DNA of 46,483 nucleotides from Dimargaris cristalligena (Eukaryota), in assembly GCA_003614675.1 (NCBI GenBank), contig ML002294.1, positions 1 to 46,483 on the forward strand, written 5' to 3'. How positions within the stretch are numbered: position 1 is the first letter of the stretch; each line of letters opens with the position of its first letter. Below, one piece after another: positions 1 to 46,483 of this stretch. The translations under genes and the position numbers were made by a program. Under the pieces are notes generated by a model. It worked only from the letters and a program-made list of their open reading frames with translations. It was not told where the DNA came from and made no database searches.

Positions 1-772
1 TTTGATGAATAATTGGTTTTACAGGATGAATTGATAGAGTATGATTCAAGGAGCTGTGCTTTACGTTGATAAATGGGTTCTAATTAGTAAAGGAATCAGG
101 TAATTAAATATACTTCCAGTTACCTGCACTCTGCAGCACCACAGAATCACGCTGGTTGATTTGCTGATCAACACCATCTGCCCCAGTGTTCGTAGTGATC
201 ATTTAGGATGAATGTGATACGATCCCCATAAGACATTATACACCCCTCCCCAGGAATGCAGTACTGTTAGGAATCTACTAATCTATTTACCAATACGGTG
301 GTCTATCACCATGCACCAAAGTGAATTGTGTTTAGAGAGCAAATGGGGGCTGGTAATCCCTAATCGCTCGATGTCCAAGTGTAAGTCAATGCAAATCCCA
401 TATCTATAACAGTATCAATTGATCTGTACATTTTGAACCTTTAAACGGCCTGATTCGCAATCATTTACAAGTCTTGCCACATCCTAGTTTTTTTAAACAC
501 ATGCCCTTCCGTGATTAGTAATAGGTGTGGATTATCATAATCGTGCATCTACACATATGGCATCTATATGTCAACATAATTTAATCGACATATTAGGAAA
601 ATTTCGCTTCTCCTTTTTTAGTATAATTCACCTTATATTCATTGGTTATAGATTCCGTACTATTATTGTAATAAGCAAAGAAGGAAAGGAGGGTAGGGGA
701 TATAGAGCAACGGACAATAGGGTGCTAGATTAAACCAGACATGTAACCCACAGGCACCGTAGTAGGTTCTGA

Positions 773-2737
773 TTAGCGGAATTCGTCCTTGAGGGTATAA
801 ATCTTATTATGAGAAACCGCGACATTGCGGACAAATTGTTTAAACCGGAGTGCATTATCGGGATGGGCCTTCAGTTTAGGTTTCAGGATGGCGATCATTT
901 CCTTGGCCTCGAGGCTCTGATTACGGAGTAGGTTGATGATGTCCTGCTCCGTTAACAACAGGGAATCGGTCGCCGCCGCGGCGGCCGTCGGATTCACCGA
1001 AACTTTCCGTGCCTTCTTCGCGTCAGGGGTGGAGGTGATTTCGCCCCCACCGCCGACGGCCCGCCCGGGTTCGGTTTTAACTTTGGCTGCTCCCAAGGAG
1101 GCCGATTTGCTGGGTTTGGTCGACGCCGAAGGTGTAGCTGCCACTGCTGCCGTTGGAGCTCGCTTGCGTTTCTTGGCCGCAGCATTACTGGGCGTGGCGG
1201 CGTTGCTACCGCCACCCCCCGCCGAATCCACGGTAGCCGGGGTTGCTGGGCTGTTGGCTGCGCCACTAGCCGCCGAATCGGCCGGAGTTTCGACCTCTTC
1301 GAACAGATCATCATCGGAGGCGTACGGGTCATCCTCCTGATCGGACTCGTAGGCTTTATTCTTTTCCAAGTCTCGTACGAGATTCTTGAGCTCTTTGCCG
1401 TTTTCATCCAATTTATCGCTGGTGTCGGCATTATCGACATCCTCAAACTCATCTTCCTGGTCTTCGTCATCATTTACCGTCACCGCAGAGAATTTTTGCA
1501 GCCGGCCCTTTTCCCGTTCCTTGGCCTCTTTGGTCTCGTCGTCCATGACTTCGAGCTCACCGCCCCCTTCCTCATCGTCCTGGAAGTCTTCTTCGAAATC
1601 AATTTCGTCCCCGTCGCTGCGGTTACCACCCCCGCCTCGCCGATTACCGCCGCCGGGGCCTTCGCCATCGCTCTCTTGGTCGAGTACCGACGCATCCACT
1701 GTACGCATATCGAAGGAGGCAAAGTCCTCCACGTTGGGATCGTGGTCCGTATTGATCATGTTCTTCAGCCGGGCGACACCGCCGGATTTAGCGGATGAGG
1801 CACCCCCATTTTCCGCATCGGGGCGGGCGGTGCGCCGCTGCATAATCCACCGATCGCTCTCCTCCTTTTGGGACCGTTTAAGTTCATCCTCGGCCTCGTC
1901 AATCGATAATGTGGCGTACTGGAGCTTCGGGTGGAATTTGTACCATTTGTCGGCGGGTATGATTTTGAAGCCATCCTCGATGAGGACAAACATCACGTAG
2001 GAGGACTTCTGACCGCCTTCGAGGGACCCCGTCCACAGTTCCTGGTGGTCGAAATCCTCCAATAGCCAGGGCTTGCTCTCCACCTCGCGTAACTTGCGCA
2101 TTTTCTCGTCTGCCAAGAAAATTTGCTTGGTGCGTTTTTTGAACAGCATCTGTTTATTACGGATGGCACCACCGTGGGGGGCGATGAGCGACGTGTCCAC
2201 CTTGGCGGTAGGGCCTGAGCTACCCCGGAGGGGGTATGTTGGGGTGGGTTCCGGGGCCGCCGCCGAGGTACCCGCGTCATCACCCGGACCACCGGGGAGT
2301 GGGGGTAAACTGGCCTTCACAAACTGTTGAATGGTGGCACGGTCCCGGCGGCGGAGTTTCAGCGGTGGGGTGAATTCCTCCGGCTTGACCTGTTTGTTCG
2401 ACTGAAACCGCATGATATAATGGGTCTCGTCCGATTTGGTGCTGGACACCAACCGGTAGTCCGTATAGCCCCGTTCCGGAACAGCTGGGGTGGCGGCGGC
2501 GGGCGCGCGGGGAGCCGGTGGGGCCTGGGGCCGGGCGCCTGGAGCGGCAGGGTGGGGCCGGCGGGAATTCGCCGAGGCCTGGGGTCCCCGGGCCTGAGTC
2601 GCCCCGCCCGGTAGGATACTGGGTTTGCTGGGTCGCAGGAAACTAGGAACCTTGGGGGGCGCGGGACGTCTAGGAAGGCCAGCACCGGGTTCCCGTTTGA
2701 CGGGAGGCTGGGCTGAAGGTACCGACGGACGATTCAT
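773..2737 (-). CDS. TFG1: Transcription initiation factor TFIIF large (alpha/RAP74) subunit, about 654 aa, single exon
   Basis: Translation has KPWLLEDFD...WTGSLEGG...YVMFVL...FKIIPADKWYKF...YATLSIDEAE, an acidic EIDFEEDFQDDEE tract and a C-terminal winged-helix-like segment (LTEQDIINLLRNQ), as in Tfg1/RAP74. The first in-frame ATG is at 2737 (MNRPSV); the track's TTG start at 2911 is probably UTR. Confidence 0.9.
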   Translation of the reverse strand: MNRPSVPSAQPPVKREPGAGLPRRPAPPKVPSFLRPSKPSILPGGATQARGPQASANSRRPHPAAPGARPQAPPAPRAPAAATPAVPERGYTDYRLVSSTKSDETHYIMRFQSNKQVKPEEFTPPLKLRRRDRATIQQFVKASLPPLPGGPGDDAGTSAAAPEPTPTYPLRGSSGPTAKVDTSLIAPHGGAIRNKQMLFKKRTKQIFLADEKMRKLREVESKPWLLEDFDHQELWTGSLEGGQKSSYVMFVLIEDGFKIIPADKWYKFHPKLQYATLSIDEAEDELKRSQKEESDRWIMQRRTARPDAENGGASSAKSGGVARLKNMINTDHDPNVEDFASFDMRTVDASVLDQESDGEGPGGGNRRGGGGNRSDGDEIDFEEDFQDDEEGGGELEVMDDETKEAKEREKGRLQKFSAVTVNDDEDQEDEFEDVDNADTSDKLDENGKELKNLVRDLEKNKAYESDQEDDPYASDDDLFEEVETPADSAASGAANSPATPATVDSAGGGGSNAATPSNAAAKKRKRAPTAAVAATPSASTKPSKSASLGAAKVKTEPGRAVGGGGEITSTPDAKKARKVSVNPTAAAAATDSLLLTEQDIINLLRNQSLEAKEMIAILKPKLKAHPDNALRFKQFVRNVAVSHNKIYTLKDEFR

Positions 2738-3340
2738 GCTGTAGTGGAGCTCTTTGTCACCAGATAGAGTACCCAACGGCGAGCTTAAAGGGAATAGGTA
2801 TAGGGAGAGAGCTGAAAGGATTAAAATTGGGGGGGGGGTTGAATCAGGCAGGTGGCAAGAACGGGTGGGTTTCAGCACGGGCCTAAACCAGTGTGCAACG
2901 GGAAGTTGCAAATCGACTGACTAAGCAGGAATGATTTGTTAAGCAAATATGCACTGGATTGGTAAGTTCAATAAGAAGAAAGGGGAAACTTGAAAGAAGA
3001 AATAGCGCCGTATCACTTCAAAGAAACAAGCAGCTCAAAGTCAGTGGAGTATTCAAATAAAAATGGCCCATTTCAGAGATGACAAAAGAAACCCACGACC
3101 TTCACTGAAACTACCACGGATACTCATTGTATAGTCTATTTGGAATTTCTTGAATAGTCGGACTCACGATTTAACCGGCATAGTCACCACAACTACTATA
3201 TGCCCACCCTGGGGTTCACAAGGGGCAAGTGACCAGCTGCTCCTCTCTTACTCTTCTATCGCTTGCTCATCATCTGCCACCCTTCCTCCTTCCGGAAGCC
3301 TTCTCAGCCCTTTCCTTCTTTGTTTCCCTTCACCCAATCC

Positions 3341-5892
3341 ATGTCCAACTCACGCGACCATTCTCTAGACCCGCCCGGCGATGGGGGTCTGTTCGGCTCG
3401 TCGGCCCCCTTTGACGACTTCTCTGACCTCCTGACCCGCAGCAGCATCTCCGGACCGATGCTAGGGGCCGATGACCGTTTCCAGGACGATTTGAACCCCT
3501 TCGCCGATGTGATGTCCCCGCTCAGCAGTGCCGCCCTTTACAATGGTATTCCCACGTCGGCCAACCGGGACGAAGAGAGTCACAGCCATTTTACCACCGT
3601 CGACTTTGCTCCTAAGCCCACCGCCGTCACAACCAGCCCGCTCCGTTCGGCTACCCGGTCAAGCAATCTGAACCCCGCCTACCCCGGATCGTCCCCGGGA
3701 CTGCCCACCAACGAACATTGGGACGATGTGCCATCTTCCTCTTCGGCTACCACCACTGTTACTTCGCGACAGGCCATTAACCCCCTAGCGTCCCCGGGTG
3801 TCTTAGACCCCTTTGCCGCTGAGGCCAAATATTCCCCCACCATGGGTCTGTCCGCTGACCTGCCGTCTCTAACAGTGGATACGGCTAACAGCAGCGACCC
3901 CTCTTCGATTATGGAACGCCTAGCCTCCATCGAGATTGGGCCCAATTCCCCGTTACCCGGCGGCTCCCACAGTGGCGGACTCTCTTCCCCACAATTCGCT
4001 GAAGCTGAACCCCCTGTGGACGCCTTGCGTTCCCCTGCCCAGTCACCATTATCGCATGGCCTGGGCCTACCCGACCACCTGGATCCCGCCACGACCTTGG
4101 ATTTGAACTCAGTGCGCCTGGAAACGGGGGCCAACAGTGGGCTTCCGTCGGTGTCCAACTCATCCACACTGGAAAGTCCCACCACTACTTCGAACGGCGG
4201 TCTCTTTGAGATTACTGTCAGCGACCCACATAAAATTGGCGACGCCATGAGCGCGCATGTCGTGTATAAGGTGCATACTAAGGTGAGTTATCTGTTTTAT
4301 TTATTTACCCGCCCTCATGCGGGGTCTGTTTTGGGAGACTCGGCAGGACATTGGGATAGTTGGTATATTTTGTCTTGGCTCCGCCAATTCCGCTTGATAC
4401 ATGTCGTTTGGGCAATATTGTCTAGGATAGAGAGGATCGGATATTAACAATGCGGTTGTTTGAACCCTCTCTCATTCGTGTAATGCATTCATGGTCACCA
4501 GACATCCCAGCCCGGCTTTGACTCCGAGGAGTATAGTGTCCGCCGCCGCTACCGCGATTTTGAATGGCTCTTCAACCAACTCGCTAGTACCCACCCTGGA
4601 GTGGTCATTCCCCCCATGCCTGAGAAGCAATCGCTGGGCCGGTTCCAAGACGACTTTGTAGAAAGTCGCCGCTTTGCTCTTGAGAAATATCTACGCAAAA
4701 TTTCGGTGCATTCACTGTTACAGGCTGACGATGATTTTAAAATCTTCTTGACCTCTGAAAACTTCACGATTGAGGTAAGTTTTTTACTAATGGTATACGT
4801 TTGGGATAGTATGATCGCCCACTGATCCCAAATTCAATCACGAATCACAATATCAATATCAATACCAGTTGCAGCATACCGTTTCTCAATTTAATCCTAA
4901 CCATTATGGCCACATGATTCTATAATGGCCTATTAGACTCGAGTTCGTCGGCCTGAAACCTCTCGCGGGTTTTTCGGCGTCTTTGGTGAAGTCATGAGCG
5001 GCTCATTCTCCAAATATAGCGAAACAGATGAGGTAAGTATTTTACCAAATAATTCGTTTAGTTTACAAGACCCCCCGATCGGGTTCTATAACCAGCTAGA
5101 GATAGCCCAATACCTACACCCCCGACTTTTTTTTTCATTGCCACTAAATCATTATGTTACCATGTCATTTGATACTATTTGTGTACTGTTCGTAATGCCT
5201 CCTCCTGCCCATTTTAGTGGTTTGAAAACCGCAAAGATCAACTGGATGCCCTGGAATCCCAACTTCGCTCTCTCCTCAAGGCCATTGACACCACCATTAA
5301 GCAACGCAAAGAGCTTGCGGTAGCCCATGGGGAGTTTGGTCAGGCCCTAAGGGCCTTGGGGGAAGCTGAGGCCAGCCCCCAGTTGGCTCGCTCCTTTGAA
5401 ATTTTCAGCGAGTTGCAGGACCACCTCCGACAACTCCAAGAGCGCCAGGCCTCGTTCGATGTGAAAACGTTTGAAAGCACCACGGACGAGTACATCCGAA
5501 CCATTGGGTCGATTAAACTGACCCTAACGGCCCGCGTCAAGGCCTACCAAGTGTGGCAGGCTGACGCGGCTGAGCTGCACCGTAAAACCAGTAGCTACGA
5601 TCGCCTGCGCAACCAAACCCGGTTCCGGACCGACCGCACTTCCCAGCTGCAGGCAGAAATTGGCCAATTGGAGATCCAGACCGAGAACCACCGGCACGAA
5701 TTCGAGGATATTTCCACCCTTATTCGGGCGGAATTGGAACGGTTCGATCGGGAAAAGGTGCTGGACTTCAAGGAAAGTGCCGAACAGTTTTTGAGCTCCA
5801 TGGTGGATCATCAGCAAAAAGTAATTCGCCTTTGGGAAGCCTACTTGACCAGTTTCAACCAACCCACCTCGGCCCATACCGAGACCTATTAA
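3341..5892 (+). CDS. VPS5: Retromer sorting nexin Vps5/SNX1-2 (PX + BAR domains), about 661 aa, 4 exons
   Basis: Exons 3341-4282, 4502-4774, 4937-5032 and 5218-5892, all GT..AG with frame kept. PX motifs FEITVSDPHKIGD..AHVVYKV, VRRRYRDFEWL, PGVVIPPMPEKQSLGRFQDDFVESRR..LE; BAR region ETDEWFENRK..., ELERFDREKVLDFK, VIRLWE. Confidence 0.93.
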
Positions 5893-6500
5893 ACCTAACG
5901 GGGGGTGGCCAGTACCACCGGGCCACCGCCCTCATTTAATCATTTTTTAATTATATTTGTTTTCGAACGGAGGGTTAGTTTTATGATATGGAACTCTCTT
6001 TACGCATGCTAGTTTAGTCACTGCTCTCATTGTTGTCCATGGTTTCCCCCCTTCGATTTCCAACAATTTCCCGGATTCGCCTTCATGGCCCTGTATACTG
6101 TATCTGATTTTATTTGCATTTCCTTTATTTTCCATATTTACGCTTACTTCAATTAGTCGATTCGTTATAGTCAAACCATGTTCACAAATTCTATAGGCCC
6201 AACATAGAACTTCCGGTATTATAACTCACCAATAGTCCGCAAACAAGGGGAGGGCTGGATGGCTTGAGAAATGGAGGATTGTCATACCGAGGGGATAAGG
6301 GGCGCGAGTTGGGAGAATCTGGCTACCAGAGCCACTTAGATAGCATTTTCCCGTAGATAGAGGGATAACGACGGCCCCCCAAGCGTAGCTCCTTCCCCGC
6401 TGTCCGAGATTGATGAATGGACAGGGTGGGTGTGACGGTTGGTTCACACAAGACGGATAAAGTGAGCTAATCATGGGGATCACCGGGACAAAGAACGGCG

Positions 6501-6520
6501 ATATATATATATATATATAT
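6501..6520. repeat. (AT)10 microsatellite
   Basis: Perfect dinucleotide run read directly. Confidence 0.95.
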
Positions 6521-7005
6521 GTAGATTAACAATTGACCAGCCGCGTTGAAGCGAAAGCAGGGCAAGGCGTACAGGTACAACCCCCCGGGGTGAAAGCCCT
6601 TCCCCATGTGCAAGAGTCGATAAGTCGACCCCAAGCGAGACAGCGGCGACGCCCAAAGAGAGGAGCAGGCGATAAATGAAATGGTTGCATTAATCGATGT
6701 CGGCGGCGGGCTGTAGTGGGGTTTCCTCTTACTACTCTACTATATATACATTTATGTGGGTATACTCCATTCCGCTGACTTTTACGCGGCTCTTCTTACA
6801 TATATTGGCGACTCTTGCTCAAAAAGGACCTTTACACCTAGACTACTTTATAAGCCCCTGCGATTCCCGCCTATTGCTCTGTATTACACCTGCCAGTTTA
6901 AGCCTGCCCCCCATTCCGCCTCCTCCATACTAAGCCCGATACCCCAACTAGCCCACGCCGGCGCATCTCTCAGTTCTTGCCTACTTTTGTTATTTTATAT
7001 TCGCC

Positions 7006-8730
7006 ATGACCGCCGACCCGAGCGCCCCTCAGCTACGGCATCGCCACCCCACGGGTACCGGGGAGTCCACCGAGCCCACGGCAGCTCCTGCTACTATATC
7101 GCCGGAAAAGGAACCTTGTCCCCCACCGCCGAGCTGGCCCCTCCTATTGCGGCAGGTTTGGACCACGCAATGGGGTCTGGTGGGTGCCTTCCTCCTCCAA
7201 GTCGGGCTTGTGCTGTCTATTTGGCTAGTCGGTTTGGCGACGGGCAGTTTAGCCACGGTGGCCTACGCATACTGGCTCTTGTTCAACGCCGCCAGCTTAC
7301 TCATTGTGGCCATTCAGCGGGCCCTGTTCAGCCACCCCACTCTACGCGGGCAAGACGCTAAAAGCAACAAGAGGGTAGTAGTAGGAGGAGGAGGAGACAC
7401 GACCGAAGAAGAAGGGGTCTTGAACACGGTTGCCGTATACCCGTTTGGCTGGCGTCGGCTGCCCGTTATTCTGACGTTTGCGCAGTTGCTCTACATGCTG
7501 TTCGTGGCCACACATATCTTGACGGAAAGTATTAAGCATAACTTGGATCCCGAGGCCCACCACAGTTTCGACGACCACCACCACGAGTTTTTGGGACAGG
7601 AAGGGTAGGTGTCAGCACTTAATTGGGGTTTTACGACTGTATTATACGGTCCAAGGGCGGTTTCCTTGGCCAGTGGAACTGGGCAGTGCACACTACAGTT
7701 TCGATGGAATACCACACACAAACCCGCACATATATTCGCACATGTACCGGTATTTGGTATCCTATTTCTGCAAACCCACCTTAATCCTCCAGGGATGCTA
7801 TTATGGCGGTCGAATACCCGCGTGACTCGCCTATTCGTCACAACTCATGCCAATTCATTTGAGTGAATGGGTAGGGTAAGCTATGATATTTTCTAACCTA
7901 ATATGAACTATTACTTGCGGATCCTTTTTGAAATAGCACCGTCGAAAGCAACCTCCTGGTCTTGGGATCCATGCTGACGACCCTACTCTTCGTGGTCGTC
8001 CACCAAATCGACCACTTCTCGACCCAAGCCATCACTGCCTCGAGCGCTCTCCATCACCCCGCTGCTGCCCCAGTCCCATCTTCCTGGCGGGCGGCCCTGG
8101 GTAATCGATTTATTACACTATCCCTGGTCAGCGGGGCTCTGATCCTTATCAAGCCATGGTTGTTGAGCCCCCCTCTCAGTCAGACGGTGGACCCTTATTT
8201 AGCCATCATCTTGGCTCTGGCTATGGTCTTGACCTCGGTGCCCTACGTCACCCGAATTGGTACCATTTTACTCCAGGCTGGCCCGGAACAGACACACCGA
8301 GAAATCAAGCAGCGTCTATCGGAGGTAAATACTCACTCACCGGAATATTTAACGCGTTTCGATTATGTATACGTCCTGGTCCTGGGAGGTGGGAAATGAA
8401 GACTAAATGAAGGGAAACCAAGGGGGGGGTACATATGGGTGAGGCACGTGGATTCATAACAGGCTATCCTTGGACATTAGGTGCTAATATATTCTACTCT
8501 TATAATTATCATACGTTATTCACCCTGCCCCTGAGTAGATTTGCCAGTGGCCGGAAGTTCGTGGGTACCGCAGCTTTAGGCTCTGGGCCAATACCACGGA
8601 GGAATTGGTGGGTACTGTGGAATTCATGGTCCACACCAACTGCGGCGACCAGGGACTGCTTCTCCAGCGGATTCGAGGGTATTTAAGTCCGCCTATTCAT
8701 AACCTCACTGTCCAGATCAATCTCGAATAA
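7006..8730 (+). CDS. Cation diffusion facilitator (CDF) zinc-transporter subunit, Zrg17/ZnT6-like, about 392 aa, 3 exons
   Basis: Exons 7006-7604, 7937-8324 and 8539-8730 join in frame. Several TM helices, YPFGWRRLPVILTFA (CDF YxFGxxRxEVL-like), ILTESIKH followed by a His-rich loop, DPYLAIIL...GTILLQ, and a C-terminal alpha/beta domain ending LTVQI. Degenerate metal-site residues fit the Zrg17/ZnT6 partner subunit (inference). Confidence 0.78.
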
Positions 8731-8864
8731 GCGTGCCCACCTTCGACTGTCTGTATCCGTCGCTCTCACCCCTGACATCCAACCCTCCGATTTATATAGT
8801 GTATATAACCTATCAGCTTACCCCAATTTTTTGACCTATTATTTGGCTTTAATGGTACTTGTGA

Positions 8865-8886
8865 ATATATATATATATATATATAT
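8865..8886. repeat. (AT)11 microsatellite
   Basis: Perfect dinucleotide run just 3' of the CDF gene. Confidence 0.95.
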
Positions 8887-10439
8887 GGCCACATCTTTAA
8901 GCGGGGGTTTTACAAGGTGCTTTGAGGCAATTCAATTTCAGAAGTAAATACTAAGGACTTTGGGGCTATTGCGTAGACATTTAATGATATTTAGTTGGTT
9001 TGCCGGTTCAATGCTACTTTGGGACAATACTCGGCTGATGATCAGAGGTCGCTACTGAGTTGAACAAGGGCGGCCACGAACTCGGTCGCAAAATGGGGAG
9101 TGTCTTTATATTAATGCAATGCACTTGAATTAACCTACCATTCAAGGGTTGAAACACAGTCCTGCGGCGGTTTAAATGAACACCCTGCAATTCTTCAGTG
9201 GATCACTCAGCATTTGGCAAGGGTTATCGGATTAGGGTGGTCAATGACCAACCTAATGGCTGTAGGTATCTGAAGATACCAGGGGGCAGTGCACCGCAGG
9301 GACATGCAGCTGTATGGCCAACCCAAAATCCTTGGTAACCGTGGTTTAAGAGCGGGGCAATATTTTGGTCCACGGGTTTGGATTAGCCGATGGTAATGGC
9401 CGATTCCGCATGGGGGGGGGACCTCATAACCTTGAGGTGAAAACCATTGAAGCATCCACACCACATAGCCCTACTCCACATCCCCCTGTCCCCCAGCATG
9501 GGCCCCAAAGGGCCACATCCCATCTGGTCCGAGTCGGCTGGTGATAGTATCCAGCGGTGTATCGATTTGCTTACCAACAATATCATGAACCGTCCCATGG
9601 CTGACAAGGAACTGTGCGATTGATTTTCCGTAATCCCTGGGGACGGGGGGGGGATTGGGGAGAGGGAGGACGAACTGGATGAACTATGAGCTAGATGGGA
9701 GATATGGGCCACGTCTAGGGCCACCATTGGTCCACCAAAGAAGGCTGTATTCCCACTGGACTATTGGGTCTATTAATCCACCACACCTCCCATAATGGCC
9801 CAAGTCACCTAGTACGATAAATAGCTCTATATTTTCACCGGTTGAACAGGTTAGTAGGACAAGTTGAGGGTTCTAGTCTCTTTTACATTTAACACAGTGT
9901 AAATACCGCCTCGAAAGGGCTGGGTAGAAGCGCGTCATTATACAATAAGGTAACCGCAGCCTAAATAGGGGATAGATGTGGTTGTGGTTAATGGCTCACT
10001 GACCCTAAAATCTGGGTAAACGATCACGCGGGCCCCAAGCAGGGAGGGCTGATGAAGTGGGTGGCCTTATTGGGGGCCCTCCCGAAGTTTGACGTGGCAG
10101 TCGATGGTCTGGTGGAAAGAGTCCTGAATTTATTAGATGCATGGGCCGCCAATTATCGTATTATATTCGTACATGCACACACGAATCAAGGGTTGTTGGC
10201 AAGTGTATACAGTGTGGGTTCTTGGCATAGATAGATCCTCTCTTTTGGACTATATCACCGCAGTCCATCGGCCCTACGGTCTCTTCACCTTCGCTTTCCT
10301 TTAGTTCAGCTTTATCTGTTCTTCATTCGCTTTAACCAACTCGTCCGAGTTTCACTGCATTTATATTGAGTCCAGCGTACTCAATCCTCATCATACCCCC
10401 CTTTACCTTCCATTTCCCTAGTTTTTTTTTTCACAGCAG

Positions 10440-11316
10440 GTAAGTTCGAGTAATACATCCTTCCCATCAGTACCACCTCAATCCCTGGCCAGGCCCCCAC
10501 ATACGCATACAATGTCATATTTATAAGGTACCCCAGGTATTAGTAGCCATTTATCTGGATGGCCCCAGTGAATGCCGCGGAGCCCACCAATACACCGGTG
10601 GGCTGCCTTTATTTGTGTGCGCGTGCTGCTGATCTGCTCCGCATGAGGGGTTCCGTGCCAATGTAGGGAGCGGATGGGCCCTGTTGCCTCCCACTTCCCA
10701 CTATTCCGAAACCTTAGTCCAGTGCGTCCTTTCTCCTTGCGCTCTCTGGCCAGGGGTCCTCCGACAGCACCGTGAAAATAGGACTGTCAAACCCTGCCCG
10801 TATTAGGTTCGACAAGCACAACTGGAGAGACGAGAGCCCCTCAGCTCACATTGTCTGGATATGGTGGAAGCGGAGTTGCTTCACTGGGGGGAGGTGTAGT
10901 ATGCCCCCACCTGAACTCTGGTCAAACTGGCCCTTACTAAGCAATCCCCCGTCTTCTGGTTGGCTGGCTGGTTGGGGAGCGTCCTAGTGACTATGTTATC
11001 TACTACTCTGGCCTGGTCTAATACACTCTGTCTAGAGAGATGCGATTGTGGCCATCTCCGGTTTCCACACCTTCATCCTTCCATCTCCTTCGCTCCTTTT
11101 CACAGTGGCCTGCCCTTGAACGATTCCCACCTGCCCTTACCATAGGGTGGCTCTTCCCAAACTAGTGCCTAGCCCAGCCACTCTTTCTGTCCCCTATATA
11201 TTCTTTGGTATTCTAACGTTTGTCATTTTATCCTGTACATCATTACGACCTTCTTCATTCCCTCTCTTTCCTCCCATCCACCCCATTTCTCCGGTTTCCC
11301 TGCACCCGTTGAGCAG
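10440..11316 (+). other. Probable 877-nt 5'-UTR intron of the SERCA gene
   Basis: CAG|GTAAGT donor at 10440 after a pyrimidine-rich leader, CTAAC at about 11213, a long polypyrimidine tract, and CAG at 11314-11316, 34 nt before the ATG at 11351. Confidence 0.6.
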
Positions 11317-11350
11317 GTCCCCACCGTCCAATACGTCGCTGGTGATTCCT

Positions 11351-14300
11351 ATGGACTTTAGTTTCAACAAGGAGCCCAAAGAGGTTCTAGACGCGTTTGG
11401 CGTCGATCCCCAGCGCGGCCTGAATTCCCAACAGGTTCAGCAGAGCCGCGCTCAGTACGGCCGTAATGCCCTCCCCGAGGAGGAGCCCACCCCTCTGTGG
11501 GAGATGATCATGGAACAATTCAAGGACCAGCTGGTCATCATCCTACTCATCTCGGCCGCCGTGTCCTTCGTCCTGGCGTTCTTTGAGGAAGACTCCGATT
11601 CCATCACTGCCTACGTCGAACCCATCGTGATTCTACTTATTCTGATCGCCAACGCCACCGTGGGTGTTATCCAGGAGAGCAACGCCGAGAAGGCCATCGA
11701 TGCCCTCAAGGAGTACTCCCCCGACGAGGCCCGTGTGGTGCGTGACGGAAAGGCCCAGAAGATCAATTCCGAAGAACTGGTCCCTGGTGACATCGTTGAC
11801 ATCTCCGTTGGTGATAAGATTCCCGCCGATTGCCGTTTGCTGGAAATTTTCTCCAGCACCTTCCGTGTCGACCAGGCCATCCTGACCGGTGAATCCGTCT
11901 CGGTTAACAAGGATACCCATGCCATCGCCGACGTGCACGCCGTCAAGCAGGACCAGATCAATATGCTTTTCTCGGGTACCACCGTGGTGCTCGGCAAAGG
12001 CCGCGCCGTGGTGGCGCAGACCGGTTCCGATACCGCCATTGGTGATATCCACAAGAGCATTACCTCCCAGATTTCGGAAAAAACCCCTTTGAAGCGCAAG
12101 TTGGACGACTTTGGCGATATCCTGGCCAAGGCCATTTCGGTTATCTGCATTCTGGTGTGGCTTATCAACATCCGCCACTTCAACGACCCCTCCCACCACG
12201 GCTGGGTCAAGGGTGCCATCTACTATTTCAAGATCGCCGTGGCCCTGGCCGTTGCTGCCATCCCCGAAGGTCTAGCCGTCGTTATTACCACCTGTCTGGC
12301 TCTCGGTACCCGTAAGATGGCCGAGAAGAACGCCATTGTCCGTTCTTTGCCCTCGGTGGAGACTCTGGGCTGCACCAGTGTGATCTGTTCCGATAAGACT
12401 GGTACTCTGACCACCAACCAAATGTCCGTCTCCCGGGTCTGCGTCATTGAGAACATCCTCGGGGGTGTACACGAGTTCCAAATTGAGGGTACCAGCTACG
12501 CACCCGAAGGTGACGTCCAGAGCAGCGATGGCAAGTCTTTGGGTCACTCCCTTCCCGGCCGCTCCCGCGCCATCTACGAACTGGCTCAGGTCTGCTCTCT
12601 GTGTAACGATGCCCAAATTGCCTATGACCACACCAACGAGACCTACAGCAACATCGGGGAACCGACCGAGGCCGCCCTCAAGGTACTGGTTGAGAAACTG
12701 GGTACTCACGACTCCGCTTTTAACCAGGGCCTCCTGAACTACTCCGCCGAAGAACGGGTCACCGCCTGCAACCGGTTCTACGAAAGCCAAGTCGAACGCC
12801 TTGCCACTATGGAATTCTCCCGTGACCGCAAGTCCATGTCCGTTATCGTCCGCCGTCCCGATCCCCAGGGTGTTACCAAGACCTCCCTCCTGGTTAAGGG
12901 TGCCCCCGAGGCTGTCCTGGAACGCTGTAGCCATGTTTTGCTGAGCGGTACCGGCTCCGTTGTGGCCATTACTCCCGAGATTCGTGCTGCTGTGCTTCGC
13001 CAGATTGATTCCTACGGTCAGGCCATGAGCCTGCGCTGCCTGGGTATGGCTGTGGTGGATGATGTGTCTAGCCAGATGTCCTCTTGGAACCTGCATGACC
13101 CTGCCCAATTCATCCAGTACGAACAGAACTTGACCTTTATCGGTTTGGCCGGTATGATGGACCCTCCCCGCCCCGAAGTACGCGGCTCCATTGCCAACTG
13201 CAAGGCCGCCGGCATTCGTGTCATTGTGATTACCGGTGATAACAAGAACACCGCCGAGGCCGTGTGCCGTCGCATCGGAGTGTTCGAGGAAGACGAAGAC
13301 CTGACCGGCCGGTCATACACCGGTCGTGAATTTGACCAAATGAGCCCCCGCGAGAAGCTCGAAGCCGTGGCTCGTGCTAACCTCTTTTCCCGGACTGAAC
13401 CTACCCACAAGTGCGAGCTGGTGGACCTGTTGCAAAGCCTGGGCCACGTCGTGGCCATGACTGGTGACGGTGTGAACGATGCCCCCGCCCTGAAGAAGGC
13501 CGACATTGGTGTGGCCATGGGAACTGGTACGGATGTGGCCAAGCTGGCCGCCGATATGGTGCTCGCCGATGACAACTTCGCCACGATTGAAAAGGCCGTC
13601 GAGGAAGGCCGTTCCATCTACAACAACACCAAGCAATTTATCCGGTATCTGATCAGCTCCAATATTGGTGAAGTCGTGAGTATTTTCCTGACTGTGCTCT
13701 TGGGTATGCCCGAGGCTCTCATCCCCGTCCAGCTTCTATGGGTCAACCTAGTCACCGATGGTCTCCCGGCCACCGCCCTGGGCTTCAACCCTCCCGACAA
13801 CGAGATCATGTTGCGTCCCCCGCGTAGCGGCCGTGAGCCCATTGTTGGCCGCTGGTTGTTCGTCCGGTATATGATCATTGGTATCTACGTGGGTTGCGCC
13901 ACCGTGTTTGGTTACGCCTGGTGGTTCATGTACTACGCCGAAGGTCCCCAGATTAGCTACTACCAACTGACCCACTTCCACCAGTGCAGCTCGGCCTTCC
14001 CCGAATTGGGCTGTGAGATGTTCGTCAACGATATGGCCAAGCGGGCTACCACCATGTCCCTGTCTATCCTGGTCACTATTGAAATGTTCAACGCTGTCAA
14101 CTCCCTTTCCGAAAACGAGTCCATCTTTACCCTGCCCATCTGGAGCAACATGTACCTGGTCTACGCCATCATCCTGTCGATGCTCCTCCACTTCATGATC
14201 CTGTACGTGCCCTTCTTCTCGTCGCTGTTCTCGATTCTGCCCCTTAACTCCGTGGAATGGCAGGCCGTGTTCTGGATTTCGCTGCCCGTTATTGCCATTG

Positions 14301-14368
14301 ACGAGGTCCTCAAGTTCGTCAGCCGAACCTGGATCCAGCCGGTTAGCACCAAGGCTAAGCGCGAGTAA
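11351..14368 (+). CDS. SERCA-type (P2A) ER Ca2+-ATPase, about 1005 aa, intronless CDS
   Basis: TGES, IPEGL, the phosphorylation motif [56 protein letters not shown], plus SERCA-specific [37 protein letters not shown] and IEMFNA. ATG at 11351 (MDFSF); the GTG start at 11147 lies in the inferred intron. Confidence 0.97.
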
Positions 14369-15584
14369 AGAGGTTGCATTGATTTGACCTAGTGGATGGT
14401 GTCGCCCCCTTTGTACCTGTAGAGACAAAGTAGTTTTTCTGTGCGTGTGTGTCTGTTTTTTTTTTGCCTGGTTCACCCCAACCTGGTTTTGGCGGAATCA
14501 GCTCTCAATTTCTTTGTTGGTCTGTAGTTACTCCTCTCCAGTGCTCCGATTATCATTTCGCTTTTTTATATATGGAAATGAAGGGAGTTATACATTTTGC
14601 CTACTGCTACATATTCCAATTTCCCTCTCGTCCTTTCTCTGAAAATTATATACCGCCCATACCTTATTACGGTTACTTATCTTTTTTCCGGATCTCCTTA
14701 CCCGCTTTTACCGCGAAGATCTTTATCGACATTCTCCTCTATAAATCGTTAAATATATTGTTTTATTTGTACGTGGGTGGGAGTTACGTGGAAATCGAAT
14801 ACGTTGCCTTAGATTACTAATTAAAGACAGGGAAAAGACGGAGATTTGGGGTATTTAAAGTAAAGGTTTTAGATAGGACAATTCCCAGGGGATCATTTTC
14901 CATTATGGATTAGTGATGCTCTGGCCTTTCCAACCTACCAAGCCGGTTTCACAAGGAATTCGCGAGGTTTTGCTGCAGTTTCTGACGAACAGGTTGTTCG
15001 TGTTCGCGATATCAAAGTGTGGGGTCAATATACCGCCTAATCGATTAATAGCAGGGAAGGGGAGTAGTGATGACGTAGTGAAATTATCTGAAACGGCGGT
15101 AGTCAGGTTAACTTAAGCTCCTGTCTGCCTGCCTTCCTTCAACTTTAGATTGCTGGCATATCTTTCCCCCGTGCCCTTTCTTTCGCTCTTCCACAAATGG
15201 TACACCCCGACTTTATCCGCCTCCCATCCGCTCCAATTAATTGGATGCACCATTGCCATTGATATTATACGTTGAGGCATTCGTTTCGTCACTGGTCCAC
15301 GGATTGTGTAACTACCAACTAAGTAGGCTAACCCTCCCCTCCCTCCCTCCCTTTGGTGACTCTCTATATATACATCCTTGTTACTTAGTTGGCCACTGCG
15401 CACCCTTCTTCCTCTTTATATAACCTCCCCCTTCGCCTAGTCCGCCTAACTGCTTCTGGTATAGCTGGATCATCTACATTTACAATTTACGGAAACTGAG
15501 TCTCGTTTTTATCAGTAGTATTATCAACATCATTATAGATTATTATTGGTCTTTACGGCTTTTAACAACACTTCTTACGTCACC

Positions 15585-15977
15585 ATGAACCATATATCGA
15601 CCGAAATGGGCCGCGAGCGCCTGGCGTTTATCCGGGACAAAAAGGGTTTCATTTGCGACATGGACGGTGTAATCTATCATGTAAGTCCAGCGAAGACAAC
15701 CAGGCGTAGTCCATGGAAGAGCTATCCCAAAGGAGCGGTTTCTAGTTTGGGGCAAGGTGCCCCTCCCCTCCCCCCACAGGTTCACCCGCTGGGCTATTTT
15801 TCGCAAATGCGGTACTTGGGTTAAGCTGGGCTGGCTCGACCGTATTAGCATCCGAAGTTGATAGATAGTGGCAAAGGTGTGCTCCCAATTCGGCCTAATC
15901 TATTTCAAGGACTTTCTTAACTCGTCACTCTTAGATATTTCTACAATTATGAACAAATTATACCCCTCACCGCCCAA

Positions 15978-16011
<34 letters not shown>

Positions 16012-18173
16012 AATAACCCAAAACCATGCATACGCATCCCCGCAGGGCGATACATTACTGCCGGGTGTCAAGGAATTCATCGAATGGCTCAAAAATGAAG
16101 AAAAGCAGTTTATTTTCCTAACCAACAATTCCGCCCCAACCCCCCGGGAATTACGCGAGAAAATGCTGCGTTTAGGGGTGGACGTGGCCGAAAACCATTT
16201 CTACACGTCGGGTATCGCCACCGCCAAATTTCTTAAATCCCAGGTTCCGGTAGGTTGATTTAGATATACGCTTTGGTTTCAGTGGACCGGGGTTTTGGTA
16301 TTGGGATACTCTTGTGGTTGTTATCACGAGGTCAGGTGATATGTCCTTCGTAGGAAACCCCGACTATGGCTGAACTTGCGACTATCACTGTCTGATATTC
16401 CAAGGCTTGTAGGCTCCTTTTTCAATGCATACTAACTATAGTACATGTCACAATTATTCGATACATGGTGATGCAATTATATTCCTATTAACTCTAATAA
16501 CAGGATGGTAGCTGTTACGTTATTGGAGAAGCCGGTAAGTCCACAACTCGGTAACCCGCATCGTTATAGCTATTGATAACAGCTAAATTGACCGGAGATA
16601 GGACTAGCGCCTTATCGATTTCTGGCTCGACAATGATACTTACCATTTTCCCCAATCCTAAATCGAATTATTTGCTCTAGGTCTTACCCACACGCTCTAC
16701 GAGCATGGTTTTACGATGAACGACAAGGTAAGCACATAGTCAAAGCTCTTGTACGCTCATCTACTCATGGTGCCATTTCACTCGTTAAGCTATTGCTGTT
16801 TTCCTAAATGGCACTCATCGCTTCTATAGCCTGACTAATTGACTCATTATTTTTTGTACATATGCCCCACTTACTACGGTATAATATCTAGAACCCCGAT
16901 TTCGTTGTTGTGGGCGAAGGTACCAGTCTCAACTACGACAAAGTAAGTTGAAATCCAGCTTGGTTTATGCTATGTATACATGGGGCTCTTCTGCACACCC
17001 CATACCTGTCCTCCACTATATCTAACGAACTGTCCAATGTTACATTGTTTGGGTCACCAACTACCTAGATGGCCAAAGCCGTCAAGTTAGTCAACCAGGG
17101 TGCCAAGTTGATTGCCACTAATCCCGATTCCAACGGGCCCGGTCCCGGGGGTATTATCATCCCGGCCACTGGCGCGTTCGTCAGCGGAATCGAGCTTGCC
17201 TCTGGACACAAGGCTTTTATGTGCGGTAAACCCAGCAGCTTGATGATGAGGTAAGTGCCCAAATGGCCAAGTGTGCCTCTGTTGTATTACTACCGCAGCT
17301 GGTTATATGGCTGTAGGTGTTATTCTAGCATATTTTATATTTAATTCGCACTATTAGCATTAAAGAGTTATGTACTGAAACGTTCGAGGGGATAGGCACA
17401 GGTATTGATTTAATCTAACCCAATTTCTTGGCACCTGTCCAATACGTAAAAATACTGATTCTCCTTGATTTGATCGTCGTCAGTTATGCCCAACAAATCC
17501 TGGGAACTAGGCGCGAGGATACCTGTATTATCGGCGACCGTATGGATACCGAGTAAGTAGCCCTTAGCTTGACTTATACCTTTATTGGATTTCTGTATGC
17601 ATGTATTGTGGCCTATTGGTACCGGTTGGACGGTTGCTTATAATTTAATGGACTAGAATAGTTAGGCGTGGCCCCTGGTCATTCTGGAACCCTATTGACA
17701 AAAGTTGCTTAAGCGTGACCAAGCCGACATAACTAAGCAATGCTAATTTTAGTTTATGGCTTCCAAAATCTGCATCTACTCTGTTCACTAGTATCTTGGC
17801 GGGTATATACTCCGAAATCCATCCAGGTAAGTAGTTTAGAAAAGCATACAAAATGCTATAGCTAACCAAAAGTTGGCCGTTGTATAGTAACTTTACAGTC
17901 ACCCTTCCTACTAATTTTGGTGGCATAGAGTGGTGTCAATGAATCGGTCACCTTGGCCAACTTAAGGCACTGGGTTCTTAGAAACTAGTTATAGCTACGG
18001 CATCTAGTCATAAACTAATCCCTTACTTGTATACTTCACTAATTATTGGCACGATAGTTCTCGTCATGTCTGGAGTTACAAAGACTACCGAGGCGATGGA
18101 GGAGTTTGCCTATCAGCCCTATCTGGTCCTTGACGGAGTGAAGGATATCCCATTAGAGCGTGAATCCTCTTAA
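15585..18173 (+). CDS. HAD-superfamily subfamily IIA phosphatase, NagD-like, about 276 aa, 9 exons
   Basis: Exons 15585-15680, 16046-16249, 16504-16534, 16681-16727, 16892-16942, 17069-17250, 17484-17552, 17792-17826 and 18058-18173 (831 nt, all GT..AG, one frame). Motifs FICDMDGVIYH (DxD), FLTNNS, FYTSGIATA, NPDFVVVGE, LIATNPD, CGKPS, IIGDRMDTDILAG and VLVMSGV. Confidence 0.92.
15980..16009. repeat. (AC)15 microsatellite in intron 1 of the NagD-like gene
   Basis: Perfect dinucleotide run read directly. Confidence 0.95.
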
Positions 18174-19337
18174 GTGGCATTGCAAAGACAACAGCCGTCC
18201 ACTACAGAAGGTGCTATGAGTCTGCCTGCATCATTGTGATATTGATTTTTATCGCAAGGTACCAATAAAACTGAATTCTCCTTCAATTTTATATTCTAAG
18301 TCTTTAATAATTTTTAGTTCTGCATTAGCGTTTCTTAAAAGCTGGTACAATTTGAATTGTAATCAATTAGTGATGTTAGTATAATGTCACCAAGGTGAAC
18401 CTGCAATAGGTTAGGCGTATGTCTAATACAGTTGTAAATGGCAAATTAAATATACCTCTACGTAGGTTAGTGGGGTAGGTATAGCCGATTAAAGTTGGCC
18501 CTGGAGAGTGCGTCTTCCGCTGTTAGGTTGGTATTGGTAAAAGTGACCACACTATCTTGGATAGTATTACTTATTATTTTCGCCGTTTTCAGTATTTTCC
18601 AATATTTATCCAGTCGGGACAATTTTTGCTAGTCCAGTGTGTACATGTTGGGGCTTCTAAAATGGCCAGCGACTTGAAAACAGCCTGATACATCCAATAT
18701 TTTGCGGCTACCCGCTTTGAAGGTTCATTTGCGGAACCTACATACGAGGAACATTGGCTACGAGCGGATCTCGTGTGGTCTCTATAATAATCGGTGGACC
18801 TCTACTTCTATAATTGATCAACTATTCGGCACCCGGGTCTGTACCACCCAGCTTATGTATAAATAATGGAACCAGTTTAAGTACAACTATTGGATAATTT
18901 AGCCTGGTACTCAGTCCTATTGTTATGTATCTTTCGGAAACTCCGCTTTAGTACTGATGATATACCATAGTCCATTTATTTAGATTGGTTAGAGTGGTAG
19001 GTGTTTTGTATGAGACAGGTCTCAATGGCAGCTGTTACTACCCAGGTGTAGTATGCCGCGGGGCGAGGCACATAGTCTCCACACCCATGGGTTATATTCT
19101 GAGCTGTAGCCAAAGCCTTTTGCTTCGCCAAACCCCCACCACTTCCCTCAACCCCTGACCAGGGCATTCCACTCACACCTTATTTTGGTCCCTATTGTTG
19201 TTTTTTGAAGCACCCGACTTTATTATCTTATGTTACTTCGTATATCCCCTTCACCTTATTGTCAACACTAGTGGGTTCCCTCCATTTTTTATTATTTTAT
19301 TTCGTGAGTTCCTCTACTTTGCCTTCTCCCCACCCCC

Positions 19338-22300
19338 ATGCTCGGCCACATGCCCGACCGAGACGACTCAGTCTCCGCCGCCATCGCTGCTGCCACTCCT
19401 GCCCCGCCGGACTTGGGAACCCTCAGCCCCCTAATTCAACAGCAGCTCATTATTGACGATCTCCTCTATGTGGCCTCAGGAGGCCCCGGCCGTTACTTGC
19501 AACTAAAAAATGCTGACCCCGATACCGCCCCGCTTTACCAGCAACGGGCTTCAGCCGTGCGATCCGAATCCGGACCCAAGGACACCCACTCAACTCAACA
19601 ACAACAGCAGCAGCCACGGCAGCGGGCGCCTACGTTGGAGGCGGAACTCATCCCGTCGACCATCCACCAGGTGTACCAGTGGAGAGTCGACACTCGGCTG
19701 GACCGCTCTCTACGGGCCATGGTGAAGAGTTTACTACCGGCGTGTACTTACTATTTGATTATCCGTGATTTTGTGGTCGAGTACAACCACTTCCGCGCTG
19801 GCCGAGTTAATCAAGCCCTTTGTGCAGCCATGGATGAAATCATCCAGGTAGGTGTATAGTCTATCCCTATAGCTGGTTGTATCCATCGCCAATATAGCGT
19901 CTACCGGTAGGTTTAGCATACCAAATATTGGTGGGGCCCACAGGACTAACAGTTCATATTTGGCCCCTGCTGTCACTTTGAAACTATAACAACAACCCAT
20001 ATCCTAGGAATTCCATACCCTTATTGCCCAGCTCGAACATTTGCACCGCTCGGGGACGGAGTCCGAACCCTTCACGCTCCAGAAACTCACCTTCTACCTC
20101 CAACCCAGCCTGACCATGCTGGAGCGCCTCGCCGTCCTCATTTGCATTATCAAACGGCAGACCGAGCAGAACTTCCTTGCCACCCGCCAGTCGGACTACC
20201 GGGACTACTGCCAGGAAATACTCACCCATCCGTCGCCGTCCGAGACCTCGGCCTACGGCATCAGCAAGTTTTCCACCCAATTTATGGGATCGTCTAAATA
20301 CGATCAGGACGCCGACTATTTTGCCGGAATCGGGCCTTCAGCCACTCCGCCCTTCCAGAGTTACAGCCGGGAGGGGGATGCCGGCCCAACCGTGGAACCC
20401 GGCAAATCGTCGTTAGGGCGGCGTACGACCGCCCCATTGGTGTGTCGGGGCGGGCGGACGCTCAAAGTACTGGCCGGTGAAATGCTGACCCGGTGCGGGG
20501 ACCCGAATGCCAAACGGTTGTACGGTTTCCTATTGTCGCGGGCGGCTAAACCCTTTCTGGCTATGCTGCAAATGTGGCTGCGCCGGGGCGAAGTCCATGA
20601 CCCTTGCGAAGAATTCATGATTCGCCCCCGCGACCGCCTGACCATGGTGGACGTGGGGATGGGCGAGCTGGGTTTGGGGGGAGGGGGAGGGGATCACCGT
20701 GGGTTGGATACCAATGGCTTGGGCGCGTCGTCCCCCGACGGTTGGTCCACCGGGGCGTCCTACTCCCAGTACGTCATTTGCCTTGACATGACCCCCGGGT
20801 TCCTGCGGCCTTTTTCCAAGAAAATTCTCCTGTCGGGTATGTATCTCAACATTATCCGGGCCTGTAAGACCATCGGCCACCAACACCAGAGTAACGATGT
20901 AAGCGCAAGTAGAGGGGGCGTAGGAGGACGGGAGGTGCCTTCCCCGTCGCCTTCCCTCGATCTATTAGACGACCCCGAACCAAGCTCGGAGCGCATCTTC
21001 GCCGAGGAGAGTTTCATTGGTCTAGATACCCTGGAGAACGGGATGGATACCGTGGATGACCGACCCACCGATGCCGTCACCCAAGCTTTCGAAGGCCAAA
21101 TCTACGTCCTGCAAATCGAAAACGCCTACCAGTACGCCAACCGCACCCTCCTCTGGATCCTGACCGAGCAGAACCACCTCCTCAACTGCCTACGGGCCAT
21201 GAAACACTACTTTTTCCTGGATCAGTCGGATTTCCTGACCCATTTCCTGGACCTGGCCCACGGTGAACTGCGTAAGCCGACGCAGGAGGTGCCCTTAATT
21301 AAACTACAGTCCCTGATGGACGTGGTGCTACAGAATTCGGCATCCGTTGGGGCGGCGGATCCGTACCGGGAGGATGTTAAGGTCGACTTGAGTTGTCATC
21401 GATTCATGGACCAGGTCCAGTTAGTCCTAGGGGGCGGGGGTGGTTCCACCGCTATGCCCACCACCACCACTGTCTCCACCGGGACCCTGGCTCAGCGACC
21501 CGACCAGGGTACGCCGTCGAGTAAACGGATGGCCTCGCGGGCCCACCCGCCCCACCTCTGGAATTCCCCGCAAACCCCCGGGGAAGGCGGGGCCCTTTCC
21601 GATTTGGAAGTAGGCACCCCTTTGGGTAAACAACTCTTGCCCCGTCGTTCTACCACCACCGAACCCCCCGTGCCCGGGTCCGGCGGTCGCGCTCGGTCGG
21701 GGTCCACCACTATAATAGCCGGGACCACCAGCAAATTGGGATCTAGCTTCGGGACCGCTCAACCATTGACGTGCTTAGAGGCCCTCACTCTTGATTTTGT
21801 GGTTACTTTCCCGGTTTCCCTGGTCATCACACCGGTCTTCGTCACAAAATACCAAATGATCTTCCGGCACTTACTGCAACTGAAGCACACCGAACATGTA
21901 CTTAGTCAAATGTGGCTAGGGACCCGGAACCCACCGCGACACCGATCCCTAGCCAAAAAAGGGGCGGCAAATCCTTGGCAGGTACCCCAGAGCCACCAAC
22001 GCATTTGGTTTCTCCGGAACTGTATGCTTAATTCGGTGCGCCAGATCATCTACTACACCTGCTGGGAGGTCCTCGAGGCTCACTGGACATACTTTGAAGC
22101 TAAGTTGGTGTCGGCCACGACCATCGATGAACTCACTTTTGCCCATACAATGTTCCTCGATAATTGTCTACAGCAGTGTATGTTGACCGTACCCAAACTG
22201 ATGAAGATTATCGCCCGTTTATTGGCCAAATGCCAGGCATTTGCGGTGTTTGCGAGTCATTTCATGCGGAGTGAAACAGCCTCACCGTTGGCCGCCACAT

Positions 22301-22698
22301 CGAATACGACTTCCACTACCGCCGCCACGACCGTTGTGGCTACCCCGCCTTCGGAGCACAGTGTGAACGATAATGGTCTGATGTTGTCACCTACCCTAAG
22401 GGCACTCCAGACCATCTCCGGCTCACTCAACCATACTTCACCACCATCCTCATCGGGTCATCCGAGCTCGCAACTAGCGACCGGGGGAGGACTACTCGGT
22501 GCAGCCGCTTCCGATCAATTTAACCACCGGGCCCAGCAGGAACAAACCCTGGCCAAGATGGAAAAGTCGTACCAGCAGACTCTAGAATTACTCCTGGATG
22601 CCCTTCGCCATTACTCGGATACCGAAACCCCTCTCTTCCTGAACTTGGTGACCAAACTGAACCTGAATAACTATTACTCTACTGGGGCCGACTTGTAA
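19338..22698 (+). CDS. SPC97: Gamma-tubulin complex component GCP2 (Spc97/Alp4), about 1066 aa, 2 exons
   Basis: Exons 19338-19847 and 20008-22698. GCP2-type segments QQLIIDDLLYV..G..GRY, GRVNQALCAAM..I..EF..LIAQLEH, TLQKLTFYLQP, GDP.AKRLY.FL...AAKPF..ML..W...G...DP.EEFMI, KHYFFLDQSDFLTHFLDLA, FPVSLVI..KYQMIFRHL and FLDNCLQQCML. The start codon is uncertain (19338 or 19350, or a further upstream exon). Confidence 0.9.
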
Positions 22699-23489
22699 CC
22701 CTTTGGGAAAAACCTATGCAAAATATAGGGAAAAGTAAAGCTGTACCGTTACCAGTATTTCTTAAACTTGCACTGCGTTACCTACAGTTCGCCCAATATA
22801 CGTGACAATTTCCTATCGAGTAACCTGGCTTAATTCAGTCATTCTAATACCCATGTGGTCCCATTTTCTTTACACACCACCCCTTAGCAATCCCATTGAA
22901 ATGTACCTTTTTATACTTGCACTCTCTCACATCTATACGTCTATTAAAAATAACTAATTAATTGGCTAAATTGGAATATTTATGTGGCAATGGCAGTGCC
23001 CTTTAGCCCCCCAATTAATTTTGGTGGGAGTATACATGGCTTTGTTTATACTATTATTTTATACCACCTACCACTTCTCAAATAAGACGGGTGGGAATCA
23101 GCAAGGCTATATATACGACTTAGAATGAAGCGTAAGCCGAAAAATAGGTTAAACCAGACGGGTTTTTAGTTTTACACTATATCTGAAGCTGTTTTTATTT
23201 GCCGGTAGACTAAGTGCCGCCAGGGAGATTTTCACCAATAACGTTATTAAGCGACTCAAACTAGAACGGGTAATCACTGGTAGGGGCGGGGTAATGGATA
23301 ACATAGTATAAATCCTATTGTATATTTGTGGACGGTGAATGTTATCAGAGAAATAACCATTCCAAATACCAAATAGATTAGAAAGCAGAGATGTGCATCC
23401 AATGGCTGCGTTATTGGCTAGGAATTCAACAGGCATAACTTTACAATAAATAATACCGCAAGGATATTGATACACACATGTTCAGCTGG

Positions 23490-25640
23490 TTATTTCACAT
23501 GAAGACCAGGCAAGCCCACCGCTATTGCCAAAACAGATAGCGGCAATCTAATGGATTAGAAATTATAGTATAAAGACCCATATGTGTCGCTAAATTATAT
23601 TTAAATCAATAAGTTAAAAAAAAACGCCAACAGATTGCGTGGAATATTTGTAGTTACCAACATACAATTTAACAAGACTGATCGAAAGGCCAATCGACCT
23701 AGAAAATACCCCAAATACCTCTCTGACCGTCATGCACAGTCAAACTTAATATATTAGATGGTGTAGCCGTTTCGGCTAGCTAATCCAATATTTTCTATAG
23801 ATATCAAACAAAGAATTTTGTATACAGCCCCTTATTTTTCCGTAACGCCATGATGGCATTATCATAAATACGGAAAAATCCGGACCAAGGGCTTTATTAC
23901 CAGCCTTTAGCCGGTGCTGAAATTTAAGTATGGTTATTTCTAGTAACTTAACATTTTTCACCTAAATGACATTTCCAATATATAAAATGACTTCCTGCTG
24001 TCGAAATCAGTTATGTATCACTAAAAGATATTGCACTTATAATTTATTAAAATTACATTTAACCTACTCTTTAGCAGGCACCACGGAGATCAGGATCACT
24101 CGGTGGCTATAATATTGCCGGTCCGGTCTGCCCCGGTGAGGGTGGACTTCCGGTCGAATGCTGGGTAATCCCTCTAAATAAAGTGAGGATTCCCAGTTGC
24201 ATCCTGGTTGGGGTGACTGAAAGGTATAGTTTCCTGCATTGTTGCAGGGGGAGACCTGTATGTCTTTAGATAGGCAGCCGGTGAAAGGATGAGAATAGGC
24301 CCTAGTGAAGCCATAGAAAAAGGGGGAGATGGAATAGGACACATGTATGTAAAAAAGCTGGATGAATAAAGGTTCATAACGATGGGGTGAAAGGTAGAAC
24401 TCATAATCGTTTGATGTGATTTTTTAAGGAGGGCCTCCACCAAGGTATTTATACCCGATACAACTAATGGGCAGGGCAACTGGGCGTAGTATAGGACAAC
24501 CCACTAGCCTTTCCAATGATGTCCATTTGATAGGTCTATTCCATACCCCCATTAGGGGAACAATATGCTTATTCATGATTTGTACTTGGAATGGGATAAG
24601 GGCTGGTTACCATACCAGAGTGTCCCCTTTGTCGCCTATTCAACGAGAATCGTGAATGGCTACTACCATTGTATATGCGTTATAATGGCCGCTTAGCTAG
24701 GGTTCGACACAATACACCGGGGAAGTCTGAATCCACACCTTGCGAAATCAGCTCTCGGGTTGGGGCCAGAACCAATGCTCTTGTCCGGAGGCTTCTACGA
24801 TATTTGACGTTTATAATGGCAATACAGCAAAACACCCAGTAATTCTGGATTTGTTTTTATATAAAGGTGATCAGACCCGCTGTGACGGTTAGGCCCTGCT
24901 AAATGGCTTACTTATGGATAATACGACCCTGATGGTCATTTAAATGCACTAACAATGGGCCCAGCGAGTCCCTGTCAGATTGGTTTATCTATTAATTCGA
25001 TAGTCCCGGTCCAGGAATGGTACAGCCAGCACCAATTACCATGGCCTTAATAGGAAGGACAAAGCCTACCAACGTTTAGTGATGTACCAAAGCCATAGAT
25101 GGATCGGTAATCCCTGGCAACCATGCAAATACAAATGTAATAGGTACTATACTTTCAATTGTTAGTATTGTGACTCGTCATCCGTATGTATCGAGCAAGG
25201 GAATGGTACATTCGAATGGTGCGTAGTACAGTAGCTGTGCCTTACATCTATGAATTTAATGGTATGTTAGTGTTCCAGAGAAATCTTCGCACTAGCATTG
25301 TTCCCGTGACCCTTCATAGTAACTATGTCGCTGCCTGGCCACCGTTATATGTTGGTAGGCTTCTTTGGTTGGGCAGAAGGCTTCCCCCCTATGATATTCC
25401 ACAACTTGGCTAACTTGTTAGACAGTGGAGTATTTACGTTAACACTGGTTGAATAATGGACAGGTCTTCTTCAGAAAATGATTGGCATTTAGTGGTGTAA
25501 CATGACATGAAAATTAAGGCCGTTTTGGACTAATCGGGTCTAAATCCCCAGGCTGGCGTTGTTAGCGACCGTAACCCCGAAAGACATTCCAGACCATGAC
25601 TGCCTCTAACATCCATTCACCTACTAACCTATTAGACTGG
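23490..25640. repeat. Copy 1 of a diverged ~2 kb dispersed repeat unit
   Basis: Colinear with about 26930-28560 and 39590-42350. Shared anchors include aaacaaagaatttt, gcattatcataa, ttattaaaattacatttaacctac, ttattcatgatttgtact, taagggctggttaccatacca and ctaacatc.attcacctacta. Boundaries are approximate. Confidence 0.85.
24096..24314 (-). pseudogene. 72-codon microprotein ORF, copy 1, with a premature TAG at codon 47
   Basis: MASLGPILILSPAAYLKTYRSPPATMQETIPFSHPNQDATGNPHFI*RDYPAFDRKSTLTGADRTGNIIATE*. TAG at 24174-24176 aligns with CAG in copy 3 and CTG in copy 2. Same 219-nt span as the other two copies. Confidence 0.5.
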
Positions 25641-26929
25641 TATAATTATATGTCATGAATATAATTGTAGAACCCTTTTAATAACATATATCCAACGTAT
25701 GTGGTGGTATGGTATACCAATTACTATTCCATGGATGTCAGAACTCCCTTTACATCCATCAATGACGGTATATTCTTATATCACTCTTTTGACCTGGGAC
25801 CTAAAAATCCTACTGTCTGTGATCGAAAAAAAACTACTACTTAGTCACCTTTCAAACAGTCGAATTAAATATTGTATGGGATTGCGACCTCGACCCATGT
25901 ATTATTTCATTGGTGCCTCCTCTTCTATTTGTACACACTGTTTTTTACTGTCCTTATTAGGATTCGGCACCGGGAACAGGCAGCTGTACTTTATGGTCCT
26001 GTGTACCAAACAATTAACCTTTGCACTGCAATGCCATTCATATTAAATTATTAGTAAAAAACCACGGCCATAACGAACTAAAATGGCAGGCAGTCTATGT
26101 TACGCAATCGACCCACCCCAAAACTACGGACCAAGGCAATTGTTATGACTCCTCCCCATGGTACCCGCAATTGTGTTCGACAGATACATCACTACGTAGA
26201 CCAGATATTCTATTAATTGGGGGCTACTTGTAGTCAAGGGGTGATGTAAATATCTAATAGGAAACACCTAAATACGAAGTACTAACTGACCGTAGGTGTT
26301 TAGATGGAGGTGTAGATATTATACCATGTCTGACAACACCCGGGGGAGTCAATCGGCGCTAATATGTATATGGGCCTGTTATATCAGAAGGGTTCTATCA
26401 AAGCAGTATATAACGATAGAGCGTTTAGTAATCCGATTAGGTTATCCAGCACACGCTAGTCTCCGGAGCCACTGGATATGGCTGTAACTATCCAAAACCA
26501 GGACTGCTTTCAGCACCCTTTGTTGCGGAGTATCTTGGGTATTATTGCCAAATCTACTACTCGCTGTATACTAAGCATTTATTAATATACGTAGGCTCTT
26601 GGTTTATTACCATAGAAATTGTCGCAAGTAACAAATTTAATATGATATTTATCCGTGAATAATAGCTTATGTTGAAAGTTACTAGATAAATTACTGATAG
26701 TTGAATTTCCAAAGTACTACTTATATATAGTAAATAGTTGTTCTTAACTATAAATAAAAGAATATCGCAAATCCAAAATCATTATTATGTAATCAATGGC
26801 TTTGTACAAGGATCAAGTAACGAGTTAGGTGTTAATAAGATATCTAGTGAAATCTTTATATATTTCAATACATAGTATAACTATATATTGTGATTATGTA
26901 TTACCGTCAAGTCTGTAGGAAATGCTCAG

Positions 26930-28560
26930 TAAGTGGATGCGTGGGGGTTTTTCGGGAATGAACACCTGGGTTCGTTGTGCAAGAAAAAACCAACATTCAA
27001 TCCCGACAGAACCAATAATACCATCCTGGATAGCATATATAATTGACCCAGTATTTTAACGGTATTTATAACCACTTAAGCCCACTAAGTCAGTAGTTTC
27101 CATCGAAATATACAAAGGACTCCATCCACAACCCTTACTTTATTCATACCACCACGGTGACATTATCATAACTAAGGAAATATCCAAATCAATTACTTCA
27201 TCACTGGTCTTTTTCCTATGACCGATTCTAATCATACCTATGGCTATAAACTTAACATTTATTTTCAAAACGACAACCACTGTATAAAAGTTCCATCCCG
27301 CTGTCGAATTCAATTATGTAGCGAAAAAAAATATTTTATTAAAAATACATTTAACCTACACTTCGGCAGGCACCACCGAGGTTTAGATCACTCGGTGGCT
27401 GTATTTTCACCACCCATGTCCGTCTCAAAGAGGGGATAGTTAGGTTTGTGGACGGGGTAATCCTTCAGGATGAAGGAGTAATACCCCGATGCACCCTGGT
27501 TGGGGCGACTGAAAGAAGTTGCTAACTGCATCAGTAAAGGTGACGACATGGGTGTCCTTAAATGGACGGCCAACAGAAGGGTGGTGCAAGGCCTTAATCT
27601 GGCCATAGAGAAGAGCGGAGGGGGGAGGCGGAGAGTGAAGGGGAAATAAGAGGTTTTATGCCGATAGATAAAATGTGGGATAGAGAATGGTGAATGGATA
27701 TTCCAGCATGATTTTACTTTTGGGGGAGTGATTCAACCAGCCATTTATACTGCAATCCATTGACACCGGAATCGTCTTGGTGTGGTATACAGTGACCAAC
27801 CAAACCTTAATAGGATGCTTTATTAATATGGGTGAACTTCAACCCAACTGTATAAGATTTTACACAATATGTGTATGGGATAATATGTGGGAGAATAATT
27901 TTTGACCAGTAATATTTACCTTGTCAAATGGATTATTCGTTATACAGCCTGGATGAACTTCTGCCATATGGATATTTCATTGATTTACTGGAGGGACAAT
28001 ATGTTTATTCATGATTTGTACTGGAAATGGGATAAGGGCTGGTTACCATACCAGAGTGTCCCCTTTGTCGCCTATTCAATGGATTCATGAATGACTGCTA
28101 TCATTGCATATGCATTATAATGGCTGCTTAGCTATGGTTGGGCCCAATAAACGGGCGAAATCTGAAGCCACGTCCTGTATCATCTATTCTTGGGTTAGGG
28201 CCATGGCCAGAACTCCTGACCGGGGGCTGTTACGAAATTTGGCGTTTACGACGACAATGCAGCAAAACACTCAAGATTGCTAGGCCTACTTTTACACGGA
28301 GTTGATCTGGTCGGCAGTGACAGCTAGACCCTGATAAAGAACTGGCGGTGTGGGTTATTTGGGGAAGTGGCGCCCCGCCAGTCACCACAGTGTACGACCA
28401 ACTGGTCCAGCCAAACCCTGCCAGAGTGGCTTACCTACCGAACAAACGGCTATAGACTAACCTTATAGTCGAAGCTGGAGGATTCTGTGTCACTGGGAAG
28501 AGCAGCACCACCTAGCCTTCGGTAGTGAATTATAACCATAGACACACCCGGGATCGCTGA
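26930..28560. repeat. Copy 2 (most diverged) of the ~2 kb repeat unit
   Basis: Shares the anchors cattatcataa (about 27160), aatacatttaacctac (about 27345), the near-identical block 27996-28079 and gcaaaacac (about 28262) with copies 1 and 3, in the same orientation. Boundaries are approximate. Confidence 0.8.
27388..27606 (-). CDS. Hypothetical 72-aa microprotein, copy 2 (intact)
   Basis: MARLRPCTTLLLAVHLRTPMSSPLLMQLATSFSRPNQGASGYYSFILKDYPVHKPNYPLFETDMGGENTATE*. TATAAAT about 143 nt upstream of the ATG, AATAAA about 48 nt after the stop, and gap-free alignment to copies 1 and 3. Confidence 0.5.
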   Translation of the reverse strand: MARLRPCTTLLLAVHLRTPMSSPLLMQLATSFSRPNQGASGYYSFILKDYPVHKPNYPLFETDMGGENTATE

Positions 28561-29049
28561 TACCCCCCCCAAAGTGTAATTGGTATATATCGAGCAGCCT
28601 TATTATGGTTGGACATTACTAGTCACTACTATAGTGTGCTAATACAGTATGATATAAAACCAACCCAATTACACACGATCTTATGATAGACATATGGGAA
28701 TAAAACCAGTCAATTTTTGTTTTGTCTCCTAAATACTCGCTTATTCAACCCGGGCTTTTATTATACACCCAGAACGAGTTTCACCCACATTTGGATTCAT
28801 TGCTATAGTTGAGTGCCTACTTTGAATAGTAGTAATGATCAATTACCGAGTGCTCTGAAGTCATGGCTGATCTTTTATTATCTACATGTATAGTAAATAT
28901 CATTCGAAGTTGAATTGTAGCATCTCTATATATCTTTTCACTAGCACCTGCTAATAAGTACAAAGTGCATTCGGCTAATCAGCACTTGACCAACTGGCCG
29001 TAGTGTGGGTTGGTTAAACGAGGAAACCGAGTCGTGGGGTCTAGCCTAC

Positions 29050-31499
29050 CTACGAGCGCCACACAAAAAAGTAATGGGTCTTACCGACTCGTAATACACA
29101 GAGTCGCTCCTGAAGCAAATCCGTCTTGAGGTCAAAGGGTCGGTTGCGGATATCCGCCTGACGCGCCTGGTTCAAGTAGAATCCGCCTGATTTGGCAAGT
29201 CGAATGGCTTCCGACTTCGACTTACAGGCACCAACCCTTACCGCTAGGTCAGGTAGGGTCATGGACTGCAACTCCGCGTCAGAAAGGGCAAAGAATCGCC
29301 CCCGATCTCCGACGAAGGCGTCATGGACATCTTGAACGTTAAGAGTGGCCAAATCAAGGGGCTCGCCAAAGAGTAGTCGTGTGGCAATTTGGGCGTTACG
29401 TAAGCCAGTAGCTACAAGCAAGAAAGAACGTGAATTCGCCATTGGTTGGTTAGTTGCTAGTTCAACTTGCTCTCTAATAACGTTGGGTACCTATTTAAAT
29501 AACTGTCTAAAGAACCCACCCATGTACCGCAAGTGTGGTGGATTAGCAGTCAAATACCTATACATGTTTTATGATACTAAAGTTGATACTTACCCCCATG
29601 AATAAGTTGAGTTACTTGGTTGGCCAGTATGGTTTGGGCATGGCGCAGTTCCGGATTGGCCTGTTTGATTTAATATACCGAAATGTACGTGGTTTAATAA
29701 AAAGGTTCAGACTCATGGGTTATTTAATCAGTATATATCATAAGGTAGAAGGAGATTAAGACCATTTGAAATAGAAGAAACCGAGGGCGTTACTCGACAA
29801 GTACTGGATTTATAATTCAGATAAAGATACACTTACATTGTGTGTGGTGATGATTCGATCAATTTCAGCTAGAGGGATAAACGTGAATAGCCGCAAGTAC
29901 TTGGCGACCTCGCTATCTGGAGTTCGAACAAAAAACTACGATAGATCAGCCGCCGGAAAAATAATTGAAAATATATAAGCCCGATCCAGTCAAGGTGTTA
30001 GTGAGCTAGCAGAAATATTAGACCATGGCTGTGTCTGGGACTATAACATCGTATTAAGATGGTACAGTCCCACTGAGACGAAGTGTGAAAGCAATTCCCT
30101 CGAAAACACTCGGGATCTGGTCAATAAGAATCATGCGGTTATAAATGTACATTGGCAGCGCCCTGATCATATTAAGCAACTAACCTGGTAAAAATCGTAA
30201 ACTGTGGTCATTTGGGAATCCAACCAAACGGCATTACCGGCGGATTTGCCGAATTTCTCTCCAGTGGGGGTGGTTAGCAACGGGAACGTAATCCCGTAAG
30301 CTTCCCGACCGGATGTATCCGGCCCAATCGGTTCCGACTTCGGATCGGGGCTTGGTTCGACTAGTGGCCCTCGCTCTTTTAATTTTTCAACTAGTCCGCT
30401 AACCGCCTTGGGATCCATTTTGTGAATAAGCTCGATCCCAGCGGTGATATTGCCCCATTGGTCACTTCCTCCAATCTATAAATAGGAGGGATGCAATAAT
30501 AGGGAAGGTGTGGTGTTATAATGGGTATATATTATTGTAGCTCAAGGGGTCTTGAGTCCAAATCCGGGCATTTGAAACGGTACTTCAACAATGTAGACTA
30601 TGGACAGCCACCACTTACCTGGATGAAGCAGTTTCGGAAATTGTACAGATACCAAAAGTCCATCGCCTGGAGTAGCTGGTAGGAAAACTCCGTAAAGCTA
30701 AGGCCCTGATCGGAGTTGATCCGGGCTTTGACGCTTTCCCGCATCATCATGGGTCCGATCCGCATATATTTACCCACGCTAGACAAAAAGTCGATGATGC
30801 TTAACGGGGCGGTCCAATCGAGGTTGTTCGTCACGGTGATGTCGGGAAGGCTAGACCGGTCCGCGCCTAGGGCCTTGCGGCTATTATCGAAAATGGCATT
30901 CAGCTGTTTGCTGATGGTGGAAACGTTGTTCCGTAATTGATCAGGGTCCAGGGCCGTTCGCTCCGACGACCGGCCGCTAGGATCACCAATGAACCCAGTG
31001 GCCCCACCAACCTAAATTCGATATTAAACCATACATAAGGTGGTAAATAAAACATGTGCAATGTTTCTGGGTTAGGACTAGTCACTGGCCATCGGGTGGG
31101 CCTAAATGCTCGGAACTGACAGGTTTAATTTAACCGGGGGTGTACGATCAAACTTACCAGAGCCGTGGTCCGATGCCCATTGCGCTGAAAGTGCAAAAGC
31201 CCCATGATGGCCAATAAATTACCGACATGCAAACTAGACGCGGTCGGGTCGATCCCCAAATAGACTGATCCGGGTTTATCAAGGCTTAACCGGGCATCCA
31301 ATGGACCGTTGGTTAGTGCGGCAATAAAGCCCCGCTCGGAAAGCGAGCGAAGGATCGGGCTGCCGTAGGTGGGTGGATCGGAGGGTGGGACGGAAGAGTG
31401 GCAGAAGTGGGTGGTTCGCAGAGTACGGACCGGCCCGAGGGAGACTGTCCAGCGCGATCGGGCTAGAGATCCAGGAACGGCGTGAATTCGACCAAGCAT
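29050..31499 (-). CDS. MSY1: Mitochondrial (bacterial-type) tyrosyl-tRNA synthetase, about 517 aa, 6 exons
   Basis: Exons 31499-31158, 31011-30619, 30475-30185, 29935-29837, 29660-29594 and 29411-29050 join in frame. [15 protein letters not shown] (HIGH-like), [55 protein letters not shown] (KMSKS-like) and a C-terminal S4-like [17 protein letters not shown]...LRVGK. The Arg/Ser-rich N-terminus resembles a presequence. Confidence 0.95.
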
Positions 31500-33081
31500 G
31501 ACGTTGTCGTATAGAGTTTAGGTGAGCGAAACTACGGTTAATGGCACAAGATAAGTGAAATGAACCAAGGTCAGGAGGAGCTATCAGTCCTACTAGGGCT
31601 GCCAGGCATGAATCCTGCAGTCTAAGCTAAATGGGGTAAGTGATGGTCCATGTAGCTTGGGACTACATTTGCTCTAAATGGGCCGCTGGTGGGACCTTCA
31701 CTTTTTACGCGATTTTACCGGACTACTAAAGAAGCCAGGACCATGCAGGTTAGCTTGGGGCACTGTACCTAATGCTACTGAATGATGATGCAGCATGGGG
31801 GATATACCAACATCCAGAGAAAACGCAAAGTACTTAATGGTTAATAATAGATCTGCAATTAAGCAGAATAGCATGGACCCAGCGACTCCTGGCCCTTATT
31901 AACCAGAAATACCCTAGTGATGCTGCCTAGTAAAATTTAATAATGGAGTGGTCGAGTCCACCCCCTAATCAGTCCCAATCAGGCCATAGTTCACCCATTC
32001 AAAGACCAAGGAGCTCAGTACTTAAACCTGTGCTTTAAATCAAGTAGACATGCCGACCATTTCAAAATAAATGCTTTTCAGGGGGGTGAATGTGTGGCCA
32101 CATGGATGGGCCAAGAGGGCACAATTGGGTTAGAGGAAATCCACGACTGGTTAAAGGAATACCTTCCTCTCTTGGGTGAATGGAGTAGAGGCAAACAGGA
32201 TCAGCCAATTTGGAGATTAAACTGGTAGGTGGCCGGTAGATGGGGTTTAATAGTCGCCAAAAGTGTGGGTCGTATTCCAAAGGGCTGGGCCATAGGTCTT
32301 CCCCCGATTACAAATCCGCCGTTGGGCCAGGCTATAATAATCCACGACCGTTTATAATGACTTCATAGTAAGAAAGTATGGCTCGGCGGCCGACGCCATT
32401 TTGTGTGATTTTAGGCCAGCAGCATTAACCAACTGAACTTTTATGCACGAGTACATGCACATTTATATAGCCAGATGGCGTGTAGAATGTATGCGGCGTT
32501 TACCTCTCGTGTCACACAGACCAATAGCCTGGGGCGAAGTACCCTTGCCCTGGACCCTTTTCTTCCCTACTTTATTTCCTTTTGCCAACCAATTCCCTCC
32601 AGGCCACTGTTTCGAAAGCACCCGTCATTTCCCTTGGTCTATTGTCCCCACAGTTGAATTGTTAGTATTCTGAGTGTCGCTTGTAAAAGAACGGCCGTTG
32701 TTATAATTATATTGTTCGGAGCCCTGGTCCTTCGGCCTTACCTGCCACTCTTCCCTGTACCAGAACGTCGATTGATGGGTCCTTGATTAACCCAGCGTCG
32801 CCCGAGTTTCCTTTACTCTCCCCAACCTCTTCGCGAGATCCTGGCTGCTACCGAAAGTCACTTATATTAACTGGCTTGTTCAACCTGCCTCAGGTGTAAC
32901 TCTCTCCCTATTTTTTTTTGTATACCATCCCGTAGTTTTGGCGAACCCCCATTTTCCCGTTCGACTCCGCCACTATTAATATTAACCTGCCATCCCCTCC
33001 CCCATTCTTGGCACTCTAGCATTCTTCCATTCCAATATCACGGCTTTCCGGTTATCCCTTTCCATCACTGTCCGCCACGCC

Positions 33082-34809
33082 ATGGGCGCTGTACTCTCCC
33101 TATTCCGCGGGTCGGGCGACACCGACTACGAACAGGTCCTCGCCGACCTCGACGAAAAAATCCACCGGGCCCAGACCAACCTGGCCGAAATAAAGCTGCG
33201 TGAGAAGAAATGGGTCGTGGTCTTTCTAATCTACTCGATGTTCGGTTACGCCGTCTACGCCATGGTATTTTACGCCTACCTGAATCAGCCCCACGAACCC
33301 TTGCAGACGTGGCTGTATCAGTTCGCCCCCATACCCTTGGGCCCATTGGTCATTTTCTACTCCCGGCGGCTGATCCAGCTGTGGTACCGGCGGCGTCAGG
33401 CCAGCCAGGAAGCCTATATTGTGTCCCTGAAGGAAAAGCAGCGGACCAAAGTGGAGGAGCTGAAGAAGAAGACCGCTTATTATTCGACCCGGAACCTCCT
33501 CGAACGGTACGACGTGACCAACAAGCCGCCCGTTAACCCTGACGCCCAGCGTGCGGCTAAAAACCTGGGCCTGGCGGGTGGTCCGAATGGCCCGGCCGGC
33601 AAACGGCCCCCCATGTCTAGTCCCGCGGCCAACTTGCGTCAACGGCACCCTACCGCCGGACACCCCCTCCCCCCGGCCACTACTCGGCCTAACGGCGGTG
33701 CCCCGGGCGTTCAGCTTCCCCCCACTTCCCCTCGAAATCCTTCTAGTCCGCCCGCCTCAGGCCTTGGTCCCCAGGCTGGTGGTCCCATGAATCGCCCCGT
33801 TAACTCGGTTTCTTTCCCGCCGCGTGGTCCCCCCGGGTCATTTGCCGGCCCCCATCTCCCACCCAACAGCGCCTCCCCCATGTCCCGCCCTTGGTACGAC
33901 AAATTGGTTGATAAGATTGTAGGTGACGAAGGCCCCGAAACCAAATACGCTTTGATCTGCCGGAACTGCTTCGCTCACAATGGCCTGGCCCTACCCGAAG
34001 AAATCCAATCGATCCAATACGTGTGCCCCAAATGCGGGTTTTTCAACGGTAAAAAGGGGGCGCTGCCGCCCGCTTTGCTGGGCCCTAAACGCACCGGTCC
34101 CCGGCATTCGATGGCCGGCCCCATGATGGGTAGCGGACGTCCTCTGTCGCCTCCCAATGTCACCCACAATTCTAATAACGAATCGGCGGTAGATAGCCCG
34201 TCGGCCCAGAATAAGTCCGACCATCTGCGTGCGGAATACCTGCGGCGCCAAACGATGCCTGCCCATCTTCTCAAGAAATCGGCCCTTACATCCGCCATAT
34301 CACCCGATAGTGACGACCACAGCGATGCTGCTTCGCATAGTGGCTCGGATTCGGATCGCTCGGTCTCGGATCAAAGCCAAAGTGGGCCCAACCCCCAGTC
34401 GACCCGTCGCCGTACCCATACCGTGTCTGAGCACACCGATACCGATGATGATGATGTGGAATACGCCTCGATGAACAATGGCCTTCGAATCGGCAATATC
34501 ACCACCCGTCGCTCGTCCGGTGCCACACCTAACCCCCATGTGGTTAAAAAGGAATCCCTGTCTTCTCCGACCGGTTCCTTGGGAGAGCACCCAAGTGATA
34601 CCGAAGGCCCCAGCTTGAAGGAGAAGGCGGATGGCTGTGACCACCCAGCTCCCGAGAGTGACCGTGCTGTTCCGATCAACGAAACAACCGGTAACCAATC
34701 GCTGCCTGTTGAGGGCGAGGTTTCCCATACTGACCATACCAGTGATAACGTATCGCAAACTTCATCTCGCCGTCAACGGACTCCCCGGAAACGGCGCAGC
34801 AAAAAATAA
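33082..34809 (+). CDS. LNP1: Lunapark (ER three-way junction protein), 575 aa, single exon
   Basis: MG start (myristoylation-type), coiled coil, two TM helices, LKEKQRTKVEELKKKTAYYSTRNLLERYD, WYDKLVDKIVGDE and the zinc finger KYALICRNCFAHNGLA...YVCPKCGFFN. Confidence 0.93.
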   Translation: MGAVLSLFRGSGDTDYEQVLADLDEKIHRAQTNLAEIKLREKKWVVVFLIYSMFGYAVYAMVFYAYLNQPHEPLQTWLYQFAPIPLGPLVIFYSRRLIQLWYRRRQASQEAYIVSLKEKQRTKVEELKKKTAYYSTRNLLERYDVTNKPPVNPDAQRAAKNLGLAGGPNGPAGKRPPMSSPAANLRQRHPTAGHPLPPATTRPNGGAPGVQLPPTSPRNPSSPPASGLGPQAGGPMNRPVNSVSFPPRGPPGSFAGPHLPPNSASPMSRPWYDKLVDKIVGDEGPETKYALICRNCFAHNGLALPEEIQSIQYVCPKCGFFNGKKGALPPALLGPKRTGPRHSMAGPMMGSGRPLSPPNVTHNSNNESAVDSPSAQNKSDHLRAEYLRRQTMPAHLLKKSALTSAISPDSDDHSDAASHSGSDSDRSVSDQSQSGPNPQSTRRRTHTVSEHTDTDDDDVEYASMNNGLRIGNITTRRSSGATPNPHVVKKESLSSPTGSLGEHPSDTEGPSLKEKADGCDHPAPESDRAVPINETTGNQSLPVEGEVSHTDHTSDNVSQTSSRRQRTPRKRRSKK

Positions 34810-35804
34810 TAATACAACCTGAGTTGTTTAGCGTGTAAGCTACCTAATAGCTACTTCCTCCGTTTTGTTAACATTTGGCAATGTGCGCCCACCCAGCTTT
34901 TCCATCTACTGTGCTAGAAGGGGGAATCGGATAAGCAATTATTATTAAAATTATACACCTAACCCTTTATTTTGGAGTTCCCCATTTTCCGCGAGGCTGT
35001 TTCGGTTGGGGAGGCTTTACCAATTTTATTGGCCTTTCGTTCTGAGAATCTTAAACACACGGATCCTCCGTTTTGTTTATTACCTCATGGCTATAACATG
35101 ACCTATCTCGCCCCTCTCTCCATTTATCTCATTTTGGCATTTGGTATTTTACTTCATCACTGTGCCACCACATTATATAGTTTGAAAAGAGTTCAACCCA
35201 CTATATTTTTGCACTCTTTTTGTTGTTGTTGGATTTCCTTGCACTCTGCGACCTCGTTTTACCATCGCTTCTCTGTCATCGGCTTATCGCCATTTTCTTT
35301 ATACCTCTTCACTACCTGGGTCGCTCGCCTCACATGTAATCCATTCAGATATTTAAGAATCGATCCCAATCTCGGTTTAATAATAAACATATACATATAT
35401 TCAAGATGGAGAATGGCCGCGTAAGTCTAGTAAGTTAGATCAGCTCCTATTTAACCAGCACTATATCACTAAGGAGTAAACGATAAATTGGTGTCAAAAT
35501 AAATATAAAATAGCTAGATTCGATTGTCCAAAAGCAATGTATGCAGATTTTATTGACTCTAGATCGGGGATATATTCGGTAGTTCGTGAAAGGAAAGAAG
35601 CGGGGTGTCCAGCTAATATAACACATGATAAATTAAGATACGCGAGTAGATTTTCAACATGGCATTGGCAAATAATCTATATTTAAGAACATTGCTATCA
35701 GCACCCCCCGGATATAACCATATACATATATAGGTAACGTAGTGACAGTATTCGGGAACCTTACTGAAGAATTGTCCTCCCCCCCGTCCCCTGACAAACC
35801 CACC

Positions 35805-38619
35805 TTAGTCAATCTCGGTGAGTTTGCCAATCACGCTTTGCTTTAACCCAATGAACGCCAACTCACTCAAATGCTCCAGCGGACCTTCGGCATGGACGTA
35901 ATCCCGGATTAATTCGGCCCGTTTCTTGCCAATCCCCTTAAGGCCCATGATGACCCGTAGGTCCGCCTGGTTCAGGATCGCTAGCACATCGGTGGTACTA
36001 CGGTGCGTTTTCCGCGGGGCTGGGTCTGAGGGGGGTGGTGAGTGATCAAGGTCGTCATGGTGGTGGGGGTGGCTATCACCATCCTGTGGGAGTAGTTGGG
36101 GGGCGTGGGTGATATTGAGGAATGGGGGCCGGGGGTCTTCGTCCATGCTCATGGGGGTTAGATCCATAAGGGATCGGCCCACGGTGGGGCCATCATTCTC
36201 AGCCGGCCCCTTGGCGCCAGGGGCAGTGGTAGCGGTAGCGACCGTTGTACCGAGTGGTGGAGTCCTGGACGCGTTGGAATGTTGAACGGATGTCCGGTCC
36301 TTACCGCTATTACCCCTTGGACGGCCGGGTTTGGTCAAAATATTAGGTCGTGTGGTAGCGAAAAGGGAGGTTGAGGTAGTGGTGGGGACAGGTTTTGCCG
36401 TAGTCGTAGAAGTGGTAGAGGCAGTGGCAGCGACAGCGGCCGATCGTCCTGCGGGTTCGGCGGCAGCCATGAGTCGATGGAGGAGAGGAATATCAGCTGA
36501 ACTCGTCCGATTTGGTTTCGCGGGATCCAAAGAGCTACGCTGGGCCGGTGGTATTGGGGGAGATAAGACGACCGCATTGGTGACCGTGGTACAGTGTGAA
36601 GTCAATGGCGTATCCGGAATCAGAGCCTCGTTCGAACCAGTTAATAGCCCGTGTTTTTTCTTCATTTTTTGGATATATTTAAGTAATGTATTCCGGTCGG
36701 GCACAAACTCGACGGCCCGTTCGAAATGGCTCAGCGCCTCATCGATTTTACCCTGTTTTTCGAGGAGTTTGCCCCGTTTCACGTAGGCCCGCGCATTCTT
36801 GTGTTTAGTCATGGGACTGAGGAGGTCGAGTATCCCTTCGCTACTAGTCTGACTGGCCAGCCGTTTTTCCAGAAGGGCCAGGCGCTCCTGAATGGTCGGG
36901 AGGTCGGAAGACGCCATGCTTTGGGCATCACCAACCATCGTATCGGAGGCTGTCGGATTAGCCCGGGACGGCGCTGGAGTCGGCTGGAGAACCCGCTGGC
37001 GTTTCAGTTCTTTGACTTTCTTTTCCATGATTTGTTCGACCCGAGACTCGAGTTCGGCTTCGAAGTCAGCCAAGTTACGACCCATTAAGTACGGCTGCGC
37101 CGCTGAAGCCCCCCGGGCGATCCCGCCGGCACTAATCCGGGTGGGGAGAGGACGGTCACCGGATAATCGGTGCGCTCGGGCGGGTAGAGCGCCTGGTTTA
37201 GCCGCTTTGTTCCGGGCGATTAAGCCGGGCGGGGCACCATCCGAATGATGTCGGGGTCGTTTACGAACCGGATCGGAGTTTTCATCGCCCCGTTGGGCCC
37301 GACCCAGCCCCACCGCTCCCCGTTTCAACTCCACCGCCCGGTCCGGGTTGTTAGTAGCGGGTTGGGCGAATTCGTGAACCTGCGTCTTGTTGACAATTTG
37401 TTTCGATTTGGTTGCGAAATTTAACGTATTGTAAGTATCCACAAAAAATTTCTGGCCGGGGGCGACATTAACGATCATCATACCCAAACTCCGGCCGCCC
37501 AGGGACGACTGGAGAATGCGAGTCATTTTAGAGTCCCGGTACGGAATACGATGGGCGCCGGAATTAAGGGCCTCCACCACCTGGCCTAGCACGAACAACG
37601 ACTTGTTGATGGCGCCGCTCTCGGCCATGCGGTCTTTGCCGTTTTCGGTCCGCCGGTTGTCTTCGGAACCGGCGAGATCAATCAGATGCACGCGGCCGCG
37701 GAGAGTAGTGTTCTTCAGGGGATCATCCCAGTGGATTTGGACGGTCAGGACCGCGTGGGAACGACTGGAGGCTACGTTTAGTTTGGTACTGGCGGTGGAT
37801 CGGTTCTTGCAAGCGGTGGCGAAGTATTTTTGGAATTCGGCGTAGGAGGAGATGGACTGTTCAGTAAGGTTGGGAACAAATATGTTGTGGTTGGCATCTT
37901 CCCGGATAGGCAGACCCGAGGACTAGAGGCAGGGAAAGGGCATTAGGTGGGAGATGAGCGACATGAGTGAGACGGAGACGATGGCCAAAGGAAGGGATAG
38001 ACTTAGACTAGGGGATATGCCAGATTAATTGCGCTTGAATGAACCTACCAGGATGACAAGATATACAAATGCCCACACTTACATTTTGGGTCTCCCGGGG
38101 GACTAATAGATCGAACACGGCTTCTTTGTAAATCTCAAAGTACGTGAAACTGACCACGTACTTGAGCTTGTTCCTCATCTTACGGTTGGCGAACAGGTAC
38201 TCAATGGTCCGGGGTATCAGCCCCGGATTCGAATTATCGCCCTGGATGGTATGCGTTTTGCCCGCCCCGGTCACTCCGTAACAAAAGATGGTGGCATCCA
38301 GGCCCTGGTAAGCCTCGTCCACCAACGGCCGAACGTTCCTTTGGAAAATATCGCATTGGTTGGCGGTGGCGGCGTAGCAGGCATCGAAATGGTACATGAA
38401 CACTTCGTCGGGGTTGCGCTGGTTGACGATCTTGATGGTCCGGTCGGCGGTGACAATACAGTCATCGGCCTGTTCCTGCGGGAGGAAGGGCCGCACCCGG
38501 CAGAGAATCTTGATTTTGTGGTGGTTGGCCGAACGGGGGGAGGAGTCGGCACCGGCTTTTTCGGAACCAGTGGATTCGCGGGGGCGCGGCCGCTTTTTAG
38601 ACCCATTAGGAAGGGACAT
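35805..38619 (-). CDS. Kinesin-10 / Kid (KIF22)-like chromokinesin with C-terminal helix-hairpin-helix, about 884 aa, 2 exons
   Basis: Exons 38619-38083 and 37922-35805. Motor motifs CRVRPF, FCYGVTGAGKTHT, FEIYKE..FDLL, LPIREDA, SSRSHA, LIDLAGSEDNRRTENGKDRMAESGAINKSLFVLGQVVEALN, IPYRDSKMTRILQ.SLGG; C-terminal HhH LNQADLRVIMGLKGIGKKRAELI. The DLAGSEDNRRT motif plus HhH is characteristic of KIF22. Confidence 0.9.
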
Positions 38620-39559
38620 GGCTAAGGATGTGGGTGGGTTGAGGTAAAAGGGAATCTCCACCAATGAGGGATTATATACAGTGGCGAATGGTCCCTAAGG
38701 GTAATAAGTAGTAAGAAACCAGAAGAAAAAATAGAAAGTTAATAATGTAGCCAAGACGAAGGAGTGTGAGGAAGGTAATCGATAGGAAAGACGGCGTCCA
38801 TGAATGTTGGTGAATGCGAGGACTGGTAGTTGGAAAAAGAAATAGTGTATTTATATAGATATAGATATATTTATCGGACTGCACGCGTTCAGGGGGCATT
38901 AAGGGAGCGGAGTACTAAGGGGAGTCGACGGAGTGTGAAATGATCCAGCTCTCATTTTTGGGGGGTTTTCTAAGGGGGAGGAGGGGACCGCAATTTGTCA
39001 CCAGTATTACTCGATATGAAATGAACTAGGTTTAAGCTTACACTAATTTAACGGTGTTGCCGTCGGTTATACGAGGTGCCAACGACGAACAAGTCATCAA
39101 TACACCCTCCACGACTGGATGTGTGGTCCAACCAATTTGGTTTGATTTGGATGAAAATCAGCACAACTGCGTATAGCTTGGAAAGAAATGGGAATAATAC
39201 TAATGTCGGTGGGATTTTTTTGGACCAGTCAAGTCAGTTTAATCGCAACTGGATTTTTCAGTATACAGCAGATCGGAACCTATCCCACGTTGGAAGGCAA
39301 AGGTCCATCACTGATGAAAATTATACGTTAACATGATCAGGCAACATCTATCCGAAAAAGTAGCCCCCAATAAGAGGTGGACTATAACCAACGGTTTATA
39401 TGCCCAGCCATATACCAGTTGCTAGTGGAAAATATTAGATAGTAAATTCTGCCAATTATATTTTCAGGATACATTAGAAATCAGAGAGGTACATCCACAG
39501 GTCGCACTATTTACAATAGATTCATTAGCCAAACTATTTCAATAAAGAATGAAACGGGG

Positions 39560-39581
39560 TATATATATATATATATATATA
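39560..39581. repeat. (TA)11 microsatellite at the left edge of repeat copy 3
   Basis: Perfect dinucleotide run read directly. Confidence 0.95.
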
Positions 39582-40202
39582 CATTTACAATCAGCTATAT
39601 CACAGCAATACTAAGTAAGCACACGGCCTTTGGCAAATTAGATAGCGGGAATCCCAATCAATTGGAATACCAGCTATAAATAGAGCTATACGTGTTGCTA
39701 ATCTAAAATTAAATGAAGTCGGAAAGAAAACACTGATAAGCTAATGTGTGGACTATTTGCAGTTTCCGGCATCTAATTCATTAAAACTGTCTGAAGGTGC
39801 AATCAATCTAGACAATATAAAAAATATATCTAGCTGGCATACCGACTAAGTCTGGGTATTTCAGATGTTAGTATAACCGTTTCATCAAGCCAGTCCAGTA
39901 TTTCTTATTGAAACCAAACAAAGAATTTTATCCAAACCCCCCACTTTATCCATATCGCCACAGCGGCATTATCATAAAAGTTGAAAAACCCTAACCAACA
40001 GCTTTATCGCTGGTCTTTAACCAAAGTCAATTTCGAGCCATTTTTATACCTACCAACTTAGAATTTATCTCCTAAACGACATTTCCGTTTCATAAAATGA
40101 TTTCCCATCGAAATCAATTAGGAATCATTAAACGATATTGCACTGATAATTTATTAAAATTACATTTAACCTACTCTTTAGCAGGCACCACGGAGATTTG
40201 GG

Positions 40203-40421
40203 TCACTCAGTGGCTGTAATATTGCCAGTCTGGCCCGCTCCGGTGAGGGTGGTCTTCCGGTAAAATGCTGGGTAATTCCTCTGAATAAAGGGAGGATTCC
40301 CAGTTGCACCCTGGCTGGGGTAACTATATTGTTTAAGGTCCTGCATTGTTTTAGGGGACGGCCTGTATTCATTAATACAGGCTGTCAAATTATTTAGGGA
40401 AATGGCCCTAGGTTTGGCCAT
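40203..40421 (-). CDS. Hypothetical 72-aa microprotein, copy 3 (intact ORF)
   Basis: MAKPRAISLNNLTACINEYRPSPKTMQDLKQYSYPSQGATGNPPFIQRNYPAFYRKTTLTGAGQTGNITATE*. 39/72 identical to copy 1 by hand count. The TATA position is altered to TATATTAG; AATAAA at 40150-40155. Confidence 0.45.
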   Translation of the reverse strand: MAKPRAISLNNLTACINEYRPSPKTMQDLKQYSYPSQGATGNPPFIQRNYPAFYRKTTLTGAGQTGNITATE

Positions 40422-41072
40422 TTGAATAGTGAGTAAGCACACTAAATCAATGTAAGGCAGATATAGAAAAAATACATTGAAAGTTTGAAGTAGTGTGGGG
40501 TCGCATTGAACTCATAATCATTGTATGAAATTTTTTAAGGAGGGCCTCCATCAAGGCTAATATACCCAATACAGCCAATGGGTAAGTCAGCCATGTGGGG
40601 CAGAAGATGCCCCATCAAACCTCCCAATGCTGTCCATTTGATAGACCTATTCCATACTGCCACTAGGGGAACAATATGTTTATTCATGATTTGTACTCGG
40701 AATATAATAAGGGCTGGTTACCATACCAAGGTGCTCCCTTTGTTGCCTCTTCAATGCAATTCATGAATGACTACTGCTATTATATATGCATTATAATGGC
40801 TGCTTAGCTATAGTTTGACACAATACACTGGGGAAGTCTGAAGCCACACCTTGCAGCATCCATTCTTGGTTTAGGGCCAGGACCAACTCTTGTCTGGAGG
40901 CTTCTACAAAATCTAATATCCACAATGATAATACAGAAAAATATGCCCTGTAAATCTGGGTCTATTTTCACATGAGGGTGAGATCAGACCTGCTGTGATG
41001 GGTAGGCCTTGCTAAATGACTTGTTTATGGATAATACAACCCTAATGGTCATTTAAATACACTAATAATGGG

Positions 41073-41660
41073 TGTTGGCCCTCCTAATCCTACCTAAATC
41101 TAGACTTAATAATTGACCATCCCTATTTAGCTTTATCACACCATATTAACCCTCCCATAGTCACCCCTGGTACTATAGGACCACCATCTATTATATAACC
41201 CTCCTCCAACTGGGCCCCCAACACTTCACGCAAAACACTTAGCCAGCTAATCCAAATGACTCTTCCAGTTCCTATAAGAGTCTTCCAGGTACCTAGCTAT
41301 CCAGCCAGACTCTTTGCCTACCTATACCTAGTTTTAGTAGTATTCCCCTTAGGACTTCCTGTTGAAGTTGTCCCTGTACATATATAACTGGGCCCCACTG
41401 GGACCAGTTGGTTTCCTTAGCTTATTCTTACCCCCTGTAGTTTACCCTAATAAACTCTATATACACTTATCCCTCATACTAACTAGTAAATGTGCCCACT
41501 GTATGTCCCTTACATAAACTGATTACTTAAAGCCTTTATTAGTTAGTACTGTGCCCACCCTAATACTAGTAGCCCTCTTGGCTGAGTCTAAGCCCCACCT
41601 ACTATAAGAAGCCTATCCTCGGGACTCTTGATAGACTAAGAGTAGTTAACCCAGATAATA
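41073..41660 (+). mobile_element. Solo LTR of an LTR retrotransposon (588 bp) with 5-bp TSD ATGGG
   Basis: Absent from the homologous site in copy 1 (actaacaATGGGcccagcgag at about 24956). Flanked by ATGGG at 41068-41072 and 41661-41665. Begins TGTTG and ends TAATA (CAACA after two C->T changes). Internal TATATAA at about 41381 and AATAAA at about 41449. A second copy starts at 46114. Orientation is inferred from the TATA/polyA order. Confidence 0.85.
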
Positions 41661-43146
41661 ATGGGCCAGTGAATCCTTATCCTATTGGTTTACCTAGCAA
41701 TCCAATAGTTGTAGTTAGGTCATGGTATAGCAAACACCACTTGCTGTAGCCCTATTAAGAAGGGCAAAGCTTCTTGACCTATGGTGATGCACTATAATCA
41801 TAGATGAACTAAGAGTCCCTGATAACTATAATAGTACAAGAGGGATAAATATTATACTTTCAACTGCTAGTGTTATAATTTGGCACCTATTAGTATCAGA
41901 CAAGGGAATAGTAAATCTGAATGGTGAATAGTACAATAGCTGTGCCATGCTTTCATGAATTTCAAATTATGCTAGTATTCTGAGACAGTCTTACTGGCAT
42001 TATTAGCATGTCTTGCCAGAATAGTGCTACATCTTCTGGATTGTAGGTAAGTAATGGTGATATTATTAAGTCAGATAGGTGCCATCCCACAGTTATTATT
42101 CAATTGCTTTGTTGGTACCTTCTCCCCCACTGGGATGCCTACAAGAAAACTTTTAGAGTAACAGGCGGGCCTTTACCAGATAATAGCCAAGATCCAAAAG
42201 TAAGATGGTGCATGTTGAGATGAAAGCCAATATGTAATAGTCTGGGCTAACTTCTCGGGCTGTTACTGTTAGCAACCATAATCCCAAAGGACATTCCCAG
42301 TTATGGGTGCAGCTAACATCTATTCACCTACTAGGCTTTTAGACAACTGGCCTAGTTCTACACCCAATTGCCATCATTGTCATTTTATAATTGCCTATAC
42401 CACATTTGGAATGGAAGTCATGCATAATGACTACTTCAAGACTAGCTAGCTAGACCCTCAATCACTGGTCATATTATAGCATAAAATACACACTTACTTA
42501 AGCAGATGTAATAATGGGGTGGGGGTAGTGCTAGCCGCCTACTGAATCTACCTATTAATAGTGAGCATGTGTTGTGATATGGTAAACCTAGTGCTGTTCC
42601 ATGAGGGTCAGAACTCGCCATTCTTTCACCAATACCTGCCTATTCTTAAATCAAACCTCTGAGCGGGAGTCTACTATCTTTCTGGTCAGAAATAGGCTCT
42701 TATTGATTCTTCTTTCAAACTGTTGAATAACAAAACATTACATAGTGGTGATCACAAGCCAATACCTATATTATTGGAGGCCTCCCACCTCTTGGTCTAG
42801 TTGAGTACGATTTGGCCCGACTCTAAGAATTTACATAATATGCACACGGAGAAGTAGGCAGGAGACTAACTATAAGCCAGTAGTGCTTACCTCTTTCATC
42901 GTTTTTTTGTCGTACAGTCTAGTTGAACCTCTCCTATATGGTTTTACCTATGCTCGTGTAGTGCTCTAATCTATGATGGCTGAGGATAGTATGGTAGAAC
43001 GAATGAAAAATGTCACCAGGAGTACTTTATTGGTATATGAAATATGTTACCATTTAGTTAAATCATAAATAAGTTGGTCGTGGGCTAGCAGCAATATAAA
43101 AGATTTAGCCGAAAGCCTATATTATTATGTGTCATCAGTTTATTGT

Positions 43147-43924
43147 TTAAGCCAACTCAATTAGCCGCCTAAGCCCCAGTAGCCACTTGCCCTCGGTTTC
43201 GACATAGTGTTGCATAAGGGGGAGGAACAGTCTGCTGGCTTCGTCGTTCTTACCAGCCTCCAGCGCTAATTTGATGGAATAATAACAATAATAAACACAG
43301 CACGCATTAGTAAGGGGTATATAATAACGAGTGGGTACCATTTAAGTACGAACGAAATGCACGAACTGAGCCATAAAAAGATGGGGTGGTTGAGGCCTTA
43401 GACCTAACAACAACCCCGATTCTGGGGGAGGGGAAGGGTTATGATTGGGAAAGTGAGGGGGGAATTCGTTTAGAGACGGGTGGGGGGAACTTACCTGTTA
43501 CAATGTTAGTTAGCTCTAACAGAACCGGCTGGGCGACTTGGTCTTCCTTCAAACGGGCGAAAAGCAGGTCCATTTTCTTTGTGGCGTCCTCAAGCTTACG
43601 TTTATCCATACCCTGCAGCTCTTTGGCCCGGAGGGTTTGGAGCAGCCGCTCGATACTGGCCTGAGCATCCTCTTTGGCAATGGGGGTCACTTCTTCAGGC
43701 TCAAGGGCTGCTGCTGCGGCCTTAGCATTACCCTTGGCCTTAGTCTCAGCGGTGGTTGGGGGCGAGTCTTCGTTGGTGGTGGTTTTCTTGGGGTCTTTGG
43801 GGGGAGCTCCGGCTTTGGGCGGCTGGGGCTTGAAAATGGCCTTGGGGGGATCGTTCCAATGGCCCTTGGCGGCGTGATGATCACCACGGAAGTCGGTGTA
43901 TTTCGGTAAGTCGGTGACGGTCAT
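43147..43924 (-). CDS. SRA1 (steroid receptor RNA activator protein)/Sec31-C-terminal-like protein, about 182 aa, 2 exons
   Basis: Exons 43924-43495 and 43265-43147 join in frame (G|CG). N-terminal GHWNDPP motif and a C-terminal helical domain (KRKLEDATKKMDLLFARL...GKWLLGLRRLIELA) match the SRA1/Sec31 family as I recall it. Confidence 0.8.
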
Positions 43925-44811
43925 GCTGAAAATAAAGAGGGGGACGTAACGAAATGCAACAATCAGGTAAAACTAGCCGCTAAGGTAGTGGGCCTAACCA
44001 ATGGGAAACAAAAGCGTACAAGGGGTGTGAGGGAAAGAATAAAAACTATAAATAGAGACGTAAAAAAGGTTTGCAGTGGACAAGCTGAGTTATAATATAA
44101 GCAGTTTGGTGGAAAAGTTATTAAGACAACTAGGTCTGAAGGTATAGAAAATTATTGGAGGGAAAGGGAGGGAGGGAGGCGAGGCGACCGAAACCTTTAG
44201 ATGTCTCAGACCAGGTCGCGCTGCACCTGCTCTTTATTCACTTTAATTAATAGTGGTCGCCTTTTGGTCAGGGACATGGCGTGGGCCCCGCCGTCAAGGC
44301 GTGCGGGCGAAGCAAGAGCAAACGGCGTCCAAATTAAGAGCCAACGTGAATCGGCGAATGTTTAGAGTCTTGAAGCAGTAGGGATGTGCAGTAAGTTTGC
44401 TGAGTTCTGTGAATTCACAATATGCCCTTCGCCAATGCAAAATATCAGCAGGCATTTGTTGACAAATATGCTTATATTGATTGACGACCTGGCCGCATTG
44501 GAACATCCCGTTTGCCATAAAGCGGGAGTCTGTTATTGAACCCAACATGGAAACCCTCTCCTAACAGCTGCAACCTCGGCCCTAATTGTCATTCAAGCAC
44601 CATTTATTCTCCTGAAATGATGGATCGGCTAGGGTGATTAGGAGGGGCACTGATTTTATACTAGATGTTCGACACACTTGACGATACCGAGACCCCCTAC
44701 TTCCCTCTCTGGTGGAGGGGGATTCCTGTCATATCGTCCATCGCACTTTATTCAGTAAGGATATTATACAGTTAGTTAGGTAAACTATTCATCTAAAGCC
44801 ACGAGAATTAA

Positions 44812-45636
44812 TCAAAATTCGTCGGATCTAGCCTCGGCTGAAGGCTGATCCAAATCCAGCACCGGGGGTCGTCGGCTGGCTGGAAATTCGCTCACTTGGA
44901 GCTGGGATTGATAGCAGGCATTCTCCACCTTGAGCAGACTATCCCGCATAACCTGGACCTTCTTGGTCATTTGCGGGTGGAGACGGGGGTTAAATTCCAC
45001 AAAGGCACTGTAGAGCTGCTGGAAAAATACTCCGACGGCGTTGGCTTCATCGGCATTACCACAGGCCAGGGAGTTAATGGCATATCGCATCAGTTCCCCC
45101 GCCACGTCCGACACCCCCAGTACGTAGTCAATGGGGCCCACCGGTATATGCACGACTGGGTGCTGGGTTTCGACAGCGCCCTGCTCGGAAGCGGGGGCGG
45201 GAACGGTATCCACTCGAGTATGATTTTCCTTGCCCTGACTTTGGGCTTTCGAAAATTCGTTAAGTCTGGACTCGACCTCGGCCAAGGTAATCAGCCGTTG
45301 TTCGGCCAGGAAAACCCACAGGGCCAGCGCCTCAATATACTCCTGGAGGCCACCAGTAAAAGTGGAACCATACCGCCACCGGTTGGAACCCTGTAGTTCG
45401 GGGGCGATTTGAGCCACCGCCCGGAGAATATCGGCGTGTTTGCGCTCGGCCTCCTGGAAAATGGCAGCGCGATTGGTGGGGCTAACCCGGAGCAAATGGA
45501 AAATGAGTTTCTTGCTTTGCTGGGTAATGTCCCGGGACAGCTTGTTGATACGCTCCCGGCAGTCCTGGTGAGCGTCCATAGAATCCCGAATTCGAGTAAA
45601 CAGTTCGGGGGCAAGACCCACGGCTTTGGTGGTCAT
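44812..45636 (-). CDS. TSNAX: Translin-associated factor X (TRAX, C3PO subunit), about 274 aa, single exon
   Basis: HQDCRERINKLSRDITQQSKKLIFHLLR, GLQEYIEAL, DYVLGVSDVAGELMRYAIN, KKVQVMRDSLLKVENACY. The QExxEA and DxxGE acidic residues are TRAX-type rather than translin-type. ATG at 45636. Confidence 0.88.
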   Translation of the reverse strand: MTTKAVGLAPELFTRIRDSMDAHQDCRERINKLSRDITQQSKKLIFHLLRVSPTNRAAIFQEAERKHADILRAVAQIAPELQGSNRWRYGSTFTGGLQEYIEALALWVFLAEQRLITLAEVESRLNEFSKAQSQGKENHTRVDTVPAPASEQGAVETQHPVVHIPVGPIDYVLGVSDVAGELMRYAINSLACGNADEANAVGVFFQQLYSAFVEFNPRLHPQMTKKVQVMRDSLLKVENACYQSQLQVSEFPASRRPPVLDLDQPSAEARSDEF

Positions 45637-46113
45637 GGCACTTGGGAGGGTGGAAAGCTGAGAATGGCAAAGTGAGGTTAGGTGGAACAAAAAACTAATG
45701 TGGAGGGGAAGAAGACTGATCGTTGGAAATACACTGGAAGGCAGGTGGGTACTATTCCCTTTACCACAAAGGTGCCACAAACTGCTTAACCGACCACACT
45801 AGTAGGATCCAGAAAATATCCCATAGGTGGGTCCCTTTTTTATTTAGGTAAACAAGCTACAGTCACGGCCAGCAAAAGTGACACCCAGTCTAGGTACAAA
45901 AGAAAATAAAAAATACTTACATTTTAATTTAATGTATCTACTTGTATATAGTACCATTTATAGTAAAAATAATTATATTAGAAAGCCAGTGTAAAAGTAG
46001 AATATTTTTATTTAATACTAGATTAGACTACCCTTAGAATCAAGTATAGCCTGGATTATAATTAGTATGTTCTCAAAATATGGTACTAGGTAGGTAGTAT
46101 TAATAAATTCCCA

Positions 46114-46483
46114 TATAGCCTAGGTTAACTACTCTTAATAAATTAAGAGTCCCAAGGGTAGGCTTCTAAAGGTAGGTGGGGCTTAGGCTTGGCTAAGTGG
46201 GCTGCTAGCATTAGGTACAGGCATGATACTAACTAATAAAGGCTTTAAGTAATCAGTTTATGTAAGGGACATACAGCAGGCACACTTTACAGGTTAGTAT
46301 GAGGGGTGAGCATATATAGAGTTTATTAGGGTAAACTAGGGGGGTAAGAATAAGCTAAGGTGCTAACCGGTCCCCAAGGGGAGCCCAGTTATATATACGC
46401 TGAGGATGCCTCCGAAGGGAGGTCCTGAAGGGGGAACTACATAATGGCTAACAATAAGGTGGACCGGCTGGCCCTCAGTTGAG
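46114..46483 (-). mobile_element. Second copy of the same LTR family, inverted, truncated by the window end
   Basis: Matches the reverse complement of about 41300-41660, including the identical run tactaactaataaaggctttaagtaatcagtttatgtaagggacatacag and tatatagagtttattagggtaaacta. Confidence 0.85.

Follow-up and report, generated by a model that had tools for sequence, protein, structure and literature searches.

An orphan microprotein family with a structured message, most likely the cargo of a MITE-bounded composite transposon, in Dimargaris cristalligena

Pack-MULEs are non-autonomous TIR elements that capture genes. The composite principle, known from bacterial composite transposons, is outlined in the report on KolobokP (PMC9587614), a group of composite-like DNA transposons that Kojima and Bao described in 2022 from 7 animal phyla (PMC9587614). 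Medea, a selfish element, is cited as being associated with a composite transposon (PMC6953677). In the case of elements with a 4-bp target duplication, AWWT is given for the Sola2 type (PMC3627910), Sola is described as rare in fungi (PMC5751038), and an ATAT MITE of the silkworm was left unclassified in its description (PMC2997013). The wtf meiotic drivers of fission yeasts are reported to be flanked by direct repeats, 5S rDNA and solo LTRs and to have spread into pre-existing repeats by recombination (PMC9562144). The MSDIN precursors of cyclic peptides in Amanita are described as 33-37 aa long, with an MSDIN leader and a 17-aa follower, and are linked with POPB (PMC5159998).

We analysed 46,483 nucleotides of D. 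cristalligena DNA (the window; contig C87 of an assembly of 30.65 Mb in 2220 contigs), in which a sequence-only reading had noticed a small ORF in several copies. Compared with the systems above, the cargo is an orphan family and the vehicle is a variant of a composite-type transposon. We consider it rather more probable than not that the gene was spread by a non-autonomous composite transposon and that selection now acts on it locus by locus.

Copies in the window and in the genome

The DNA is that of a eukaryote, and its genes are intron-poor and GC-rich, with AT-richer blocks between them. The three ORFs were re-measured and each extends over 219 nt from ATG-GC to GAG-TGA with no indels, exactly as had been claimed. 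The divergence between copies 1 and 2, previously put at about 38%, was 37.9%; copies 1 and 3 differed at 25.6% and copies 2 and 3 at 44.7% of the nucleotides. The TATA-like box upstream of each copy and the AATAAA 48 nt past each stop codon were also confirmed, as was the single TAG that breaks copy 1, located at codon 47 (24174-24176). The features of the window are as follows.

24096..24314, minus strand: ORF of copy 1, with a length of 72 codons and interrupted at codon 47 by TAG
24446..24453, minus strand: copy 1 TATA box
24056..24107, minus strand: in copy 1, a hairpin whose loop contains the stop codon, a second hairpin (stem of 5 bp, loop of 6 nt) and TTAAATG
24043..24048, minus strand: copy 1 AATAAA
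23089..25801, minus strand: copy 1 whole unit of about 2.7 kb, limits approximate; the MITE-like sequence at either end is heavily decayed, was located through alignment with the other copies and is weak alone
27388..27606, minus strand: copy 2 ORF, intact, 72 aa
27743..27749, minus strand: copy 2 TATA box
27335..27340, minus strand: copy 2 AATAAA
27826..27969, no strand assigned: young 136-bp MITE (27830-27965) upstream of the copy 2 TATA box, with ATAT on both sides; TIRs imperfect, 20/32 identical
28658..28787, minus strand: older MITE-like unit at the 5' end of copy 2 (33 bits)
26500..28787, minus strand: whole unit of copy 2, with an approximate 3' limit; no MITE-like unit could be recognised at that end
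40203..40421, minus strand: copy 3 ORF, intact, 72 aa
40557..40564, minus strand: copy 3 TATA box, degenerate
40150..40155, minus strand: copy 3 AATAAA
39149..39286, minus strand: MITE-like unit of full length (60 bits), which forms the 3' end of copy 3
39149..42670, minus strand: whole unit of copy 3, into which an LTR-like element was later inserted; the 5' limit is approximate
41073..41660, no strand assigned: solo-LTR-like insertion of 588 bp, a secondary feature, in the flank upstream of copy 3; its target duplication measures 5 bp

The earlier reading had covered the ORF region only, and this picture is extended by the flanking homology, by hairpins and by the MITE-like ends. Homology between copies reaches about 1.4 kb upstream and 1.0 kb downstream; it spans about -1450 to +1270 around the ORF, which corresponds to a unit of about 2.7 kb. 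Within the window, 23373-24959 and 39469-41072 match at 71%, with additional homologous blocks as far as 25800 and 42670, respectively.

The count of three copies proved far too low: a search for further paralogues, which had been proposed as a check, revealed at least 58 copies on 52 contigs, some near pairs among which may be haplotypes. The genome searches gave 19, 59 and 53 protein matches and 19 and 34 DNA matches, all of which are lower bounds, and most copies were found by protein search, which biases the sample toward intact ones. Fifty-nine regions with flanks were collected, 58 of them with the ORF region and 56 complete. C96, of which only the 3' hairpin remains, was dropped, as was C1278, which the DNA profile did not recover; the truncated copies C385 and C524 were left out of the 56, and 3 frameshifted copies were left out of the codon analyses. 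C613 carries a 5-kb inverted repeat at both ends (99.3%), which was treated as an assembly duplicate and counted once.

The ORFs are about 56-76 aa long and occur, in one and the same frame, as a long form of 72-74 aa and a short form of 58 aa. A TATA-like match with at most one mismatch was present upstream in 53 of the 55 copies for which this DNA was sufficiently long, and in 39 of 53 copies AATAAA followed the ORF within 140 nt; the leader is pyrimidine-rich and the 3' end AT-rich. The whole is a putative transcription unit. The 19 residues listed earlier as invariant are indeed shared by the three window copies, but the list reflects a sample of three, and only 13 core positions are common to at least 80% of 53 copies.

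The reading frame and its peptide

The stop codon lies in a common alignment column in 55 of the 56 complete copies (TAA in 29, TGA in 20, TAG in 6; the remaining copy has TGG). The core is in frame in 53 copies and lacks stops in 43; 37 copies are intact over their full length from start to stop codon, the other 19 being broken. Further copies could have carried stops and frameshifts at the neutral rate; instead, 11 in-frame stops were found in 2693 codon cells (0.4%) versus about 100 expected at the flank rate, a difference whose significance, like that of the other coding tests, is overstated by the relatedness of the copies. The stop rate of the flanks was 3.7%, and that of the other five frames 1.9-5.4%. 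When the search was done with upstream DNA only, 16 of the 24 copies with an ORF region had an open core, versus 14% expected; three more, C775, C203 and C1142, were interrupted or truncated, and two ended at a contig edge. Parsimony placed 10 stops on terminal branches (39 expected) and 1 on internal branches (22 expected). By these stop counts, selection has demonstrably kept the ORF open in most of the at least 58 copies. The proposal of a birth-and-death family of small peptides thus gained support from the 37 intact and 19 broken members of the 56 and the strong depletion of stops.

The absence of an excess of differences at third codon positions is true among the three window copies (29/30/24, 20/19/17 and 33/34/31 differences by codon position in the three pairs), but an excess appears with more copies: heterozygosity by codon position in the family was 0.39/0.34/0.49, which 0 of 400 permutations reached. 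The dN/dS analysis that had been suggested was carried out and gave an omega of 0.71 over the core as a whole; its first 11 codons had 1.26, its middle 0.51 and the other five frames 0.97-1.51. By parsimony, omega was 0.66 on terminal and 0.71 on internal branches, so that the core value of about 0.7 also holds for terminal branches. Only codons 28-32 were at or above the neutral rate, codons 28, 29, 31 and 32 changing at 1.2-1.5 times that rate. The choice offered earlier between diversifying selection and non-coding DNA therefore does not apply to the core, which is under weak purifying selection. L59, A62 and D63 are constrained at sites that are unpaired in the RNA, and synonymous sites there vary freely. 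Taken together, the coding nature of the ORF is well supported by the sequence comparisons.

The peptide consists of a variable N-terminus, Pro23, a hexapeptide (residues 28-33), Pro35 and a conserved C-terminal half. The hexapeptide is unique in 53 of 53 copies, both prolines are kept in 42 of the 53, and the segment from Pro23 to Pro35 measures 12 aa and is partly fixed by a hairpin. By analogy, this layout follows the logic of peptide-precursor and self-recognition families. As stated before, there is no obvious signal peptide, and the peptide is hydrophilic. AlphaFold2 models of 37 sequences (pLDDT 56, pTM 0.18) had no confident fold and were too poor for a fold search.

The earlier failure to recognise a family was borne out in every library searched, none of which held relatives. 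No homologue was present among 455 candidates of near length and 8000 longer ones; Pfam gave only three weak single-member matches and NCBIfam one, the PDB contained nothing of note, the ESM Atlas returned scores of at most 0.76 or nothing, and viral and prokaryote collections had no match by protein or 3' motif. A profile search of 1.84 billion representatives produced 2 matches, both to repetitive proteins and judged spurious, and a metagenome match (L154) shared a short motif only and none of the DNA features of the family. Ten of 10 intact peptides looked up were absent as exact sequences from a collection of 15 billion proteins, and with no relatives found either, gene callers appear to miss the family.

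As to function, our guess from the sequence features is a host-selected precursor or ligand in the first place and a selfish poison-antidote system in the second. Within the favoured explanation, the product is tentatively pictured, at somewhat less than even confidence, as a cytosolic, largely disordered peptide with one common partner and a copy-specific hexapeptide. The conserved C-terminal half (RDY, L-x-x-A-D-x-G) would bind the common partner, e.g., a processing enzyme or a target, and the hexapeptide inside Pro23-Pro35 would make every copy specific in its own way, much as happens in families of ligands or peptide precursors. How well the mRNA is translated, or how stable it is, would be adjusted by the hairpins. 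A search of the genome with PF02897 (prolyl oligopeptidase) identified three genes, two of them oligopeptidase-B-like and none on a contig with a peptide gene. Membership in the MSDIN family was rejected on length, leader and family match.

A selfish poison-antidote or addiction module, in which each locus would harm nuclei or spores lacking the matching copy, is unlikely, although it would account for selection on each of dozens of dispersed, divergent copies as well as for the pseudogenes (about one third of the copies) and the repeat-flanked layout. The wtf drivers, too, are reported as flanked by direct repeats (PMC9562144). Such a module would have travelled by the same composite transposon; its hexapeptide would serve self-recognition, and, an equally unlikely detail, poison and antidote would be separated either by the structured mRNA or by the in-frame starts M1 and M26, the latter being present in 39 of the 53 copies. 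However, the unit contains no second gene, M26 lies in a stem and is lost through compensatory changes in intact copies, and a hydrophobic helix is lacking (best 15-residue hydropathy below 1.6 in 34 of the 37 intact copies). We give a little more room, still as a doubtful proposition, to the idea that the unit is a new kind of minimal module, selfish or conferring specificity, with a hairpin-rich mRNA of about 0.4 kb that encodes a disordered 60-70-aa peptide with a swappable hexapeptide. Having spread as MITE-bounded cargo, it would now be kept locus by locus, either as a self-recognising poison-antidote system or as ribosomal peptide precursors whose class is not described from such a fungus.

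MITE-like ends and the spread of the unit

The free MITE of this genome is 136 bp long and has imperfect TIRs (at least 43 matches, the best 40 of 920 candidates scored). Among 30 young copies, 27 had ATAT on both sides, 1 had ATGT on both sides and 2 showed a one-sided change; the occurrence of ATAT, and once of ATGT, on both sides indicates a 4-bp target duplication. Since ATAT is a fixed target, target duplications cannot prove transposition of the whole unit. A same-strand, decayed match to this MITE was present in 15 of 38 5' zones (2 opposite) and 23 of 48 3' zones (1 opposite), versus 0-5 in seven control zones; 23 of the 38 5' ends and 25 of the 48 3' ends had no MITE match. Five further 5' fragments showed a like arrangement of a same-strand MITE-like unit. 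Similarity between copies, averaged over the family, falls outside the outer MITE ends, and in the close pairs C1407/C693 and C385/C524 homology stops exactly at the MITE. The close pairs C1257/C301, C1941/C738 and C1675/C613 share DNA well past the expected ends, which means that some copies are other duplications or haplotypes. The flanks of the ORF diverge at about the neutral rate (0.476 versus 0.432 at four-fold sites).

The 3' units form a clade of their own with shared deletions and track the ORF tree (Mantel r 0.54, p 0.001). For the 5' units there was no such agreement (r 0.07, p 0.26, n=11), and three of them group with free MITEs; 4 5' units and 7 3' units of poor or interior placement were left out of the unit tree. 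From these comparisons it appears fairly firm that a direct MITE pair bracketed the gene and moved with it as a composite transposon. Two direct MITE copies would once have bracketed the gene, and a transposase acting in trans would have used the outer ends, one left and one right, so that the block moved as a non-autonomous composite transposon; the use of one left and one right outer end requires the direct orientation. Fresh 5' ends may sometimes have come from new MITE insertions, and larger segmental or tandem duplications may have added copies.

Both ends are covered in 31 copies. On the free-MITE model, which was built on young MITEs and on which most free copies score 34-53 bits, none of the 31 had two ends of at least 15 bits, yet 16 of their ORFs are intact. 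The ORF has thus outlasted the ends, which points to selection that now acts on each locus and not on transposition. The score of the 5' end was higher in intact than in broken copies (p 0.0015), a correlation that fits selection through transposition. Selection at the level of the transposon, in which transcription and translation of the ORF, rather than the peptide as such, would keep the unit unsilenced and mobile in cis, or in which the peptide would be an accessory of the MITE transposase, intact copies being recent movers, nevertheless appears improbable. It accords with a weak amino-acid constraint combined with strong avoidance of stops and frameshifts, with a stop ratio of 0.04 on internal versus 0.26 on terminal branches and with the CpG observed/expected ratio, which is 0.36-0.69 in the units versus 0.07 around the LTR-like insertion (40500-42200). 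However, the ends are far more decayed than those of free MITEs even in intact copies, intact and broken copies do not differ in the score of the 3' end, there was no burst of near-identical units (mean terminal branch 0.21), and specific residues are constrained at unpaired sites.

For the vehicle alone, a retro-type element (TRIM or LTR-like), or gene circles integrating at solo MITEs by recombination, has a slightly smaller chance still. Direct terminal repeats with many solo copies, a tandem pair on C1517 that shares a single MITE-like unit and the failure of the 5' units to track the ORF tree would suit this alternative. It is contradicted by the 5' and 3' units of one copy, which at an identity of 0.40-0.46 (5 copies) are no closer than units of different copies (0.44), and by 3' units with shared deletions that are absent from 5' units. 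These two observations exclude regeneration of both ends at each insertion and hence LTR and TRIM elements. Moreover, about 0.9 kb of the unit follows the poly(A) signal, TIRs and a 4-bp target duplication characterise the repeat, and inspection of 15 copies by eye revealed no conserved primer-binding site.

No MITE-linked transposase or autonomous member of the composite transposon was found in the genome. PF20700 and PF13359 had no match there, the PF20700 control also being without a match, and six-frame translations of the flanks of two copies gave no Pfam match at E <0.02. A decayed transposase in the flanks was rejected as a candidate on account of stops in all six frames and the lack of a consistent codon periodicity and of a Pfam match. 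RIP was likewise rejected, C-to-T rates being similar across contexts (0.16-0.24). One broken DUF7869 gene, which we take to be readable as a Sola-like transposase, is located on C1712, a 3.5-kb contig with no MITE match. The literature searched showed no description of this element.

RNA structure and comparison with known systems

The core and the 3' region had a mean folding z of -3.6 in 24 copies, versus -0.7 and -0.3 for the flanks; window copy 2 reached -5.3, and window copy 3, at -0.74, folded no better than shuffles. In six helices, picked by hand from the alignment, 83% of the cells are paired, and the covariation score was 0.187 versus 0.138 for shuffled alignments; the copies being related, the p-values and this shuffle test are optimistic. 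The number of pairs with double changes did not exceed that in shuffles (164/500). RNAalifold recovered short cores of 4 of the 6 helices, and C-G to U-A changes recurred in separate lineages. Self-correction of palindromes could mimic part of the covariation. The hairpin and TTAAATG past the stop are near-invariant across copies. A second ORF starting from this motif was considered and rejected, as the frames are short and differ among copies.

Stems contain many of the conserved residues, and the variable hexapeptide falls in an unpaired linker; part of the peptide pattern is therefore explained by RNA structure alone. The synonymous rate was 1.81 in stems and 3.31 at unpaired sites, a comparison in which stem positions past the alignment gap are off by about one base. 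This slowdown in stems, together with the constrained residues at unpaired sites, indicates that both the peptide and the RNA (or single-stranded DNA) are constrained. Of the earlier suggestion of a Pol II non-coding RNA, the structured RNA is supported, and a purely non-coding function is unlikely in view of the ORF evidence. A structured non-coding family whose ORF is a by-product of conserved stems is very improbable, for although six hairpins, compensatory changes that alter amino acids and the near-invariant motif past the stop would suit it, the stop lies in an unpaired loop and varies between TAA, TGA and TAG, shared indels are multiples of three inside the ORF but not past its stop, two alternative starts share one frame, and Rfam 15 gave no match at gathering score for the window and, for 5 other loci, only 4 weak matches below gathering (E 0.35-7.8).

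Judging from the sequence evidence, then, the microprotein family is real and, it appears, unannotated, and its message is structured; most likely it was amplified as the cargo of a MITE-bounded composite transposon and is now kept by selection. A transposase-free MITE pair plausibly built a gene family of about 60 members in a fungal genome of 30 Mb. The cargo outlives its vehicle, a compact case of how orphan microprotein families may arise, and the constraint on both peptide and RNA, with a unique hexapeptide in each copy, points to a specificity system.

The MSDIN precursors, as described, are similar in being multi-copy short ORFs with a conserved C-terminal part and no signal peptide and, to some extent, in the variable segment between two conserved prolines. 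The present peptides differ in their length of 56-76 aa, in lacking such a leader and any sequence similarity, and in a Pro-to-Pro segment of 12 aa that is half conserved; no dedicated second prolyl oligopeptidase is evident, and the coding sequence is hairpin-rich and has a transposon vehicle. With the wtf genes, the family shares, as far as these are described, its large size, dispersal, fast evolution and flanking repeats. Unlike wtf genes, which are multi-exon membrane-protein genes, it shows no sequence similarity to them and inherits its 3' repeat with the gene, and drive is only hypothesised here.

With regard to the vehicle, ATAT fits the AWWT target of Sola, and the genome holds the one broken DUF7869 gene, but no link was found between this relic and the MITE. 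As in bacterial composite transposons and Pack-MULEs, two small elements bracket passenger DNA and the outer ends would be used; unlike in these, the bracketing elements are transposase-free MITEs, and the cargo is a whole small, putative transcription unit that was multiplied about 60-fold and is still constrained. In architecture the unit resembles KolobokP as reported, with direct terminal repeats that each have their own TIRs, an internal region, abundant solo units and multimers with shared units, and also with non-autonomous members of 1.7-3.3 kb, a 4-bp target duplication and GG..CC termini. In contrast to the KolobokP elements of that report, the terminal unit measures 136 bp rather than about 450 or 660 bp, the target is ATAT rather than TTAA, the terminal units within a copy differ from each other, neither a transposase nor a His-Me nuclease was found, and the cargo is an unrelated microgene under selection in a fungal host.

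MITE copies and tandem units

The 136-bp MITE with its ATAT target duplication is young and abundant in the D. cristalligena assembly, and its top copies share 94 to 100% identity (best 40 scored of 920 candidates). Among the extracted MITE stretches (L089-L118), occasional head-to-tail tandems with one common ATAT were observed (L102, L114). A transposase of this MITE was not found in the assembly. The family unit, the microprotein ORF with its flanks and often MITE-like ends, occurs in tandem pairs with a spacing of 2.8 to 5.2 kb on contigs C1517, C349, C693, and C87 (the window); in the C1517 pair, a single MITE-like unit lies between the two units and is common to both. The inverted 5-kb copies at the ends of contig C613 (positions 1-5086 and 12071-17156, 99.3% identity) are probably an assembly or amplification artefact.

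One broken gene with a DUF7869 domain was detected, preceded by a retrotransposon gag-like fragment, and is a probable transposase relic:

C1712:2659-3109 (L155-L157), broken DUF7869 gene, apparently with an intron

The copy-3 unit and surrounding genes

The unit of copy 3 contains an insertion, to which a stretch at window 46120-46440 is related:

41073-41660, solo-LTR-like repeat, 588 bp, 5-bp target duplication

The observed/expected CpG ratio of window 40500-42200 is 0.07, and this span includes the TATA box of copy 3, the degenerate one among the three copies. An additional old MITE in the same orientation (42810-42937, 65 bits) lies ~150 nt beyond the copy-3 5′ end. Ordinary, housekeeping-type genes surround the repeats (773-22698, 29050-38694, 43439-45798); inspection of translations by eye, not database search, gave the names TFIIF-like, sorting nexin, P-type Ca-ATPase, gamma-tubulin complex protein, tyrosyl-tRNA synthetase, kinesin, and translin-family protein.

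Peptidase genes and a possible peptide-precursor ORF

Three PF02897 peptidase genes are present, on C585, C789, and C2096 (L185-L188), two of them oligopeptidase-B-like and one with the top Pfam score. On C68, an ORF ~2 kb from a family copy (L075:1784-2377) has a signal-peptide-like start and two repeats, each following KR or RR, and resembles a Kex2-processed repeat peptide precursor.

Follow-up and report, generated by a model that had tools for sequence, protein, structure and literature searches.

Discussion of early-diverging fungi mostly concerns 6mA. Among the closest described systems for the locus presented here is repeat-confined cytosine methylation: according to PMC11258239, 5mC occurs almost exclusively in repeats in Linderina pennispora, a member of Kickxellomycotina. 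Outside the fungi, silenced retroelements (IAP and ETn in mouse, and elements in plants) are described as imposing their chromatin state on adjacent unique DNA over a limited distance, and buffers or boundaries near genes as limiting such spreading (PMC3183085, PMC4090718). The mutational outcome is also described: methylated cytosines decay to thymine, with old repeats losing C/G and CpG (PMC4090718, PMC13297926, PMC12695648).

The window analysed here, that is, the whole stretch of 46,483 bp of contig ML002294.1, contains a CpG-specific, strand-symmetric and copy-specific erasure of CpG dinucleotides, centred on a high-copy insert; such an erasure occurs twice in this window. The host was confirmed as an early-diverging fungus, close to Dimargaritales. 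The locus is like the repeat-restricted CpG 5mC reported for Phycomyces blakesleeanus and L. pennispora, since the genes of the window have a CpG observed/expected ratio (o/e) of ~0.8-1.2 and the element and its flanks one of ~0.05. Direct methylomes are reported for those two fungi, whereas here there is a mutational footprint alone, in a Dimargaritales-like host. Similarly, the mouse and plant cases were described with bisulfite or ChIP data and polymorphic insertions, whereas here a fungal locus is compared with its insert-free paralogues for fixed substitutions. Repeat decay is usually described for the repeat body or for whole genomes, while in this locus the unique flanks were erased as fully as the repeat, and one edge is sharp. 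There is also a likeness to RIP, which is repeat-triggered and produces C-to-T transitions (PMC13297926); however, classical RIP has a CpA preference and mutates both partners, whereas here the flanks show CpG loss only and a paralogue (copy 1) was spared. A sequence-only reading of this DNA had regarded cytosine methylation as notable for the host group, which is less surprising given the repeat-confined 5mC reported for L. pennispora (PMC11258239). Among the papers listed in a literature search for Dimargaris, no title or abstract opening concerned a methylome, and a search for Kickxellomycotina and 5mC gave no match.

The explanation that we favour, with a probability of roughly 0.65, is that transposon-triggered CpG methylation spread into the flanks and that deamination of 5mC then erased the CpGs. 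A very abundant element, probably a solo LTR, would have entered copy 3 of a local, diverged duplication, and the host would silence this element family through symmetric CpG methylation, with enzymes that may be of the DNMT1 or DNMT5 type. The methylated state would extend ~0.8 kb (roughly 4-5 nucleosomes) past each element end into unique DNA, where slow spontaneous deamination of 5-methylcytosine would turn essentially every CpG of the element and flanks into TpG or CpA, while the unmethylated paralogues would retain normal CpG turnover. We infer both that 5mC was the cause and that methylation went outward from the element rather than pre-dating the insertion. The sample behind this explanation is two element copies on one contig. 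The features involved are the following (strand is given where it applies):

23373-25637: copy 1, insert-free reference paralogue with a normal CpG level, defined by alignment
27085-28338: copy 2, partial insert-free paralogue defined by alignment, used as a second control and rough outgroup
39469-42344: copy 3, low-copy non-coding segmental repeat that bears the insert, defined by self-BLAST
40273-41072: left CpG-erased flank, single or low copy, with 3 CpG in 800 bp (40359, 40502 and 40698)
41063-41072, plus strand: left copy of a 10-bp direct repeat, which occurs once in copy 1
41073-41655, plus strand: insert of 583 bp, a very high-copy dispersed element and candidate solo LTR
41656-41665, plus strand: right copy of the 10-bp direct repeat, a perfect match to the left copy
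41666-42535: right CpG-erased flank, single copy, with 2 CpG against 33.0 expected and a graded tail to ~42865
45637-46119: CpG-poor flank of the second element copy, with 3 CpG against 15.2 expected and none in 45867-46119
46120-46483, minus strand: second element copy, truncated by the contig end, 84% identical to 41380-41654

The interval 40504-42165 contains exactly 3 CpG, where base composition predicts 66.5 (o/e 0.045), and the only one outside the insert is that at 40698, in agreement with the sequence-only reading. The CpG positions run 40258, 40359 and 40502 on the left, 40698, 41229 and 41620 within this interval, and 42166, 42256 and 42536 on the right. The same reading had CpGs reappear at ~40500 and ~42165, with a spread of 500-570 bp, but normal density is not regained at those points. 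When 200-bp bins were counted outward from the insert, o/e was at most 0.14 to 800 bp on the left (0.00, 0.14, 0.10, 0.13 and then 0.95), and on the right at most 0.22 to 800 bp, 0.35-0.38 at 800-1200 bp and at least 0.62 beyond. Bins were thus low to 800 bp on both sides, indicating a halo of ~0.8 kb per side (roughly 40273-42535).

Against the local baseline o/e of 0.64, Poisson probabilities were 4.9e-6 (left flank) and 1.6e-7 (right flank, to 42535). All 15 of the 500-bp windows inside the block had o/e of 0.11 or less; the low-GC windows outside the block (n = 178) had a median o/e of 0.78 (5th percentile 0.41), and the lowest four of these all adjoin the second copy of the element. Of the six longest CpG-free gaps in the 46.5 kb, five fall within the block, and the remaining one spans the second copy and its flank. 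The depletion is centred on the repeated element and decays with distance, at both of the two element copies in the window. Since gene bodies keep their CpG, it is local and not genome-wide.

With no methylation involved, such a pattern could also arise by chance, from a quirk of local composition, through relaxed constraint or as an artefact of assembly, and the region is indeed gene-poor, with ~40% GC, and known from a single contig. This explanation is nevertheless extremely improbable, given the Poisson values (5e-6 and 2e-7), the o/e of 0.62-0.64 in neighbouring intergenic DNA of equal GC content, and the confinement of the loss to CpG, with transition products. An artefact is further opposed by the contigs of four sequencing runs (three samples, two studies), which reproduce both junctions and the flanks with 0 differences, although these runs may include the assembly's own sample. 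The edge of the halo was sharp on the left, at about 40260-40360, beside a conserved block (40150-40345) that has paralogues in the window, and gradual on the right.

The insert has discrete ends and is dispersed in high copy number. It is missing from copy 1 in the alignment, and its 3' terminus is common to the second element copy. Contig pieces mapping to it numbered 1203-1695 per sequencing run, and the summed depth of the run contigs rose from ~1e2 to 1e4-3e5 only between ~41080 and ~41660. Both flanks were at single-copy level in the same runs, the left one up to ~4x. None of the 15 joints listed, out of 66 in the sequencing runs, skipped the whole insert, a result of little weight for insertion polymorphism. 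The proposal of a solo LTR in the sequence-only reading holds in part: the element is mobile and of very high copy number, while the LTR label, which is plausible and probably correct, is that of a candidate only, given a 10-bp direct repeat and an end without CA. The 10-bp repeat can be read as a target-site duplication of 10 bp, or as one of 5 bp with 5 further matching bases; the shorter duplication requires the preceding last 5-6 bases to be an LTR end that has decayed. The first bases of this copy are TGT, its end lacks CA, and most family members run 6-7 bases beyond it, ending in ACA(G), according to loose ends in 22-32 contigs per run.

Searches for coding or structural signatures returned little. 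The window contains no internal region of an LTR retrotransposon. Of 92 ORFs in the gene-poor parts (at least 60 aa), 38 were scanned; none carried a transposon Pfam domain, their matches being to ordinary genes (TyrRS, HAD and others), and eight further ORFs around 38675-44560 had no domain matches. Rfam gave 0 matches for the whole window at the gathering threshold and for 39900-42600 and 23800-25700 at E<=1; a tRNA scan gave 0, and an exact 24-base element pattern had 0 matches in metagenome contigs.

The members of the element family differ mostly by transitions (128 of 169 places in run X1), and one 3'-terminal site is TG in 30-32 contigs per run and CA in 22 contigs (X1). The insert holds 2 CpG (o/e 0.087), and at both of these surviving CpGs the other copies mostly have CA (86% at 41230 and 66% at 41621 in X1).

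The paralogous copies provided an internal control. Self-BLAST aligned 39469-41072 to 23373-24959 with 72.6% identity, 41656-42004 to 24950-25302, and 42220-42344 to 25513-25637. Copy 1 at ~24400-25450 contains 33 CpG (o/e 0.645), which bears out the earlier count of over 30. The segment shared by the three copies holds 18 CpG in copy 1, 15 in copy 2 and 2 in copy 3. The o/e was 0.54 for copy 2 and 0.04-0.06 for copy 3; an equal depletion of the LTR-free copies, which would have spoken against the methylation footprint, was thus contradicted. The distances at non-CpG sites were 0.185 between copies 2 and 1, 0.219 between copies 2 and 3, and 0.149 between copies 1 and 3.

The order of events could also be the reverse, with the element integrating preferentially, for example through a chromodomain integrase, into a patch that was already methylated or heterochromatic and CpG-poor; the CpGs would still have been lost by 5mC decay. 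The order is itself inferred, and the intergenic DNA around both element copies is AT-rich, as such a preference would have it. However, the paralogous sequence in copies 1 and 2 is undepleted, indicating that nothing intrinsic to the sequence draws methylation, and the flanks are single copy, with the depleted zone roughly centred on the insert and reaching ~0.8 kb to each side. We regard prior methylation of the patch as quite unlikely.

The comparison of copies 1 and 3 showed that CpG loss was specific, yielded TpG or CpA, and affected both strands alike. None of the 40 copy-1 CpGs aligned to 40361-42344 was kept in copy 3: 29 became single transitions (13 TG and 16 CA), 6 became TA and 5 had other fates. 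All four of the CG to TG/CA pairs quoted in the sequence-only reading are present in this alignment. By part, 18 of the 18 aligned copy-1 CpGs were lost in 40504-41072, and 0 of 20 were kept in 41666-42344. A control zone at 40060-40360 kept 4 of 8, with retention symmetric between the copies, against 0 of 28 in 40504-41072 and 41666-42004 together (Fisher test, p = 0.0012). Up to 42004, the 13 TG and 10 CA products were randomly interleaved (14 runs, with 12.3 +/- 2.3 expected), and CpGs were lost in every neighbouring-base context, which fits independent deamination on both strands.

Outside CpG the signal was mild. C-to-T differences from copy 1 to copy 3 were found at 74 of 334 sites and those from copy 3 to copy 1 at 58 of 346, a mild asymmetry, and private non-CpG C-to-T changes were alike in copy 3 (13/114) and copy 2 (12/118). 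With 0 of 28 CpGs surviving, a rough rate check puts CpG loss at no less than ~10 times the rate of C-to-T change outside CpG (0.114). A ~10-fold excess falls inside the range of 5mC hypermutability, so that a mutational burst is unnecessary.

The direction of the changes can be read only in part. Copies 1 and 2 agree on CG at only four sites, where copy 3 has TG, TG, CA and TA. At five other sites a TG or CA state is common to copies 2 and 3, and the private changes of copy 1 lean to GC (13 T>C or A>G, and 6 opposite changes), suggesting that some of the apparent losses may reflect CpGs gained by copy 1, or older losses shared by copies 2 and 3. For the earlier claim of a 5mC-deamination footprint spreading from a transposon, the CpG- and copy-specific loss with TG/CA products stands, and the direction of change is established only in part.

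Total erasure (0 of 40 kept) could also suggest that the element was subject to an active, repeat-triggered and CpG-directed hypermutation similar to RIP, which leaked ~0.8 kb into the unique flanks. Leakage of RIP into adjacent unique DNA occurs in Ascomycota. Both element copies are RIP-positive, with TpA/ApT of 1.92 and 2.05 and (CpA+TpG)/(ApC+GpT) of 0.74 and 0.85, and the predominance of transitions in the family is in line with this; a 5mC-linked mutator role of RIP is described in the review PMC13297926. The flanks, however, do not carry the CpA-to-TpA signature: TpA/ApT was 0.77 on the left and 1.10 on the right, and (CpA+TpG)/(ApC+GpT) was 1.79 and 1.33, respectively. Against 1.10 in copy 1, these latter values are the signature of the TpG and CpA products of CpG loss. 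Likewise, the TG and CA outcomes are interleaved and do not form strand-coordinated tracts, the ~10-fold rate excess is attainable by passive 5mC decay, and the 12 T/A sites at which this copy is derived with respect to the family majority include 5 of CpA type and 6 of CpT type, showing no CpA preference. To our knowledge, RID-dependent RIP is found in Pezizomycotina only. Active hypermutation is thus unlikely as the cause of the halo, and a genome defence of RIP type in Zoopagomycota, a group beyond the Dikarya in which such systems are known, is a quite doubtful proposition; if true, such a mutator would also account for the RIP-positive body of the element (TpA/ApT ~2). RIP acting on the duplication of copies 1, 2 and 3 itself was considered separately and rejected, because copy 1 was spared, keeping its 33 CpG, and its private changes are GC-leaning.

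At the window end, the second element copy has 4 CpG (o/e 0.23), and among the CpG-free gaps of the window, that at 45866-46368 (502 bp) ranks third in length. The CpG-poor flank of this copy extends to position 45636, where the translin ORF has its first ATG. This flank is AT-rich, with only 3.0 CpG expected in its first 200 bp, and its Poisson probability was only 0.013. Since the 483 bp upstream of the translin start are unlikely to have been pre-existing heterochromatin, this halo also speaks against insertion into an already methylated patch. The window start was considered as a third halo (o/e 0.47 in 1-500) and discarded, as its CpGs are evenly spread and it has no similarity to the element.

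Deamination of 5mC and spreading from transposons are well established, and the locus is a tidy example rather than a new mechanism; its value is that of a clean example and a lead. With transposon-triggered methylation and 5mC decay as the explanation, the evidence, which comes from sequence only, would point to a Dimargaritales-like fungus that has, or long had, transposon-directed CpG methylation. The insert-free paralogues serve as an internal control for the reach of the silenced state, ~0.8 kb, and at the second copy this reach ends at the gene start. If the profile holds genome-wide, CpG decay around the family could serve, without wet-lab data, to chart past domains of methylation and boundary elements.

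The sequence-only reading had also placed a microprotein ORF in copy 3, with its promoter covered by the methylated flank. This was unsupported, as differences between the copies are even over the codon phases (4/6/4, 13/12/10 and 15/17/18 in three candidate ORFs), that is, substitutions do not avoid codon positions 1 and 2, and the candidate ORFs differ in length among the copies.

Self-BLAST delimited three diverged copies of the local non-coding repeat unit, and copy 3 is split by 583 bp that are absent from copy 1 (here called the insert, a high-copy mobile element). The features are as follows:

23373-25637, copy 1 of the repeat unit
27085-28338, copy 2, partial
39469-42344, copy 3, containing the insert
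41063-41072 and 41656-41665, perfect 10-bp direct repeat flanking the insert
41073-41655, insert
46120-46483, second copy of the element, reversed, cut by the contig end and sharing its 3' terminus with the 41073-41655 copy

The DNA in and around the insert is nearly devoid of CpG. At this site the window sequence has CpGs at positions 40258, 40359, 40502, 40698, 41229, 41620, 42166, 42256 and 42536, so that 40504-42165 contains 3 against 66.5 expected (observed/expected ratio, o/e, 0.045), one of them outside the insert. Copy 1 has 33 CpGs in 24400-25450 (o/e 0.645). These counts reproduce those of the sequence-only reading (about 3 and over 30), and its four example pairs of CG changed to TG or CA are all found in the copy 1/copy 3 alignment. 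Relative to a baseline o/e of 0.62-0.64, taken from directly outside the block and from copy 1, Poisson p values were 4.9e-6 (left flank) and 1.6e-7 (right flank). All 15 of the 500-bp windows within the block have an o/e of 0.11 or less, against a median of 0.78 and a 5th percentile of 0.41 for low-GC 500-bp windows elsewhere (n = 178), indicating a depletion far beyond chance. Successive 200-bp bins gave o/e values of 0.00, 0.14, 0.10, 0.13 and then 0.95 to the left of the insert, and 0.00, 0.00, 0.22, 0.00, 0.35, 0.38, 0.62 and 0.76 to the right. The halo is thus present on both sides, as first proposed, but its reach is ~0.8 kb per side rather than ~0.5-0.57 kb; the left edge is sharp, near 40260-40360, and the right edge is gradual.

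None of the 40 copy 1 CpGs aligned without gaps to 40361-42344 survives in copy 3, where they became TG (13), CA (16), TA (6) or other dinucleotides (5). In the adjoining well-aligned zone 40060-40360, 4/8 copy 1 CpGs are retained, with a matching 4/9 in the opposite direction. The difference in retention between this zone and 40504-41072 plus 41666-42004 (0/28) was significant (Fisher's test, p = 0.0012). Non-CpG C-to-T changes from copy 1 to copy 3 (74/334) were slightly above the reverse (58/346). This CpG-specific loss to TG and CA agrees well with the proposed footprint of 5mC deamination, and erasure by deamination of predicted 5mC is well supported by the substitution pattern.

A RIP-like, CpG-directed mutator leaking into the flanks is an unlikely source of the same losses. 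Both element copies are positive on classical RIP indices (TpA/ApT 1.92 and 2.05; (CpA+TpG)/(ApC+GpT) below 1), a composition that could be either intrinsic or the product of non-CpG C-to-T decay inside the element. The flanks, however, are negative, with a left TpA/ApT of 0.77 and an elevated TpG+CpA product index (1.79), and strand-coordinated tracts are absent: up to 42004, 13 TG and 10 CA outcomes are randomly interleaved (14 runs vs 12.3 +/- 2.3 expected). The lost CpGs occurred next to each of the four bases, on the 5' side as well as the 3' side.

At non-CpG sites copy 2 shows the largest distance from the other two copies, so it was used as an approximate outgroup. Equal depletion of insert-free copies, which the sequence-only reading named as evidence against itself, was not found, since in the segment common to all three copies 1 and 2 keep 18 and 15 CpGs, against 2 in copy 3. 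The firmly polarised losses are few: copy 3 has lost all four of the CpGs that copies 1 and 2 have in common. Copies 2 and 3 have similar rates of private C-to-T change at non-CpG sites (12/118 and 13/114). In 24557-24903, five sites are TG or CA in copies 2 and 3 and CG in copy 1, and the private changes of copy 1 are more often T>C or A>G (13) than C>T or G>A (6), a lean to GC, so part of the copy 1/copy 3 contrast may be CpG gain in copy 1 or shared loss of older date. The copy 1 pattern could represent CpG gain, GC-biased conversion or parallel CpG loss in copies 2 and 3.

Contigs of four DNA runs (three samples from two studies, possibly including the source sample) were placed on 40300-42700 at a likeness of at least 80%, giving 1203-1695 contig pieces per run. 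Summed contig depth rose from ~1e2 to 1e4-3e5 only between ~41080 and ~41660, with flanks at single-copy level, indicating that the insert belongs to a very abundant dispersed family and lies in unique DNA. Contigs over the insert junctions were identical to the window sequence. The contig end lies inside the second element copy, which makes the repeat the probable cause of the assembly break, and the sequence past 46483 may hold a full-length element. The earlier assignment as a solo LTR is plausible but unproven. The insert begins with TGT and, as read from its sequence, has TATA-like and AATAAA motifs in one orientation; most relatives run 6-7 bases beyond its apparent end and close with ...ACA(G), after which the DNA is AT-rich and unrelated (loose ends of 22-32 contigs per run). 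Against this, the insert lacks a terminal CA, the window contains no internal region, PBS or PPT, and the 10-bp flanking repeat is atypical for an LTR; the duplication could be one of 5 bp only if the final bases of the insert represent a decayed LTR end. At one 3'-terminal site, family members have TG in 30-32 contigs per run and, in run X1, CA in 22 contigs, and the two CpGs surviving in the insert are CA in most other copies, indicating CpG decay across the family as a whole. One contig of run X3 joins the element 3' end (41648) to its 5' end (41081), 568 bases back, which suggests a head-to-tail tandem or nested pair elsewhere in the genome. A 24-base pattern from the element had no matches among metagenome contigs.

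The simplest account would have three steps: the abundant element would be silenced through symmetric CpG methylation, the methylated state would extend over ~0.8 kb of unique DNA to either side, and 5mC deamination would fix C-to-T at the methylated CpGs. With 0/28 well-aligned CpGs surviving, the loss rate is at least ~10-fold the non-CpG C-to-T rate of the same branch (0.114). Such an excess is within the range for 5mC mutability, so no mutational burst is necessary; it implies that the predicted methylation persisted for most of the history of copy 3 since its split from copy 1. A non-methylation cause or an artefact is very improbable. Methylation spread from retroelements into flanks and deamination decay of methylated repeats are well described for mouse and Arabidopsis (PMC3183085, PMC4090718). 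The process is already known and the value of the locus is modest, as a clean, internally controlled example for whose lineage no earlier description was found.

The window is one complete contig of 46,483 bp of eukaryotic DNA. Its long ORFs encode TFIIF-alpha, a SERCA-type Ca-ATPase, a gamma-tubulin complex protein, lunapark, kinesin and translin. The SERCA ORF is closest to Tieghemiomyces parasiticus (86% identity), Dimargaris verticillata (83%) and Dispira simplex (81%), followed by Basidiobolus (74%). This places the host in or close to Dimargaritales (Kickxellomycotina, Zoopagomycota), bearing out the suspected early-diverging fungus. Gene bodies have an o/e of ~0.8-1.2, so methylation would be confined to repeats, in agreement with published methylomes of relatives; for Linderina pennispora (Kickxellomycotina), PMC11258239 reports 5mC almost exclusively in repeats.

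Of the six longest CpG-free gaps in the 46.5 kb, five are located within 40502-42536. The other, 502 bp long (45866-46368), spans the second copy of the element together with 253 bp of its flank. The stretch 45637-46119, which separates this copy from the translin ORF (first ATG at 45636), has 3 CpGs against 15.2 expected, and density returns to normal within the coding sequence. This flank is AT-rich and its statistics are modest (p = 0.013); the second copy is an independent locus with the same direction of CpG loss. If this depletion reflects methylation, a housekeeping-type gene tolerated methylation over its upstream region. Insertion of the element into DNA methylated beforehand is a little less likely still than the RIP-like mutator, given this second halo upstream of a gene, the undepleted insert-free paralogues, the single-copy flanks and the centring of the depletion on the insert.

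The halo had also been thought to cover the promoter of a microprotein in copy 3 and to stop before its ORF. The conserved block to the left of the halo does contain candidate ORFs, but copy 1/copy 3 differences are even over codon phases, ORF lengths are unequal between copies and a Pfam and Rfam search of the ORFs and region gave no match, leaving both "microprotein" and "promoter" unsupported; once the left edge is corrected, part of these ORFs falls within the depleted zone. The best-conserved block of the repeat unit is 40150-40345 (paralogues at 24043-24240 and about 27335-27530), with 84% identity between copies 1 and 3 over 40060-40360. The block, which has an invariant AT-rich stretch ahead of it and a short inverted repeat within it, lacks codon periodicity and had no match in Rfam. 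It may represent a non-coding RNA or a regulatory element that is so far unannotated. The CpG-free zone has its sharp left boundary within this block or slightly past it. Copy 3 also carries a perfect 24-bp (TA)n microsatellite at 39559-39582 that is not in copy 1.
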